Notes: generated by a model not told the origin, from the letters alone. A stretch of DNA of 64,000 bases from Candidatus Cloacimonadota bacterium (GCA_012516855.1 JAAYWB010000059.1:2581-66580), one strand, 5' to 3'; numbered from the stretch's first letter, positions 1 to 64,000 are shown. A program made the numbers and translations.

Positions 1-453
1 TAAATAAGTGTTGTATGGAAACTGGATGTTTTTATTCGAGTTCCTATCTTTGAAGTAAGATCCATGACTACCTAATGTAAAGCCATTAACTACTCCGGGG
101 TTTTCTAATATCCGGAAAGTGGTTTTAATATCAACTGCGAATCTGATTTTGTCGTTTTCTTTATGGACAAAACTAAGATCTGGGTAATAATTCTGGTGAT
201 CAGGAAGGACGATATTGTAATTAAAATCATCGGCAAACTTGACGATAGCGGGGAAAAGATGTATTTCAAGTATTTTAGAAATGATCTTCGTATCTGCACT
301 TATTGTATATATGTTCTTTAATATGTCAATAAACCCTTTTACTTTCCATTGTCCATCACCGTTAGCTACATATTCTGATAATCCTTTAGCGAATTCCTTT
401 AGATTCCTAGTGAAATCAGATTTATAGTGTTTGTATTTATCTTTAACTGGCAT
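1..453 (-). CDS. Type II restriction endonuclease, EcoRV family (N-terminal 151 codons; gene continues beyond left window edge)
   Basis: Absent from the ORF track because it is open at the edge. Hand translation from ATG 453..451 (AGGAG upstream) gives MPVKDKYKHYKSDF...ISADTKIISKILEIHLFPAIVKFADDFNYNIVLPDHQNYYPDLSFVHKENDKIRFAVDIKTTF...FTLGSHGSYFKDRNSNKNIQFPYNTYL with no stop. It is collinear with EcoRV as I remember it (GSDTKVLSTIFELF, QQNHYPDFTLY...KKIAIDIKTTY, FTLGGYTSFIRNNTKNIVYPFDQY), including the PD...D-x-K catalytic motif. The region is AT-rich. Confidence 0.75.
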   Translation of the reverse strand, partial: MPVKDKYKHYKSDFTRNLKEFAKGLSEYVANGDGQWKVKGFIDILKNIYTISADTKIISKILEIHLFPAIVKFADDFNYNIVLPDHQNYYPDLSFVHKENDKIRFAVDIKTTFRILENPGVVNGFTLGSHGSYFKDRNSNKNIQFPYNTYL

Positions 454-929
454 CTTCGTTCTCCTAAGTAATGATTTCTTCGTTGAGTTCCATAATGTTT
501 GGTGTAAAATCCAACTCGTTGTTCTCTGGTTGCTTGAGGGCATCTGATACCCCTCGTTTATCACGATCTGTGTAAAGCCAAGCGGCTGAACGCATTGTTT
601 TTGTCTAGTAAATCCAAGTCAAGTTCTTTTTTTATAACTAGCTACCTAGTTGCAACTGCGAATCAACTGGCATTGGGCTTTATAAGTCTCCCTGATTCTT
701 TCCAAAGTTTCTAAGAAATAGATCCTGCCCTCTGGTCCAGTCTCGTGAATACCCTTGCGGTTTGGCTTTCAGATGGCTTATGCTGCTATTTCCACCGGGA
801 AAATGCTGATGCTCTTTTCCATTGCACTGGCTCCGGGATTTAGCATCGGATATCTGATTGACAAAAACCCAGCTCCGGCTGGATATGGTCCCTTGATTGA
901 GACAGGGTTAGAACCCGCCTGAGGATAAG

Positions 930-3809
930 ATGAACAGGATTGCCAAGTATTTGCCCTTGTTGCTGTTGGCGTTGATTGCCAGCAGCCTTTGCGCCACCCA
1001 GCCCTTCTGGAGTTTGGAGCCGAGCACGCAAGAAATTGAGCGTGCCGATTCTCTCACCGGATTTGACATCACCAAGTATGAGATAAACCTCGCGATAGAC
1101 ACCCAGAGCCAGTACATCACAGGCATGGTGGAGACGCAGGTAACGCCGGAGTGGCCTCTGGATTCGATCCAGTATGAATTGGAGAGCGATTCGCTGCATG
1201 TTTACAGCGTTCTGCTCAACGACGCGCCGGTGGCTTTCACCCATGCCAACGGGCTGGTGAGCATTCCGCTGCCTCCCGCGCAGCGAACTCCTTTTGTTAC
1301 CAAGGTTTACTATTCCGGCCACCCCCGCCGTTCGCCCCCGCCTTACAACATCGGCCTGATCTTCACCCCCTCCGCGGTTTACACCCTCTCCAACCCCGAC
1401 GCCGGGCGCTATTTCTGGCCCTCGTATGACCATCCCTGGGATAAGGCTTTGGTGGACTGGAACATAAGCATCCGAAGCGACTGGCTTGTCGCCGCCAACG
1501 GGATCAGGACCGGAATCACGGACAACGGAGACGGCACCCACACCCACCATTGGGTATCATCCTATCCCATAGCCACTTACGTGATGGGTTTCGCGGCCGC
1601 GCCCTATATCGAGTTCGCGCAGCAAGCCGGCGACCTGTTCATCCAGAATTTCGTGATGCCCGGCCAACTCAACAACGCCCAGGTGGATTTCGCCAACGTT
1701 CCGGACATGATCGACTTCTTCTCCTCCTTGTACGGGCCTTATCCCTTTGAAAAATATGGGCATATGGTGGTGCCGATGACCACCTACGCGGCAATGGAAC
1801 ACCAGACCATGACCACCTTTGGCGCGGCTTACCTGACCGGGGACCAGAACTATGAATCAATTGTGGCGCATGAGCTTACGCATCAATGGTACGGAAACCT
1901 GGTGACACCCATCACCATGCGCGAAGTGTGGCTGAAGGAAAGTTTTGCCACCTACTCGGAATTCCTCTGGGAAGCGCATCACGAGGGCTGGCAGGCCGGC
2001 TGCGACTATCTGCGCGACCACATCCAGCAATACTACATCTCCTGGGAGAACAACAACGGTCCTCAAACCATCTTCGACCCTGAATACAACATGATGTTCG
2101 CGCCGCCCACCTACGAAAAATCGGCCTCCGTGCTGCACATGCTGAGGCTGAAGCTGGGCAACGACGCCTTCTTCAACTTCATCCGCTCCATCATAACCGC
2201 GTTTCCTGGCGGAAACATCAACACGGCGGAATTCATCGACCTCGCCGAACAAGCCGGCGGAATGGACCTAAGCCAGTTTTTCCAGCAGTGGATATATTCA
2301 CCGGGCATCCCCGACGCCAGCTTTACCGTTCTGCACAACGACAGCGGCCAGGCCAAGGTCATCGGAACCACAACCAGTCCAACTTCCACCCTTTTCGACA
2401 TAGACGTGCCGATCGGCATACCGGGCTCGGCGGTGGCGGATTCTCTGGTGATCCGCGCCACTCCGGAAGGTTACACAAACTATTTTCCCATAGCGCTTTC
2501 CGATGACGTCGGCACAATCCTGATTGACCCCAACCACTGGGTTTTGACCCGTTCCTTCACTCAAAACACGCTGCAACTGGCTACCTGCCTGGCTTATGAC
2601 GGCGCGGTGGACCTGAGTTGGAATCCTTTTGAAGGAGGCATCCCGCTGGCGGGTTACCATGTTTTCCGCAGACAGATTCCGGATGGGGATTTCATCCGCG
2701 TGACAGACGTTCCCGTTAATTCATTGAACTACACGGACTCCAGCGTAACCAACGGCCAAATCTATCAATACCATGTTACCGCTGTGGACCTGGAAGGCTT
2801 TCGCAGCCTGCCTTCCAACGTGATGGAAGCGGCGCCGATCCACTTTCCCTTCGACCGGGGTTTTTTGCTGGTGGATGAGACCAGGCATGGCAACGGAGCA
2901 AATATCTCACCCACCGACCAGATGGTGGATGATTTCTACGCTAGCGTTTTGGGTGATTTTTCCCACTCGGTTTGGGACTTGGAGAGCCAGGACCCGCTCA
3001 GCCTGGACCAGGTGAGCCACTATCCCTTCATCCTCTGGCATTGCGACGATTTTACGGACATGCAGATCATTGCCTACCAAAACCTTCTGGGCAGTTACCT
3101 GCTAAGCGGCGGAACCCTGCTGATATCGGGCTGGAAATACCCCAGCCAGTTCGACAGCGCTTTCCTAAACAGGTTTCTGCCGGGGATCACGCCGCTTTTG
3201 AACAATTCCGCCGTGCTGGTTTCCGCGCAGAGTGACACATATCCAGACCTCTATCCCGACCCGGCCAAGCTGGCGGCGCCCTGGAACGGGATGCTGCCGA
3301 TGAGCTATGTCTTTGCGGGAGCGGCAAATCCTCTCTACCGGGCGGAGATTTTGAACGGCGGGGCGAACAACAACGACCCGTTGGCGATCAGGGTCCATGC
3401 CGGCGGAACCATGGTGCTGCTTGGCTTTCCACTCTACTTCATGCTTCAGGATGGGGTAAGTGACTTTCTGGCTCAGATAATCCCGGAACTCTATCCCGAT
3501 GTGGCAGTTGAGGATGGCTTGTGTCCGAATGCCGGCCTGGCGCTTGTCTGCGCGCCGAATCCATTTTCAGATGAACTGCGGATAAGCTGCCAAACCGGCA
3601 AAACCGGTGAGAAAGTGGAACTCGCCATCCATAACGTTCGGGGACAAAGGGTTGGAGGGTTTCAGGGTAATTCCGGCGCCAAAGGAATTTGCCAGTTTGT
3701 TTGGGACGGACGCGACCAGCACGGCGATCCTGTCGCCCCCGGGGTATATCTGCTGGAAATGCGGACTGCTGGTGAGCGCAAGCTCTTAAAAACCTTACGC
3801 TTGCGCTGA
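930..3809 (+). CDS. Secreted M1-family zinc aminopeptidase with FN3-like domain and Por/T9SS-type C-terminal sorting domain
   Basis: 959-aa ORF. Signal peptide MNRIAKYLPLLLLALIASSLCA. GAMEN-like YAAMEHQ, zinc motif HELTHQWYGN plus downstream WLKESFATY glutamate. FN3-like LSWNPFEGG...YQYHVTAVD. The last ~80 aa (NPFSDELRISC...GVYLLEMRTAGERKLLKTLRL) look like a FlgD-Ig/Por secretion tail. Confidence 0.85.
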   Translation: MNRIAKYLPLLLLALIASSLCATQPFWSLEPSTQEIERADSLTGFDITKYEINLAIDTQSQYITGMVETQVTPEWPLDSIQYELESDSLHVYSVLLNDAPVAFTHANGLVSIPLPPAQRTPFVTKVYYSGHPRRSPPPYNIGLIFTPSAVYTLSNPDAGRYFWPSYDHPWDKALVDWNISIRSDWLVAANGIRTGITDNGDGTHTHHWVSSYPIATYVMGFAAAPYIEFAQQAGDLFIQNFVMPGQLNNAQVDFANVPDMIDFFSSLYGPYPFEKYGHMVVPMTTYAAMEHQTMTTFGAAYLTGDQNYESIVAHELTHQWYGNLVTPITMREVWLKESFATYSEFLWEAHHEGWQAGCDYLRDHIQQYYISWENNNGPQTIFDPEYNMMFAPPTYEKSASVLHMLRLKLGNDAFFNFIRSIITAFPGGNINTAEFIDLAEQAGGMDLSQFFQQWIYSPGIPDASFTVLHNDSGQAKVIGTTTSPTSTLFDIDVPIGIPGSAVADSLVIRATPEGYTNYFPIALSDDVGTILIDPNHWVLTRSFTQNTLQLATCLAYDGAVDLSWNPFEGGIPLAGYHVFRRQIPDGDFIRVTDVPVNSLNYTDSSVTNGQIYQYHVTAVDLEGFRSLPSNVMEAAPIHFPFDRGFLLVDETRHGNGANISPTDQMVDDFYASVLGDFSHSVWDLESQDPLSLDQVSHYPFILWHCDDFTDMQIIAYQNLLGSYLLSGGTLLISGWKYPSQFDSAFLNRFLPGITPLLNNSAVLVSAQSDTYPDLYPDPAKLAAPWNGMLPMSYVFAGAANPLYRAEILNGGANNNDPLAIRVHAGGTMVLLGFPLYFMLQDGVSDFLAQIIPELYPDVAVEDGLCPNAGLALVCAPNPFSDELRISCQTGKTGEKVELAIHNVRGQRVGGFQGNSGAKGICQFVWDGRDQHGDPVAPGVYLLEMRTAGERKLLKTLRLR

Positions 3810-3971
3810 TTCTGGAAAGGCCTGACCGTCCGTCATTTCTCCAACGGAATAATAAACCTTTACGAGAAAACGGAGTTAAATTAAATGGCCCCCAAATGAC
3901 CGGCTCCGGGACCGTAACTCCGTGCCCGGACAGGATTGGAATCAATCATCAGCCAAAACAAGGATTGAAAT

Positions 3972-5516
3972 ATGACAACCCAGATCATCAAACTGAGGGA
4001 AAAGCGCGACGCGGCGACCCTGGGCGGCGGCGAAAAACGCGTGCAGGAGCAGCACGAAAAAGGCAAACTCACCGCCAGGGAGCGGATCGAGCTACTGGTG
4101 GACCCTGACAGTTTTGAGGAATTTGACCTCTTTGTAACCCACCGCTGCACCAACTTTGATATGGACGAACAGGTCTATCCCGGTGACGGTGTGGTTACCG
4201 GCAGCGCCACCATCAACGGACGCCTGGTCTATCTGTTTGCTCAGGATTTTACTGTCTTCGGCGGATCACTTTCCAAGACCTACGCGGAAAAGATCTGCAA
4301 GATAATGGACATGGCACTTAAGAACGGCTGCCCGGTTATCGGGCTTAACGATAGCGGCGGAGCGCGCATCCAGGAAGGGATCGACGCCCTGGCCGGCTAT
4401 GCCGAGATCTTTTGGCGCAACGTGATGGCCAGCGGGGTTGTTCCCCAGATCTCAGCCATCCTTGGCCCATGTGCCGGTGGGGCGGTCTATTCCCCTGCCA
4501 TCACAGATTTTGTGATGATGGAAAAACGCAACAGCTATATGTTCGTGACCGGGCCCAAGGTGGTGAAAACCGTTCTGAACGAGGTTGTTACCACGGAAGA
4601 CCTGGGCGGCGCGGAAGTGCATTCCAGCAAGAGCGGCGTGGCGCATTTCATCACCAACAGTGAGGAAGAGACCCTGCTGCTGATAAAGAAACTGCTCAGC
4701 TATTTGCCCTCCAACAACATGGAAGACCCGCCCTATGTGCCATCCCACGATCCGATCGACCGTGCCTGCGCTTCGCTGGATGAAATAATCCCGGAGAATC
4801 CCAACAAGCCTTACGACATTCTGGACGTGATCCATGAGATGGTGGACGACCGTGAATTCCTGCAGGTGATGCTGAATTTCGCCCAAAACGTGGTGGTGGG
4901 CTTCGCGCGGATGAACGGTTTCCCTGTGGGCATAGTGGCCAACCAGCCAAAAATCCTGGCCGGGGTTTTGGACATCGACGCTTCCATCAAAGCCGCTCGT
5001 TTCGTACGTTTCTGCGATTCCTTCAATATCCCGTTGATAGTGCTGGAAGACGTGCCTGGCTTCCTGCCCGGCACCAGCCAGGAACACAACGGCATCATAC
5101 GCAACGGCGCCAAGCTGCTCTACGCCTTCGCTGAAGCCACAGTTCCCAAAATCACCGTGATCCTGCGCAAAGCCTATGGCGGCGCCTACTGCGTGATGGA
5201 CAGCCGCCACATGCGCGCTGACCTTGTTTACGCCTGGCCCTCAGCCGAAATTGCCGTGATGGGCCCCAAAGGCGCTGTGGAAGTGATCTTCCGTAAAGAG
5301 GCGCAGGCTTCCGACGATCCCAAACAGACCCTGTTGGAACGGGAAAAAGAGTACGCGGAAAAGTTCGCCAACCCCTTCGTCGCGGCTGAACGAGGCTACA
5401 TCGACGATATCATTGAGCCTTCGCGCACCCGCTTCCGCCTCATCCGGGCTCTGGAAATGCTGGCCAACAAAAAGGACAGCATCCCGCCCCGCAAGCATGG
5501 CAACATGCCACTTTAA
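3972..5516 (+). CDS. mmdA: Methylmalonyl-CoA decarboxylase alpha subunit (acyl-CoA carboxyltransferase, 12S type)
   Basis: 514 aa. The N-terminus ([46 protein letters not shown]) and the rest are typical of methylmalonyl-/propionyl-CoA carboxyltransferases. It is followed by biotin carrier and Na+ pump beta subunit genes. Confidence 0.85.
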
Positions 5517-5519
5517 GAT

Positions 5520-6392
5520 ATGATCATGAGCAAGAGAACAATATTTGGCCTTCTGCTGCTGGCGCTCTGCCTGGCGCTGGCGGCCCAGGAAGTGGAGCAG
5601 CCCAGCTTCGAAGACCTGCAGCTTCAGATCCAGGCGATGTCCGACAGCCTGCTGAAATTGAGGGAAAGCGAGGTTGTCAGCGCCTACGGTTTCAAGGAAA
5701 CGGACAAACTGACGGACGTGGCCGCCAAACTGGAGATCAGTGACCTCGAGCACTGGAAAGAGTATCTGGGCATCGAGCCCAAGAACGAGGTGCTCGACAA
5801 GATGAGCCTGCGCAAGCTGGGCATCACGCCTTTCCGGGCCTTTCTGGCACAGCAATACAGCATCTACGGCTTCACGGAGCTTAGTAGCATCGGCGAGCTG
5901 GCCGCGCAGAACCAATTGCCGGTGAAGAAAGTACGCCAGTTCGCCGGCATCGATAGCGAGGACAGGAGTTTTGACGACTATTCCCTGCAGGCGCTGAACC
6001 GAACTCCGGAAGAGTTTGTGGCCTTCGAAAAGGAATTCAACGCTAAAAAGCTGAATTTCGGAGCCATTATCCTCGGTTTTGGGATATTGACCGTGTTTGT
6101 TGCCCTGGCTGTCACCGCCCTGGTGGTAGGCCAGTTGAAACGTTTGAATCCCAAGCCCAAAAAAGCTGACAGCACCCTGGTGGTAACGTCTTCCGGCAAG
6201 GTGAAGGCCAAGCCGGTGGACATGAACTCACATGTGATTGCAGCCACCATCGCCACGCTGCACTTCCACAAACACGATATCGAGGAGCGGCGCAGGCTGC
6301 TGCTCACCTTCCGCCGTGCGGGTTCCGACCAGTGGCGGAGCAGCATGTTGCTGAACATGCCCAACCGGGAAATTCTGCGCAAAAGGAGCTGA
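5520..6392 (+). CDS. Atypically long OadG/MmdD-like membrane subunit with N-terminal signal peptide
   Basis: 290 aa. Signal-like N-terminus (LLLLALCLALAAQ), three loosely repeated helical segments, one TM helix (GAIILGFGILTVFVALAVTALVVGQL), then VIAATIATLHFH, reminiscent of the small gamma/delta subunits of Na+-decarboxylases. Its position between the alpha and biotin-carrier genes supports the call. Confidence 0.5.
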   Translation: MIMSKRTIFGLLLLALCLALAAQEVEQPSFEDLQLQIQAMSDSLLKLRESEVVSAYGFKETDKLTDVAAKLEISDLEHWKEYLGIEPKNEVLDKMSLRKLGITPFRAFLAQQYSIYGFTELSSIGELAAQNQLPVKKVRQFAGIDSEDRSFDDYSLQALNRTPEEFVAFEKEFNAKKLNFGAIILGFGILTVFVALAVTALVVGQLKRLNPKPKKADSTLVVTSSGKVKAKPVDMNSHVIAATIATLHFHKHDIEERRRLLLTFRRAGSDQWRSSMLLNMPNREILRKRS

Positions 6393-6397
6393 AAACC

Positions 6398-7111
6398 ATG
6401 AAAACCTACAAACTGATCATCGGCGGGCAGCGCTATGAAGCCCGGGTATTGGAATACACCACCAGCCATGCCAAGATCAATATCAACGGCACCGATTACC
6501 TGATCCAGATCGAGGATGACACCCTGTCCCAGGTGCCTGTGCTGCCACAGCAGGAACATTCAGTTCCGCTAGCGCCGGCATTTTCCAGCGATTTCGCCGC
6601 CGGCTCCGGTGAGGTCCGCGCTCCCTTGCCAGGGGTGATAGCATCCATCCGCGTGAAGGAAGGTGAAGCCGTTAAAAAGGGCCAGACCATTCTGGTGCTG
6701 GAAGCGATGAAGATGGAATCTGAAATCGCCGCTCCGGTGGATTGCGTGGTGGAAAAGATCCACGTGAAAGACCGTGCCCCCGTGCAGGAAGGCGATCTGC
6801 TGATGACATTGAGCGGCTTCGAGATCAAGGAACAGCCCGCACCTAAAACAACCCGCCAGCAAACTCCGGCTCCAGTAGCCAAATCCGCTCCCGCGGACAG
6901 GATAGTTCGCGCTCCGTTGCCCGGCCTTATCATCGATCTTAAGGTGCAACCCGGCGATGTTGTGCAGGAAGGCACCACCCTGCTGATCCTGGAAGCGATG
7001 AAGATGGAATCCGATATCCACAGCAACCTGAGCGGAAAAGTGCTGAAAATCCACGTGCAGAAAGGCGACACCGTGCAGGAAGGCGATCCGCTGGTGGAGC
7101 TGGAGGCCTAA
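6398..7111 (+). CDS. Biotin carboxyl carrier subunit with two tandem biotinyl domains (MmdC-like)
   Basis: I chose the ATG at 6398, preceded by AAAGGAG, over the track start at 6332. Two biotinyl-lysine motifs are present: VLEAMKMESEI and ILEAMKMESDI. A Pro/Ala-rich linker lies between the domains. Confidence 0.8.
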   Translation: MKTYKLIIGGQRYEARVLEYTTSHAKININGTDYLIQIEDDTLSQVPVLPQQEHSVPLAPAFSSDFAAGSGEVRAPLPGVIASIRVKEGEAVKKGQTILVLEAMKMESEIAAPVDCVVEKIHVKDRAPVQEGDLLMTLSGFEIKEQPAPKTTRQQTPAPVAKSAPADRIVRAPLPGLIIDLKVQPGDVVQEGTTLLILEAMKMESDIHSNLSGKVLKIHVQKGDTVQEGDPLVELEA

Positions 7112-7113
7112 AC

Positions 7114-8241
7114 ATGCAGGAATTTTTGCAGGTTCTCAACACCACCGGCTTCATTAATTTCAGCTGGGGCAACGTCGTGATGATCCTAGCCGGGATCGTG
7201 TTCATCTACTTGGCCATCGTGAAAGGCTTTGAGCCGCTGCTGCTGGTGCCGATCGGTTTTGGCATCGTTGTGGGCAACATTCCCGGCTTGCTAGAGCAGG
7301 GTCTGGGTGTGGTAAGCGAAGGCAGCGTGCTCAACTACCTCTATTTCGGGGTGAACAAAGGCATCTACCCTTCCCTGATCTTCCTCGGCATTGGCGCCAT
7401 GACCGATTTTTCCACCCTGATCGCCAATCCCAAGCTGATTCTGCTGGGTGCCGCGGCCCAGGTGGGCATTTTCGGAACTTTCCTGGGCGCTTTGCTGCTG
7501 GGCTTTAATGTGCTGGAAGCCGCCTCCATCGGCATCATCGGCGGAGCGGATGGCCCCACCTCCATCTTCCTGGCCTCGAAGCTGGCTCCCAACCTCATTG
7601 GTCCTATCGCCCTGGCAGCCTATTCCTATATGGCTCTGGTTCCGGTGATCCAGCCGCCGATCATGAAGCTGCTCACCACACCCAAAGAGCGCCTGATCCG
7701 CATGAAACCGCCCCGCCAGGTTTCCAAGAGAGAAAAGATATTTTTCCCCGTTATCACCTTTTTGGTGACAGCTATCATTGCCCCGGGAGGGGCCATCCTG
7801 CTTGCCATGCTCTTTTTAGGCAATCTGCTCAAGGAATGCGGCGTCACGGAACGCCTTGCCCTCACGGCCCGCACATCCCTGATCGACATCGTGACCGTGC
7901 TGGTGGGATTCACCGTGGGCGCCAAAACCACCGCCGACGTATTTCTGACTCCTCAGTCTCTGGGAATCTTTTTCCTCGGCGCTTTCGCCTTCGCGATCGC
8001 CACCGCCTGCGGTGTCCTTTTCGCCAAATTCATGAATCTGTTCATCAAAGACAAGATCAATCCTCTCATCGGCAACGCTGGCGTTTCCGCTGTGCCCGCC
8101 AGCGCGCGCGTTTCCCAGGTGATGGGTCAGAAATACGATCCCACCAACTATCTGCTGATGCACGCCATGGCCCCAAACGTGGCCGGGGTGGTCGGTTCCG
8201 CCGTTGCCGCTGGTGTGTTGCTGGGAATTTTGGGAAGCTGA
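7114..8241 (+). CDS. mmdB: Na+-translocating decarboxylase beta subunit (OadB/MmdB/GcdB family)
   Basis: 375-aa polytopic membrane protein with motifs typical of the family (GIGAMTDFS, GGADGPTSIF, NAGVSAVPASARV). Last gene of the decarboxylase operon. Confidence 0.85.
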   Translation: MQEFLQVLNTTGFINFSWGNVVMILAGIVFIYLAIVKGFEPLLLVPIGFGIVVGNIPGLLEQGLGVVSEGSVLNYLYFGVNKGIYPSLIFLGIGAMTDFSTLIANPKLILLGAAAQVGIFGTFLGALLLGFNVLEAASIGIIGGADGPTSIFLASKLAPNLIGPIALAAYSYMALVPVIQPPIMKLLTTPKERLIRMKPPRQVSKREKIFFPVITFLVTAIIAPGGAILLAMLFLGNLLKECGVTERLALTARTSLIDIVTVLVGFTVGAKTTADVFLTPQSLGIFFLGAFAFAIATACGVLFAKFMNLFIKDKINPLIGNAGVSAVPASARVSQVMGQKYDPTNYLLMHAMAPNVAGVVGSAVAAGVLLGILGS

Positions 8242-8311
8242 AGCCTACCGCGGAAAATATTTCTTTACCGAAAACGCTGTACGGATTATCATGTCCGCAT
8301 AGGTGAGAATC

Positions 8312-9262
8312 ATGAAAAAAACATGTATAGCCATCCTCATTCTGGCGCTTTCGGCGTTGCTGGGAGCCACCAAATACGCCGGTGAGATTTTTCAGCTCTC
8401 TTCCGGCGTGCAAAACCAGGCGATGGGCAACACCGGCCTCACATTTGGCAACTCCCTGGCTGCGGGTTGGTGGAATCCCGCCCTGCTGGCCGAACCCGGC
8501 TCCTGCGGAGTCGAGCTGATGCGGGTGGAGCATTTTGAAGGTCTGATGCAGCAGAACCAGCTGGGCGTAGTGTTTGGCACCAAAACCCGCACCTCTGTTC
8601 AGATCAACCACTTGGGCATTGACGAAATCAAACTCACCCAGCTTGAAAACCCTGCTGACAGCCTGAGCAATTCCAACCGCCCCGAAGTTTGGAAAACCGT
8701 GGGCAACCATGACTTGATAGTCTATGGCAGTCTGGCCCGCTCTCTGAAGAACAATCTGCATCTGGGCCTCACGCCCAAACTGGCTTACCGCAGCCTGGCG
8801 GAAAACTCCGGTTTCGGCATCGGGGCAGACCTTGGCCTGCTCTGGGACGCCGGCAAAGGGTTCCGGGCCGCGGCCAACCTCCGTGATTTCTTTTCCACCC
8901 AACTCATCTGGGCCAACGGCACCCACGAAATCGCCATACCCAATCTGGACCTGGAATTCGGCTACGGTTTTTCTCCCTTCAATGGAATCCCCGTCCACCT
9001 GGCCTTGCGCACCCAGATTTTCGCGGAAGACCGTGGCGAAGCCTCCAACGTGGCTGCCGGGCCCGTGAGCGCGGACTTTCATGCCGGGCTTCTGGTAAAG
9101 CCTATTCCAGCGCTGAACGTGATGGCGGGCTGGGATTCGGATTGCTTCACCGCGGGACTGGGAGTGTGTTATAAGGCATTGGGGCTGGATTACGCCTGGC
9201 GAAACGGCTCGCCGGACGAACTGGGTTCTTCGCAGAGGCTGTCTCTAAGCTACACATGGTAG
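8312..9262 (+). CDS. Outer-membrane beta-barrel protein, PorV/PorQ-like (tentative)
   Basis: ATG at 8312 follows AGGTGAG. Signal peptide present. The N-terminal pattern GEIFQLSSGVQNQAMGNTGLTF....WWNPALLA resembles the PorV/PorQ/UPF0164 signature. The sequence is rich in alternating beta-strand segments and ends with aromatic ...LSYTW. Confidence 0.45.
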   Translation: MKKTCIAILILALSALLGATKYAGEIFQLSSGVQNQAMGNTGLTFGNSLAAGWWNPALLAEPGSCGVELMRVEHFEGLMQQNQLGVVFGTKTRTSVQINHLGIDEIKLTQLENPADSLSNSNRPEVWKTVGNHDLIVYGSLARSLKNNLHLGLTPKLAYRSLAENSGFGIGADLGLLWDAGKGFRAAANLRDFFSTQLIWANGTHEIAIPNLDLEFGYGFSPFNGIPVHLALRTQIFAEDRGEASNVAAGPVSADFHAGLLVKPIPALNVMAGWDSDCFTAGLGVCYKALGLDYAWRNGSPDELGSSQRLSLSYTW

Positions 9263-10410
9263 GCAAACTTGCCTTGCTGGGTGCCACGGGCTCCATCGGC
9301 ATGTCCACCCTGGCAGTTCTGCGCGAACAAGCTCCCCGAATCACTCTCAGCCTCGTTTCTGCCCACCGGGACGCGCAAAAACTCGCCGCTGTCTGCCGGG
9401 AATTTTCGGTTTCCACAGCAATTCTCACGGGAATAACAGAATCCTCAGAGCAATCTTCCCTGCGCCAAGCCTATCCCGATTTGAAACTGTTTTTTGGCGA
9501 GGAGGAACTGCTCAAGGCTTTGCGCAATGAGGATTATGACGTTGCCCTGAACGCCATCAGTGGATCAGCCGGCCTTCGCGCCAGCTTTGCCATCGCGGAG
9601 AAAAAAGCCCGGCTGGCCCTGGCCAACAAGGAATCACTGGTGATGGCGGGCCATTTGCTGATGCCGTTGCTCAGGAAGAACCAAGTGGAACTGCTGCCCG
9701 TGGACAGTGAACACAGCGCCATTTTCCAGGCCATCGGCGGGCACCCTTTCACCGAGGTCAGGGCCATCCATATCACCGCTTCCGGCGGCTCTTTCCGCGA
9801 TTTGCCCCTTGAGGATTTTGTCTGGGTCACGCCCCAACAGGCTTTGAAGCATCCAAACTGGTCGATGGGCGCGAAAGTGACCCTTGACAGCGCCACAATG
9901 TTCAATAAAGCCCTGGAGGTGATGGAGGCCCACTGGCTTTTCGGGCTGCCTTATGAGCGGATCAAAGCAGTGCTGCATCCTCAGTCTGTGATCCATTCCC
10001 TGGTGGAATTCGTGGACGGCTCGATCCTGGCCCAGATGAGCACTCCAGACATGAAACTGCCCATACTTTACGCTCTGTCCTGGCCTCAGCGCTGGGCTTC
10101 GCGACTGGTTTCCACCGATTTGCCCAGCCTTTCCCGGTTGGAATTCGCGCCCCTGGCGCCGGAACGCTATCCTCTTTTTTATCTGGGACTTGAGGTCGCC
10201 AAAGCGGGAGGCATCCTGCCCACGGTGCTGAACAGCGCCAACGAGGCCGCCCTGCATTTGTTTCTGGCTGGGAAGATAACTTTTCCGCAAATTCACGCCA
10301 TCTGCGCCGCCGCTGCGGAGGCCTGGCCGAACAACCCGGAACCCAGTCTGGAAGAGATCATCGAGGCCAACCGCGCAGTGTATCAGGGCATTATCAGATC
10401 CCATGCCTGA
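9256..10410 (+). CDS. dxr: 1-deoxy-D-xylulose 5-phosphate reductoisomerase
   Basis: 384 aa. LALLGATGSIGMSTL NADPH-binding N-terminus, LANKESLV, PVDSEHSAIFQ, HPNWSMG motifs. Confidence 0.9.
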   Translation: MVGKLALLGATGSIGMSTLAVLREQAPRITLSLVSAHRDAQKLAAVCREFSVSTAILTGITESSEQSSLRQAYPDLKLFFGEEELLKALRNEDYDVALNAISGSAGLRASFAIAEKKARLALANKESLVMAGHLLMPLLRKNQVELLPVDSEHSAIFQAIGGHPFTEVRAIHITASGGSFRDLPLEDFVWVTPQQALKHPNWSMGAKVTLDSATMFNKALEVMEAHWLFGLPYERIKAVLHPQSVIHSLVEFVDGSILAQMSTPDMKLPILYALSWPQRWASRLVSTDLPSLSRLEFAPLAPERYPLFYLGLEVAKAGGILPTVLNSANEAALHLFLAGKITFPQIHAICAAAAEAWPNNPEPSLEEIIEANRAVYQGIIRSHA

Positions 10411-10448
10411 GCCGGAGTAATCAATTTGTTAAACAATTGGAGTATAAT

Positions 10449-11546
10449 ATGAAAAAAAGGCTGCTGGTTGTAACCGGGGGCGGAGACTGCCCCGGTCTCA
10501 ATGCCGTCATCCGCGCCATCGTGAAACGCGCCGCGTTTGAACCTGACTGGGAAATTCTGGGCAGCATCGACGCCTTCAACGGCATACTGCTCGACCCCAT
10601 GCAACTGATGGAACTCACTCCCAAAACCGTGGCCGGAATCCACGTCCAGGGCGGCACCATCATCGGCACCACTAACCGCGGCGGGCCTTTCAACTGGCCC
10701 GTGCAGAACGCGGACGGTTCCTGGACCACGATCGACCGTGGCGCCGACCTTATGGAACGCCTCCGCGCCCAGAACATCAGCGCCGTCATCAACATCGGCG
10801 GAGACGGCTCCCAACGCATTTCACAGGGCTTGTTCGAACTCGGCTGTCCCGTGATCGGAGTACCCAAAACCATCGACAACGACCTCTCCGACACCGATTT
10901 CACCTTCGGCTTTCAGACCGCCGTCGATGCCGCCACTGATGCCGTGGACAAGCTGGTGACCACCGCCGCCAGCCATCACCGCGTTCTGATCCTGGAAGTG
11001 ATGGGCCGCTACGCTGGCTGGATAGCGATGCACGCAGCCATCGCCGGCGGAGCAGAAGTCTGCCTCATCCCCGAGATCGATTATGACATCAATTCCGTGA
11101 TGAACGCGCTCAACCGCCGCTTCACCGCAGGCAAAGGCTTTGCCAACATCGTGATCGCCGAGGGCGCCAAACCGCTGGGCGGAACGATGAGCTACACCGC
11201 CAGCGAGGAACCCGGCGCCATGCCCATCCGCCTGGGCGGAGCAGGGCTGCGTCTCTCCCAGGAACTCAAGGATGCCGGCTGTCCCATAGAGATTCGCGAA
11301 ACCATCCTCGGCCACCTCCAGCGCGGCGGACGCCCCAATTCCTTCGACCGTGTGCTGGCCTCGCAATTCGGCGTGGCGGCCTTTGAAATGGTGCTGCAGC
11401 AAAAATGGGGTTACATGGCTGCCTACCGCCATCCGGATATCGTCGCTGTGCCTTTAGCCGAAGCCATCAAAACCTACAACCATGTTGATCTGAAATCAGG
11501 CCTGGTGCGAACTGCGCGCGGGCTGGGCATCTGTCTGGGCGACTGA
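10449..11546 (+). CDS. pfkA: 6-phosphofructokinase (PfkA family)
   Basis: I prefer the ATG at 10449 after GGAG over the track TTG at 10437. Motifs TGGGDCPGLNAVIR, IGGDGS and PKTIDNDL are present. Confidence 0.85.
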   Translation: MKKRLLVVTGGGDCPGLNAVIRAIVKRAAFEPDWEILGSIDAFNGILLDPMQLMELTPKTVAGIHVQGGTIIGTTNRGGPFNWPVQNADGSWTTIDRGADLMERLRAQNISAVINIGGDGSQRISQGLFELGCPVIGVPKTIDNDLSDTDFTFGFQTAVDAATDAVDKLVTTAASHHRVLILEVMGRYAGWIAMHAAIAGGAEVCLIPEIDYDINSVMNALNRRFTAGKGFANIVIAEGAKPLGGTMSYTASEEPGAMPIRLGGAGLRLSQELKDAGCPIEIRETILGHLQRGGRPNSFDRVLASQFGVAAFEMVLQQKWGYMAAYRHPDIVAVPLAEAIKTYNHVDLKSGLVRTARGLGICLGD

Positions 11547-11560
11547 CCAAGGAGACGATC

Positions 11561-12454
11561 ATGCAAGAAAAGACATTTTACTACCTCTATCACAAAGCCC
11601 GCGGCGCGAGCCGGGAACAAGTGATGGAAGCCGCGAAACTGAGCGCGGAGGAATATGACCAGCTGGAACAGAGCCGCGGGGAAGACGTTCGCCGGATTCA
11701 ACAAGACCTGCCCCGGGCTGCCGGCATCGGACCGGATTTCGTGCGCCTCACCCGCTACATCTATGGCGGCTCCAGCGACCAGGAGCAGGGCAAACCCTGT
11801 CCCGAAGCGGTGAAAGCCCGCTCCGGAGAGGTCATCCAACTTCCTGCCGTGGAAAGGATTCCGGCGCCGGAAATTTCACTGCGCCAGGCCATCAGCCAGC
11901 GCCGCAGCCTGCGCAAATACTCAGATCAGCCGCTGTCTTTGGAAGAGCTTTCCTTCATGCTTTGGGCGACCAGTTGGGCGCGCGATTTCCGTAGCGGCAA
12001 AAACATTGAGACCACTTTCCGCAACGTTCCCTCAGCCGGCAGCCGCCACCCCTTTGAATGCTATCTGCTGGTGAATAATGTGTCCCACCTCGCCGCCGGG
12101 CTCTACTGGTATCATCCTCTCAAACACGGTTTGGTCAGTCTGGAAGAGTCGGACGATATCGCGGATCACGTTTTGGGTGGCTGCATGGGACAGGAAATGG
12201 TGGTGCGCTCCGCCGTCACCTTCATCCTCTGCGCCCGGCCCTATCGCGCGGTCTGGCGTTATCAGCAGCGCTCCTACCGCTATCTGTATGTTGACGCCGG
12301 CCACTGGGGCCAAAACATCCATCTCGCCGCCGAGGCTGTAGGAGCCGGAGCCTGCATGGTCGGCGCCTTCATGGATGAAAAAATGAACGCCTGCCTGGGC
12401 TTGGACGGTGAAGAGGAATTTGTGATCTACGTCGCCCCCGTGGGAAAAAAGTGA
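11561..12454 (+). CDS. SagB/ThcOx-type nitroreductase-family dehydrogenase with ~100-aa N-terminal extension
   Basis: 297 aa. RRSLRKY...RNVPSAGSRHPFECYLLV...GLYWYHP...YRYLYVDAGHWGQN are typical of the SagB-type nitroreductase fold. Confidence 0.7.
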   Translation: MQEKTFYYLYHKARGASREQVMEAAKLSAEEYDQLEQSRGEDVRRIQQDLPRAAGIGPDFVRLTRYIYGGSSDQEQGKPCPEAVKARSGEVIQLPAVERIPAPEISLRQAISQRRSLRKYSDQPLSLEELSFMLWATSWARDFRSGKNIETTFRNVPSAGSRHPFECYLLVNNVSHLAAGLYWYHPLKHGLVSLEESDDIADHVLGGCMGQEMVVRSAVTFILCARPYRAVWRYQQRSYRYLYVDAGHWGQNIHLAAEAVGAGACMVGAFMDEKMNACLGLDGEEEFVIYVAPVGKK

Positions 12455-12502
12455 GCCGCAACTGAACAGCCCACTATCGTTTTCATCTCATCCAAGTGTT
12501 CC

Positions 12503-13519
12503 CTATTCCCGCACCGCCTTCACGCAGTAGAATTTTTTCTCCGCGCCCTGTTCCAGCAATATGGAAGTTAAAGATGTTGCCTCGAGTTCGATCCATCCGG
12601 GATCGCCAACCGGGAGGGGCGCATCCGCCTCTAAAACCACATAGCTGAGGGCGTTGGGAACTTCGTTCCAATTCAGGATGATCTGGCCAGTGTCCGTTCT
12701 GGAGATTTGCAGATCTGGTGGCTCTATGAAGATGCCCAGGGTAATGATAACATCAGAGACGACCAGTTCCGTTTCCTGGCCGTTTATGGGCGGTAGTCCG
12801 CTCATCAGCCAGAGGTTGATGTTCAGCTTCATGTCCGTTGATTCCGCGGGGATGCTGGGCCCTTCATAGAGCCAGTCTTCGATCACGTAACTGGAATGGG
12901 GCGGTTCATCATAATGTCCGTGAAGGCTGCGGAAATGGACGAAATCCGGCTGCCAGAGGAAGGAGTGCGAAGTCCAGGACCCTTCCAGTTCAACCTCGAA
13001 AGGATGGTTGTTGCCTGGAATAGAGTAGGGCTGGACGGTGTAGCTGCCGCAGGGATAGTCCGGATCGCCCCAGCGGGAGAATTCGATGTCGATCTCTCTC
13101 AGGTCATCGGCATAGAGGAAAGGCGCGGCGACGACGTTGGGGTCATAGAGGTCCACCCGGCTTTCTAGGTAAAAGAGGTAATTGCCGTATCCGGCAGGCT
13201 CCAGGGTCCAGACCTCGGCGCAGTGCCAGACGCCTCCAATCTGGCGAATTTTCAGGTGCAGTTTCCCTGCGTCATCTACCCAAACACTTTCCTCGCTGTC
13301 GGAAAAGTTGTTCGGCCCGGGTCCCAAGTTCTTTCCGTTTTTCACCCACCAATACCTTCCTGCGAAGTTTATCACCCGCTGGGTGGTGTTTTCCGCCCCG
13401 GGGGCTTCTCCGGCAATGAGCAGCCCCGGCAGAATCAGTTCCAAGGCCAGCAAACCCAACAGGGAAAATGTCAACTGGATCCTTTTCATTGTATTCTCCG
13501 GTATGTTTATGCTTCCCAC
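12503..13519 (-). CDS. Secreted GH16-like (concanavalin-type) glycoside hydrolase with C-terminal FN3-like domain
   Basis: 338 aa with a signal peptide. The candidate catalytic motif EIDIEF fits the GH16 E-x-D-x-E pattern. The C-terminal ~90 aa look FN3/Ig-like (ILNWNEVPNALSYVVLEA). Confidence 0.55.
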   Translation of the reverse strand: MGSINIPENTMKRIQLTFSLLGLLALELILPGLLIAGEAPGAENTTQRVINFAGRYWWVKNGKNLGPGPNNFSDSEESVWVDDAGKLHLKIRQIGGVWHCAEVWTLEPAGYGNYLFYLESRVDLYDPNVVAAPFLYADDLREIDIEFSRWGDPDYPCGSYTVQPYSIPGNNHPFEVELEGSWTSHSFLWQPDFVHFRSLHGHYDEPPHSSYVIEDWLYEGPSIPAESTDMKLNINLWLMSGLPPINGQETELVVSDVIITLGIFIEPPDLQISRTDTGQIILNWNEVPNALSYVVLEADAPLPVGDPGWIELEATSLTSILLEQGAEKKFYCVKAVRE

Positions 13520-13652
13520 AATTTAACCGGAAAACACCGCGCGCAAAGGGATTCTTGCCCTCATGCCGCGATTTCCCAAAAGATTTGAAACAGAGCCATA
13601 AATCCAATTTGAACCAGTTATTCTTGGGCAACCCACACCACTCAGGCAAAAT

Positions 13653-13669
13653 GTGGTATTTTTTACCAC
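13653..13669. promoter_or_regulatory. Palindromic operator-like site GTGGTA-TTTTT-TACCAC (copy 1 of 3)
   Basis: Perfect 6+5+6 inverted repeat read directly from the sequence, in AT-rich intergenic DNA between divergent genes. Confidence 0.45.
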
Positions 13670-13683
13670 ATTGGTATTTTTCT

Positions 13684-13700
13684 GTGGTGAAAAATACCAC
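13684..13700. promoter_or_regulatory. Palindromic operator-like site GTGGTG-AAAAA-TACCAC (copy 2 of 3)
   Basis: Same half-sites with one mismatch and the same 5-nt spacer. Start-to-start distance to copy 1 is 31 nt. Confidence 0.45.
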
Positions 13701-13763
13701 AGGCTGAAAACAACGCAATTAAGATGCATTAGGCCATAAAATTAGGTTCATACAAAAAATAGG

Positions 13764-13780
13764 GTGGTATAATCTACCAC
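13764..13780. promoter_or_regulatory. Palindromic operator-like site GTGGTA-TAATC-TACCAC (copy 3 of 3), overlapping a TATAAT hexamer
   Basis: Perfect half-sites. The embedded TATAAT lies at 13768..13773. Confidence 0.45.
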
Positions 13781-13930
13781 AAGATCAATAATCTATAAAT
13801 GACTAACTACATAACATACAGTAAGTTAAGCGGTTACTATAATTGGCTTTGATTTTGCACTATTAACAGATTAGAAACGAAAATATCACATCTGCGCCAA
13901 GACTAAAGGAGCTAAAGATGAACAAAACGG

Positions 13931-13959
13931 TTGTTTAATCGGTGACCTGCTGCTATAAT
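13931..13959 (+). promoter_or_regulatory. Putative sigma70-type promoter (TTGTTT-17 nt-TATAAT)
   Basis: -35 TTGTTT at 13931..13936 and a perfect -10 TATAAT at 13954..13959 with a 17-nt spacer. It would give a long leader to the CDS at 14240. Sequence pattern only. Confidence 0.3.
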
Positions 13960-14239
13960 TCGGCGTTTGTTTAGGGCATACAGCCACAATCAACTTGTGC
14001 GGCAGGGTCACCAACCTCAATTCCATCGGCCAAGTAAGAGGCGCAACGAATTGCTTTCATTCACCCCTCCCCAGAATACTGGCAACGAAGTGGAAACTTA
14101 TAGGGACAAAGCCTACATCTCGGCACATCCAACTTATTGGTACACTTTACTGTTGAGGCTTATCGACCACGGATAGCTCGACTGAGTGATTAACAAACGA
14201 ATATTTCAACTAGATCGAATATCATATAAGGAGAACGAC

Positions 14240-15235
14240 ATGAAGAAGCTTTGGAATACTATCCAAGGAGTGTTCACAATTAGAGGAACAGTAATGAAGT
14301 CATTCTATAGTGTGATTGCTATGCTGTTAGTGGCTCATTTGATATACGGACAGAATAACACCAATCAACAAGAAATAATAACACAATCTTCAACAACAAC
14401 ATCATCAGATAAAATATCCACTTCAGGAAAACAAATACCAGGATTTATATTTGTTCAGGGCGGCAGCTTCACCATGGGAGATACAAGAGGTAAGGGATGT
14501 GAAGATGAGTTGCCAACCCATATAGACACCCTGAACTCTTTTTACATAGGCAAATTTGAGGTCACCCAAAAGGAGTTTTCCAAGTATATGGCGCCGGATA
14601 TAAAACCAGATACAACCTGGACAATCAAATATGGCTTGGGGGCTAACTATCCTGCTTATAATGTCTCTTGGTATGCCATCCTGAAATACTGCAACTTGCG
14701 CAGCGTGAAAGAGGAGCTAGCTCCCTGCTACAGAATCGGTGGAAGCACTAATCCCAACGATTGGGGCTCTATCCCCACTTTTAAAGACTCCATCTGGGAC
14801 GCTGTCATCTGCGATTGGAACGCCAATGGTTACAGATTGCCGACCGAGGCGGAATGGGAGTATGCAGCCCGCGGGGCAACAAATGAACCGGATTATCTTT
14901 ACAGTGGTTCGGACAAAATAGAATACGTGGCATGGTATTTAGATAATTCTGAAGACACCAGTCATCCTGTCGGGGAAAAAAAAGACAATAGCATTGGCAT
15001 TTATGACATGAGTGGCAACATCTGGGAATGGTGCTGGGACAGGTATTCAGACTCTTACTACAGAAGCAGTCCGCGGAACAATCCGGTTGGTCCCAGCAGC
15101 GGGTTGTCTCGGGTGTTTCGCGGCGGTGGCTGGAACTACAATGCTAGCCTTTGCAGGGTGGCGAATCGTGCCGACGGAGCTCCGTACGAAAGCTACATAT
15201 TCGTTGGCTTCCGCGTCTGTAGATCGGCCCCATAA
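14240..15235 (+). CDS. Formylglycine-generating-enzyme (SUMF1/FGE-sulfatase) domain protein, secreted or membrane-anchored
   Basis: ATG at 14240 follows AAGGAG. A hydrophobic N-terminal segment is present. Motifs FYIGKFEVTQKEF, GYRLPTEAEWEYAARG, GNIWEWCWD and RVFRGGGW...RVANR are typical of the family. The gene is markedly AT-richer than its neighbours. Confidence 0.8.
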   Translation: MKKLWNTIQGVFTIRGTVMKSFYSVIAMLLVAHLIYGQNNTNQQEIITQSSTTTSSDKISTSGKQIPGFIFVQGGSFTMGDTRGKGCEDELPTHIDTLNSFYIGKFEVTQKEFSKYMAPDIKPDTTWTIKYGLGANYPAYNVSWYAILKYCNLRSVKEELAPCYRIGGSTNPNDWGSIPTFKDSIWDAVICDWNANGYRLPTEAEWEYAARGATNEPDYLYSGSDKIEYVAWYLDNSEDTSHPVGEKKDNSIGIYDMSGNIWEWCWDRYSDSYYRSSPRNNPVGPSSGLSRVFRGGGWNYNASLCRVANRADGAPYESYIFVGFRVCRSAP

Positions 15236-15291
15236 TATTATGAGTTTGTATCTTTATTCCTGAAGGTACAAACAATAAAAACATGAATCAA

Positions 15292-15339
15292 GAACCGTTA
15301 CCCCTCCCCGAAAGTGCAGTTTAGGGGGGGTAACGGTTC
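15292..15339 (+). terminator. Strong GC hairpin downstream of the FGE-domain gene
   Basis: GAACCGTTACCCCTCCCC...GGGGGGGTAACGGTTC gives a stem of about 16 bp. No clear T-tract follows, so terminator function is uncertain. Confidence 0.4.
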
Positions 15340-15557
15340 GGGCTATGGGACCAGTTTCTTTTGATACTTTTTCTTTCCCAAAAAGTTGCTGGTAAGCTGC
15401 TGAAAATCGTCATAACTGCACAATGATCCACTTTTTGTGCTCCTTTTCAACCCATTTTACTCATTTTCCAGCCTAATTCGCAGCAGCTGTACGGTTTTTC
15501 CTATGGACGGACTTATCTTTCACTACTTTTTCCACGGCTCGCCAAATCACAGCCTAG

Positions 15558-15850
15558 CGTACATCGAAAGCAATGAGCATGGACGACAGGATAAACCGCG
15601 GAAACGAAGGTAGGATATATAGAAGCACTCAGTCTTTGTTGCCGTCGATGCTCGTTCCTTGCTCGACGCCAGCTTTTGGCCGGGGTGAAGCGACACCGAC
15701 TGGCCGTTAGGGCCCTGACCTGTGTCCCGGATGCGCCTCCCGCATAATGCCCGTATTTGATGCGAGGATTATACGGGAGGCAGGGGAGAGGGATAAGCGC
15801 AGGCGCTCAGGGCCTGACTGGCAGGATAGAATGGCGGGCAGGGGTTTATA
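15558..15850 (-). repeat. Intergenic repeat family, copy 1 (long form, inverted relative to the other copies)
   Basis: Palindromic core at 15736..15780 (CCTCCCGCATAATGCCCGTATTTGATGCGAGGATTATACGGGAGG). Flanks CTGGCCGTTAGGGCCCTG and GCGCTCAGGGCCTGACTGGCAGG match the reverse complement of the other copies. An extra imperfect long hairpin lies at 15558..15672. Confidence 0.8.
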
Positions 15851-15883
15851 GTGCTATATTGGCTTTATTTCAAGCCGGGTGGG

Positions 15884-17068
15884 TCAGGATGGTATGCGGC
15901 TCAGGGCTTGGTCGAGATCGGCGATGAGGTCTTCCGCGGCTTCGATGCCCACGGAGTAGCGCACCAGGTCATCTGTGATGCCTGCCAGGAGTTTGGCTTC
16001 CGCGCTTACTTTGGCGTGGGTCATTGAGGCGGGATGCTGGATCAGGGTTTCCACCCCACCCAGGGACACGGCCAGAGCCGCCAGATGAACGTTGTCCATC
16101 AGGATCCGGCCGGCTTCGAAACCGCCTTTGAGGCCAAAACTTATCATCGCGCCTGGACCGGACTGCTGTTTCAGGGCCAGTTCGCGCTGAGGATGGGAGG
16201 CCAGGCCGGGATAACGAACCCAAGCCACGGCGGGGTGTTTTTCCAGATAATCCGCGATCATGGTGGCGTTGGCCTGGGCGCGTTCCAACCTTAGGGAGAG
16301 GGTTTTCAGCCCCCGGGAAACCAGAAAGGCCTGATGGGGGTCCATGCTGGGGCCAAGGCTGGTCATCACGTTGTACATCAGGGTATGGTCGGCGGCAGTT
16401 TTGGCCACGATAACGCCGCCCACAACGTCAGCATGGCCGTTGATGAATTTGGTGACCGAATGCAGCACGACGTCCGCCCCCAGCTCCAGAGGCCGCTGCA
16501 GGTAGGGCGAGCAGAAGGTGTTGTCCACCACCAGCCTGATCCCGCGTTCGCGGCAGAGCTCCGCGCAGGCGGAGATGTCGGTGAGGGTGATGGTTGGATT
16601 GGCAGGGGTTTCCACATAAAGCAGTCTGGTATTGGGACGGAGGGCGGCTTCCACCCTGGTCAGGTCGCTGGTATCCACAAAGCTGGCCTGCACTCCGAAG
16701 CGGGAAAGATGGTTCTCCAGGACGCTCCGGGAAGCACCGTAAACGGCATCCGTGGAAACAATGTGCGCCCCGGCGGAGAGGAAAGACATATAGATAGTTG
16801 TGACCGCCCCCATTCCGCTGGCCAGGGCGATTCCTCCGAAACCTCCTTCCAGGATGGCCACGGCGTCTTCCAGAGCCCGCACGGTCGGATTTCCCAAGCG
16901 GGTGTAGATGTAGCCGTCACTTTCGCCGGCAAAGCAATCGGCGCCATTCTGGGCGTTTTCGAAAGCGAAGGTCGAGGTTTGGTATATCGGCGTCACCACC
17001 GCTTTCAGGGGATCAGGTTTCTGGCCGCCATGGACCAGGGAGGTTTCGAATCGGGGCTTTTGGTTCAT
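15884..17068 (-). CDS. Cys/Met-metabolism PLP-dependent enzyme (methionine gamma-lyase / O-acylhomoserine sulfhydrylase-like)
   Basis: 394 aa. TRLGNPT, the SVTKFINGHADVVGG PLP-lysine motif and SLGGVETLIQHPASMTH are present. Confidence 0.85.
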   Translation of the reverse strand: MNQKPRFETSLVHGGQKPDPLKAVVTPIYQTSTFAFENAQNGADCFAGESDGYIYTRLGNPTVRALEDAVAILEGGFGGIALASGMGAVTTIYMSFLSAGAHIVSTDAVYGASRSVLENHLSRFGVQASFVDTSDLTRVEAALRPNTRLLYVETPANPTITLTDISACAELCRERGIRLVVDNTFCSPYLQRPLELGADVVLHSVTKFINGHADVVGGVIVAKTAADHTLMYNVMTSLGPSMDPHQAFLVSRGLKTLSLRLERAQANATMIADYLEKHPAVAWVRYPGLASHPQRELALKQQSGPGAMISFGLKGGFEAGRILMDNVHLAALAVSLGGVETLIQHPASMTHAKVSAEAKLLAGITDDLVRYSVGIEAAEDLIADLDQALSRIPS

Positions 17069-17092
17069 TATAATTCCTTACTATGTTTGAGC

Positions 17093-19966
17093 TTATTCCA
17101 CCGGCAGGAAATTGAGGAAGGCGTTGATGCCCAGGGTGGAGATGACGGTGCCGATCAGCACACTGATGACGATGAGGATCTTGAAATAGTCCTGGGCTTT
17201 GAGCATGGCCACCAGTTCCAGGTTTCGGGAAAGGTAGGCCGAAGCGGCATAAAACTCTTCACCGATGAGGGTATAATCGCAGGTGGTGATGAAGAACGGG
17301 ATTTGGGTGATGGCGTCGGAACCGGCAATTTGGATGGCGCCGCTCTGGTTGCCGGTTTCTGTCATCAGCAGGGCTTCCGCGTAGAAATAGCCCATGTAGA
17401 AGATGGTGGCAACCTTTTCGCGGACGGTGATGCCATTCACGGCCGCGCAGAAAGCGAACTGGGTGTCTGAAACGAAGAAGATGTCGTCCTGGTTGTAGGC
17501 GTCGGGCCGGCCGGCTTCGTTGTAGGCGGTCAGCACCATTTCCTGGGCCAGCGGGAGCACCAGATAGTCCACCTGGGGTGAGATGAGCCGGATGTCGTAT
17601 TCCGCGGTTTTGCCGCCGATCTTGTTGAGGATCATCATGGCCGAGATAGTGCAGGGGTCGCCCAGGGTGCCCCAGCCGGGCACAAACATCACGGGACGGC
17701 CCATTTCGGTGGCGCGGCCCACGGCGTTGTCCAGCTCTTCCAAACCTGCGATGGGACGGATGTAGAGGTCCTTGCGCCTGGCCTGGAAGATGGCGTAAAC
17801 CACCATCAGGCCAAGGATGATGGAGGCGATCAGGGTGGCCAGTTTGGTTTTGTCGAACCACTCCCCTTTCGGGTGCAGCGGAGTTTCGATCCCCGGTCCG
17901 GTGGGCTTGAGTTCAGGCTGGTCGGTCTCATCGGCCCAGAGGCCTTTGCCGTTGGTGGCCAGCATCTTATATTGGTAGGCGCGGGAATTGCGGTCCAGCT
18001 CATTCAGCATAACGCGGCGCCAGGCTTTGTCGCTGCCGGCTTTAACGCCGGCGAGATAGGCCGGATGTCCTTTGATGTAAGCCAGTTCAGCCTCGCTGGC
18101 CTGAAGTTCCTGCGCCTTTTCCGAAAGCGAATCGCCCGGGGCCACGGTCTGTTTCAGCTTGGCGATGCTGGCGGCCAGGTCTTTCAGATAATCCTCCGTG
18201 TCCTTTTTATAGAGGCTGGGGGACAAAGCCACGCCGGAAGCGGGGTCCACGGCCACAGTGAAATGCGGGTCCGTGAGCACCAGGCCGGTTTTGGGGTCAA
18301 CCTTGCTGATCAGCGGATTCTGGGTATCCACGTAGGGCACCAGATGCTCATAAAAACGGCTCAGGGCACCGATACGCATGCCAGGGCTGTATGATCCGCT
18401 CAGGTTGTTTTTGCTGAAAATGTCGTAGTAAAGGTGGTTCAATTCCTGCCCGGCACTGGTGACCTTGCCTCCGTTGAAACGGAAGGCCTGGGGATCGTAG
18501 TTCACCTGCTGGCTGATGGGCGGGCCGGGGAAATTCTTTTCGCCCTGAATTTCGGTGAAAACCTCCACATTGAAGCCAATCTCGGGATTCCTGCCCTTGG
18601 GGAATTTCACGCGGATGATCTTGTCCGGATAGCTTTCTCTCACTTCATTCAAAACCTTGCCATCGGCATCTAGGAAGCGGAGCTTGAGCCTGGAAACCTT
18701 TTGATGGCCATTTTCGGCGATTTCATAGTTCACCCGCAGCCTGGTTCTGGCCTTGTTCAGCCAGGAAGCCTGGGTAACGAAGGCGAAGGGGCGGCCGAAG
18801 GAAAAGATGATGTTGTCGCCCTTGTCATAAACTTTTTCCACGACCTGGTAATCAGGCAGCTTGGGCAGGTCCGCCGAGCTTTTTATCTGCAGCTTTTCAC
18901 CCAGGGACGCGGCCTGGAAGGATTCCTGGCGGAGGCCGTCCTCCGACGACCAGTAATTGGCATAGGTGAGAACCGGCACCCAGTTGACCAGTTCCTCCGG
19001 GGAAGGAATGTTTGTCCCGGCCTCGGTGAGGTCCACTTTGTCGTAAAAGCTTTGGGACCAATAGTCAGGCTCCATCTGGTGCACGAGGATCGAGCCTCTT
19101 TGCCAGTTGGCGATGAACACGCTGTCCGGAGCGGCGGCGTTGGCTATTTGGTCCTCGCGGAACTGGGGCAGCAGGCTGCGGGGCATCAGCCAGGCTTCCC
19201 AGGCCACGATGTTGTTGCTACCCAAAGGCGGTGACCACTCGAAGCGAAGTTCGTTCCTATCAGTCAGATAGGAGGTGTGCAGCACCGCGGTGGAATCGGG
19301 ACGGTTGTTCACCGGCACCACTTTCCGCACCGGGGTGGCAGGCAGGAACCTGCCCGTTTCGGTAACGGGAACCACGCAGTAGTAATAGCTGTGTTCAGCC
19401 TTGGGATTGGCATAGAGGTTGTTGAACTGGTTAAGCCGGTAGCCGGCGTAGATTTCTTTGGAATCACCCTGGCCAATTTCCACGCGTTTGGAGCTGTTGT
19501 AGTATTTGGAAGCTTTGATATCGCCGATGACATCGTAGTGTTTGAGCATTTCGCCCAGGATCTTGGCATCCCGGGGCACACCTTTGTAAAGCGTACCTTC
19601 GGCAACCTGCTGCTTTTCCTTTTTCAGCCTTCCAGGGGCTGTCTCAAACTCGATGAGGGGATTGAAGCTTTTGTCCTCGAAATTGAGCCAATTGCCTGAC
19701 GCACCGGCTTTGGGGTCAGCTTCCTGGGTGGATAGAAGAAAAAGGCTGTCCGGGCTGACGCCGCGGTAGATGTTGTATTGGATGATCCTGTGTTCGCCGC
19801 CAAGGGGCTTCCATTTCAGTAAAACGCCGGAGCCGTCGTCGTGCGGCATGTCGAGGGCGAGAAACTCTTCTATCTGTGCTGCCCTGGTGTCACCGCCCGA
19901 GCAGGCGGTGAGGAGCAACGCTGCCGCCAAAAGCAGCAGCAGTCCAAGCTTTATGATTTTATTCAT
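17093..19966 (-). CDS. Giant lipoprotein B (957 aa): FN3-like N-terminus, long ectodomain, TM, conserved ~230-aa C-terminal domain, terminal TM; function unknown
   Basis: Lipobox LLTACS. Paralogue of the 22530..25568 product. Identical stretch QIAGSDAITQIPFFITTCDYTLIGEE in the C-terminal domain. Confidence 0.85.
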   Translation of the reverse strand: MNKIIKLGLLLLLAAALLLTACSGGDTRAAQIEEFLALDMPHDDGSGVLLKWKPLGGEHRIIQYNIYRGVSPDSLFLLSTQEADPKAGASGNWLNFEDKSFNPLIEFETAPGRLKKEKQQVAEGTLYKGVPRDAKILGEMLKHYDVIGDIKASKYYNSSKRVEIGQGDSKEIYAGYRLNQFNNLYANPKAEHSYYYCVVPVTETGRFLPATPVRKVVPVNNRPDSTAVLHTSYLTDRNELRFEWSPPLGSNNIVAWEAWLMPRSLLPQFREDQIANAAAPDSVFIANWQRGSILVHQMEPDYWSQSFYDKVDLTEAGTNIPSPEELVNWVPVLTYANYWSSEDGLRQESFQAASLGEKLQIKSSADLPKLPDYQVVEKVYDKGDNIIFSFGRPFAFVTQASWLNKARTRLRVNYEIAENGHQKVSRLKLRFLDADGKVLNEVRESYPDKIIRVKFPKGRNPEIGFNVEVFTEIQGEKNFPGPPISQQVNYDPQAFRFNGGKVTSAGQELNHLYYDIFSKNNLSGSYSPGMRIGALSRFYEHLVPYVDTQNPLISKVDPKTGLVLTDPHFTVAVDPASGVALSPSLYKKDTEDYLKDLAASIAKLKQTVAPGDSLSEKAQELQASEAELAYIKGHPAYLAGVKAGSDKAWRRVMLNELDRNSRAYQYKMLATNGKGLWADETDQPELKPTGPGIETPLHPKGEWFDKTKLATLIASIILGLMVVYAIFQARRKDLYIRPIAGLEELDNAVGRATEMGRPVMFVPGWGTLGDPCTISAMMILNKIGGKTAEYDIRLISPQVDYLVLPLAQEMVLTAYNEAGRPDAYNQDDIFFVSDTQFAFCAAVNGITVREKVATIFYMGYFYAEALLMTETGNQSGAIQIAGSDAITQIPFFITTCDYTLIGEEFYAASAYLSRNLELVAMLKAQDYFKILIVISVLIGTVISTLGINAFLNFLPVE

Positions 19967-20064
19967 GCGTTCTTCCCATGGGCCTTGCCCACCGGTTCAA
20001 GTTAAAACTAACAAGGAGGGGAAGCCCGGTTAAGCTTCCCCCATGTTTATAAACGCTGATCCGG

Positions 20065-20682
20065 TCAGCCGGCGATGGCCTGTTTGATGGCCATGAAGAC
20101 GTCATTTACCAGGAACTGGATACGTCCGATCAGAAGCGAAATACGAGCCATCACAGTGAGGCCGAAGGAAGCGCCGAAGCCCACCATCATGAACCATTTG
20201 CCGATGCTCACGAATTTTCCGTAAACCCCGGTGTGGGCTTTGGAAAAGAAGAAATAGAGCAGCACGGCAATCGTTCCGATGAAGATCAGGGCCAGGTTCA
20301 CGTTCTCGATCGGCACCATGGCCTGGCGCATCTGCACCAGGATGCTGTTGTGCATGGCCAGCGCGACGGAAGCGCCCACACCCATCATCGAAAAAGCGAT
20401 GGGATAGCGCGACAGCCAGCTGAGTTTGCGGGAAAAACGCAGCAGGTAGAACATACCGATGATGCTTGGTATGATCAGTATCCACTCGTGTTTGAGGAAG
20501 ATGGGCTGGTAGAAATAGGGGATGAACACCCTTTCATAGGTGAGCACCAGCGAATAGCCCAGCGATATTCCCACTAGAAGCTGTTCGGACATCTGATAGA
20601 AAGGGTTGTCCTTGTAAAGGAAGGAGAAGATACAGAGGGTGAAAAAGGCACCCACAAGGTTGCTAAAGAGTTCAAATGTCAT
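20065..20682 (-). CDS. Polytopic inner-membrane protein (205 aa), paralogue of 21891..22517 product; function unknown
   Basis: Hydrophobic throughout, with about 5-6 helices. The C-terminus MMVGFGASFGLTVMARISLLIGRI resembles that of the 208-aa protein. Confidence 0.75.
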   Translation of the reverse strand: MTFELFSNLVGAFFTLCIFSFLYKDNPFYQMSEQLLVGISLGYSLVLTYERVFIPYFYQPIFLKHEWILIIPSIIGMFYLLRFSRKLSWLSRYPIAFSMMGVGASVALAMHNSILVQMRQAMVPIENVNLALIFIGTIAVLLYFFFSKAHTGVYGKFVSIGKWFMMVGFGASFGLTVMARISLLIGRIQFLVNDVFMAIKQAIAG

Positions 20683-20694
20683 TTTTTCCTCCCT

Positions 20695-21888
20695 TTATTG
20701 TTTGCGGAGACGGGCTTTCTGGATGAAGTAGCCGATGTTTCCGATCAGGATGAACACGATGATCATGATGTGGGCTACGGATTGGGCGTTCATGCCGATG
20801 CGGGCGACCTTGAACTTGTAGATGGTGTTGCGGGTCATGCGGTTCAGGGCATCCCAGGTGGTGGGGGCAAAATCGTTTTCTTCAAGGTCGCTTACGTCGA
20901 TCACGATCTTGCCGTCGGCTTCTTGTTTCGCCTGAGTCAGCTTAGCGCGGTCCTCCTCAGGATAGTTCTCCACGAATTTCTGAAACTCTTCCGGGGTGAA
21001 CTTGGCCTGGGTCTGGGTGGTGATTTTAACCAAATCCTGCACCTCGGGTTTTTCCAGAATGTCGTCGCTGAAAGAACGGCCGGGCAGTATTTTATTGCCT
21101 TCTTCGTCGGTGTAGGGGTGCATCACGTCGCCGGGAGCGCGGTAGGCGGCAAAGACTTCCACCAGTTTTTCATATTCGGCGGCGCCCTTCAAGCCTGCCA
21201 GCATGCCGATGAACTGGCCGGTCTGCAGGTAGGGATATTCATCAGCGGCCATCACGGCGGTAACGCCCACCGCGATGTTGGTGCCGAATTTGGGACGGGC
21301 GTAGGTGAGCCAGTAGCCACCTGCGACGGAGCCGGAAAACTCAATCACCAGGTTCATTTCCGTGTAGTTGTTAATGCCTTTCATGATAGGTAGGTTTTCC
21401 ACCTTGCGGCCCTCGGCATCGGTGGGAACCGCGGTGGCGATGTTGTCGCCCATACCGATGATGGTTGGCATGATGAGGGCGGCGGGGATGTAGCCGAAGT
21501 TGCAGTAGTCGGTGCCGCTCTTGATGTTCGGATACTCTTCCTTTACGGTGTTGATGGCCATGTCGATGATGGGCGCGCCGGTGGGCAGGAAGGAAAGGAA
21601 AAACACCTTCACGTTGCGCTCGAAGCAGTGGCGCAGAATGGCTATCTGCATGGGATAGAGTTCCGGCATGGTGGAGGCGTCATGGTAAAAGCTCATCAGG
21701 ATGGCGCGGTCTTCGCGTCCGGCGAAGGAATCGACCATCTGATACACGTTTTCCGTGGGCGGAGAGGTCACGTTGTCCGAATTATAGGGTAACATCAAAG
21801 GAATGATGATAGCCAGGGCGACAACGATGTAGATCCAGCGGCGGTCAAGCTTTTGCAGACGTTCGAAGAAGTTCAGTTTTTCTGTCAT
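20695..21888 (-). CDS. TM - soluble domain - TM protein (397 aa), central gene of the cluster; function unknown
   Basis: ATG at 21888 follows GGAGGTG; the track start at 21894 is a TTG. N-terminal TM (WIYIVVALAIIIPLML) and C-terminal TM (VAHIMIIVFILIGNIGYF). Motif order is loosely similar to the C-terminal domain of the giant proteins. Confidence 0.8.
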   Translation of the reverse strand: MTEKLNFFERLQKLDRRWIYIVVALAIIIPLMLPYNSDNVTSPPTENVYQMVDSFAGREDRAILMSFYHDASTMPELYPMQIAILRHCFERNVKVFFLSFLPTGAPIIDMAINTVKEEYPNIKSGTDYCNFGYIPAALIMPTIIGMGDNIATAVPTDAEGRKVENLPIMKGINNYTEMNLVIEFSGSVAGGYWLTYARPKFGTNIAVGVTAVMAADEYPYLQTGQFIGMLAGLKGAAEYEKLVEVFAAYRAPGDVMHPYTDEEGNKILPGRSFSDDILEKPEVQDLVKITTQTQAKFTPEEFQKFVENYPEEDRAKLTQAKQEADGKIVIDVSDLEENDFAPTTWDALNRMTRNTIYKFKVARIGMNAQSVAHIMIIVFILIGNIGYFIQKARLRKQ

Positions 21889-21890
21889 GA

Positions 21891-22517
21891 TCAATCACCT
21901 CCCAGGTAGGAACGTTCAATTCCCAGCAGGAGCTTCAGGGTGGTGGCTACGCTGCCGAGGCCAACGCCAAGCATGATCCCGCGTTTGGAGGCCAGGTTCG
22001 GCACGTCAAGGATCCATTGAGAAATATCCGGCAAGAATTTGCTGATCTTAACTCCCAGCGGCACCTGGGCCAGCATCACCACTATGGCCGCCACCAGCAG
22101 CACGGTGGCTTCAGGAGATCTGGCGCGGAAGGCCTTGTAAGCCGCGGAGGCCATGTAAAAGGCCAGCAGCGAGAACATTGTGGCGCTCATCGGCATCTGC
22201 ATGTTTTCGAACAGCCACATGTAGAGCCCGCCTTTCTGGGTTCCGCCGATAAATCCGGCCAGCGAAGTGACGATGAATCCGGCGAAGAAAAAGAAGCTGT
22301 ACTGCCACTTGGGAGCTTTGCGTGTGATCTTACCATAGTGCATCATGGAAAGGCTCATCACGCCCAGCAGCATGCCGAAAGGCGCCATTGCCCGTGCCCA
22401 GGGAACGTAAAACTCGTAGTAGAAAACATCCTGCAGCAGCCTGTGGGGCACGAACACCCAGGCTAGCCAGATGAATCCTCCGATTATCACTATCAACAGG
22501 GGAATTGTCTTCTTCAT
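21891..22517 (-). CDS. Polytopic inner-membrane protein (208 aa), paralogue of 20065..20682 product; function unknown
   Basis: About 6 hydrophobic helices. C-terminus GIMLGVGLGSVATTLKLLLGIERS. Starts 12 nt after the upstream gene's stop. Confidence 0.75.
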   Translation of the reverse strand: MKKTIPLLIVIIGGFIWLAWVFVPHRLLQDVFYYEFYVPWARAMAPFGMLLGVMSLSMMHYGKITRKAPKWQYSFFFFAGFIVTSLAGFIGGTQKGGLYMWLFENMQMPMSATMFSLLAFYMASAAYKAFRARSPEATVLLVAAIVVMLAQVPLGVKISKFLPDISQWILDVPNLASKRGIMLGVGLGSVATTLKLLLGIERSYLGGD

Positions 22518-22529
22518 CTAAGACCTCTT

Positions 22530-25500
22530 TTATTTTAAGGGGAAAGCTTGCATTATGCCAGTCAGCTGGAATGTAGCCGTTAAAGCGCCAACTATCACAA
22601 AAACCAGGATCAGGAACTTGAAGTAGTCCTGGGCTTTGAGGGTTCCCAGCAGCATCGGTTCACGGTTCAGATAGGCGGAGGCAGCGTAAAGCTCTTCTCC
22701 GATGAGAGTGTAGTCGCAAGTGGTGATAAAGAACGGGATCTGGGTGATGGCATCCGAGCCGGCGATCTGCACGGCTCCGACGGCGTTACCCGTTTCCGTC
22801 ATCAGCAGAGCTTCGGCGGCGAAATAACCCATGAAGAAGTTGGTAGCCATCTTCTCACGGATCATAATGCCGTTCACTCCCGCCACATAGGCGAACTGCA
22901 CGGAGGTGAGGTAGAAAACGTTGTTTTTGTCATAGCTGTCCGGGCGCCCCACCGCGTAGTGAGCTTCCCGTACGATTTCCTGGGCGATGGGCATCACGAT
23001 GTAGTCGTAGCAGGGAACTATCAGTTTAGTGTCATATTCAGCGGCCTTTTTGGCAACCAAACTCAGGATGCCCATGGAAGCAAGGGTCGCCACGTCCGAA
23101 AGCCCGCCGTTGCCCATGCAGTAAAGCATTGGGCGTCCCATTTCGGTGGCGCGGCCGATGGCGTTGTCGATCTCCTGCAAACCGGCAATGGGACGCATAT
23201 AGAGGTCTTTGCCCTTCTTGGCCAGATTCACAAACACCACTACCATGATCCCGAAGATGAGCACCGCAAATAGGGTGATGAGCTTGTTCCAGTCGAACCA
23301 GTTGGAGATCGGCGCGTAGTTTACATACTCCCCGGTCTTGAGGGTGTCCGGTGCCGTTTCGGAGAAAAGGCCTTCGCCGTTGGTTCTCACGATCATGTAG
23401 CTGTGCTGGCGTGATTCCGGCTCACGGATGGAGGACACCAGGCGCATCAGCCCACGGTCGTTTTTCTGCTTCAGGGCTTCCTGGAAAAGCTTGTTGCTGC
23501 TGTAGGCTTTGACCTTTTCCTCCAGGCCTTCCACCTTTTGGGTGAGGCGGGCGACAGCGCCCTGATAGACCATAGCGGTTTCTGGCACTTTGGCTTGGGC
23601 CAGGGAATCTCCACAGGCGGCAAGTTCTTTTTTGGCGTCGTCCAGATCGGTCTTCAGATTACCGATTATCTTCTTCGCCTCGTCCAGATAGATGCTGGTA
23701 TTCAGTGTGGTTTTGCTTTCCTGGTCGTAGGTGAAATCGATTTCAGAGGAGACCAGAGCGAGGTCGCGGGCTTTTTCTCCTGCCGCCAGTTTGCGGGAGA
23801 AACGTTTCCCATCCATATATGTATATAATGAATCGCCTTTAACAAAGTTGAATCCGGCGATGGGTTTGGTTACTGTGGATATGTAGCCGATGGTCACGTC
23901 GAGGTTGTTTTCGTAGGAGGTGCTGCTCTTCACCAGACTGTAGGTAGAACTCCTGTATCCTTTGCGGTAAACCACATTTTGCACCTGGGAGACGTCAACG
24001 CCGTTCAGATACAGCCCCCGCGTTGGCATGTAGGCCATCATGGCGGGGTCCGGTTTGATGTATTGCACCATCGTGTAATCTTTGAGCAGCTCTTTTTTGC
24101 CGTAGGTGATGCGGCCGTTTTGGGGATTTATCTTGTAGGGCTTCACGGCCATGGTGATTTTCACTTGCAGACTGTCTTCGGGAACTTTCCCGCCGTTTTT
24201 CAGGGAGTATTTTTTGGGAATGTTCACATAGATGATGTTGTCTTGGTGAAATTCGTTTACCTTGGCAAAGGCAGTGTCTTTGCCCGGCTCGAAGAACTCG
24301 AAATAGATGTTACTGATATTCTGATTGTCGGTCTTGTTCACCTGGTAGTTTACTTTCAGCCTGGTGCCGTCTTTTTTCAGCGAGGATGTTTTGGTGATTG
24401 AGACCACAGGGTCCTGCCAGGTTACGGTGATGCGGTCGCCTTTGTCCATGGGTTTGTCTTCCACCCGGAATTTGGCGATTTGCGGCAGCGCGCTGCTTTT
24501 CACCCTTTTGGGCGAAGCTGGCAGGCTCAGCGGAGACTGGTTCATGCTGTAATCCATGAAGCGGATGCTGAAGCGGCTCTGGCTGGCCTGTTCCCAGCTC
24601 AAACCGGGCGCTGCCTGGCTGAGTTCTTCCTCAGTGACCACGCAGTTGTTTTTCAGCGAACCGCTGCCAACTCCGCCTCCGGCAATTTTCACCGCCGTCC
24701 CGGCCACAGCCTCCTGTTGTTCCGCGCTCATCATTTTCCAGGCGGAATCCGGCAGGGCTGGAACCATGTAGATGGAATAGGCTGCCAAATCGTCGTGGTT
24801 GAGGGGATATTCCCACTCGAACTGCAGTGTGAGATTGTCCTCAACAGCCGCGGCGAACAGACCGGGTGAGGCTTCCGGAGCGTCGTCAATCGGCGTTCCG
24901 GCCACGGGTTTCGCGATACCCAGATACTGGTTGCGTTCGTTAACGGGTACCACGGTATAGTAGTAATCAACTGGCTTTTCCCCGGGCTGAGCGCTCTTCA
25001 GCGAAGCCAGAATGGTCTGCTGGTTAAATCTCAAGCCGGCATAGATGTTCTCGTCTTCCTTGTCTGCCGATCTGGCCTTGACGGTCTTGTAATAATAATC
25101 TCCGTCTTCGATCTGGGAGAGCAGGGAAAAGCTTTCGCTCAACCGCGCGACAAGCTCTGTATCCCGCGGAACACCCCGGTAGAGGTTGCTGCCGGGGGCA
25201 CCTTTCTCGTGTTTTAACTTGCCGGGGGAATCCAGGCTTACGAAGCTGCTGTAACCGCTGTCGTAATAAAGCATTTCATCGGTGGCCACGCCGGTCTTCA
25301 CGTTCACCTGCACCGAGGTCAGGAAGAACAAGGTGTCCGGATGAACACCCCTGTAAATACGGTATTCCTGCACCCTTTTGTCTTTGGGCAGGGGTTTCCA
25401 GCTAAGCATCAAGCCGTCGCCGCCGTCGTTGGGGATGTCTTTCACCTGAAGGTTTTCCACCACCAGTTTCTTCAATTTGGCCTGTTCCTGCCCGCTCGGT

Positions 25501-25568
25501 CTGCTGCACCCGAAAGCAAGCAAGCCGGTCAGCAAAATCAGGATGAAGAGACGTATGTACAACTTCAT
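22530..25568 (-). CDS. Giant lipoprotein A (1012 aa): FN3-like N-terminus, long ectodomain with coiled-coil-like stretch, TM, conserved C-terminal domain, terminal TM; function unknown
   Basis: Lipobox LAFGCS. Motifs shared with the 957-aa paralogue: P.D.G.G..L.WKPL...Y.IYRGV.PD.LF, LY(R/K)GVPRD, IYAG.R.NQ, YYY.VVPV.E, and RPIAGL.E.DNA.GRATEMGRP. Confidence 0.85.
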   Translation of the reverse strand: MKLYIRLFILILLTGLLAFGCSRPSGQEQAKLKKLVVENLQVKDIPNDGGDGLMLSWKPLPKDKRVQEYRIYRGVHPDTLFFLTSVQVNVKTGVATDEMLYYDSGYSSFVSLDSPGKLKHEKGAPGSNLYRGVPRDTELVARLSESFSLLSQIEDGDYYYKTVKARSADKEDENIYAGLRFNQQTILASLKSAQPGEKPVDYYYTVVPVNERNQYLGIAKPVAGTPIDDAPEASPGLFAAAVEDNLTLQFEWEYPLNHDDLAAYSIYMVPALPDSAWKMMSAEQQEAVAGTAVKIAGGGVGSGSLKNNCVVTEEELSQAAPGLSWEQASQSRFSIRFMDYSMNQSPLSLPASPKRVKSSALPQIAKFRVEDKPMDKGDRITVTWQDPVVSITKTSSLKKDGTRLKVNYQVNKTDNQNISNIYFEFFEPGKDTAFAKVNEFHQDNIIYVNIPKKYSLKNGGKVPEDSLQVKITMAVKPYKINPQNGRITYGKKELLKDYTMVQYIKPDPAMMAYMPTRGLYLNGVDVSQVQNVVYRKGYRSSTYSLVKSSTSYENNLDVTIGYISTVTKPIAGFNFVKGDSLYTYMDGKRFSRKLAAGEKARDLALVSSEIDFTYDQESKTTLNTSIYLDEAKKIIGNLKTDLDDAKKELAACGDSLAQAKVPETAMVYQGAVARLTQKVEGLEEKVKAYSSNKLFQEALKQKNDRGLMRLVSSIREPESRQHSYMIVRTNGEGLFSETAPDTLKTGEYVNYAPISNWFDWNKLITLFAVLIFGIMVVVFVNLAKKGKDLYMRPIAGLQEIDNAIGRATEMGRPMLYCMGNGGLSDVATLASMGILSLVAKKAAEYDTKLIVPCYDYIVMPIAQEIVREAHYAVGRPDSYDKNNVFYLTSVQFAYVAGVNGIMIREKMATNFFMGYFAAEALLMTETGNAVGAVQIAGSDAITQIPFFITTCDYTLIGEELYAASAYLNREPMLLGTLKAQDYFKFLILVFVIVGALTATFQLTGIMQAFPLK

Positions 25569-25791
25569 ACGTTAACTCCTATGCTGTATTGAGTTTTTTC
25601 ATTAGGTTGCATCACGTCGAAACATGGGGATATTGTCAATCCTTTTTTACAAGCGGCTGGTTTTTAGGTGAGTTCGGTGGTTGGGGGTAAGTAGGCGCCC
25701 AGCACATATTTCCATAGTAAAAGTTTCCGAGGCAAGATATATTACAGCCGGGTTAAACAAATTCCGGAGCGGATTTCTGGGGCGGGGAAAG

Positions 25792-25868
25792 TGGTGGGTG
25801 ATACTGGATTCGAACCAGTGACCTCTACGATGTGAACGTAGCGCTCTAACCAGCTGAGCTAATCACCC
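25792..25868 (-). tRNA. tRNA-Val (anticodon CAC), CCA encoded
   Basis: Reverse complement is GGGTGATTAGCTCAGCTGGTTAGAGCGCTACGTTCACATCGTAGAGGTCACTGGTTCGAATCCAGTATCACCCACCA. It folds as a cloverleaf with anticodon loop TTCACAT. Confidence 0.95.
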
Positions 25869-25879
25869 CGGGCAGGAGG

Positions 25880-25957
<78 letters not shown>

Positions 25958-26062
25958 ATGTTAGGAATGCCATCCCAAAAAGAGGCGAGATTTTGTCAAT
26001 CAAATTCTGCCCGAACCGATGCCTTCCCACCCCGAAATCCTTTCCGGAAAAGGATGCGGTCT

Positions 26063-26293
26063 CTAACGCAGCCTGCCTGTCCAGGGATGGGACTTGCGCC
26101 AGCCAGCCTGAGAGCGGTAGGGAACGTAATAGACCAGCAAATCGGCTAAGGAGCGGTGCTTCACCACCTTTATCGTGAAATCCGCCTTGCTCTTGTATTT
26201 CTCAAAATACCAGATACCGTCCTTATCCCTGGCTTGGGAGCGGTATTCCGCCACCCTGACACAGAGGTCTGCCTGGCTTTTGTATTCGCAGAT
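26063..26293 (-). CDS. Small protein built of tandem (E/K)Y(K/R)S.AD-type repeats; start codon uncertain
   Basis: The track ORF starts at GTG 26254. The frame stays open upstream to an ATC at 26293, which lies 3 nt after a perfect AAGGAGG. Repeats: EYKSQADLCVRV / EYRSQARDKDGIWYF / EKYKSKADFTIKVV / KHRSLADLLVYYV / PYRSQAGW. This resembles small repeat proteins I recall from Bacteroidota. Confidence 0.4.
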   Translation of the reverse strand: MCEYKSQADLCVRVAEYRSQARDKDGIWYFEKYKSKADFTIKVVKHRSLADLLVYYVPYRSQAGWRKSHPWTGRLR

Positions 26294-26413
26294 GTTCCTC
26301 CTTGAGCATTTTCCAACTCGAAAACAGCATGGTTTCCGGCTTCATATTTGTCAATGCCATTTGTTTTTCAAGGATACGGAATCCAAATTGCATGCCATCA
26401 CAGAGTGGAGGAA

Positions 26414-28975
26414 ATGATGAAAAGATGCCTGTTTCTGGTCATGTTCCTGGCACCGCTGCTGCTGAGCGCTGCCAACTTCTTCGATTTGCCCACCGAGGTG
26501 ACGCAGCCTGACGGCTCCGTGCTGGATTTGCTTGCTTCGGGCGATGAATTTGCCAACCGCCTGCACGACGCGAACGGCTATACCATCATCCAGAGCCCCA
26601 TCGACGGCTGGTATTATTACGCTGTCCGCTCCGGAAGCGAACCGGTCCCTTCTTCATACAGGGTTGGTTCCGCTGACCCAAGAGCACTGGGCCTCGAGCC
26701 CGGGATAAACATCTCTCCAGAGCGTTACCACCAGAAAGTGGCATTTATGAATTCCCACGCCCGCTCCGGCTCCAAAGGCCCGAACACTGGCACTGTGAAC
26801 AACCTTGTGGTCTATATTAAATTCAGCGACCAGACGGAATTCAGCGATCCCCGCTCGGTTTACGACGCCAAGTTCAATGCTGTGGGCGACGACCAGTTTT
26901 CCCTGCGCAACTACTTTCACCAGGTGAGCTATGACCAGCTTGATTACGTTTCCCATCACTTCCCCACTTGCGAACCAAACGTCAATCTATCCTACACGGA
27001 CAGCCATCCCCGGGCGTACTTCCTGCCCTACAACTCCGTCACCAATCCCACCGGCTACCGCGATTTCCAGCGCACCGACCGTGAACATCAGTTGCTGGCC
27101 GACGCCCTGAACTCCATTGCCAGCCAGGTGCCCTCCACATTGAACATCGACGCCGACAACGATGGCTATGTGGACAACGTCTGCTTCGTAATCCGCGGAC
27201 CCCATTCCGCCTGGGCGGAACTGCTCTGGGCCCACCGCTGGGTGCTCTATACCCAGGATGTTTTCATCAACGGCAAAATGGTCTGGGATTTCACCTTCCA
27301 GCCGGAAAACCAGAACAGCGTGCGCACCCTCTGCCATGAAATGTTCCACAGCGTGGGCGCTCCGGACCTCTACCATTACGATTTTGACGGCATCACCCCC
27401 GCCGGCTGCTGGGACATCATGGAAAGCGGCGGCGGCCACATGTGCATGCATATGAAATACCACTACGGCGGCTGGCTGAGTTCCATCCCCACCATCGGGC
27501 CCGGAACTTACACCCTAAACCCCGTAACTTCCCAAGTGAATAACGCTTACCGCTATGAACTCAACTCCCAGGAATCCCTCGTTTTCGAATACCGCAAACG
27601 CGGCGCTGACATCTTCGAGGAAAACCTGCCCGGTTCCGGACTGCTGATCTATCGCGTCAATTCCACACTGAGTGGAAACGCCTCTGGTCCGCCGGACGAG
27701 GTTTACGTATTCCGCCCCGGCGGCTCCCAAACCTCCAACGGCTCCGTCTTCGACGCCAGTTTCAGCGCCCAGAGCGGACGCACCGCCTTCAACCAACACA
27801 CAGATCCCTGCTGCTTCCTGAGCTACGGAAGCTCGTGCCCCGTGAACGTCCATAGCATCTCGGAAGCCCATGAAACCATCACTTTCACGCTTTCGACCTC
27901 TGACGCGGCTTATCCGCCCCTGATTTCGGGATTTGTTCCGGCTGACGGCGCCATCATCACCGCGGTGGACACCCTGATTTCTGTGCAGATCGACGATCTG
28001 GGGACAAACATCAGCCTGGTCGAGTTTTTCCTCGATGACCTAAGCGTGGGCACATCCTACACGCAACCCTGGTCGGTGAATATTCCCGAAGGCTGGCTCA
28101 CTCCGGGGCAGCACACAGTTAAAGTGCGCGCTGTCAATACCACCAGCCTTGAAGCCAGCGCCCAGGCCAGGGTGAAGGTGGTCGATCCGCTGCAGCCGAC
28201 CTGGTTTGGCTGGCTAAGCGAAACTCCGGTCTGGGACGAATACGGACGCGGGGCTGTGCCTATCAAGATAGCGCTGGAACTTGATTTGGGCGCGCAGCAG
28301 TATCTGGTGAAAAAACTGGCTTTCGACGCGGTGGCCGATCCCTGGGGCTTTCCAGTCGAGCCGGGACTGGTGAACGCCAAGATCCACCGCTTTTCCAACG
28401 GCGCCATCACTAATGAGATACTGCTCGACATCGGCGACATCATCAGCCCCATGAACGGCAGGTTTGAACACACCGTGAACAGCCTTATACCCATCTCCGG
28501 GCACGTGGCTGTGGTTTTGGACCTCTTTGAATACCAAAAGCTCCGCTTCGACATCAATGGAGCCTGCGGACACAGTTGGACAACCGAACCTGACCGACCC
28601 TGGACCGATGCCCTTGCCCGCGGCGTTTTGGGCGCAGCTGCCATCGAGCTTCAGCTTCAGGCTCCGGGCTCTCCAAACCAGGATTTGACCGTCCCCACTC
28701 CGGAACCAAGCCTGAGCGCCTGGCCCAATCCCTTCGCTGCCAGCGCCGTCATCAGCCTGGACCTCAAAGCCGCTGCCCCCACTGAACTGGCCATCTACAA
28801 CCTCCGCGGGCAAAAGGTCCGTTCCTTGCTGGATTCCCGGCTCGGCACCGGCCGCCATGAAATCGCCTGGGACGGCCTCGACCAATCTGGCCGCGCCGTT
28901 TCCCCCGGCATCTACTTCTGTCGCCTTAAAACTGGAGATTTCGCCAAAACCATCCGCCTCGCCAGGATCAGATAG
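26414..28975 (+). CDS. Secreted M6-type (immune inhibitor A-like) metalloprotease with Ig-like domains and Por/T9SS-type C-terminal domain
   Basis: ATG at 26414 follows GGAGGA; the track start at 26348 is probably too long. Signal peptide MMKRCLFLVMFLAPLLLSA. HEMFHSVGAPDLY fits HExxHxxGxxDxY. C-terminal tail WPNPFAASAVISL...GIYFCRLKTGDFAKTIRLARI. Confidence 0.8.
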   Translation: MMKRCLFLVMFLAPLLLSAANFFDLPTEVTQPDGSVLDLLASGDEFANRLHDANGYTIIQSPIDGWYYYAVRSGSEPVPSSYRVGSADPRALGLEPGINISPERYHQKVAFMNSHARSGSKGPNTGTVNNLVVYIKFSDQTEFSDPRSVYDAKFNAVGDDQFSLRNYFHQVSYDQLDYVSHHFPTCEPNVNLSYTDSHPRAYFLPYNSVTNPTGYRDFQRTDREHQLLADALNSIASQVPSTLNIDADNDGYVDNVCFVIRGPHSAWAELLWAHRWVLYTQDVFINGKMVWDFTFQPENQNSVRTLCHEMFHSVGAPDLYHYDFDGITPAGCWDIMESGGGHMCMHMKYHYGGWLSSIPTIGPGTYTLNPVTSQVNNAYRYELNSQESLVFEYRKRGADIFEENLPGSGLLIYRVNSTLSGNASGPPDEVYVFRPGGSQTSNGSVFDASFSAQSGRTAFNQHTDPCCFLSYGSSCPVNVHSISEAHETITFTLSTSDAAYPPLISGFVPADGAIITAVDTLISVQIDDLGTNISLVEFFLDDLSVGTSYTQPWSVNIPEGWLTPGQHTVKVRAVNTTSLEASAQARVKVVDPLQPTWFGWLSETPVWDEYGRGAVPIKIALELDLGAQQYLVKKLAFDAVADPWGFPVEPGLVNAKIHRFSNGAITNEILLDIGDIISPMNGRFEHTVNSLIPISGHVAVVLDLFEYQKLRFDINGACGHSWTTEPDRPWTDALARGVLGAAAIELQLQAPGSPNQDLTVPTPEPSLSAWPNPFAASAVISLDLKAAAPTELAIYNLRGQKVRSLLDSRLGTGRHEIAWDGLDQSGRAVSPGIYFCRLKTGDFAKTIRLARIR

Positions 28976-29009
28976 AAAGAGCTCGTTTTGGCCGTACCCC
29001 AAGTGCTTT

Positions 29010-29175
29010 GCCCACTGCGAGTTCCTGCCGGTCAGGCCCTGAGCGCTCGAGCCTGTCGTTCTCCCTTGCCTCCCGCATAATACTCGCATCAAATGCGGGC
29101 ATGATACGGGAGGCGCACTTGGGACATGGGACAGGGCCTTAACGGCCAGTCAGCAAAGCATCGCTTTTCCGCGCG
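29010..29175 (+). repeat. Intergenic repeat family, copy 2 (short form)
   Basis: CCCACTGCGAGTTCCTGCCGGTCAGGCCCTGAGCGCTCGAGCC... followed by the palindromic core at 29069..29113 (CCTCCCGCATAATACTCGCATCAAATGCGGGCATGATACGGGAGG), then ...CAGGGCCTTAACGGCCAGTCAGCAAAGCATCGCTTTTCCGCGCG. It lies between convergent genes. Confidence 0.8.
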
Positions 29176-29251
29176 ATTTCCGGCTACCTTATGACCCCGT
29201 TATCGTATGCTTCCCCAAAGGGTTAACTTACCCGATTTGAAAGAGAAGCAA

Positions 29252-30634
29252 TCACTTTCCGATGCAGAAATCGGCAAAGATTCTGCCTAGAAGGTCGGGG
29301 TCCGGAGAAACGCCCAAAATTTCGCCAAGGGCGCTGGAAGCAGTGATGAGATCGAAGGCGGTGAATTCGTAGCCGGCCTGGTTGTCGAGGGAGGTGAGGG
29401 CACTGGTGAGGGCGGCTATGACCCGCTCCAAAGCGGCGAGGTGTCTGGCGTTGGTCACTAGGGGCCGGTCGGGATTCTCCAGTGGAAGCTCAAAGCGTTT
29501 CAGGATGGCGGTTTGGAGGGCATTCAAACCGTCCGGGGCTATCGCTGAAACGGGGAGCGCGAGTTCAGGGGTGGAGCCGTCGCGGCTTTCGAGCGAGGCG
29601 GAGCCTTGGTTTTCGGGCTGGCAAAGGTCCCATTTGCTGGCCAGCCAAAGGGTCTTGGCTGGAACGGGTGAAAGCGCGGCAGGGTCAGCCTTGGGGGTGG
29701 GTTCATCAACCGGCAGAAGATAAAGCACCAGATCGGCCGACTGCATCAGCCCGAGGCTGCGGTCAATTCCCTCCCGCTCGATGGGGCCTGCATTTTCACG
29801 CAGTCCGGCGGTGTCGGTGAGAATGAGGTTGTAGCCGCTCAGGGAAACGCTTTCCTCCAGATAATCGCGGGTTGTGCCAGGATGGGGGGTAACAATGGCG
29901 CGGTTGCAGCACAGAAAGGCATTGAAAAGGGAGGATTTGCCGGAATTGGGCGCTCCGGCCAGGCAGACCCGGATCCCTTCACGGATGTAGCGGCCCCGGG
30001 CTCCGTCACTGTGAAGTTCCCGGGCCTTGTCCAGTGCGGCTGAGACCCTTTTTCTCAGGTCGGCGGCATCAAGAGGGGGGAGGTCCTGGTCGGCAAAATC
30101 GATGGCCAGTTCGCAGCGCAGGCGGGCGTCATTCACGGCTTCCAGAAGCTCTTTCAAGGGTTGGGACAGAAGCCCCCGAACCTGCATCAGCGCGGAGCTT
30201 TCTGCCTTGCTGCCAGTCGCTGTTATGAGGTCGTTCACAGCCTCAGCCTGGGTGAGGTCGAGCTTGCCATTCAGCAAAGCGCGGTGGGTGAATTCCCCCG
30301 GACGGGCCAGACGCGCTTCCAGCAGAAGGTTTTCCAGTATTTTGGCGGCCAGGCGGGGATTTCCGTGGCAGGAAATCTCCACGCAGTCTTCGCCGGTGTA
30401 GCTGGCGGGGGCGCGGAAAACCGTGCAGAGGACCTGGTCCAGCGGATTGCCATCACGGCTGTGAAAGATGCCGAAAATCACATGGTGTGAAGGGCTTTTG
30501 AGCAGTTTTTGGCGGGGGTGGAAAAATTGGGCGACGATTCCGATGCTACCGCTGCCGCTGATCCTCAGAACATTCACGGCGGCGCAGCCCGGAGGCGTGA
30601 TCTGGGCGCAGATAGGCTCGAAAGCTGACTGCAT
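29252..30634 (-). CDS. mnmE: tRNA modification GTPase MnmE
   Basis: 460 aa. G1 motif GAPNSGKSSL, DTAGLR, and C-terminal FCIGK. Its ATG overlaps the dxs stop (ATGA). Confidence 0.9.
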   Translation of the reverse strand: MQSAFEPICAQITPPGCAAVNVLRISGSGSIGIVAQFFHPRQKLLKSPSHHVIFGIFHSRDGNPLDQVLCTVFRAPASYTGEDCVEISCHGNPRLAAKILENLLLEARLARPGEFTHRALLNGKLDLTQAEAVNDLITATGSKAESSALMQVRGLLSQPLKELLEAVNDARLRCELAIDFADQDLPPLDAADLRKRVSAALDKARELHSDGARGRYIREGIRVCLAGAPNSGKSSLFNAFLCCNRAIVTPHPGTTRDYLEESVSLSGYNLILTDTAGLRENAGPIEREGIDRSLGLMQSADLVLYLLPVDEPTPKADPAALSPVPAKTLWLASKWDLCQPENQGSASLESRDGSTPELALPVSAIAPDGLNALQTAILKRFELPLENPDRPLVTNARHLAALERVIAALTSALTSLDNQAGYEFTAFDLITASSALGEILGVSPDPDLLGRIFADFCIGK

Positions 30635-32496
30635 CAGGCTTTGAGGCGGTTAAGGATTCCGGCGGCCAAAGTTTCCGGCGTGAAGCCGATCATGTCATTT
30701 AGCTGTTCGGTCTTGCCGTGGGCAATGAAGCTGTCCGGATAGCCGAAATTAACCACTTGGCATGGTTTGGCTGCCAGCAATTGAGCGATCCGGGAGCCCG
30801 TTCCGCCAATCACGGCGTTGGTCTCGAAGGTGAAGAGATGGGAACAGCTCTCGCCCAGTTCGTTCAGCAATGCCTCATCCAGCGGCTTGAGGCTGCGGAG
30901 GTTGACCAGCCAGGGGTTCAGGCCGGCTTCAACCAGCAACGCGTGGGTCTTTTCGGCTACCATTCTGGCACCGCCGTCAGTGATAAGGGCGATGTTTTTT
31001 CCCTGGTGGACTGTTTCAGCCCGGCCCGGCACGAAATCCGTTAGTGGCAATTCTCCCCGGCTTGCGGTCCCGCGTGGGTAGCGGATGGCAACAGGCCTGT
31101 CCTGATATTTGGAGGCGAAAGCGAGCATGGAGTCCAGTTCCTCCGCTGTGGAAGGTGAAAGAATGATCAGGTTGGGGATGGCGGAGAGCAACGAAACATC
31201 AAAGGCGCCTTGATGAGTGGCCCCGTCTTCGCCGACCAGCCCGGCCCGGTCTATGCATAAAACCACGGGCAGGCGGGGCAGGGCAACGTCATGGATAACC
31301 TGGTCGATGGCACGCTGCAGGAAGGTGCTGTAGATGGCCACGAAGGGTTTCACGCCCTTGCAGGCCATTCCTGCTGCCAGGGTCACGGCGTGTTGTTCGG
31401 CGATGCCGACGTCGAAAAAGCGCTTGGGGAATTTCTTTTCAAAGGAGGCCAGACCGGTTCCAGCGGCCATGGCGGCTGTGATGGCCACGATTTTGGGATC
31501 GGCTTCAGCCAGTTGGACCAGGCTTTTGCCGAAAACTTCGCTCCAGCTTTCGCTGCCGCTGCTGGCCTGTTTGCCGCTGTTGGCGTCGAAGGGGCCCACT
31601 CCGTGGAAGGAAGAGGCATCCTGCTCCGCGGGAACGTAGCCGCGGCCTTTCTGGGTTACCACGTGCAGCAGAACCGGGCCGACCATGTGGCGCTTGATGC
31701 GGCGGAGCATGGTGGAGACGAGTTCAACGTCATGGCCGTCGATGGGCCCCACATATTTGAAGCCGAGGTCCTCGAAGATGATGTTCGGCACCAGGATGTT
31801 CATCATCGACTCCTCCAGCTTTTGGGCACCGAGAATGAAGCGGCGGCGAAGGTTTTCCGGCAGGGTGCCGCCGAGGTCCCAAATCTGCTGTTTGAGGGTG
31901 TTGTAGGGCCGGCTGGCCATCATCCTGGCCATGTATTCCTGCAGGCCGCCGACGTTTTGGGAGATGGACATCGCGTTGTCGTTGAGGACGACCAGAAACT
32001 TGTTTTTCTGCAGGTGCCCCGAGTGGTTGAGGGCCTCGAAGCTCATGCCGCCGGTGAGGGCTCCGTCGCCGATCACGGCGATGCAGAAGCCGCTTTCGCC
32101 CTGCAGATCCCGGGCGCAGGCAAGGCCCAGGGCCGCGGATACGGAAGTGCTGCTGTGGCCTGTGCTGAAGGCGTCGCAGGGGCTTTCATCGCGGTTGGTG
32201 AAGCCGCTGATGCCTCCAAAAGAGCGAAGGGTGTCAAAGCGCTCGTTGCGCCCGGTGAGTATCTTCCAGGCATAGCTCTGATGGCCCACATCCCAGACCA
32301 CGCGGTCCTTGATGGGGTCAAACACGCTGAGCAGGGCGAGGGTGAGTTCCACCGTTCCCAGGCTAGGGGCGATGTGTCCGCCGTTGATGGAGACAACGTC
32401 CACGATGCGTTTGCGGATTTCCTTGGCCAGCAGGGTCAATTCCTGAAGGCTGAAGTCTTTTATAACAGAAGGGTCTTTAATCTTTTCCAATATCAT
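30634..32496 (-). CDS. dxs: 1-deoxy-D-xylulose-5-phosphate synthase
   Basis: 620 aa. GGHIAPSLGTVELT, GHSSTSVSAALG, the GDGALTGGMSFEALN ThDP motif and the transketolase-like C-terminal half are present. Confidence 0.9.
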   Translation of the reverse strand: MILEKIKDPSVIKDFSLQELTLLAKEIRKRIVDVVSINGGHIAPSLGTVELTLALLSVFDPIKDRVVWDVGHQSYAWKILTGRNERFDTLRSFGGISGFTNRDESPCDAFSTGHSSTSVSAALGLACARDLQGESGFCIAVIGDGALTGGMSFEALNHSGHLQKNKFLVVLNDNAMSISQNVGGLQEYMARMMASRPYNTLKQQIWDLGGTLPENLRRRFILGAQKLEESMMNILVPNIIFEDLGFKYVGPIDGHDVELVSTMLRRIKRHMVGPVLLHVVTQKGRGYVPAEQDASSFHGVGPFDANSGKQASSGSESWSEVFGKSLVQLAEADPKIVAITAAMAAGTGLASFEKKFPKRFFDVGIAEQHAVTLAAGMACKGVKPFVAIYSTFLQRAIDQVIHDVALPRLPVVLCIDRAGLVGEDGATHQGAFDVSLLSAIPNLIILSPSTAEELDSMLAFASKYQDRPVAIRYPRGTASRGELPLTDFVPGRAETVHQGKNIALITDGGARMVAEKTHALLVEAGLNPWLVNLRSLKPLDEALLNELGESCSHLFTFETNAVIGGTGSRIAQLLAAKPCQVVNFGYPDSFIAHGKTEQLNDMIGFTPETLAAGILNRLKA

Positions 32497-34466
32497 GTTT
32501 CACTCCCGGTTGCGGGGTTGGGCACCGCGGTTGCTGGACGAAGTTCCTCGCTTTTCACGAGGACCAGTTCCAGGATCACCAGCGCCAGCGCGGCGGCCAG
32601 CAATATCTTCCAGAGGTCATGTCCCAGGCGGGTGTGGAATAGGGTTTTGATCCAGTTCGGCCCCAGTAGCCTGGTATTGCTTAGGCCTTTGTAGTCCATT
32701 GCCTGAAACTCGCTCTCCTGCAGGGGGGTGTTTACCGCGACCACTTTGGCGGGGCCCTCAGCTTGGAGTAGCGAGTAGATGCCCGGCTGTTCCAAAAGGT
32801 GGGTCCTACTGGCCAGCTGGATGCTTTGCCCGTTGGGAAGGACGATTCCGCTGGCGTTCACGGTATCTCCCAGCAGGTAGTTTTCCCCGCTGGCGATGAG
32901 AGTGCCGGCATGTTCCAGGCAGCGATAGGCGAAAACCGCGAAAGCGGCATCCAGCAGGAAGGTTGAGTGTTGGTCGCTGGGGTCGAAATTCCAAAGCACG
33001 AAGTTGTCTTTTGCCAGGGCAAAGATGTCCCCGCCCCCGCTCAACAGGGTGGTTGCGCCTGTTCCTGAGAGCTTCCAGTATTTCGCCAGCGTGTTGTAGC
33101 GGATGTTTTTCCCCGCCAACAACGAGGTGGTGTAGTGATGGGGATTCACGTGGCTGATGGTTTTGGGCTCAGATTGCCACGTGCCAAAGCTAATGCCGAA
33201 GGTTCCCGCCAGCAGAGAGCGGTATTCCGCGGAAAGGGTGCCGTCCAGGCAGAAAAGCGCGCCGCGGCCGCTTTCACCGAGTTTTGCTACGATGTCGCGC
33301 AGTTTTGGTGAATAGGGTGCCGCTCCCACAAACACAAAGGTTTGGTAGCTATCCAACAGGGAAAGATTGAGTTGGCTGGGAACCAGCCGGTCAACGCTGC
33401 CCCCGCTACCGGTATACACGTTGAGCAATGACCTCAGGGAAAGAGGCAGGCCCTGTGCCCCGGAAATCACGGCCACCCGGGGTGAAAGCTGGAAGGGGAA
33501 AGAAAAATAGCTGCGGTTATCCTGCTCCAAACGGTCATCCACCACTTCCACATAGCCGCTTTGCCAGCCGTCCTGCCTCAGGTCGATGGCGATGCTTTGA
33601 TTTACGGTCTGCCTGGCTGGCAAAGCCACGAATTTCTCCGCAACCTTGGCATCGCCCAGAACCACTTTCACTAGCACCTCCTCCCGCGGCTGGTTGCCGT
33701 GGTTGGTGAGCTGGAATTCAATGGTCTGGCGGCGGGATTTCTCCACCAGTTGTGGCAGCGCGCGGGCATTGGCGCAGCTAAGGTTGGCAGGTTCCCGGTT
33801 TGGGGCGATGTTGATCACGTTGAGCCTTGTTTTCGGCGAGGAGGGGTAGTCCTGTTTCTGGCCGTCTGTGATAAGGTAGAGTTCGCGGTTCGCAAGCTGG
33901 GTTTCAGCCAGCTTGGCTTCGGCGAGTTCCAGCATGTTCTGCAGGGGCAGGGGAGTATAGGTGGTTGCAATTTGGTCGATAAGTTCGGGGGGCGGGCTTC
34001 CGGCATAAATCTGGGCGTGGAGCCGGTTCCATTTGTCCTCAGAGGTGATCAGGATCACTCGGTCCTCAGGGTCACAAAGGGCGGCGATCTTTTTCAGAGC
34101 ATCCTTGGCCCGGTCCAAATCGCTGCGTGATTCCTCCACATAGTCCATGCTGTAGGAAGTGTCCACCAGGATCGCAATTGCAGTGGGAGGGTGGCTGGAT
34201 GACGGTTTGAGGCATGAAGAACGCAGCAGCGGACGGGTGGCGGCCAGGGTCACCAGCAGGATGATGAGCATACGGATGATGAGCAGGAGGATGTTTTTTA
34301 GGCGGGTGCGCTTTTTTTCCTCTTCCTGGCCCGCTTTGATGAAGCGTAGGGAGGGAAAGACCACCTGTTTGGGCTTCTTTTTGGCCAGAAGCCAGATCAG
34401 CAGTGGCAAAACGGTGGCCGCCGTGAAAAGCAACAAGCCGGAATTGAGAAAGCTGAGCCCGCTCAT
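32493..34466 (-). CDS. BatA-like membrane protein with N-terminal double-TM region and von Willebrand A domain
   Basis: 657 aa. N-terminus FLNSGLLLFTAATVLPLLIWLL...PSLRFI resembles aerotolerance BatA-type N-termini. MIDAS-like ILVDTSYSMD. C-terminal TM helix. Confidence 0.6.
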   Translation of the reverse strand: MSGLSFLNSGLLLFTAATVLPLLIWLLAKKKPKQVVFPSLRFIKAGQEEEKKRTRLKNILLLIIRMLIILLVTLAATRPLLRSSCLKPSSSHPPTAIAILVDTSYSMDYVEESRSDLDRAKDALKKIAALCDPEDRVILITSEDKWNRLHAQIYAGSPPPELIDQIATTYTPLPLQNMLELAEAKLAETQLANRELYLITDGQKQDYPSSPKTRLNVINIAPNREPANLSCANARALPQLVEKSRRQTIEFQLTNHGNQPREEVLVKVVLGDAKVAEKFVALPARQTVNQSIAIDLRQDGWQSGYVEVVDDRLEQDNRSYFSFPFQLSPRVAVISGAQGLPLSLRSLLNVYTGSGGSVDRLVPSQLNLSLLDSYQTFVFVGAAPYSPKLRDIVAKLGESGRGALFCLDGTLSAEYRSLLAGTFGISFGTWQSEPKTISHVNPHHYTTSLLAGKNIRYNTLAKYWKLSGTGATTLLSGGGDIFALAKDNFVLWNFDPSDQHSTFLLDAAFAVFAYRCLEHAGTLIASGENYLLGDTVNASGIVLPNGQSIQLASRTHLLEQPGIYSLLQAEGPAKVVAVNTPLQESEFQAMDYKGLSNTRLLGPNWIKTLFHTRLGHDLWKILLAAALALVILELVLVKSEELRPATAVPNPATGSET

Positions 34467-34469
34467 GGA

Positions 34470-35510
34470 TTATGGCAATCCTACTCCCAAGGAAAAAAGA
34501 TACTCGCTGTCGCTCAGTTTGAAGCCTTTATTGTTCAGGGCAAAGTCGAAGCGGAAAATCTTGTAGTTATAGCCAGCGCCAAGGGTGTAGTTGATATTGT
34601 CGGTTCCGCTGAAGTCACGGCTGTAAAGGCCTATCCTGGCTGTAAAGGCCTGGGAATTGTTTGGGTCGGAAGATGTGCCCTGCCAGTCCCAGAGATACTG
34701 AAAGCCCAGATGGTAAGTGGTGTCCGGATTCCTGGACAGCCGGTTTTGAACACCACCACTGACGGTGAGGTATTCCGTGCCGTATTGCGCCCCGAAAGCC
34801 ATCCGGCTCTGCAAGGGAACGGATTCGTAGCCCCAGTCCCACCACAGGCGGGAGAGCAGATCGGTGGAAACCAGACCGAAAGTGAAACTCCCGGTTTGCA
34901 GGGTCAGCCCCAGATCGGTGGAAAAACCTTTCACTTTGGTATCGATGAACGTGGTGTCCGGCCTCGCGGAACGCATATACACCAGCCGGCCTGACAGATA
35001 TTTGGCGTTCAGTCCAAAGCGGATTGGCCGCCAGGAATTGTCGCTCCCGGCAAGGCTTATCTGCCACTTGTCCAACTGATAGTCCAGATAGCGGTAGCCG
35101 GATGGGTTGTTCGGCCAGGCGGGATCAGGGCTTTCGACGATGTTGACGGAGGCCACGGGCTGATAGGTCAAAGCGGTTTGTTTGGCCACCAGGGTGACGT
35201 ATTTGAACTGGCTGGGCCTCAGCACGTTACTGAATTGGACTGCATCCGCAATGGTCATGGCCTCGTCGCCCTTCACCCTGAACGAAGCAGAGGCCAGGCT
35301 GTACTCGTTGCCGCCAAGCAGGGCTGGATTTGAAAAGCTGGCGTAGAAATCACTGGCGTTGGTCACGTTCATGCAGCCCATGCCAATGGCGATGGGGGAA
35401 ACGCTGTTTTCCGGGGTTCCGTAGTCGAAAGAGGTGATGGGCAGAACTTCCCCGTAGGCAGCAAGTTCCACGCAGAGCAGGGTTATAATGAAAATAAGAA
35501 GGGTCTTCAT
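34470..35510 (-). CDS. Outer-membrane beta-barrel protein, PorV/PorQ-like (tentative)
   Basis: 346 aa with a signal peptide. IAIGMGCMNVTNASDFYASFSNPALLG resembles the same signature as the 8312..9262 product. Beta-rich, with a terminal aromatic-rich strand. Confidence 0.45.
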   Translation of the reverse strand: MKTLLIFIITLLCVELAAYGEVLPITSFDYGTPENSVSPIAIGMGCMNVTNASDFYASFSNPALLGGNEYSLASASFRVKGDEAMTIADAVQFSNVLRPSQFKYVTLVAKQTALTYQPVASVNIVESPDPAWPNNPSGYRYLDYQLDKWQISLAGSDNSWRPIRFGLNAKYLSGRLVYMRSARPDTTFIDTKVKGFSTDLGLTLQTGSFTFGLVSTDLLSRLWWDWGYESVPLQSRMAFGAQYGTEYLTVSGGVQNRLSRNPDTTYHLGFQYLWDWQGTSSDPNNSQAFTARIGLYSRDFSGTDNINYTLGAGYNYKIFRFDFALNNKGFKLSDSEYLFSLGVGLP

Positions 35511-36460
35511 GGTATTGGGTCTCTCTCCAGTTTACGGCGGGTCCAGTTGGCGGCAAAATATCCCAAAATCCCGGTGAACAATCCGGCTACCGCGTCCACA
35601 AACCAGTGATAATGGCAATAGACAGTGGCGACGGAGAGGAATACGGAAATCACGGCAAACAGGTATCCCCATTTGCCGGTGAATTTGAATCCCGCGATAG
35701 TCAACACCACCGCTATGGCCACATGGGAACTGGGAAAAGCTCCTCCCCAATGGCCGCTGTGGTTGTAGATGAATGCCATGATACGGGTGAAGATTCCCCC
35801 GCGGAAAGCTTGGGAAAGCCGATATGATTCAGTGTGGAAGCGGCCTCCAACCACGGGGAAGATGCTGTAGAAAATGTAGCAGGCGTAAAACACGAAAGTG
35901 ATGTTGAAGATCAATTCCTTGAAAGCCGGCTTGTTTTTGAGATAGAGGTACAGAGGCAGGCCTACGATCAAGGGATAGTAGCAGAAATAGGCGAAGTGGA
36001 AAAGTTCCTGAAAGAAAAACTGGCTGCATCTGCGCCCCCATTCCAGGGAGGGCAGGTAACCCCAGATCTTGCTGTCCATATCCATGAACCAGGGGTCCAG
36101 CCATTCGGGGAAGATGATGAGAGACACCGAGCGCAGGGAACTGTAATAATAGGCAAATAGGAACACCGGATAGATGCCGCGGACGAAACGCAAGGCTTGG
36201 AGCAGCCAGGGTTTGGCGGAAAGGTCCAGCTTGCGCTCAGCCAAGGCCAGCAGCAGAACGAAGGCGACAATCAGCAGATACAGGGGCAGATGGATCCCGG
36301 CGTTGATAGCCCGGCCCAGAAAGATACCGACCGTCATGTAGATAATGAACCAGGCGCAATAGGCCAGGGTGATCTTGTCGATAGCGCTCAAAAACTGGCG
36401 TGGGGCTGAAACGCTATGGACCGGTTGGGTGTCCTTGTTTTTCCGGAGCCCGGGCGGCAT
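35507..36460 (-). CDS. PAP2-superfamily membrane phosphatase-like protein
   Basis: I chose the ATG at 36460, which overlaps the upstream stop (TAATG), rather than the track start at 36526. Polytopic. NHSGHWGGAFPSSHVA fits the PAP2 C2/C3 motifs (SGH ... SxH). Confidence 0.6.
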   Translation of the reverse strand: MPPGLRKNKDTQPVHSVSAPRQFLSAIDKITLAYCAWFIIYMTVGIFLGRAINAGIHLPLYLLIVAFVLLLALAERKLDLSAKPWLLQALRFVRGIYPVFLFAYYYSSLRSVSLIIFPEWLDPWFMDMDSKIWGYLPSLEWGRRCSQFFFQELFHFAYFCYYPLIVGLPLYLYLKNKPAFKELIFNITFVFYACYIFYSIFPVVGGRFHTESYRLSQAFRGGIFTRIMAFIYNHSGHWGGAFPSSHVAIAVVLTIAGFKFTGKWGYLFAVISVFLSVATVYCHYHWFVDAVAGLFTGILGYFAANWTRRKLERDPIP

Positions 36461-37104
36461 TACAGTTCCCCCAGTCTTTTGGAGACGATGAAATTCAGCG
36501 CCCCCATCAGGATGGCGATGCCCCAAATGATGGCCACAAAAGACATTGGCAGGTCTTCGCGAATATCGGGGAAAAAGGCGTAGAAAATGTGGGTGAGCAA
36601 AACCGGCAGAATGACGATAACATATTGGGCAAAACGGATTTGTTTCCAGAAATAAACTATCACCCAGGCCACCACTAGCGTGATCAACATCGGCCAGGGA
36701 GTGAAATACAACAGATAACCAGTGTAGGTAAAGATCCCGCGCCCGCCCTTAAATTTATGGGTTACGGGCAGGCAGTGCCCCACCAGCATGGCCAGGCCAT
36801 AGAGCAGCATTACGTTTTTGTGGTACATCAGCTCTCCGCCGGCGATGGGGCTGTATGAATCCAGCAATTTCAGCAGAAGCTCTGTCACCAGCAGGAAAAC
36901 CATTGCTTTCAGGATGTCCAGAGCGCCAACCAGGATGCCCATGGGGCGGCTCACGTGAACATAGATGTTTTCTGTATCAGCCAGGCCGGTGCCCACTTTG
37001 TGGATTTTCAGCGAGCGGAAGGTCTTGGTGAACATCCGGGCGGTGGAAAAGCAGCCGTAAAAATAGGCCGCTACCATGACCAGTGCTATGATCAGGAAGT
37101 TCAC
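36460..37104 (-). CDS. PlsY-family glycerol-3-phosphate acyltransferase-like membrane protein (divergent)
   Basis: 214 aa. GHCLPVTHKFKGGRG matches the PlsY GH..P..FKGGKG motif. The canonical GSGN.GATN motif is replaced by GTGLADTEN. Confidence 0.55.
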   Translation of the reverse strand: MNFLIIALVMVAAYFYGCFSTARMFTKTFRSLKIHKVGTGLADTENIYVHVSRPMGILVGALDILKAMVFLLVTELLLKLLDSYSPIAGGELMYHKNVMLLYGLAMLVGHCLPVTHKFKGGRGIFTYTGYLLYFTPWPMLITLVVAWVIVYFWKQIRFAQYVIVILPVLLTHIFYAFFPDIREDLPMSFVAIIWGIAILMGALNFIVSKRLGEL

Positions 37105-37811
37105 TGGCCGCCCCCGTAGTTTCTTTGCCCAAACAGCACGGAGCCCAGCCGCAGCATGTTTGAGCCTTCTTCCAGTGCCACCTCGAAATCATCGCTCATT
37201 CCCATGGAGAGATAGTCAAGCTCCACTCCCGGGATGTTTTGCCTGCCGATCTTGTCCCGAAGTTCCCGTAATTGCCGGAAGTAGGGCCTGGTCCGCTCCG
37301 CGTCGATGCTCATCAAACCTATGGTCATCAGGCCGCGCACGCGCAGACAGGGCAGTGCCGCAATCTGCCAGAGCATTTCCTCAGCGTTGGCTAGGCTCAC
37401 GCCGCTTTTGCTTGTTTCCGCCGTGGTGTTCACCTGCACCAGAATGTCCTGCGTGAGGTTTTTATTGCCCAGGGATCGGTTCAGTTTCTGGGCGATGTGC
37501 AGGCTGTCCACAGACTGGATCAGAACGGGTTTCAGGCTCAAAAGGTTGTTTATTTTGTTGGATTGCAAATGTCCGATGAAATGAAAGCCGTCATAAGGCT
37601 GGCTGAGCATTGGGATTTTGCGCAAGGCTTCTTGCACCTTGTTTTCTCCGATGTGCCGGATTCCCAAGCTCAAAGCCTCATCAACAGTTTCCACCGAATG
37701 GGTTTTTGTAACGGCTACGAGTGTCACTTCAGAGCCGGTTCGCCCACATCTCTGCAGCGTTTGCTCTATCTTTTCCCGAACCCTGTTCAGATTGTCCGCA
37801 ATGGAGGACAT
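37101..37811 (-). CDS. yggS: YggS-family pyridoxal-phosphate homeostasis protein
   Basis: 236 aa. VTLVAVTKTHSVE (PLP lysine), HFIGHLQSNK, LSMGMSDDFEVALEEGSNMLRLGS. Confidence 0.85.
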   Translation of the reverse strand: MSSIADNLNRVREKIEQTLQRCGRTGSEVTLVAVTKTHSVETVDEALSLGIRHIGENKVQEALRKIPMLSQPYDGFHFIGHLQSNKINNLLSLKPVLIQSVDSLHIAQKLNRSLGNKNLTQDILVQVNTTAETSKSGVSLANAEEMLWQIAALPCLRVRGLMTIGLMSIDAERTRPYFRQLRELRDKIGRQNIPGVELDYLSMGMSDDFEVALEEGSNMLRLGSVLFGQRNYGGGQ

Positions 37812-38039
37812 TCAGGCTCCTAATTATTTGTGTATTTTATCAACAATCCGGGCGCGTTCCCAAAACCGGCTGGGATAATGATCCAGCGCGCATCCAGATT
37901 AACTTTCCCATTTTTGTTGTGGCGCATCTCTGTCAAGCAGAATCTCCCACTGGCATCCAACACCGAAAACTGACCAATTTTTTACTTGACAGGCTGAGAC
38001 TAAGATTAGTATTGCGCAAACCGATTTATTTGGGGAAGT

Positions 38040-40511
38040 ATGAAAAAGATATTGGTTCTTTTAGTCGGACTGGTCGCGCTGAGCATTCCAGTATTCCGAT
38101 ACCACCGACATTTCAATACTCACGAGCTGAGCCCCGGCCAGACTATCCGCAGGAAGAATGTATCCTCCAGATGGATTTTTGCCGACCTCGCCGGTAACAA
38201 CTATGACTATATGTTATCCGCAGCGCCGCAGGGCAAAAATACCTACATGCTGCAGGTGCGGGACCAGATCGGAAAAGACATCTCGCAGATAAATTATTCC
38301 CATCCCCTGCGCGGCATCACCGTGCTCTCCGACCCCCGCAGCAAAGCTCCGTGGATGTTTCTTAGCATCAACGACCAGAAAGCAACCGGCGTCCATGGTT
38401 TTCATTACATCTGGGAACCAATGCTCAAGCGCGAGGAAAGACAATTCGACGCCATAGCCCGCACGGATACTTTGATCGCCTACGAAGACTATGATTGGAG
38501 CGGGACCCTGCATCCCAAATTGCTCGAGGATATCGATAATGACGGCAGTCCGGAACTTGTTTGCCTGGCCTTCGATTCCTTTACCATAAACCCCCGCGGC
38601 CTAGTGGTCTATGACTTCGACAGCGGCGGGTTGAAATGGCGCTTCGACCTCAGCACCTGCATCTCTTCCCTGCTCTGTGACGATTTTGACGGGGATGGCG
38701 AAAAGGAACTGGTCTGCGGAACCATCGCCTATAAAAACACTGACCAGGAAATGCGGGACATGGACGACGCCCATTCCTGGCTGATGGTGATCGATGCCCG
38801 GGGCCGGCTTCTTCACCATGAAATGGTTAACGAAGGCTTCAGCCAGGTGTTGCTTGCTTCCGACGACATGGACGGGGATGCCCAAAAAGAAATCCTGGCC
38901 GTTTGCTCCACCAAAGGCAACGCCGAACTGCCCAATAGCGTGAAATGGCTGAATTGGACAGGAAAGCGGTTTATCTCGAAGGAAAGTTGGTTACTGCACG
39001 GCAATCTGGAATTCAACAACCCCGAAACCATATATAGCCTGATGGATGGGGAAGGCCGCAAGCTTGTCATTCTGGCAGCTATGAATTCACCCCTGATCGT
39101 TCTCGACAGCCAGCTCAATAAGGTCAACCACGACTTTAACGAGCCTGTGAGCAGTGTTTGGGGTGTTGAAGATCTCGATCTGGACGGCCGCAAGGAGATT
39201 CTGCTGGAAACCCGGGACAACCGTCTTGTTGTTCTGAGCAGCGATCTCAAGTCCAAAGCTGAGTTGGCAAACCCTTTCAACCTTGATGACAATTACTCCG
39301 TCCACATCGTGTACACCGGTTTTGGCAAGCCACCCAAGATCGCGCTGGCCATTGGGGCTGAGGTTCGTTATTACCAATACCGGCGCCTGCCGCTGTGGGA
39401 ACAGGTCACACGTTTCATCTGGTTGAACCTGGACTATCTGAGTCTTATCCTGTTGCTGGCATTACTGCTTCTGCTGATCTATGTCTACCGCCGTCGCCGC
39501 ATTATTATGATGGGCATCAACAATCTGGGGCAGGGAACGGTCCTGATGGCTTCCAAAGACAGGATCCTCCATATCAACGATTATATGCTGGACTTTTTGA
39601 AAGACGAATACGGCAATCTGCCTCCTGGTAATCTGAAATCGCTTTCCCGCCTCTATCCGGATTTGGCTGCTCTGATGCCCGATTTCGAGGCCAGCAAGGA
39701 TTCGGATTTTAACCAGCCCATGCTGTTGGGCCGCCAGCAGATGCGTCACAACGTTCAAATCCAGAAACTGGGAGGGTTGACCAGCAAGTTTCTGATCACG
39801 GCCCAACCTGACCTTCCCGCGCCAGGTGATGCCGCCGCCACCCTGGCCTGGGCAGATACCGCGCGCAGGCTTTCCCACAACGTAAGAAGGCATATCACCA
39901 ATATCATCCTGGCCCTGAAGCCCTTGCAGACTGGTGGGTTGGACGATAAACAGCTTGGATACACTGATATCATCCGCAGCGAGATAGAAAAGATCCGCAT
40001 CTTCACCCACGCCTTCCAGCGTTTTACCGAGCTGAAGGACTATGAGCTGAAGTTGCAGGATGTTATCCCCTCTTTGGAACACTGCCTGGAACGCCTCACC
40101 ATACCAACCGGCATCAAGCTGATCAAGAATTGGGACCTTGCCTCGGTGGAAGCCTGGATCGAGCCGATCCGCTTTGAAGAAGCGCTGGGAAACGTGATTG
40201 CCAACGCGCTCGACGCCATGGAGGAGGGCGGAACCCTGCACCTGACCGTGAAAAAATTCCCCAACCACTCTGGCCTTAATGGAAGGCAGAGCGTGATGAT
40301 CGAGGTGGAGGACAGCGGCAAAGGCATTCCTGCCAAATACTTGGAGGAGGTTTGGCAGCCATTCTTCACCACCAAAAACGACGGCACCGGAATCGGCCTG
40401 CCCGAAACCAGAAAGATCATCACCTCGATGGGCGGCACTGTTTTGGTGGAAAGCGAGGAGGGGGTGGGAACAGTCGTCACTTTTTGGCTAAAGGGAAGCA
40501 CTGATGGATAA
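38040..40511 (+). CDS. Sensor histidine kinase with large FG-GAP/VCBS-repeat (beta-propeller-like) extracytoplasmic domain
   Basis: 823 aa. Repeated DIDNDGSPELV / DDFDGDGEKELV / DDMDGDAQKEIL / EDLDLDGRKEIL motifs, a TM helix around residue 470, H-box RRLSHNVRRH, and an HATPase_c domain (EDSGKGIP...GTGIGL). Confidence 0.8.
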   Translation: MKKILVLLVGLVALSIPVFRYHRHFNTHELSPGQTIRRKNVSSRWIFADLAGNNYDYMLSAAPQGKNTYMLQVRDQIGKDISQINYSHPLRGITVLSDPRSKAPWMFLSINDQKATGVHGFHYIWEPMLKREERQFDAIARTDTLIAYEDYDWSGTLHPKLLEDIDNDGSPELVCLAFDSFTINPRGLVVYDFDSGGLKWRFDLSTCISSLLCDDFDGDGEKELVCGTIAYKNTDQEMRDMDDAHSWLMVIDARGRLLHHEMVNEGFSQVLLASDDMDGDAQKEILAVCSTKGNAELPNSVKWLNWTGKRFISKESWLLHGNLEFNNPETIYSLMDGEGRKLVILAAMNSPLIVLDSQLNKVNHDFNEPVSSVWGVEDLDLDGRKEILLETRDNRLVVLSSDLKSKAELANPFNLDDNYSVHIVYTGFGKPPKIALAIGAEVRYYQYRRLPLWEQVTRFIWLNLDYLSLILLLALLLLLIYVYRRRRIIMMGINNLGQGTVLMASKDRILHINDYMLDFLKDEYGNLPPGNLKSLSRLYPDLAALMPDFEASKDSDFNQPMLLGRQQMRHNVQIQKLGGLTSKFLITAQPDLPAPGDAAATLAWADTARRLSHNVRRHITNIILALKPLQTGGLDDKQLGYTDIIRSEIEKIRIFTHAFQRFTELKDYELKLQDVIPSLEHCLERLTIPTGIKLIKNWDLASVEAWIEPIRFEEALGNVIANALDAMEEGGTLHLTVKKFPNHSGLNGRQSVMIEVEDSGKGIPAKYLEEVWQPFFTTKNDGTGIGLPETRKIITSMGGTVLVESEEGVGTVVTFWLKGSTDG

Positions 40512-41845
40512 AACCAGGATTCTATTGGCTGACGACGACTCCGTTTTTTGCCGGCTGGTGGGTGACCTGCTGCAGCAAAATGGCTATGACGTCACACTCG
40601 CCCTGGATGTTCAAGGAGCGCGCCAGGCCTTACAGCGCAGCGTTTTCGACATCATGATGCTCGACCTCTGCTTTCCCGCGCTGATGGATGGTTTCAACCT
40701 GTTGGACGAGGTTCGGGAAAGATACCCTTCGATAACCGTTCTGATGATTTCAGGCTCGGGCCATATTCCCGATGTCGTGCGCGCCATCAAACAGGGAGCC
40801 TACGATTTCATCGAAAAGCCAATCGAGCCGGAACATCTGCTGCTGCGCATCGGAAACCTGAACACCAAGATATTGCAGGAAAGGCAGATGCGTCACTTGG
40901 AGCAAGCTGCCATCGGTATGGTGGGGGTATCCGCGCAGATGGGAAAAGTTTTCTCCGCCATCAGCGCCGCGGCCAATTTCGATTCCCCCGTGCTCGTGAC
41001 TGGCGAAACCGGTGTGGGCAAGGAACTGGCTGTGAGGGCGATTCACCGCCTGAGCAAATTCGGAACCCAGGACCTCATGAGCATTAATTGCGCTTCCGTG
41101 CCCAAAGAACTCTTCGAAGCTGAGCTTTTCGGCTATGAAAAAGGCGCTTTTACAGGGGCCGAGAAAGCCTTTAAGGGCTATTTTGAATTTGCCCGGAACT
41201 CCTCACTTTTTCTGGATGAAGTGGGGGAATTGCCGGCTGTGGTTCAGGCCAAACTGCTCCGCGTTCTTTCCGAAGGGGAAATCCAAAGGATCGGAGGCAA
41301 GGTGGGAATCTCCAACGCCCGCATCCTGAGCGCCTCCAACCAGGACTTGCAGGCTGCAATCCAAGCCGGAACTTTTCGCGAAGACCTCTATTACCGCCTC
41401 AACACCATCGAAATCCACATCCCTCCTTTGCGCCAGCGGATTTGTGACATTGCTCCCCTTGCCAGGCACTTCGTGGCCGATTTCTGCCAGCGTAACCAAC
41501 AGCCCCCCCAGGGAGATATCAAGCCGGGCGCTGGACTGGATGAGCGAGCAGAAATGGGAAGGTAACGCGCGTGAGCTGCGCAGTTGCGTGGAACGCGCCC
41601 TCATCTTTTCCGACGCTGATGTTCTGGGGCCGGAAGACTTTGCGGAACATAAACTTGAAATCCCGAACGCGGAGACCGGGCAGGTTTCCCTGCGCGAACA
41701 ACTGCGGCTCTGCGAAGCCAGCATTATCAGCCAGTCTCTGCAGGCCAACGATTTCAACATCAGCCGCACGGCAAAACAGCTCGGCATGGATAAGTCCAAC
41801 CTCAGCAAGAGGATACAAGCCCTGGGCCTTGACCTCCACGCCTGA
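40504..41845 (+). pseudogene. Sigma54-dependent (NtrC-family) response regulator interrupted by a +1 frameshift in a C7 tract (41503..41509)
   Basis: The REC domain (ILLADDD...MMLDL) and AAA+ domain (GETGVGKE, GAFTGA) are in frame 1 up to 41565. The rest (ALDWMSEQKWEGNARELRSCVERA... and the Fis-type HTH ISRTAKQLGMDKSNLSKRI) is in the next frame (track ORF 41444..41845). Removing one C from the run gives a continuous ...RNQQPPREISSRALDWM... protein. Confidence 0.8.
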
Positions 41846-41999
41846 CCCCATCCTCAACTTTTTCCCCGGTTTACTGGCCCTTTGCCCCTTCCCACTCACA
41901 TCCCTTTTGCCTCCCGCTGAGTTCCCGCTGCCCAAACGGGAAGTCAACGGGAAGTTCTCAGGATGTGGATAGGAAAGGGCAAAGGACGAAACTAGCACG

Positions 42000-42030
42000 A
42001 AAAAGCAGGGGCAACCGTGGCTCCCCCTGC
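42000..42030 (-). terminator. Rho-independent terminator of leuS
   Basis: The minus strand reads GCAGGGGGAGCCACGGTTGCCCCTGC followed by TTTTT, 22 nt after the leuS stop, between convergent genes. Confidence 0.65.
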
Positions 42031-42051
42031 CTGTAACTGTCTGTGATGTAT

Positions 42052-44538
42052 CTATTTGCCAGCGGCGATGGAGACCATCTTGCCGGGCACGACTATTACC
42101 TTTTTCACCACCCAGCCTTCGAGGCTGCGCTTCACGTTTTCCACCTCGAGGGCCAGGGCTTTCAGTTCCTCCGGATCAGTATCCGGCGCCACTTCCAGCT
42201 TGCCGCGCAGCTTGCCGTTGATTTGAACCACATAGGTGATGAGGTCACGCACGAGGTATTTTTCCTTGTAGCAGGGCAGGCCGGATTCGTGCAGAAGCTC
42301 CGTGAATCCAAGCAGTTGCCAGAGTTCCTCGGCGATGTGGGGCGCGAAGGGGTAGAGCATTTGGGGTATGATCCTGCAGGCTTCGGCGTAAACGGCCAGA
42401 TCGGCGTCGGAGAGCCCGGCGGGGTCTTTCACGGCCACGCAGTGGTTAAGATGCTCCATCACGGCGGCGATGGCGGTGTTGTACTGCATGCGTAACTGGC
42501 AGTCATCCAGCCACTTCTTCACTGTGCTGTGCGAGCTGTGGAGAAGTTCGCGCAGCGGGGCGGAGACAGCTTCCGGTTTGGCAGTCAGTTGCAGGCCTCG
42601 TTTGATGGTGTCCAGATTGCCTTCGATCAGGCGCCAGACGCGGTTCAGGAAGCGGAAAGCGCCCATCACGCCGTCGTCGCTCCATTCTACATCCTTGTCC
42701 GGAGGTGAGGCGAAAAGCAGGAAAGTGCGCAGCGTGTCGGCCCCGAAGCGGTCTATGATGTAGCCTGGGTCCACAGCGTTGCCTTTGGATTTGCTCATCT
42801 TGGCGCCGTCTTTGGTGACCATGCCCTGGGTGAGCAATCTGGAGAAAGGCTCGTCACAGTCCAGCCAGCCGAGGTCGCGCATGAATTTGCCGATGAAGCG
42901 GGCGTAGAGCAGATGCATCACGGCGTGCTCAATGCCGCCAATGTATTGGTCCACCGGCATCCAGTATTTGGCTTTGGCTGGGTCGAAGGGCATGGAGTCA
43001 TTTTTGGGATCGGCGTAGCGGGCGTAATACCAGGAGCTGTCCACAAAGGTGTCCATGGTGTCGGTTTCGCGTCTGGCAGCGGCTCCGCATTGGGGGCAGG
43101 CCACATTGAACCATTCCGGCACGGAAAGCAACGGATTGCTGGTTGTGCGGCCAACCTGGACGTTGTCAGGCAGCAGCACAGGTAGGTCTTCGTCCGGAAC
43201 CAGCACCACACCGCATTTCGGGCAATGGATCACCGGGATGGGGTTGCCCCAGTAGCGCTGGCGGGAAATTCCCCAGTCGCGTAGACGGTAGGTGTGGGTC
43301 ACCTTGCCGCAGCCTTTTTCCTCTATAAGAGCGGAAATGGCGGCTTTGGCTTCTTCGCTGTCCCGGCCGTCGAAGGGCGCGGAATTCACCAAGATTCCCG
43401 GCTCAATGTAAGCTTCGGCCATCTCATCCAGCACCAGGCTTTGCTCCGGGTTTTGGATCACCAGCAGCATGGGGGTGCCGTATTTTTTGGCAAACTCAAA
43501 GTCGCGCTGGTCGTGGGCTGGCACAGCCATTACGGCGCCGGTGCCGTAATCCATTAGCACATAGTTTGTTATCCAGATCTGAACCTTGTTTCCGTTGAGA
43601 GGGTTGAGGCAGCATCTGCCGCTGAACACACCCTCTTTGGTGGTGTCATCGGCGCCGCGCTGGAATTTACCGGCGTTGATAACCTTATGGCAAAAATCAT
43701 GCAGGACGTGGTTGTCAGGCTCTTCCGCCAGCCATTTCTGCACCAGCGGATGTTCCGGCGGCAGGGCCATGAAAGTCACTCCATAAACGGTGTCCGGGCG
43801 CGTTGTGAACACGCTGATGGCCTCGGAGCCGTCTTCCAGCGGAAAATCGATCAGGGTGCCGGCGCTTTTGCCTATCCAGTTCTTTTGCATGGTGATAACG
43901 CGTTCCGGCCAGTCTATAAGCTTGGAAAAATCGAGCAGTTCCTCGGCATAAGCGGTGATGCGGAAAAACCACTGTTCCAGTTCTTTTTGATCCACTTCGC
44001 CGTGGCAACGCCAGCAGAGGCCGTTTTCCACCTGCTCGTTGGCCAGCACGGTCTGGCAGTTGTCGCACCAGTTCTGCCAGGATTTTTTGCGGTAAACCAG
44101 TCCCTTTTCATAAAGCTTCTTGAAGAGATACTGGCCCCAAACATAGTAATCGGGACGGCAGGTGCTAACCTCGCGTTCCCAGTCCAGGCCAAAACCCATG
44201 GGATCAAACTGCTTGCGCATGGCAGCGATGTTTTCCTCTGTGGTGATACGGGGATGGGAATTGTGCTGGATGGCAAAGTTTTCAGCGGGCATGCCGAAAG
44301 AATCATAACCCATGGGCTGCATCACGCTGAAGCCCTCCATCATCTTCAGGCGGGCGATGGCGTCGCTGATGGAATAGTTTGAGAAGTGCCCGCAATGCAG
44401 CACCCCGGAAGGATAGGGGAACATTGCCAGCACGTAATATTTGGGCTTGCCGGCAACCTCGCCGGGGTTGAAGATCCGCTTATCGCGCCAGATCTTTTGC
44501 CACTTAGGCTCTATCTTCGCAAAGGGGTATTCCATCAT
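42052..44538 (-). CDS. leuS: Leucyl-tRNA synthetase
   Basis: Start at the ATG-ATG at 44538 after GGAGAC; the track start at 44631 adds an implausible Cys-rich extension. The HIGH-region equivalent is PYPSGVLHCGHFSNY. KMSKS is present, along with the editing domain and a zinc-binding CDNC...CWRC. Confidence 0.95.
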   Translation of the reverse strand: MMEYPFAKIEPKWQKIWRDKRIFNPGEVAGKPKYYVLAMFPYPSGVLHCGHFSNYSISDAIARLKMMEGFSVMQPMGYDSFGMPAENFAIQHNSHPRITTEENIAAMRKQFDPMGFGLDWEREVSTCRPDYYVWGQYLFKKLYEKGLVYRKKSWQNWCDNCQTVLANEQVENGLCWRCHGEVDQKELEQWFFRITAYAEELLDFSKLIDWPERVITMQKNWIGKSAGTLIDFPLEDGSEAISVFTTRPDTVYGVTFMALPPEHPLVQKWLAEEPDNHVLHDFCHKVINAGKFQRGADDTTKEGVFSGRCCLNPLNGNKVQIWITNYVLMDYGTGAVMAVPAHDQRDFEFAKKYGTPMLLVIQNPEQSLVLDEMAEAYIEPGILVNSAPFDGRDSEEAKAAISALIEEKGCGKVTHTYRLRDWGISRQRYWGNPIPVIHCPKCGVVLVPDEDLPVLLPDNVQVGRTTSNPLLSVPEWFNVACPQCGAAARRETDTMDTFVDSSWYYARYADPKNDSMPFDPAKAKYWMPVDQYIGGIEHAVMHLLYARFIGKFMRDLGWLDCDEPFSRLLTQGMVTKDGAKMSKSKGNAVDPGYIIDRFGADTLRTFLLFASPPDKDVEWSDDGVMGAFRFLNRVWRLIEGNLDTIKRGLQLTAKPEAVSAPLRELLHSSHSTVKKWLDDCQLRMQYNTAIAAVMEHLNHCVAVKDPAGLSDADLAVYAEACRIIPQMLYPFAPHIAEELWQLLGFTELLHESGLPCYKEKYLVRDLITYVVQINGKLRGKLEVAPDTDPEELKALALEVENVKRSLEGWVVKKVIVVPGKMVSIAAGK

Positions 44539-44865
44539 GTCTCCTTCCGGCCCGGCATTAATGATGCTTTGGGCCTTGTTACAGCATTTGTTATGCTGAT
44601 TTTTGCAAGGGCGGGTATTTGTCAAGCACAAGCTGACTCAATCCCCATCCCGCGGGATTATTCAAGCCTCATCCCGTCAGGGCTTTTCCGTTCCGGTAAG
44701 AGGCTGATGCCGAATCCTCTTTTATATAGCGAAGATTTTCCTTGCCATTTTTACGCCTTTCAGAATTGTGAAATAATGGAAATTTATTTCCCTGCCGTCT
44801 GCAGGCGGGGTATTGATTTACAAAGTGAAATGCTTATACAATATTTAGGAGGAGATAACTCACTC

Positions 44866-45756
44866 ATGAAAGCATTGATCAAACGCTGGGGACTCTTCCT
44901 CACCGTCAACTGCCTGGTCCTGGCAGTGCTGGGCGTAATCATGCAACTGGTAGGCGTTCCCAGTGAAAGCTGGATTCAACTGCTGGCCATCTGCGCCGTG
45001 TATGGCTTCGCCGGAGCCATCATCTCCCTGCTTTCCAGCAAGGCTTTGGCCAAATCGTCATACAAGATCACGCTGCTCACCCGCGGAACCGCTTCCGGCA
45101 AAGCCCTTTATCTCTATGACACCATCGAGAAAATGGCCGCCCACCAAGGCATCAAGATGCCGGAAGTCGGCATCTACCAGTCTGCCGACAACAACGCTTT
45201 CGCCACCGGCGCTTCCAAGAACAAATCGCTCATCGCCTTCTCCAGCGGCATCATGCAAAACCTGGACGAGGAAGAGCTGGCCGCCGTGGCCGGGCATGAA
45301 ATGACCCACATCACCGAAGGCGACATGGTTACCACCACCCTGCTGATGGGCACCATGAACACCTTCGTGCTGTTTTTGGCAAACGTCATCGCCTCCATCC
45401 TCAGCGCCCGCCGGGGCCAAAGAGACGAAAACAGGGGCAGCGCCGGGGTCATGAACAACTTCGGCCAGAGCGCCATCGCCATTATCCTGCAAAACGTGCT
45501 GATGGTCCTGGCCAACATCGTTTTGGCCGCCCATTCCCGCCGCCGTGAGTACGTTGCAGATGCAGGCTCCGCCAGGCTGACGAGCCCGGGACACATGATC
45601 ACCGCCCTGGAAAAGATCAGCAACGCCCACGTTCGCACCGTGCGCAAGGACGCTTTTGCCATTGCTAAGATCAACAGCAAGAGCGTCATGTCGCTCTTTG
45701 CCACCCATCCTCCGATCGAAAAGCGCATCGCGGCTCTCCGCGAAATGATGGTTTGA
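44866..45756 (+). CDS. htpX: Membrane zinc protease HtpX (M48)
   Basis: The ATG at 44866 follows AGGAGGAG; the track start at 44386 spans the divergent leuS promoter region. HEMTHI zinc motif, 4 TM segments, C-terminal THPPIEKRIAAL. Confidence 0.9.
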   Translation: MKALIKRWGLFLTVNCLVLAVLGVIMQLVGVPSESWIQLLAICAVYGFAGAIISLLSSKALAKSSYKITLLTRGTASGKALYLYDTIEKMAAHQGIKMPEVGIYQSADNNAFATGASKNKSLIAFSSGIMQNLDEEELAAVAGHEMTHITEGDMVTTTLLMGTMNTFVLFLANVIASILSARRGQRDENRGSAGVMNNFGQSAIAIILQNVLMVLANIVLAAHSRRREYVADAGSARLTSPGHMITALEKISNAHVRTVRKDAFAIAKINSKSVMSLFATHPPIEKRIAALREMMV

Positions 45757-47129
45757 AAAAGAACTTCAAGCTCACGATCACCAAGCTGGCCCTGGAAGGC
45801 TACGGGATCGGATTTCAAGAAGGCAAGGCCGTTTTTGTGCCATACACGGCTGCCGGCGACGAGATCGAAGCCGAATTGCTGCGGGAGCGCAAAGATGTGG
45901 CTTTCGCCCGGGTGAAAGAATACCTGCGCCGGGGAGAGGGAGTGATTCCCTCGTCCTGTTCCTCTTTCGCGGCGGATTTGCCCTGCGGCGGCTGCGACTG
46001 GCTCTGCATCGACTATCCCACCCAACTGAAATACAAAACCGACCTGCTCCACGAACTGCTGCAGCCCCTGGCGCCGGAACTGGAAATCCCCGCGACCACG
46101 CCCTCTCCGGAAATCCGGCATTACCGCAACAAAGCCTTCATGCCTGTGGGGGCTGGCGAAAAGGGCCTCAGCTTCGGCATTTATGCCCGCTGGTCCCATC
46201 AAATCGTGCCTCACGAGGCCTGCCAGCTGCACCCCGCCATCTTTGACACCATCGCCCGGCGCTGTCTGCAAATCATGGACCAGACCGGCGTGAAACCCTA
46301 CAATGAGATGAACCACACCGGCACCCTGAGGCACATCGGTTTCCGCTGTTCAAGGGACCGTAAAAAGATCCTGCTGGTGCTGGTGACCCGTTCCGGCAAA
46401 CTTCCCTTTACCCAACTTCTGGTGAAGCAGCTTACAGCCGAATTTCCAGCCATTTCCGGCATCGTGCAGAACATCAACCGCGAGCGTGGAAACGTAATTC
46501 TCGGTCCCGAGGAAAAGCTGCTTTTTGGCGAGCCCTGGCTGCAGGAAAATCTGGCCGGGCTGCGCTTCCGGGTGCATTATCGCTCTTTCTGGCAGGTGAA
46601 TACAGGCACCCTGGAACTGATCATCAACCACCTCAAAAGCCGGATTCCGCCAGGTCAAACCATCTACGACGCCTTTTCAGGGCTTGGCGCCCTGGGCCTG
46701 AGCCTGGCTGGAGAAGCCCAACACGTGCTCTGCATTGAAGATAATCCCAACGCGGTGGCCGACGGCGAACTGAACCGGCAACAAAACCGGATTGACAACG
46801 CCGGTTTCCTCTGCGCCAGGGTGGAAGACGCTCTGCCAGCACTGTTTGCGCCCACCCGGGGTGAAGCCCAGCCCCGTCCCGGAATCATCATTCTGGATCC
46901 GCCCCGCTCGGGAGTGCGCCAACCCGCTTTGGCAGCACTTATAGAGACAAAAATCCCCCGAATTATATACCTCAGTTGCTCGCCCATCACCTTGCATCGC
47001 GACCTCAAAATCCTGCTGGACAGCGGCTTCTACCGCCTTGAGCGGCTGCGCTCTTTTGATATGTTTCCCCACACCTGGCACGTGGAAACGCTGGCGGAAC
47101 TGGCCCTTGTTTCAAGGGAGGCAAAGTGA
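45753..47129 (+). CDS. TRAM-domain 23S rRNA/tRNA (uracil-5-)-methyltransferase (RlmD/RumA family)
   Basis: 458 aa. N-terminal TRAM-like beta domain, Cys cluster C..(x)..CGGCDW..C, SAM motifs DAFSGLGALGL and ILDPPRSG, and catalytic YLSCSP. Confidence 0.8.
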   Translation: MKKNFKLTITKLALEGYGIGFQEGKAVFVPYTAAGDEIEAELLRERKDVAFARVKEYLRRGEGVIPSSCSSFAADLPCGGCDWLCIDYPTQLKYKTDLLHELLQPLAPELEIPATTPSPEIRHYRNKAFMPVGAGEKGLSFGIYARWSHQIVPHEACQLHPAIFDTIARRCLQIMDQTGVKPYNEMNHTGTLRHIGFRCSRDRKKILLVLVTRSGKLPFTQLLVKQLTAEFPAISGIVQNINRERGNVILGPEEKLLFGEPWLQENLAGLRFRVHYRSFWQVNTGTLELIINHLKSRIPPGQTIYDAFSGLGALGLSLAGEAQHVLCIEDNPNAVADGELNRQQNRIDNAGFLCARVEDALPALFAPTRGEAQPRPGIIILDPPRSGVRQPALAALIETKIPRIIYLSCSPITLHRDLKILLDSGFYRLERLRSFDMFPHTWHVETLAELALVSREAK

Positions 47130-47548
47130 AATATATCAGCGCGTTGATGCTACTTTTCGCCCTTCTCCTTGCTTCCTGCGATCCCGACACCACCGCGGCT
47201 GACGAATATGAGATCCGCAACATCATCTACGGCATTTCCCGCGATTATAGCTGGGGCGAGGTGGACGGCATCATGGCCCATGTCCATCCGGATTTCCGGC
47301 ACAAGGGAATGTACTCCACCGAATTGCGCCAACTTTGGGAGAACCGCCGCGGCCAATACCAACTGCTGGAATGCGAAATCAGCGACGTGGAGGTCAATTA
47401 TGACCGTGCCACCGTGTTCATGACCATGACTTTCCAGTCGTCCACGTCCACCTACAGCTATCCTGAGCCGGAAACTTTCGGGGACGCGTCCTACTTTATC
47501 TATGAAGGAGGCTCCTGGCAGCTCTATGGCGATCAAACCTGGCGCTGA
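47126..47548 (+). CDS. Small lipoprotein, NTF2/SnoaL-like fold suspected
   Basis: 140 aa. GTG start overlaps the upstream stop. Lipobox LLASC. No catalytic motif recognised. Confidence 0.5.
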   Translation: MKYISALMLLFALLLASCDPDTTAADEYEIRNIIYGISRDYSWGEVDGIMAHVHPDFRHKGMYSTELRQLWENRRGQYQLLECEISDVEVNYDRATVFMTMTFQSSTSTYSYPEPETFGDASYFIYEGGSWQLYGDQTWR

Positions 47549-47604
47549 GAGTATCCGGACTGGCTTCTAACGCAACTAAGACGGCAGCAAAGAATTAAAC
47601 CTCT

Positions 47605-47882
47605 ATAGCTTCCTGTCGTCCATGCTCACTGCGTTCGCTGTACGCCAGGTCACATGCTGGAGTTGAGTGAGGAACGAACATCAGCTACAGCAATAAATTA
47701 GAGGTATAAATGTTTACCCGCCCCAAGGTCCTGCCAGCCACACCCTTAACGCTCGTTTCCATTCCCCTCGTACGCCCCTCGTATTATCCTCGCATCAAAT
47801 GCGGGTATCATGCGGGAGGCGAGTCCGAGATCCTGTAGAGGGCCTTAACGGCCAGACAGCATCGCTTCATTCTTCCGCGGGG
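47605..47882 (+). repeat. Intergenic repeat family, copy 3 (long form)
   Basis: An extra imperfect hairpin module lies at about 47605..47700 (CCTGTCGTCCATGCTCACTGCGTTCGCTGTACG ... GAGGAACGAACATCAGCTACAGCAA). It is followed by GGTCCTGCCAGCC..., the core at 47775..47819 (degenerate left arm, right arm ATCATGCGGGAGG), and GGGCCTTAACGGCCAGACAGCATCGCTTCATTCTTCCGCGG. Confidence 0.8.
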
Positions 47883-47896
47883 TCCAAGGCGCTGGG

Positions 47897-49378
47897 ATGA
47901 CAGCGTTTCCATGTAACGATCGGGACGGGGGAAACTTACTGAGAAACTCCTTGATCAATGCCTTCGCGGATCAGAAGCTGGAGGACATCTTCTGGAGAGC
48001 CAGCACCGGACGCTTGGGCGGGGAAGGGCTGGAAACGGAGATGGAAAAAAGGGCGAAAGCGATACCAGCCTTTATAACCGAAGAGGACAGCAAAAGTTTC
48101 GATGAAATAGTTAACCCTATAGACCGAAGAGCTTCCACAGAAGAGAAGCTCAGACAGATGGCCGAGCTACGCGAAGAGGCAAGACCGGTATTCAATGCTT
48201 TTATTGAGCGCGTTAAGGCTGAGGTGGGGATCGAGTCGAATGACAACGACAAAACATTAAGCAAGGCCGAGGAAAAGGCAAAACGCGACACAATCAGGCA
48301 AGAACACCCTGAGTTTGACGTGGAACATCTGCGTGATTTTTATAGAGGGAAGGCCATCCTTACCGACCCCAGGCAGATCGTTCAGATCGCAAAGATCATT
48401 CAAGAATCGGGGCTTGGCGTGATCAAGTTTGACTGGAAAAAGTTACTTAATCCTAAGATTTGGGGATTCCGTGTCATGTCCTTTGATTTGAGGATGCCTA
48501 ACGGTTTAATGGTAGAATACTATACGCCGCTACAGGAGATTGAATCAGTCAAGGATGAATGCCATGAAATCTACGAGAAATGGAGAGATAAAACAGCAGA
48601 GTATAAGAATGCTCACAGACAGGAGTACCGGCAAGATGTAAAGAAAAGCAACGAGATTTATAGTAAAGCCTGGAACGCAGCCCTTTCGCGGTTGGGAATC
48701 TCACAAGAGGAATTAAGCAGATCATTAATCAGGGCCTTACGTTCGGCGGGGCTGGTGACAATCTCAAACGATTCCGCAGACACTGCCGGAGCAAAACAGC
48801 CAGGCGACCAAGTTCCGTCTTCTGATCTCTTAAAAAACGAATCCAGCAAAAGCTCCGCTCTTTTTGAGTCAGGGTCGGCGGCTATCAGCAAGTCTTCTAA
48901 AACCATTTCAACCTCCATTGAAAATACAGAACAAGTAAAACATAACACGGATAAACGTCAAGTCATTTCTGATGAAAATAACACGCGCAACAAACCCCTC
49001 CCTTCCGCAGACACAGAGCGCGTGCAGGGCATAATGGTCAAAGCATTGGAAAAGACCGGGGGCGAGGTTAATATGGATACCTCTGCAGCGTCTGACAGCA
49101 AATACATAAGCGTTACATTTTATGACGATGAGAACCAAACAGTGGTTCGCTTCATTCCAATTGGAAGTGAGCCTCCTTTTCCAATCCTCATTGGTGCAGG
49201 CTTTGATATTTGGATAAGCCGCAAGAGCAAAACCGCAAGGGACGTACTCCATCTTGTAAGCCCACAGCCGATTAGCGGCAAGGGAGCTTGCTTTTGGTAT
49301 TTTTCGCTTGACAGATGGGGAGCTAAAAATTCTTTGGGAAAATCTAAGCAGAATTTTGGTCCAGTAACTCAGCGGTAG
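47897..49378 (+). CDS. AT-rich hypothetical protein with RelA/SpoT-like nucleotidyltransferase motif order; the 3' end reads into tRNA-Lys (possibly a truncated remnant)
   Basis: 493-aa ORF. The central segment LRDFYRGKAILTD...WGFRVMSFDLRMPNGLMVEYYTPLQEI...HEIYEKWR is followed by a Ser-rich low-complexity linker. The last ~70 codons look non-coding and the stop lies 21 nt inside tRNA-Lys. The start is uncertain because it abuts repeat copy 3. Confidence 0.5.
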   Translation: MTAFPCNDRDGGNLLRNSLINAFADQKLEDIFWRASTGRLGGEGLETEMEKRAKAIPAFITEEDSKSFDEIVNPIDRRASTEEKLRQMAELREEARPVFNAFIERVKAEVGIESNDNDKTLSKAEEKAKRDTIRQEHPEFDVEHLRDFYRGKAILTDPRQIVQIAKIIQESGLGVIKFDWKKLLNPKIWGFRVMSFDLRMPNGLMVEYYTPLQEIESVKDECHEIYEKWRDKTAEYKNAHRQEYRQDVKKSNEIYSKAWNAALSRLGISQEELSRSLIRALRSAGLVTISNDSADTAGAKQPGDQVPSSDLLKNESSKSSALFESGSAAISKSSKTISTSIENTEQVKHNTDKRQVISDENNTRNKPLPSADTERVQGIMVKALEKTGGEVNMDTSAASDSKYISVTFYDDENQTVVRFIPIGSEPPFPILIGAGFDIWISRKSKTARDVLHLVSPQPISGKGACFWYFSLDRWGAKNSLGKSKQNFGPVTQR

Positions 49379-49432
49379 AGTATCTGCCTTTTAAGCAGAG
49401 AGTCGTTGGTTCGAGTCCAACCTGGATCACCA
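49358..49432 (+). tRNA. tRNA-Lys (anticodon UUU), CCA encoded
   Basis: GGTCCAGTAACTCAGCGGTAGAGTATCTGCCTTTTAAGCAGAGAGTCGTTGGTTCGAGTCCAACCTGGATCACCA folds as a cloverleaf with anticodon loop CTTTTAA. Confidence 0.95.
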
Positions 49433-49437
49433 GCCGC

Positions 49438-49512
49438 GACCCCTTCGTCTATCGGTTAGGACACAAGATTTTCATTCTTGTAAGAGGGGTTCGATTCCCC
49501 TAGGGGTCGCCA
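49438..49512 (+). tRNA. tRNA-Glu (anticodon UUC), CCA encoded
   Basis: GACCCCTTCGTCTATCGGTTAGGACACAAGATTTTCATTCTTGTAAGAGGGGTTCGATTCCCCTAGGGGTCGCCA. Anticodon loop TTTTCAT. Close to the E. coli tRNA-Glu layout. Confidence 0.95.
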
Positions 49513-49544
49513 ACTTTTTGAGCTGGAATGCCGCGATATAGTGT

Positions 49545-49620
49545 GTCCCGTTCGTCTAGTGGCCTAGGACTCGTGATTCTCAGTCACGCAACAGGGGTTC
49601 GATTCCCCTACGGGATGCCA
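49545..49620 (+). tRNA. tRNA-Glu (anticodon CUC), CCA encoded
   Basis: GTCCCGTTCGTCTAGTGGCCTAGGACTCGTGATTCTCAGTCACGCAACAGGGGTTCGATTCCCCTACGGGATGCCA. Anticodon loop TTCTCAG. Confidence 0.9.
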
Positions 49621-49726
49621 TTCTTTGGCCTCCGACCGACATCCACTTCCCCAGCGCTCAGTTCATCCGGATAGTATTTGCCATCGGTTTCCCGCTCAAT
49701 AGATTACATAGAGAGATCGCAGATAA

Positions 49727-50662
49727 ATGAAGGAAGAGAAAAAACTGCGCGAGTTGCAGCCGGAGATTTTTCCGGACCGCCGGATCAAGTTCACGGTGGA
49801 CAACATGGGCAGCAAACACAGCCTGGCCCTGCGTCCCTGGGTGCTGGTTCTGGTGGCGGTGCTGCTGCTTGGCGGTTTGACGCTGCTGCTGATTTTTGGC
49901 GGCAAGGGAAGCGGAGCAGCAGACGCGGAATTGCTCGCCAAGCTGGAAAAGGAAAACAAGTTCCTGCGGGAAAAGGTGGACAGCTATGAAGCGGAACTGG
50001 ATTCCGTGATGGCAACTTTGGACACCCTGAACATCAATGTGCCCTCGGAAGCGTTTTCCTATCCCTCTTACAGCGATGAACCCTTCGGCCCCGAAAACAA
50101 GCTGCAGGTGCATCCCGGGCTGGAAAAGAAACTCATCGGCATCGAAATCAAGCTGGCCAATATCAAACAGCGCTTGGGGTTCGCGCTGGAGGAAAGCAAG
50201 GGGGATTTCAAACTTCCCTATGGCTTTGACCGCCACGGAGACGGTATCCCCTCCATCCAGCCTACTTTCGGCGAAATCGTGAGCGGATGGGGAATCCGCC
50301 TGCATCCGGTTTTGGGCGACTACCGCTTCCACCAGGGCATCGACATCGCGAATGAAATCGGCACACCTGTCTATGCCGCCGCTGATGGAGTGGTGGAACG
50401 CGCCCAGACTGAAAACGGCTGGGGGAAAATGGTAAGCATCATCCACACAGACGGATACAGGACGCATTACGCGCATCTGCACAATATCAAGGTGAGGGTG
50501 GGCGACGTGGTTGCCAAAGGCCAGATCATCGGCCTGATGGGCAGCACAGGCATGTCCACAGGGCCTCATCTGCATTACGGGGTGTACCGCGACAACCAAT
50601 CCCTGAACCCGGTTTATTATCTGAACCGCGCGGATACAAACACCTTCGCCTCCAAAGGCTGA
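49727..50662 (+). CDS. M23/LytM-family metallopeptidase with N-terminal membrane anchor and coiled coil
   Basis: 311 aa. HQGIDIA, GWGKMVSIIH and GMSTGPHLHY motifs. Confidence 0.85.
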   Translation: MKEEKKLRELQPEIFPDRRIKFTVDNMGSKHSLALRPWVLVLVAVLLLGGLTLLLIFGGKGSGAADAELLAKLEKENKFLREKVDSYEAELDSVMATLDTLNINVPSEAFSYPSYSDEPFGPENKLQVHPGLEKKLIGIEIKLANIKQRLGFALEESKGDFKLPYGFDRHGDGIPSIQPTFGEIVSGWGIRLHPVLGDYRFHQGIDIANEIGTPVYAAADGVVERAQTENGWGKMVSIIHTDGYRTHYAHLHNIKVRVGDVVAKGQIIGLMGSTGMSTGPHLHYGVYRDNQSLNPVYYLNRADTNTFASKG

Positions 50663-51312
50663 TGAAATCAGGGGATTCCACCGCCTGGCTGTTCACGGCC
50701 ACCAGCCCAGCAGAGATTTTTGGAGGCTATGCCTCAATCAACCCAAACCGGGACCTGGTGATCGCCGTTGACTCCGGTTTGGAGAGGGTTCGGGCCCTTG
50801 GTCTGAAGCCTGACCTGATAATCGGGGACATGGATTCGGTGGAACCTGAACTTCTGCGACTCTATCCCGACACCACACAACTGCGCCATCCTGCCGATAA
50901 AAACGAGACCGACACCGAACTCGCGCTGCTCTGGTGCCTCAATGCTAAAGTGGGGGAGATCGTTATCTGCAACGGTCTGGAAGGGCGCTTCGACCACAGC
51001 CTGGCCTTGGTGCAAAACCTTAACTTCCTGCAAACCCAAGGCTTTCCAGCCAGAATCGAATCCGCTCGGCAAAAAGTCTGGTTCCTGAGTCCCGAGACCA
51101 CGATCCGAGCTTGTCGGGGCTGCCAGCTTTCCCTGCTGGCCTGGGGCGGAGAGGCGAAGTTCGATGACTCCTCCGGCCTCAAATATCCCCTTGACGGTAT
51201 TTCCTTGTTTCCCCAAAAAGTGCGCGGGATGAGCAACCAGGTGGATAAAGAAGAGGCCACCATCAAACTTGCCAGCGGAATAATTCTGGCTATATTGACT
51301 AAATCATGCTAA
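50662..51312 (+). CDS. thiN: Thiamine pyrophosphokinase
   Basis: 216 aa. VIAVDSGL...PDLIIGDMDS...DKNETDTELAL pattern. The start overlaps the upstream stop (TGATG). Confidence 0.8.
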   Translation: MKSGDSTAWLFTATSPAEIFGGYASINPNRDLVIAVDSGLERVRALGLKPDLIIGDMDSVEPELLRLYPDTTQLRHPADKNETDTELALLWCLNAKVGEIVICNGLEGRFDHSLALVQNLNFLQTQGFPARIESARQKVWFLSPETTIRACRGCQLSLLAWGGEAKFDDSSGLKYPLDGISLFPQKVRGMSNQVDKEEATIKLASGIILAILTKSC

Positions 51313-51358
51313 ATTATCTTATGACACGATTAAGCGTTTCAACCATTGGAGGAAAAAC

Positions 51359-51598
51359 ATGAACGAAAGCAACGGAAACCCGCTTTTGAACTTCGAGAAG
51401 TCGCTGCGTTCTCTTGAGGCAACTGTGGAGCGTTTGCAGCAAGAACAACTGGACCTGGACCTGATGGTGAAACTTTACGAGGAGGGAATCGCGCATCTGG
51501 AAGCCTGCCAGAAAGCGCTGGAAGGGGCTGAACTCAAAATCAGGCAGCTGAACACCAGGATAAAGGCCGGTGAGACCGAGGGAAATGAAAATGGATAG
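51359..51598 (+). CDS. xseB: Exodeoxyribonuclease VII small subunit
   Basis: 79 aa. FEKSLRSLEATVERLQQEQLDLDLMVKLYEEGIAHLEACQKAL is typical of XseB. Confidence 0.85.
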   Translation: MNESNGNPLLNFEKSLRSLEATVERLQQEQLDLDLMVKLYEEGIAHLEACQKALEGAELKIRQLNTRIKAGETEGNENG

Positions 51599-52481
51599 AA
51601 AAGTGCGTCTGAAAAAGGACATGAAAGAGAAACAAGAGCTGGTGAACATCATCCTTGACCGCTATCTGCCCCGCAAGGATGAATATCCCAAGAACATCCA
51701 CAAAGCTCTGCGCTACAGTGTGTTCGCCGGAGGAAAACGCCTGCGGCCCTACCTCACGATGTGCGCCTTTCAAATCTACGAGCCGGAGGTGGAGAAAATC
51801 ACCCCCGTGGCCGCCGCCATCGAGATGCTGCACACTTTTTCCCTCATTCACGACGACATGCCGGACCTCGACAACGACGAATACCGCCGCGGCAAGAAAT
51901 CCACCCATGCCCTCTTTGGCGAAGGCCACGCCCTCCTGGCCGGAGACGCTTTGCTGGTGGGGGCTTTCGAGCTCATCACCTACGCCGATATCAAGCCGAA
52001 GATCCGCGTGCAGATGGTTCGCGAACTTGCCCACGAAACCGGGGTGACCGGCCTCATCGGCGGCCAGATGGTGGATTTAGAATCCGAAGGCAGGAAAGTG
52101 GACAAGAAAACCATCGACTATATCCACGAAAACAAGACCGCCAAACTGATCAAGCTCTGCCTGCGTTTCGGCGCTCTGGCCGGAGGTGCTCCGGAGGAAG
52201 AGCAGAAGGCTTTGGAAGAATACGGCCACAAAATCGGTGTGGCTTTTCAAATAATCGATGACCTGCTCGACATTGAAGGCGATCCTGACGAAATGGGAAA
52301 AACGGTTGGCAAGGACGCCCACGTCCAGAAAGCCACCTACCCCTCGGTGCACGGCATGGCGGAATCTCGCCGCAAGGCCCAGGAACTGATTTCCCAAGCC
52401 CGTGAGGCAATCGCTCCCCTGGGCGAAAAAGCCGAAGTCCTGGATACCCTGGCTGAATATATGCTCACACGCAAATCATGA
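51585..52481 (+). CDS. ispA: Polyprenyl (farnesyl/geranylgeranyl) diphosphate synthase
   Basis: I prefer the ATG at 51585 (or 51591) over the non-ATG track start. FARM motif LIHDDMPDLDNDEYRRG, SARM motif FQIIDDLLD. Confidence 0.85.
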   Translation: MKMDRKVRLKKDMKEKQELVNIILDRYLPRKDEYPKNIHKALRYSVFAGGKRLRPYLTMCAFQIYEPEVEKITPVAAAIEMLHTFSLIHDDMPDLDNDEYRRGKKSTHALFGEGHALLAGDALLVGAFELITYADIKPKIRVQMVRELAHETGVTGLIGGQMVDLESEGRKVDKKTIDYIHENKTAKLIKLCLRFGALAGGAPEEEQKALEEYGHKIGVAFQIIDDLLDIEGDPDEMGKTVGKDAHVQKATYPSVHGMAESRRKAQELISQAREAIAPLGEKAEVLDTLAEYMLTRKS

Positions 52482-52912
52482 TAATCCGCTTCAAACTGCT
52501 TAGCCCCAATGCTCTGCCGCCTCAGCGCATGACTGAGAACAGCTCGGGCTGGGACCTGAGCGCGGACCTGCGTGAACCAGAGATTTTGAAGCCGGGCGCC
52601 CGAGCTGTCATCCCAACGGGAATCACTGTGGAAATACCCTGCGGCTTTGAAGGCCAGGTGCGTCCTCGCAGCGGACTTGCCCTGCATCAGGGACTGGGCG
52701 TTTTGAACAGCCCTGGAACCATCGACGCGGACTACCGCGGTGAAGTGAAGGTGATCCTTTTCAACAGCTCCGCCGAAACGGTGACCATCCAGCCCCGCAT
52801 GCGCGTGGCGCAACTGGTGATTTGCCCGGTGGTTGAGGCAAGCTTTGTGGAAAGTGGGGAACTAGGGGAAAGTGGCAGGTCCGACGGAGGCTTCGGACAC
52901 ACAGGGCATTGA
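52478..52912 (+). CDS. dut: dUTP diphosphatase
   Basis: 144 aa. GWDL, RPRSGLA, GTIDADYRGEV, and C-terminal GGFGHTG. Confidence 0.9.
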   Translation: MIIRFKLLSPNALPPQRMTENSSGWDLSADLREPEILKPGARAVIPTGITVEIPCGFEGQVRPRSGLALHQGLGVLNSPGTIDADYRGEVKVILFNSSAETVTIQPRMRVAQLVICPVVEASFVESGELGESGRSDGGFGHTGH

Positions 52913-52928
52913 AGGAAAGGGAGATAAG

Positions 52929-53831
52929 GTGAATATCACGGAAAAAATCGACAAACTGCGCAAGGAAAAAGGGGCTCTTATCCTGGCACACAACTATCAG
53001 ATAGCCCCCATCCAAGACCTGGCCGACCACCGGGGGGATTCTTTGCACCTCTCCATGGTGGCCAGGGAAGCCAAGAACAGACTTATCGTTTTTTGCGGAG
53101 TGCGCTTCATGGCGGAAACCGCCTCCATCCTCAACCAGAAGGCGAAAATATTGCTGCCGGTTGCAGATGCCGGCTGCCCCATGGCGGATATGATCACGGC
53201 CGAGCAACTGGTTGCCTTCAAAGCCGAATATCCTGGCGCGAAGGTTGTCTGCTACGTGAATTCCAACGCTGCTGTCAAAGCGGAAAGTGACGTCTGCTGC
53301 ACCTCCGCGAACGCCGTGAAGATCCTTTCCTCTTTTCCCAAGAATGAAACCATCCTCTTCGTCCCGGACCAGAATCTGGGCACCTGGGCGGCTAAACAGG
53401 CCAAACGCAAGGTGATAGTCTGGTCAGGCTACTGCCCCATTCACCAGTGGGGTTTCAGCTTCCGCAACCTCGAAAAAATCCGTGCCACCAATCCCGGATA
53501 CCGTCTGATCGCCCATCCGGAGTGCGATGAGGACATAGTTAAGGAAGCCGACGCGGTGCTCTCCACCGGGCAGATGATGCGCTTCGTGGAGGATAACGAC
53601 AGGCTGATAATCGCTACGGACGCTACTTTCGTCGATTATCTGAAACACATTTATCCCAACAAAGAACTGGTGCCGCTGAACCGCCGCGCCCGCTGCAGCA
53701 ATATGCGCAAGATCACCCTTAACGAAGTGCTGCTGGCGCTGGAGGAAGAACAATTCGAGGTGCGGGTGCCGGACGACATGGCCAGTCGGGCCAAGCTCTG
53801 CCTGGACCGCATGCTGGAGCTTTCCGTCTGA
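52929..53831 (+). CDS. nadA: Quinolinate synthase A
   Basis: I chose the GTG at 52929 after GGGAGATAAG; the track start at 52872 overlaps dut. ILAHNYQ, FCGVRFMAET, CPMADM, AHPEC. Confidence 0.9.
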   Translation: MNITEKIDKLRKEKGALILAHNYQIAPIQDLADHRGDSLHLSMVAREAKNRLIVFCGVRFMAETASILNQKAKILLPVADAGCPMADMITAEQLVAFKAEYPGAKVVCYVNSNAAVKAESDVCCTSANAVKILSSFPKNETILFVPDQNLGTWAAKQAKRKVIVWSGYCPIHQWGFSFRNLEKIRATNPGYRLIAHPECDEDIVKEADAVLSTGQMMRFVEDNDRLIIATDATFVDYLKHIYPNKELVPLNRRARCSNMRKITLNEVLLALEEEQFEVRVPDDMASRAKLCLDRMLELSV

Positions 53832-53845
53832 GTTCTTCCGCGCTG

Positions 53846-54448
53846 GTGGAACTGTGGCCGGGAGGGCCCAGGATTCGGCAGCATCAGCAGGCGCAGCCGG
53901 TTTCCCATGCCTCCGTCGCGCTGCAGCAGGCAGCTCTGGACATCTTTGGCCCTGACCCTCGGCGGGTTCTCGATCTTGGCAGCGGCTGCGGAATCGTTGC
54001 CCTGATGCTGGCTCTCAGGCGTCCCCTCTGGCAAGTCGAAGGCCTGGAGGTGCAGGCGGAATTGAATGACCTGGCCTGTGGCAACGCTGCTTTGTGCGGT
54101 GTCAATATCCCTTTCCACTCTGGCGATATGCGCTCATTCACAGCTTTCCTGCCTTACGACCTCATCGTTTCAAACCCTCCCTGGCTGCCACTGGGCAGCG
54201 GGAAAACCAGTCCCATCCAGGCCCGCAACCTCAGCCGCTTTGAGCTGCTCGGCGGGCTGGCTGATGTGCTGGCCTGCGTGAAGCGCAATCTGGCCCCGGC
54301 AGGCCAGGCCCTTCTGCTCTATCCGCGCTCCCGCTCCGGCGAGCTTGGCAAAGCCGCAGACAAGACTTTTCTTGACATAATATCCCTCTTTCCGGCCTCT
54401 GGTTTGCAAGAACACATCATATGCCATATCCGGCATAAAGGACAGTGA
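53846..54448 (+). CDS. SAM-dependent N6-adenine methyltransferase-like protein (TrmN6/YfiC-like)
   Basis: 200 aa. VLDLGSGCGIVALMLA SAM motif and the LIVSNPPW (NPPW) catalytic motif. Start codon uncertain. Confidence 0.6.
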   Translation: MELWPGGPRIRQHQQAQPVSHASVALQQAALDIFGPDPRRVLDLGSGCGIVALMLALRRPLWQVEGLEVQAELNDLACGNAALCGVNIPFHSGDMRSFTAFLPYDLIVSNPPWLPLGSGKTSPIQARNLSRFELLGGLADVLACVKRNLAPAGQALLLYPRSRSGELGKAADKTFLDIISLFPASGLQEHIICHIRHKGQ

Positions 54449-54449
54449 A

Positions 54450-55283
54450 ATGAATTTCAGATTCCTGCTGATACTGCTGTTGGCGATCCTGACCCTGCTG
54501 GGCTGGACATTCGTCCACCATCAATACCTTAGTAGCCGCCAGGCCCGGCTGGAACAGATCGCGGAACTGCCGGTCTATGTTTACATGAATGAACCCGCCC
54601 GTCTCGACAGCCTCTTTTACCAGCTGAAGCATGAGGTACCCGAGATAGATTCCCTGGTCCGCGAAACCGGCCTCCAGGCCGCGGAGGAACTGCTGCAAAG
54701 CTATCCCGATCTGGGAATCCCGGCCAACGCCCAGCAGGAATTGCCCAACATCCTCACCCTCTGGTTCAAGCCCTCGGACGCCGCTTTCCGGGGCCGGGAA
54801 AAAGTGCTGCAAATCCTTACTGCCAAAGGCCTGAAGGGAGAAGACGTCGATAGCCAGGAACTTGCCTGGGGCCATGCCCGACAGGAATTGGACTCCCTCA
54901 GCTCCCGCTGGAGCAATTCCACCCTCTTTGTGGCGCTGGTGGTCTTTCTGATGCTGGTTTACGCCCGTCTCTTCCTCTACCTTTCCGATGCTGCGGCCAA
55001 TCGCGGGATGCGGGCCACAGTGCTGGAAAGCATCAGGGCCAGCGAGGCCGCCAAATGGCAAAACGGTTTCCTGATCGTGGTGCCCGTGCTGGTGTCCTTC
55101 GGATTGTACCATCTGTTGCTGGCTTTGGATGTGCTCAGCCAACAACTTCACTGGTCTTTCTTCGCGGTGCAATTCGCCTCTGTTCTGGCCGCCGTGTTGG
55201 TGTCTGATCTCATCAACAGCATGCGCGAGCCGGAAAGTCAAGAAACGCGTGGCATCACGGTTTCCACCCCGCCCAATGCGTAA
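54450..55283 (+). CDS. FtsX-like four-TM membrane protein
   Basis: 277 aa. The layout is TM1, then a ~140-aa extracytoplasmic domain beginning PVYVYMNE, then three C-terminal TMs. This matches FtsX. No FtsE gene is adjacent. Confidence 0.4.
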   Translation: MNFRFLLILLLAILTLLGWTFVHHQYLSSRQARLEQIAELPVYVYMNEPARLDSLFYQLKHEVPEIDSLVRETGLQAAEELLQSYPDLGIPANAQQELPNILTLWFKPSDAAFRGREKVLQILTAKGLKGEDVDSQELAWGHARQELDSLSSRWSNSTLFVALVVFLMLVYARLFLYLSDAAANRGMRATVLESIRASEAAKWQNGFLIVVPVLVSFGLYHLLLALDVLSQQLHWSFFAVQFASVLAAVLVSDLINSMREPESQETRGITVSTPPNA

Positions 55284-55821
55284 TCTGCCCAATTTGCTGA
55301 CGCTTCTGCGGGTGCTGCTGGTTCCTGTGTTCGTTTGGCTGCTCTTCTTCAGCGACGCGGAACACCGCGTGGCTTGGGCTCTGCTGGTTTTTGCCGTGGC
55401 TTCCTTCACCGATTGGCTGGATGGCCATCTGGCCCGGAAATGGCAGGTGACCAGCGATTTTGGAAAGATCGCCGATCCCTTGGCAGACAAGCTTTTGGTG
55501 CTGGCTGCTCTGGCCGCGCTCACCTGGCTGGAGCCCTTTCGCCTCGTCTGGCCCATCTTTGCCATCATCGCGGCGCGCGAATTTGGCATCACCGTCCTGC
55601 GCGAGGTTTACAAACACCGCGGAATCATCATGCCCGCTGACAAACTGGGCAAGCTGAAAACAGTATTGCAGATGGCCGGAATCATTCTCGCCCTCTCCAT
55701 CTGGGCTTGGAAACCCGGTCTGGCCGCGTCCCCGGCTGCCCGGACCGCTGCCCACGCCTGGTTCGGGGCGGTTGCTTTGCTTACTCTGGCAAGCGGGTTA
55801 AACTATCTGAGGCCGGGATAA
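55276..55821 (+). CDS. pgsA: CDP-diacylglycerol--glycerol-3-phosphate 3-phosphatidyltransferase
   Basis: ATG at 55276 (MRNLPNLLTLLR). CDP-alcohol phosphotransferase motif DWLDGHLARKW...GKIADPLADK. Confidence 0.85.
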   Translation: MRNLPNLLTLLRVLLVPVFVWLLFFSDAEHRVAWALLVFAVASFTDWLDGHLARKWQVTSDFGKIADPLADKLLVLAALAALTWLEPFRLVWPIFAIIAAREFGITVLREVYKHRGIIMPADKLGKLKTVLQMAGIILALSIWAWKPGLAASPAARTAAHAWFGAVALLTLASGLNYLRPG

Positions 55822-55844
55822 TTCACTCGGGCTAAGGAATACAA

Positions 55845-56912
55845 ATGAAGAAATATATATTGCCGATGCTGGCTTTGCTACTTGCTTTAGCTGGCTGCGG
55901 CAGGGAATCCGCCGCTTCGAACCGCTACGAAAAACACGACCAGCTCATCAAATCCGCCAAGCCCATCGCCTACGGAGAGGATTACGAGGTTCATATTTTC
56001 GCTGACGGAGCCAATCTGGACGCGGTGAAGCGGCCTTTGAAATCCAGCCTCGGACGCGAGGTGACCATCGTGGTGGAAGAGAAGTATTTCTCTGTCAACT
56101 TTCAGGAAGCCAAAGCCCTGAATGACTTCAAGCCCTATAAAAACCTCATTTTCTGCGGCACCCTTGCCGGCAAGGACCCTGTTTCGCTACACATCACCAA
56201 GACTCTTGCTCCGAAACTCGTAAGCGCCGCCGAGGCAAGCGGGGCCGAGCTTTTCGTGATCAGCAACCACTATTCCCGCGACCAACTCATCCTCTACCTG
56301 TTGGCCAAAGACCCTTCCACCCTCGCTAAACTGGCTAAGGACAGAAGCGACCAGATCTTTGGCTATCTGCTGGAACGCTACCGCCGGCGCCTGGCCCTGG
56401 CCGCTTACCAAAACCCAGTGATAAGGGAAGAATTCTTCTCCGACTGGCCTTTCACAATCAAGATTCCCGATATCTACCGCCTTTGGAAAAACGAAAAATC
56501 CGGGCGCTTTCTCTCTTTTGTTTTTCAACCCTACAAACCCAGCCGCACCAAGCCGGATAAATACATCTCCGTCTATTACGAACCCATGCCTGTTAACCAG
56601 GTCACCCCGGAATGGATTTACAAAACCAGGCAGGAACTGGGGCAAAAATTCATGCAGGGCGACTATATCCTGGATAACAAATACCGCACGGAACCAGACA
56701 GCATAGCTGGCTTTAAGGGCCTGCGTATGATGGGGCACTGGGGAAACAAGGAGGGAGGCGGCTTTGGAGGCGGATTCCAAACCTGGGCTTTCTGGCACGC
56801 CCCCACCAAAACAGCCTGGCTTGTTGACAATATCGTCTTTTTCCCGGACGGTTGGAAACTGCCCACCCTGCTGGAACTGGGGATGATTTCCCAATCATTG
56901 GAAATTAAGTGA
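55845..56912 (+). CDS. Lipoprotein of unknown function
   Basis: 355 aa. Lipobox LALAGCG. No catalytic motif recognised. Confidence 0.6.
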   Translation: MKKYILPMLALLLALAGCGRESAASNRYEKHDQLIKSAKPIAYGEDYEVHIFADGANLDAVKRPLKSSLGREVTIVVEEKYFSVNFQEAKALNDFKPYKNLIFCGTLAGKDPVSLHITKTLAPKLVSAAEASGAELFVISNHYSRDQLILYLLAKDPSTLAKLAKDRSDQIFGYLLERYRRRLALAAYQNPVIREEFFSDWPFTIKIPDIYRLWKNEKSGRFLSFVFQPYKPSRTKPDKYISVYYEPMPVNQVTPEWIYKTRQELGQKFMQGDYILDNKYRTEPDSIAGFKGLRMMGHWGNKEGGGFGGGFQTWAFWHAPTKTAWLVDNIVFFPDGWKLPTLLELGMISQSLEIK

Positions 56913-58633
56913 AAAAACTCACTCGGAGGCTGATCATTACGGGCCTGGCGGCCTTGCTGCTAAGTGCCTGCGCCACAAGCGGAACCGTCGCGGAAGTCGA
57001 ACCCGGCCAGCCGAATTTCCGCTCCATCTACTATTTTTTGGCAGGTGCCTATCATCAAAGCGGAGCGGACCACTTCACCGCGGACGTTCTGCTGCGCAAA
57101 GCTGCCGCTGAAGACCCCGGCGCTCAAATAATCCGCCGCCAGCTCCTGCTCAACTCCATCGGCCGCTGGCAGGTGGGAGAGCTTCCAAACACCGGGCTGC
57201 GCCAGGAATTCCTTGCTTATGAAAAGGATTTCGGCCTCGACGCGGAGCTTCTCTACGCCGACATTGACCTTTACGATGGGGAGGGCGATATTCCCGCCGC
57301 TGAGAAGGCACTGGCCCGCCTGCGTGAACTTTATCCCTCCGCCCGTGCCGATTTGAGGCTCTTCGTGCACGGCTTGCGCTCCGGAAAAGGAGCCGACCTC
57401 GGTCTGCTTGACGCGGCCCGGACCAAGGCTAATGAAGACCCCGCCATCCTTAGGATGCTGGCTGGAATCTGGTTCTATTACGATCCCCTGAAGGAAAAGG
57501 AGGCCCTGCTGCGCGCCCATGAACTGGACCCAAACGAGGTTTCCTATGCCTATCTGGCTGACTATTGCGTGCGCAACGGCGATTTGGAACTCACCCGGCG
57601 CTATTTTGCCGAACTAAAATGGCCGGCAGACCGCGAACGCATGCTCTATCTGGCAGGCTCCGACCAGGTTCCGGAGCGCAATAAGCTGCTCATCGACCAA
57701 GCCGAAACCCTTTTGGCCACGGGCGATACGGAGCTTTTGGGCTATCTCGCTTTCGCTGCGCTGATGGAGAAAAAGGCCGGTATCATGGACGCGATAGCTG
57801 CCATTGTGGACACTCTTTTCGCTCCGGACAAAGACAAACAGGACCTTTACGCAATGCTCATCGCCCAGGCACTGCTCCGGCCGGAGGTGAAGGTTGCTCC
57901 GGAAAGGGTGGCGCTGCTGACGGAAAGCGGATATTTCGATGACATCGTCAGCTACTATGTTTGCGGACTCAGCTCCCGCCCTCCCGAAAGCTGGGAACTG
58001 GAGGACCCCGAGGTCTGGCCCGCCTTCCTGGCAGAACTGGACTGCCGTTTTCCTCCGGGGCCGGCCGCCGCATACCTTACAGCCTTCGTCCAAACCATTC
58101 GCGACAGCTCCTTCACCGGTCTGGCGGATGCCAAGCACCGGCTTATTCTCAGCCTGGGCGAAAGCCACACTCTTTGCGAGGCTGACTATTCCTTCCTGCT
58201 CGGCTATTATCAGCTCAAAAATGACCAGAAACTCTATCTGCAAACCCTGCGCGCCGCCCTGAAGGACTGGCCCGACAACCCTTCCTACTGCAACGACATG
58301 GGATACGGGATGCTGATGAGGGGCGAGGACCCTGAACAGGCGGCAGGATTCATCCGCCACGCTCTCGTTTTCGAGCCCGACAACATCTACTTCCTGGACA
58401 GCCTGGCCTGGTATCATTACCTCACGGGCGAATTTGAGGAAGCCCTTCTCCTGATGGTGCTGCCCCAACAACAGGCTGACCTCCCCGCGGAAATCGCCTG
58501 GCACATTGGAGCCATCTACCTTGCTCTGGAAGACTATCCCTCTGCCCGTTCCTGGCTGCAAAAATGCCTGGAGACCGGAAACGACCCTTCCTCCGAAAAA
58601 GAGGCCCGCGAAGCGCTGAAACTGCTCCCCTAA
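56909..58633 (+). CDS. TPR-repeat lipoprotein
   Basis: 574 aa. Lipobox LLSACA. Helical-repeat composition with TPR-like segments (e.g. AWHIGAIYLALEDYPSARSWLQKCLE). Confidence 0.7.
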   Translation: MKKLTRRLIITGLAALLLSACATSGTVAEVEPGQPNFRSIYYFLAGAYHQSGADHFTADVLLRKAAAEDPGAQIIRRQLLLNSIGRWQVGELPNTGLRQEFLAYEKDFGLDAELLYADIDLYDGEGDIPAAEKALARLRELYPSARADLRLFVHGLRSGKGADLGLLDAARTKANEDPAILRMLAGIWFYYDPLKEKEALLRAHELDPNEVSYAYLADYCVRNGDLELTRRYFAELKWPADRERMLYLAGSDQVPERNKLLIDQAETLLATGDTELLGYLAFAALMEKKAGIMDAIAAIVDTLFAPDKDKQDLYAMLIAQALLRPEVKVAPERVALLTESGYFDDIVSYYVCGLSSRPPESWELEDPEVWPAFLAELDCRFPPGPAAAYLTAFVQTIRDSSFTGLADAKHRLILSLGESHTLCEADYSFLLGYYQLKNDQKLYLQTLRAALKDWPDNPSYCNDMGYGMLMRGEDPEQAAGFIRHALVFEPDNIYFLDSLAWYHYLTGEFEEALLLMVLPQQQADLPAEIAWHIGAIYLALEDYPSARSWLQKCLETGNDPSSEKEAREALKLLP

Positions 58634-58908
58634 ACAGCTTGGCAAAGGCTGGACGGTAGCCTACACCTTGTCGATTATGGTGGAGCATGGAAGGTTGACA
58701 TCCCCGTCAACCTCGCTCCGGTGCAGTGACCCTTTCTCTTTTCCGCAAAGCCCTGCGGCTTTTGGTCTACGGGCAAGTCGACCTTCCGGGTTGGTAATGT
58801 CTGCCGCTTCATTTCGGCTCCCTTTCAAACCGAGTGGGTAGTCCGGAGGGCTTCTTTTTAGTTGAGCGCCCGTAGCCACTTAGTCTTAAAAGAGAGCTAT
58901 ACCTGCTT

Positions 58909-59075
58909 ACCCACTGCAATGTCCTGCCAGTCACGCCCTGAGCGCTCGATTCCACTCTCCTCCCGCGCCACCCGAATGATCCTCGCATTAAATACGGGCA
59001 TCATACGGGAGGCGAACTTGAGGACCAGTACAGGGCCTTAACGGCCAGACAGCATCGCTTCTTTCCCGGCGCGGG
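58909..59075 (+). repeat. Intergenic repeat family, copy 4 (short form, core with ~9-nt insertion)
   Basis: ACCCACTGCAATGTCCTGCCAGTCACGCCCTGAGCGCTCGATTCC..., then the core at 58959..59012 (CCTCCCGCGCCACCCGAATGATCCTCGCATTAAATACGGGCATCATACGGGAGG), then ...CAGGGCCTTAACGGCCAGACAGCATCGCTTCTTTCCCGGCGCGGG. Confidence 0.8.
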
Positions 59076-59399
59076 AATGAAGGCAGTGGCACCCACTCAG
59101 TTTGAATATGGTCCGAAATAATCCTTGACAGCAAAAAGGGATGCCATTATTGATGCACCACATTGTTATCTTGCTGTCAATGGATTAGTTAGTGATTAAG
59201 ATGAATAATGCATAGTTGTGTGGCTGTTGTCTAATTGAGCTGAAAAAGGGAATGCTGGCTATCTCCTGTGAATCGTTTGCCACTCTTTCGGACTGTGCGC
59301 TGTCTTAAGATCGGATAAAAGAGTGTAAAGCGGACGGAACCTGTCTTTACGTCCATGTAGGCTGTTCGCTAAGGCGGACGGCAAAAAAAGCAAACGTAT

Positions 59400-62300
59400 A
59401 TGAGGAAAAACAAACGAAACGAACTTTGTTTTGGGTTTTATTCCTGACGGCATTGTTGGGAATATCGAGTATGTGGGCTCAGAACACATTGGTTGTTGGT
59501 ATTGGTCAAACGTACACTACTATTCAAAGTGCGATCAATGCCGCAGTTGATGGCGACCAGATTCAAGTGCAAGACGGTACCTACGCGGAAAATGTTAAAG
59601 TCAATAAAAACATCAGCCTAACTTCCGTCAACGGAGCGGCCACAACTATAATTGATGGCTTGAACTCAGGAGGAGGTACTGGTACAATCAATCTGACAAG
59701 TGGAAGGAATGGCGTGGTTATTGGCACGATCGGCCACGGCTTCACCGTTAAAGGAATCGATGGCCCTCCTGGTGTTGAATTTGCCGCCATCTACCTGACC
59801 GGCGCGCAGACCAATATCTCGATTGAAGGCAACATCATCGAAGCCAGAGGCGACGCCGCCCTGATGGGTGAATATAACGCTGCAAACACCAATATAGTGA
59901 TAAATGGCAATGAGATCACCGGCAAGACCTTCGTCGGGGATAATCCGGGTGGAGTTGGTTTTGGAGCTCAATACAGCTTGCCAAATGTGCCACGCCAACT
60001 GGTGGTTTTCGGTGGAGGAGCTGGTACAACGAACACTCAGAGCTTCACTTTCACAAACAACATCCTCTCCGGGATATGCGGTGGTATGAGCATCACCGAC
60101 AACAACGGAAATCCGATTGATCCCACCCCACAGGGCAACACATTAGCCTCACTGGAATTTGCCGGAACTAACAATATTATCGCCGGCAATACGTTCAGCG
60201 GATCGACCACAAGATACGCGGAAGCACTCAGAATGAGGGGTCCCGGTGATTATACTATTACAGGGAACACCTTCAACGGCTCATATCCCGTTACAATGAC
60301 AGCTCAGACTTCGAATCCCAGCATTGGGCTGGACAGGATCCAAAATGCTCTTCCTCCTGCCAATACTTTTGACAAATACGTGGTGGTGAATTCCGGAACT
60401 GCGCTCGCGGTTCCAGCGATTTTCCCCACTATACAGGCTGCAATAGATGCCGCCACCCCCGGTGACGTGATCCAAGTAGCCGAAGGAACCTACAACGAAA
60501 CGGTTACAATCAATAAAGGCGTAAGTGTTTTGGGGGCTGGAGCTGCCAACACGATCATTGACCCGGTATCCGATACTGCGAGTTTCGTGGTGAGGATAAA
60601 CACCACTTCTGGGAATGTGAAACTTGATGGTTTTACCATCAGGAACTCGACCACTGAAGAAATTGGAACAACCAAGGTAGCGCTTGGCAGTGGATCTACC
60701 GGAGCGATGGTAGAGATATCCAACAATGTCATTATTGGTGGATACGACAGCGCCACTGGGGTCTATACAGATTTCGGTTTCGGCTTTTGGAGCAGTAATT
60801 GTGCATCCGACCTGTTCTTCCATCACAACAACATTAGCCATTGTTATGACAATCCTGTTGGGCTGGAGCGTCATAGAGGCGCGAGCGAGATATCTTATAA
60901 TACTATAAGTGACTGTGCACCATTTCCCGCAATCTGGTTCATGACCGAGAAATCTGGAAGTGAAGCTCCCGAAATGTATGAGATCACGGCCAGACAGTAT
61001 ATTCATCACAATACTATCACAACCGGCACAGGCATTGGTATGGCCGCCCCATATGGTGGGCATTATAATCAGTATCTCGGCGGAAAATACACCGATGTGG
61101 AGATATCCTATAACAACATATCGAATTTATCTGCAACCGGAAAAGGCATCCAACTGGAAGCAGATGGGGATAACGGAGGATTCTACAATCCAGTTATCGC
61201 AAATAACACTATAACCGGAGCATCAGGATTACCCTCGACTTCAGCTCGCGGGATCAGGATACTCGGGAACGTGTTCAATGCCGATATTAACAATAATACT
61301 ATAAGCGGTGTGTACAGAGGGATCTGGCAAAGCTATTCCTGGGGCCAACCAGGTATTCCCGGACCGAGTGGAAACACCCTTAGGAACAACTCCATAACAG
61401 ATTGTGCTATCGGCGTCGAAAATCAGTATTCCACTACAGCTGCTGTACTTGATGCCAAAGAGAACTGGTGGGGAGATGCCAGCGGCCCTCTGGATAATGA
61501 TTCCATCAATCCTGATCCTCAAGCTGACAATCCTGATGGACTGGGCACTAAAGTTTCGGGTTACGTGTCCTATGATCCCTGGTGGGCAAATGCCGAAATG
61601 ACAGAACTCGGATCAAACAATTATATAGCTGGTAACACCTATACATTCACCGTCCACGCGCCCAATTCCGAGGATGGAGCAAAAGCATATCTTTGGGGTT
61701 TTTATACTAAAATCGGTGGTGGTTGGGCTAATACAACGTATGGAACTGGCTATTTTAGCGGTGGATACGCCACAGTCAACTACACAGTGCCTCTGGATTA
61801 TAAGAAGGATTTTTACTGGGAAGTTATAGCCTATCAATCCCCCAACAGCCAAGTAAGGTGCAAACGGTGGAATACAGCCGGGCCTTGGAGCCAGTTTGAT
61901 ACCTATCTGCTCGACGGACAAACAATTGAAATGGAAACATACAGGTTTGACGAATTTGAAATGGACAGGGAAACAGCGAGTTTCAAGATGCTGGCAAACG
62001 GAGTAGTACCGACCACTGTGGATGCCGCCACTGTCGAAGTAATCGTTCCTTGGTCAGGAGACATAAACGATTACGATAATTCTGTCTATAACCATGACAC
62101 TGTGTTCTGTAAAAAGGGTTTGCTTCCAAGCTACGCCGCCAACCTTGGATATGAAGTGCAAGTTGTCGCATCCAATCCAAGTTCCCCGATGTTCCAGGAG
62201 ATAAGGATCACAAAGCCCAGTGTTGGCTACGATGTAACCTTGTTCGGCTTTAGAATTCCGACAGGTGATGATCCGCTTGGCTACATGTGGTGGACAACCT

Positions 62301-64000
62301 TCTACATCGAACCGGTGCAGAATATGGTCATGAATTATGACCCCGTCACCGGTATTTGCAGCGGCAGCTTCTCCGCACCTCTGGAGTATTATCAACAGTA
62401 CTTCATACAGCCTGTCGCGGAAATCTACGTAGACACAAACTTAAAATACTACTATACGCCCGGGTCTATGGACCTTATCCTCAGCGGGGGGATGCTCACC
62501 CCTATCAGGAATGTGACCACCGGTGCCTATTATGAAACCATCCAGGCTGCAATCGACACGGCTGAAGCCAACCATGTTATTGAAGTGCAGCCCGGAACCT
62601 ACGTGGAACAACTGCACGTCACTACCGAAAACCTCACCATCCGCGGGGTTGGCACTGATTCGGTGGTGATCCAGTCGCCGGATGTCCTGCCTCTGTCGTT
62701 CACAACCTCAGCAGCCAACAAGCCGGTCGTGTTCGTGGATGGAGTACAGGAATTCACGCTCAAAAACGTTATTGTGGACGGCGGCAACAAAGGAAACGCT
62801 AACTACCGCTTCAATGGGGTCGCGTTCTGGAACGCCGGGGGTACCCTTGAAGACGTGGATGTGATCAACATAATGAACGATCCATTCAGCGGCGCTCAGC
62901 ATGGAGTAGGTGTCTTCGCCTATAATAACACCACCGGGTCTTTCAACATCAAACTCGACCATGTTGATGTGACTGACTTCCAAAAGACTGGAGTAGTATT
63001 GACAGGGAATGGCGGTAATCTTACTGTCGACCTTGATAATGTTACGGTAACCGGTCAAGGGCTCACTGACATTATTGCGCAGAATGGCATTGATATTTCA
63101 TCTGCCACTGGATCGGTGACAAATTGTTCAGTTACTGGAGTAGATTGGATATGGCCAGGAACAGGAACTCACTGGACTGCTTCGGGAATCATACTTCAAA
63201 ATACTACTGATCTGGTGGTTTCGAATGCTACTTTGACAGGATGCGAGACATCATTCTACGCTAAGGAAAACTTGGGGTTAGAGATATCTGGTTGCGTAAT
63301 TGATGGCGCTACTGAGATTGCAGTCCTGGATTATGGAGGAATCGACTCAGTAATAGATGGTAATACAATCACAAATTCTAGCTCCGGTATCTATTGCTAC
63401 TTGACTGAAAGTGCATTAATTACTAACAACGAGATTGAAGGATCAGAGTATGCGTTGATACTTGAAGAGATAGACTCAGTATCTTCTGAAATTACAGTAA
63501 CTGGAAACGAATTCTCTAATAACTACATCCATGTGTATAATTCTGGTGATGAACCAGACGTAAATACACTGATCCCCACCAACACGTACGCTCCTACCTA
63601 TTTCATTGTGGACCAGACGATCTACGGCAACGGCACCGTTCTGTATGTGGACGCGCCTCTGGAAGTTATCCAGGACAACGTGCAGCAGACCTATTCCGTG
63701 AAAGCTTCGTACGCTGGAAACCTGCGTGGTTTCGACGTGATGCTCATCATCCCCAAGGCGGATTTTGCCACAGCTCCCACGAACTTCGTTATGGGATCGG
63801 CTTTTACGAGCCCTCTTTATATAGTCGACCAGAGCACAGATACAGAATGGATTTACGTAATCACTGGTGCCTTTTTAGGTGCCGGCAGTGTCACCGGCGA
63901 GAATGTCACCCTCTTCACCTTTGACGCGACCAGTACCGCAGACTACAACAACGTGCCCGATGGCTGCTACATCCAGTTGCCTTTGGGTGAGGTTACCCTG
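59400..64000 (+). CDS. Giant secreted right-handed beta-helix (pectate-lyase-fold/NosD-like) repeat protein, 3'-partial (over 1500 codons, runs off right edge); apparent -1 frameshift in an A5 tract just after the ATG
   Basis: Not in the ORF track (no stop inside the window). The frame with codon starts at 59402+3n is open from 59309 to 64000. Three modules each start with a similar motif: TIQSAINAAVDGDQIQVQDGTYAENV, TIQAAIDAATPGDVIQVAEGTYNETV and TIQAAIDTAEANHVIEVQPGTYVEQL. A cohesin-like segment lies near the end. The ATG at 59400 is out of frame unless AGGAAAAAC carries one more A, which would give MRKKQTKRTLFWVLFLTALLGISSMWAQ, a good signal peptide. The alternative is an in-frame TTG at 59426. 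Confidence 0.75.

Follow-up and report, generated by a model that had tools for sequence, protein, structure and literature searches.

There is good support for reading the locus as a single four-gene module, D-A-B-C (genes G1-S1-M-S2), which is conserved but uncharacterised, with a lineage-specific extra D (G2) added to it. Overall, the best explanation is that the products of this module and its extra D probably form one heteromeric inner-membrane complex. The window (the whole stretch of 64,000 nucleotides that was analysed) comes from a genome of Candidatus Syntrophosphaera (Cloacimonadota).

The five ORFs described in a sequence-only reading of the window were all borne out in coordinates and length, and all lie on the minus strand. 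G1 (22530-25568, 1012 aa, D subunit) was defined as an ORF, and S1 (21891-22517, 208 aa, A subunit), M (20695-21888, 397 aa, B subunit) and S2 (20065-20682, 205 aa, C subunit) were assigned by homology to the proteins at positions 2, 3 and 4 of the module, respectively. G2 (17093-19966, 957 aa) was assigned as a second D subunit by ORF, Pfam, paralogy and neighbour-joining tree. The spacing was also as described, with 12 nt between G1 and S1, a TGAtcATG junction (2 nt) between S1 and M, 12 nt between M and S2 and 98 nt between S2 and G2. Two tRNA-Val genes upstream on the same strand (Rfam) and a PLP enzyme gene 24 nt downstream of G2 (a Cys/Met-metabolism PLP enzyme according to Pfam) were confirmed. 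The Rfam scan returned tRNAs and nothing else, and none of the five proteins matched the PADLOC anti-phage defence models.

Some 80 loci, representing 15 phyla or more, all had the order D, A, B, C, with the module present in one to three tandem copies. In these loci 115 D-to-A, 115 A-to-B and 113 B-to-C transitions were counted and no inverted order, and the median intergenic gaps were 10, -1 and 3 nt. The loci kept include Cloacimonadota, Zixibacteria, Eisenbacteria, Ignavibacteria, WOR-3, Poribacteria, Scalindua, Methylomirabilis and Armatimonadetes, among others; at least 600 candidate stretches were found in species-level genomes, and a relative was encoded in 596 of the 600 listed. In the window, G1-S1-M-S2 carry the four families in this order on one strand, with gaps of 12, 2 and 12 nt, and S1, M and S2 matched module positions 2, 3 and 4 in Zixibacteria, Eisenbacteria and others (E 1e-30 to 1e-60). 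Gene order was kept in related genomes and across phyla, and the view that these are not five unrelated hypothetical proteins is upheld: they are part of a strongly conserved gene set. Since the order is fixed across Cloacimonadota, Zixibacteria, Planctomycetota (Scalindua), NC10 and Armatimonadetes, a dispensable decoration is unlikely. Tandem duplications of the whole module retain all four genes, with D1, D2 and D3 forming orthologous clades, and the layout outside Cloacimonadota is a direct repeat, D-A-B-C-D-A-B-C. One natural B-C fusion was found (locus L074); among 150 B-family representatives no Rosetta-stone fusion with A, C or D turned up, and the longer members are explained by insertions or by B-B tandems. 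Conservation had been described as concentrated in the membrane-proximal parts, and the membrane and cytoplasmic parts were indeed the most conserved, with insertions clustering in the D ectodomain, loop 3 of A and the B domain. About 16 TM helices are predicted for the module in total. The five-gene arrangement D-A-B-C-D was found again in one Cloacimonadota subclade.

The D protein of the module consists of a signal peptide, an FN3 domain, a TM helix, DUF6754 and a second TM helix. The proposed paralogy of the two giants, G1 and G2, was significant over the full length (33% identity, E 4e-167); identity was 30% in the ectodomain and 58% in the TM helix and DUF6754, and the two proteins share an identical stretch of 26 residues, QIAGSDAITQIPFFITTCDYTLIGEE. 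The statement that no family could be assigned stood for S1, M and S2, but not for the C-terminal domain of the giants, which belongs to PF20539 (DUF6754). The match (Pfam cut-off 27 bits) covers aa 755-1008 of G1 (22545-23306, minus strand; E 1e-116, 389 bits) and aa 700-952 of G2 (17111-17869, minus strand; E 5e-112, 374 bits). In G1, TM helices are predicted at about aa 762-783 and, as the final helix, about aa 982-1009, with DUF6754 between them and predicted to be cytoplasmic. The long ectodomain of G1 has a probable helical or coiled-coil stretch, and G1 also gave a weak, helix-rich Pfam match at aa 623-704.

The N-terminal motifs shared by the giants match the FN3 domain of the wider DUF6754 family. 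The family FN3 HMM matched G1 at aa 38-81 and 365-386, i.e. an FN3-like domain interrupted by inserted sequence, and G2 at aa 34-76; the N-terminal part of the D family also matched FN3 domains of titin and neogenin among PDB sequences. FN3 was the only relative with a solved structure that was found with single sequences and family profiles of the module proteins. Both N-termini fit the lipobox pattern (PROSITE-style; LAFGC, position 21 of G1, and LLTAC, position 22 of G2), as expected from their description as lipoproteins, but a lipobox was present in only 4 of 38 giant orthologues, so that lipidation is not a family feature. Compared with PF20539 as a whole, the giants keep the architecture of a secreted N-terminal FN3, TM, DUF6754 and TM, whereas the usual FN3 and DUF6754 protein has about 410 aa and an ectodomain of about 100 aa; the ectodomain of the giants has about 700 aa, some 115 inserted residues interrupt their FN3, and they carry the lipobox. 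A candidate third DUF6754 giant, at window positions 930-3809, matched the D-family HMM and was rejected because the match was due to FN3 only; Pfam identified the protein as an M1 aminopeptidase that also has FN3 and a T9SS tail.

DUF6754 is the most conserved part of the system, with about 54-58% identity to other phyla and 63 invariant columns; its invariant polar residues include GRATEMG, RPD, ETG and DYTLIGEE. In the AF2 model of the G1 domain (pLDDT 63.7) the N-terminal half is confident and alpha/beta, and the conserved half is poorly modelled; the model is poorest exactly where conservation peaks and is too weak there for inference of function. Neither a fold match nor a sequence match to DUF6754 was found in the PDB, and the literature collection searched contained nothing relevant on DUF6754/PF20539, PF13941 or Cloacimonadota FN3.

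S1 has six predicted TM helices and, by topology prediction and family charge statistics, both termini in the cytoplasm; its conserved motifs AFRAR and GIERSYLGG are placed on the cytoplasmic face by the same topology. It is 40-47% identical to position-2 proteins of other phyla. S2 is polytopic, with about six hydrophobic segments of ambiguous orientation, and shares 36-45% identity with most of the proteins found at position 4 in other phyla (29% with the weakest). In the families, A has about 210 aa and six TM helices and C about 205 aa; the terminal helices of both are glycine-rich and conserved, and C has an invariant Glu, E33, at the predicted start of TM2. Neither S1 nor S2 had a relative in Pfam, NCBIfam or the PDB, and Pfam scans of all members of the A, B and C alignments gave only scattered weak matches typical of TM proteins. 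A and C are alike in size and helix count.

The layout TM, soluble domain, TM that had been ascribed to M was recovered in the model and in the predicted topology: M, as B in general, has an N-terminal TM helix, a periplasmic Rossmann-like alpha/beta domain and a C-terminal TM helix, with a Cloacimonadota-specific insertion at about aa 245-362. The AF2 model of M has a pLDDT of 92.5 and a pTM of 0.88. Foldseek of this model against the PDB returned nothing significant (best E 0.014), only generic Rossmann-like proteins, with TM-scores of at most 0.36 in the ten best-ranked and up to 0.47 on small Rossmann-like targets. The B family comprises 5,283 representatives at 50% identity and has no Pfam or NCBIfam family. 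Close to TM1 its invariant residues are the basic Arg16 and Arg17; within the TM there is no invariant acidic residue.

G2 is a Cloacimonadota-specific paralogue of G1 without an A-B-C set of its own, and in the neighbour-joining tree the G2-type proteins form their own clade inside Cloacimonadota. G2 originated as a duplicate of D without the other genes, within Cloacimonadota and later than the giant ectodomain. A hairpin of 11 bp with 6 GC pairs (20017-20042, minus strand) lies in the 98 nt that separate S2 from G2; it is terminator-like by consensus scan and energy prediction (MFE -20.1 kcal/mol, z = -3.2). A strong hairpin of unrelated sequence was present at the equivalent junction in 11 of 13 related loci, and the frequency of hairpins at this junction was 79% vs a background of 5%. 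A single operon of all five genes is therefore doubtful, and G2 may be expressed separately or at an attenuated level.

The gene set is most likely to encode a heteromeric inner-membrane complex in which the membrane and cytoplasmic core is conserved and the periplasmic arms vary. One complex is inferred from the tight gene coupling, the whole-module duplications and the single B-C fusion; the earlier proposal of a heteromeric membrane machine with large periplasmic arms is very probable. In such a complex the membrane core would consist of A and C, with B capping it on the periplasmic side and D linking the periplasmic arm to the cytoplasmic domain; the arm has probably lengthened in Cloacimonadota, from about 100 to about 700 residues. 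Since D alone was duplicated, the two different arms of G1 and G2 probably share one A-B-C core. D may be an exchangeable arm, as suggested by the D-only duplications within Cloacimonadota, by an orphan D (L079) in a Coatesbacteria MAG that also carries the full module (L059), and by the hairpin before G2.

The sequence-only reading had instead placed two duplicated pairs around a unique central protein that resembles the C-terminal domain of the giants. The order D-A-B-C-D is mirror-like and recurs, A and C agree in size and helix number, and B and DUF6754 are both TM, alpha/beta, TM, but such a pseudo-symmetric machine is highly improbable. The resemblance of S1 and S2 was lost on comparison (BLASTP E 0.33; hhalign probability of the family profiles 0.5%; C-terminal helices no better than the reversed control), and A and C are different families, with no detectable relationship between their sequences or profiles. 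Likewise, no similarity of M to the C-terminal domain of the giants was detectable, hhalign on the soluble domains giving a probability of at most 0.1% and the reversed control scoring equally; the same comparisons gave no support for a homology of M and DUF6754 drawn by eye from the motif P-x11-G-x4-AA. The two soluble domains are also predicted on opposite sides of the membrane, the direct repeat is the arrangement outside Cloacimonadota, and the mirror is divided by the terminator-like hairpin. What evolves as a unit is the directional D-A-B-C module, without a single inverted order, and not duplicated pairs around a unique core.

As to what the heteromeric complex does, a trans-membrane coupling device, as opposed to a solute carrier, is put forward tentatively. 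Events at the conserved cytoplasmic domain would be coupled to the varying targets that the arms contact in the periplasm or envelope, and in some phyla a GlmL-type ASKHA ATPase and a barrel-sandwich protein encoded next to the module may act together with this domain. Of the 41 loci with sufficient upstream sequence, 10, from several phyla, have an accessory set, U160-U93-U600-U375, adjoining the module, and U375 has a barrel-sandwich domain of the RnfC_N/NqrA_N type. The ASKHA set was absent from the window and from all Cloacimonadota loci seen, and conserved neighbours beyond the U set were lineage-specific only (e.g. PPDK, ADP-forming acetyl-CoA synthetase and glycine cleavage genes). Against coupling, the module itself encodes no ATPase, the TM helices of A, B and D lack a conserved acidic residue, and the set of 16 TM helices with glycine-rich terminal helices would also suit a transporter. 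A new multi-subunit transporter of a solute, a lipid or an envelope precursor, in which A and C make the path together with the TM helices of B and D, the periplasmic B and D domains bind or pass the substrate and tandem modules differ in specificity, is on the whole rather unlikely. The number of TM helices and the conserved glycine-rich ends of A and C agree with it; so do the tandem paralogous modules kept as orthologous clades, which are common for transporters, and the hydrophobic, glycine-rich, poorly modelled conserved half of DUF6754, which could be partly membrane-embedded. Opposed to it are the absence of any transporter family match in Pfam and NCBIfam (all family members scanned) or among PDB sequences, FN3 arms of 100-700 residues and D-only duplication, both unusual for a carrier, and the lack of a conserved ATPase or substrate-binding protein nearby. 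A membrane-bound enzyme complex whose substrate is an envelope polymer or a lipid-linked intermediate, with DUF6754 catalytic and A and C holding or flipping the substrate, is unlikely: the many invariant polar residues of DUF6754 are enzyme-like, its N-terminal half is modelled as a Rossmann-like alpha/beta fold and one homologue carries the source name DsrF/TusC-like, but DUF6754 matched no enzyme family in fold or sequence, none of its motifs could be recognised as nucleotide-binding or catalytic, and no envelope-biosynthesis genes are conserved beside the module.

In its widest form, the coupling reading makes D-A-B-C an unrecognised diderm envelope machine of hundreds of species in at least 15 mostly uncultured phyla, with a conserved cytoplasmic domain coupled to exchangeable arms, in some cases with a GlmL-type ASKHA ATPase, and with arms that reach the outer membrane in Cloacimonadota; this is possible. 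If true, an envelope coupling or transport machine of this kind would be a new class beside Ton/Tol, Lpt, Lol, Mla and GldLM. Three of the four module proteins (A, B and C) have no DUF number, and no literature on the module was found in the collection searched. Its definition turns thousands of scattered hypothetical proteins into one testable unit, names four chains for structural biologists to co-express and offers natural variants (arms short or giant, between one and three modules, the ASKHA set present or absent).

No part of the module resembled a characterised system in Pfam, NCBIfam, the PDB or Foldseek of the B model. The layout TM, periplasmic domain, TM of B is that of bitopic proteins such as PCP/Wzz and GldG; phmmer matches of B to LolE/LolF were faint (E 0.29-0.76) and were lost with the family profile. 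Type VII ABC systems (MacB/LolCDE/FtsX) differ in having no significant similarity in the periplasmic domain, and their ATPase has no counterpart in the module. Na+-NQR and Rnf are alike in having two 6-TM proteins of about 200 aa, a TM-anchored periplasmic subunit and a TM-anchored cytoplasmic alpha/beta subunit, and the barrel-sandwich domain of U375 in other phyla adds to the likeness; U375 is absent from the window. They differ in that no Rnf-Nqr Pfam match was obtained up to E 0.1 (40 A and 40 C members and the window proteins) and no invariant or nearly invariant Cys occurs in the A and C column lists. With TonB-ExbB-ExbD, Tol, Mot and GldLM the likeness is one of logic only: polytopic and bitopic subunits, periplasmic domains and a long arm. 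The five proteins and their family members gave no MotA_ExbB/TolQ, ExbD or TonB match in Pfam or NCBIfam, A, B and D have no conserved acidic TM residue of the kind found in Ton/Mot-type motors (the only exception is E33 of C), and TonB lacks the large conserved cytoplasmic domain carried by the D arm protein. Ton systems can have multiple TonB paralogues without duplication of the core, and the arm gene of the present system is likewise duplicated without its core; by analogy, G1 and G2 may share one A-B-C core as several TonB paralogues share one ExbBD.

The five minus-strand open reading frames were found exactly where the sequence-only reading had placed them: G1 (22530-25568, 1012 aa), S1 (21891-22517, 208 aa), M (20695-21888, 397 aa), S2 (20065-20682, 205 aa) and G2 (17093-19966, 957 aa). 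They are separated by 12 nt (G1/S1), the junction TGAtcATG (S1/M), 12 nt (M/S2) and 98 nt (S2/G2). Two tRNA-Val genes lie upstream of G1 on the same strand, and a gene for a Cys/Met-metabolism PLP enzyme starts 24 nt past G2. Candidatus Syntrophosphaera MAGs encode proteins with 99% identity to M, which places the window in a Cloacimonadota genome.

Around the cluster lie housekeeping or catabolic genes that gave no clue to function, among them those for a Na+-translocating methylmalonyl-CoA decarboxylase, Dxr, Dxs, MnmE, a BatA/VWA protein and T9SS-tailed peptidases. The decarboxylase genes (3972-8241, plus strand) code for a carboxyltransferase, an OAD gamma-like subunit and an OAD beta subunit, a set consistent with the methylmalonyl-CoA decarboxylase of a propionate-metabolising member of the Cloacimonadota. 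An M1 aminopeptidase and an M6-like peptidase, both large and secreted, are encoded at 930-3809 and 26348-28975 (both plus strand), one of the two lying immediately upstream of the tRNA-Val pair. These enzymes combine Ig/FN3-type domains with FlgD_ig-type tails, the M1 aminopeptidase with additional, sub-threshold Por_Secre_tail matches, and both are likely to be type IX secretion cargo. The BatA N-terminal and VWA protein (32493-34466, minus strand) is the first of a co-directional run of ORFs reaching 37811 which, judged by this first gene, resembles an aerotolerance (Bat)-type operon. A 338-aa ORF (12503-13519, minus strand) had no Pfam match at E up to 0.001.

Three paralogies had been proposed among the five products, and that of G1 and G2 was upheld (33% identity over the full length, E 4e-167). 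Identity was 30% in the ectodomain and 58% in the TM and C-terminal part, and a stretch of 26 residues is identical in the two. The other two were not borne out. S1 and S2 gave a BLASTP E value of 0.33 and an hhalign probability of 0.5% when the family profiles (more than 100 sequences each) were aligned, and their glycine-rich C-terminal helices scored no higher than a reversed control. M and the C-terminal domain of the giants (the long-ectodomain proteins of Cloacimonadota, here G1 and G2) were also negative, as were their soluble domains alone. That domain, for which no family had been assigned, belongs to Pfam DUF6754 (PF20539; E 1e-116 and 5e-112).

Distant DUF6754 neighbourhoods (Zixibacteria, Eisenbacteria and one further lineage) contained a four-gene module in two to three head-to-tail copies, encoding in order a DUF6754 protein of ~410 aa and products of ~210, ~280 and ~215-230 aa. 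S1, M and S2 are clearly homologous to the products at positions 2, 3 and 4, respectively (E 1e-30 to 1e-60), with no cross-matches to the other positions. The families are designated D (FN3/DUF6754 proteins, G1 and G2), A (S1), B (M) and C (S2). When one genome per species was scanned, at least 596 among 600 candidate stretches encoded a relative, and the best 80 of these were annotated with family HMMs. Within these 80 loci, transitions numbered 115 for D-to-A, 115 for A-to-B, 113 for B-to-C and 60 for C-to-D (median gaps of 10, -1, 3 and 28 nt), the only exceptions to the module order being two split genes and one D-D pair. Carriers included Cloacimonadota, Zixibacteria, Eisenbacteria, Ignavibacteria, WOR-3, Stahlbacteria, Edwardsbacteria, Coatesbacteria, Poribacteria, Scalindua, Methylomirabilis, Armatimonadetes and others. 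Because S1, M and S2 match positions 2, 3 and 4 and the order is constant in the 80 loci, the window holds one module (G1-S1-M-S2) and a lineage-specific extra D gene (G2); the mirror-like gene order described earlier is an accident of this arrangement.

After the last module, a ~104-115-aa ORF of no known family was present in 11 loci (e.g. L001:11667-11981) and pyruvate phosphate dikinase in 13 (e.g. L001:12155-15112), the loci with either being of Zixibacteria/Ignavibacteria; an ADP-forming acetyl-CoA synthetase-like gene followed in nine loci.

Topology was predicted from family-wide charge statistics. A has six predicted TM helices with both termini cytoplasmic, and its most conserved motifs, AFRAR and GIERSYLGG, fall on the cytoplasmic side. 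Both termini of B are predicted to be cytoplasmic and its domain periplasmic; the orientation of C was ambiguous. DUF6754 of D is placed in the cytoplasm since the FN3 and ectodomain come after the signal peptide. The conflicting sidedness noted for the shared domain is thereby resolved, the B domain and DUF6754 lying on opposite sides of the membrane with no demonstrable kinship. G1 and G2 have a lipobox, as had been read, but only 4 of 38 giant orthologues do, so lipidation is not characteristic of the system. The first FN3 of the giants is interrupted by an insertion of ~115 aa, and G1 has a second FN3-like start near aa 365. Lineage-specific insertions gather on the periplasmic face (D ectodomain, A loop 3, B domain), and the membrane and cytoplasmic parts are constant across lineages. 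Loop 3 of A, predicted to be periplasmic between TM3 and TM4, carried insertions of up to ~390 aa (L065:10791-12569, the longest; L078:10791-11741; L074:10710-11525), and several B representatives had insertions of 100-550 aa within the periplasmic domain.

The 98-nt S2-G2 gap contains a terminator-like hairpin (11 bp, -20.1 kcal/mol, z = -3.2), the strongest in the region. A strong hairpin of unrelated sequence was found at the matching place in 11 of 13 related D-A-B-C-D loci, several with T-runs 3' of it. At Cloacimonadota C-to-D2 junctions the median best 46-nt MFE was -25.1 kcal/mol (79% at or below -18, against a background of 5%); at C-to-D junctions inside tandem modules of other phyla it was -11.2 kcal/mol (20% against 13%). 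Because hairpins concentrate at the former, G1-S1-M-S2 looks, from predicted structure, like an operon, with G2 expressed separately or weakly.

In a neighbour-joining tree of the DUF6754 domain, the Cloacimonadota proteins were monophyletic; G2-type proteins formed a separate clade inside them, and a second Cloacimonadota group had a D2 clade of its own. This monophyly, and the giant ectodomain common to both paralogues, indicate that D alone was duplicated within the phylum, after expansion of the ectodomain. Modules 1, 2 and 3 of Zixibacteria/Ignavibacteria formed orthologous clades, and whole-module duplication there took place long ago. One Coatesbacteria MAG encodes an orphan D (540 aa; L079) with no A, B or C within 10 kb, and a full D-A-B-C at another place (L059); extra D copies are thus not confined to Cloacimonadota.

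Of the 41 loci whose upstream sequence was long enough, 10, spread over several other phyla, had a further, conserved gene set directly 5' of the first module (L003:4071-7852; also L005, L026, L030, L031, L038, L068, L069, L071 and L085). It encodes a 160-aa membrane protein with a weak bacterial PH-domain (bPH) match (U160), a ~93-aa product (U93), a 600-aa GlmL/MutL-type ASKHA ATPase with a C-terminal extension (U600; PF13941, E 3e-128) and a 375-aa protein (U375) whose N-terminal barrel-sandwich hybrid domain matches the RnfC_N and NqrA_N models. Neither the window nor any of the Cloacimonadota loci examined has the set, which is either facultative or encoded elsewhere. In Eisenbacteria-like genomes it lies, with two modules, between gcvT/gcvH/gcvP and a lipoate-protein ligase gene (L003:1-4067 and 15041-15847; also L005, L026 and L038). 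These flanking genes are functionally linked to each other, and their position may be plain lineage synteny.

No Pfam or NCBIfam family was matched by A, B or C (40-47 members of each scanned singly), and the PDB held no sequence relatives of the four families except for FN3. The B model (pLDDT 92.5, pTM 0.88) showed a Rossmann-like alpha/beta domain flanked by two TM helices and matched only generic Rossmann-like proteins among PDB folds (best E 0.014). The DUF6754 model was moderate (pLDDT 63.7), with a confident alpha/beta N-terminal half and an extremely conserved, poorly modelled C-terminal half, and had no fold match. A, C or DUF6754 may yet prove distantly related to a known fold, B being the one family compared through a confident model. 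B has 5,283 representatives at 50% identity and DUF6754 more than 7,400 clusters at 90% identity; the literature searched held no mention of DUF6754 or PF20539, and PADLOC and Rfam added nothing for the five-gene locus. The four families are novel or uncharacterised. We agree with the sequence-only reading that the five genes are a real feature, not chance, and form a coherent membrane system lacking a characterised relative.

The genes keep a fixed order and are tightly coupled, whole modules have been duplicated, and in one case B and C are fused; at the level of sequence, this argues strongly that the D, A, B and C products would form one inner-membrane complex. The fusion is a 571-aa ORF (L074:11538-13253) joining a complete B (aa 1-288) to a complete C (aa 300-521); L074 is a complete Zixibacteria chromosome, and the joining is either real or an assembly frameshift error. 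Less firmly, the D-only duplications and the orphan D of the Coatesbacteria MAG suggest that D may be an exchangeable arm on a common A-B-C core.

For the function of such a complex, a speculative proposal, put forward tentatively, is that its conserved cytoplasmic domain might be coupled to variable periplasmic targets. That D-A-B-C is instead a new transporter is a live alternative of slightly lower probability, and that it is a membrane-bound enzyme complex is another, less probable one. D-A-B-C falls outside every known kind of system tested; the proposed coupling of a cytoplasmic domain to periplasmic targets would resemble Ton/Tol-type systems in its manner of coupling.
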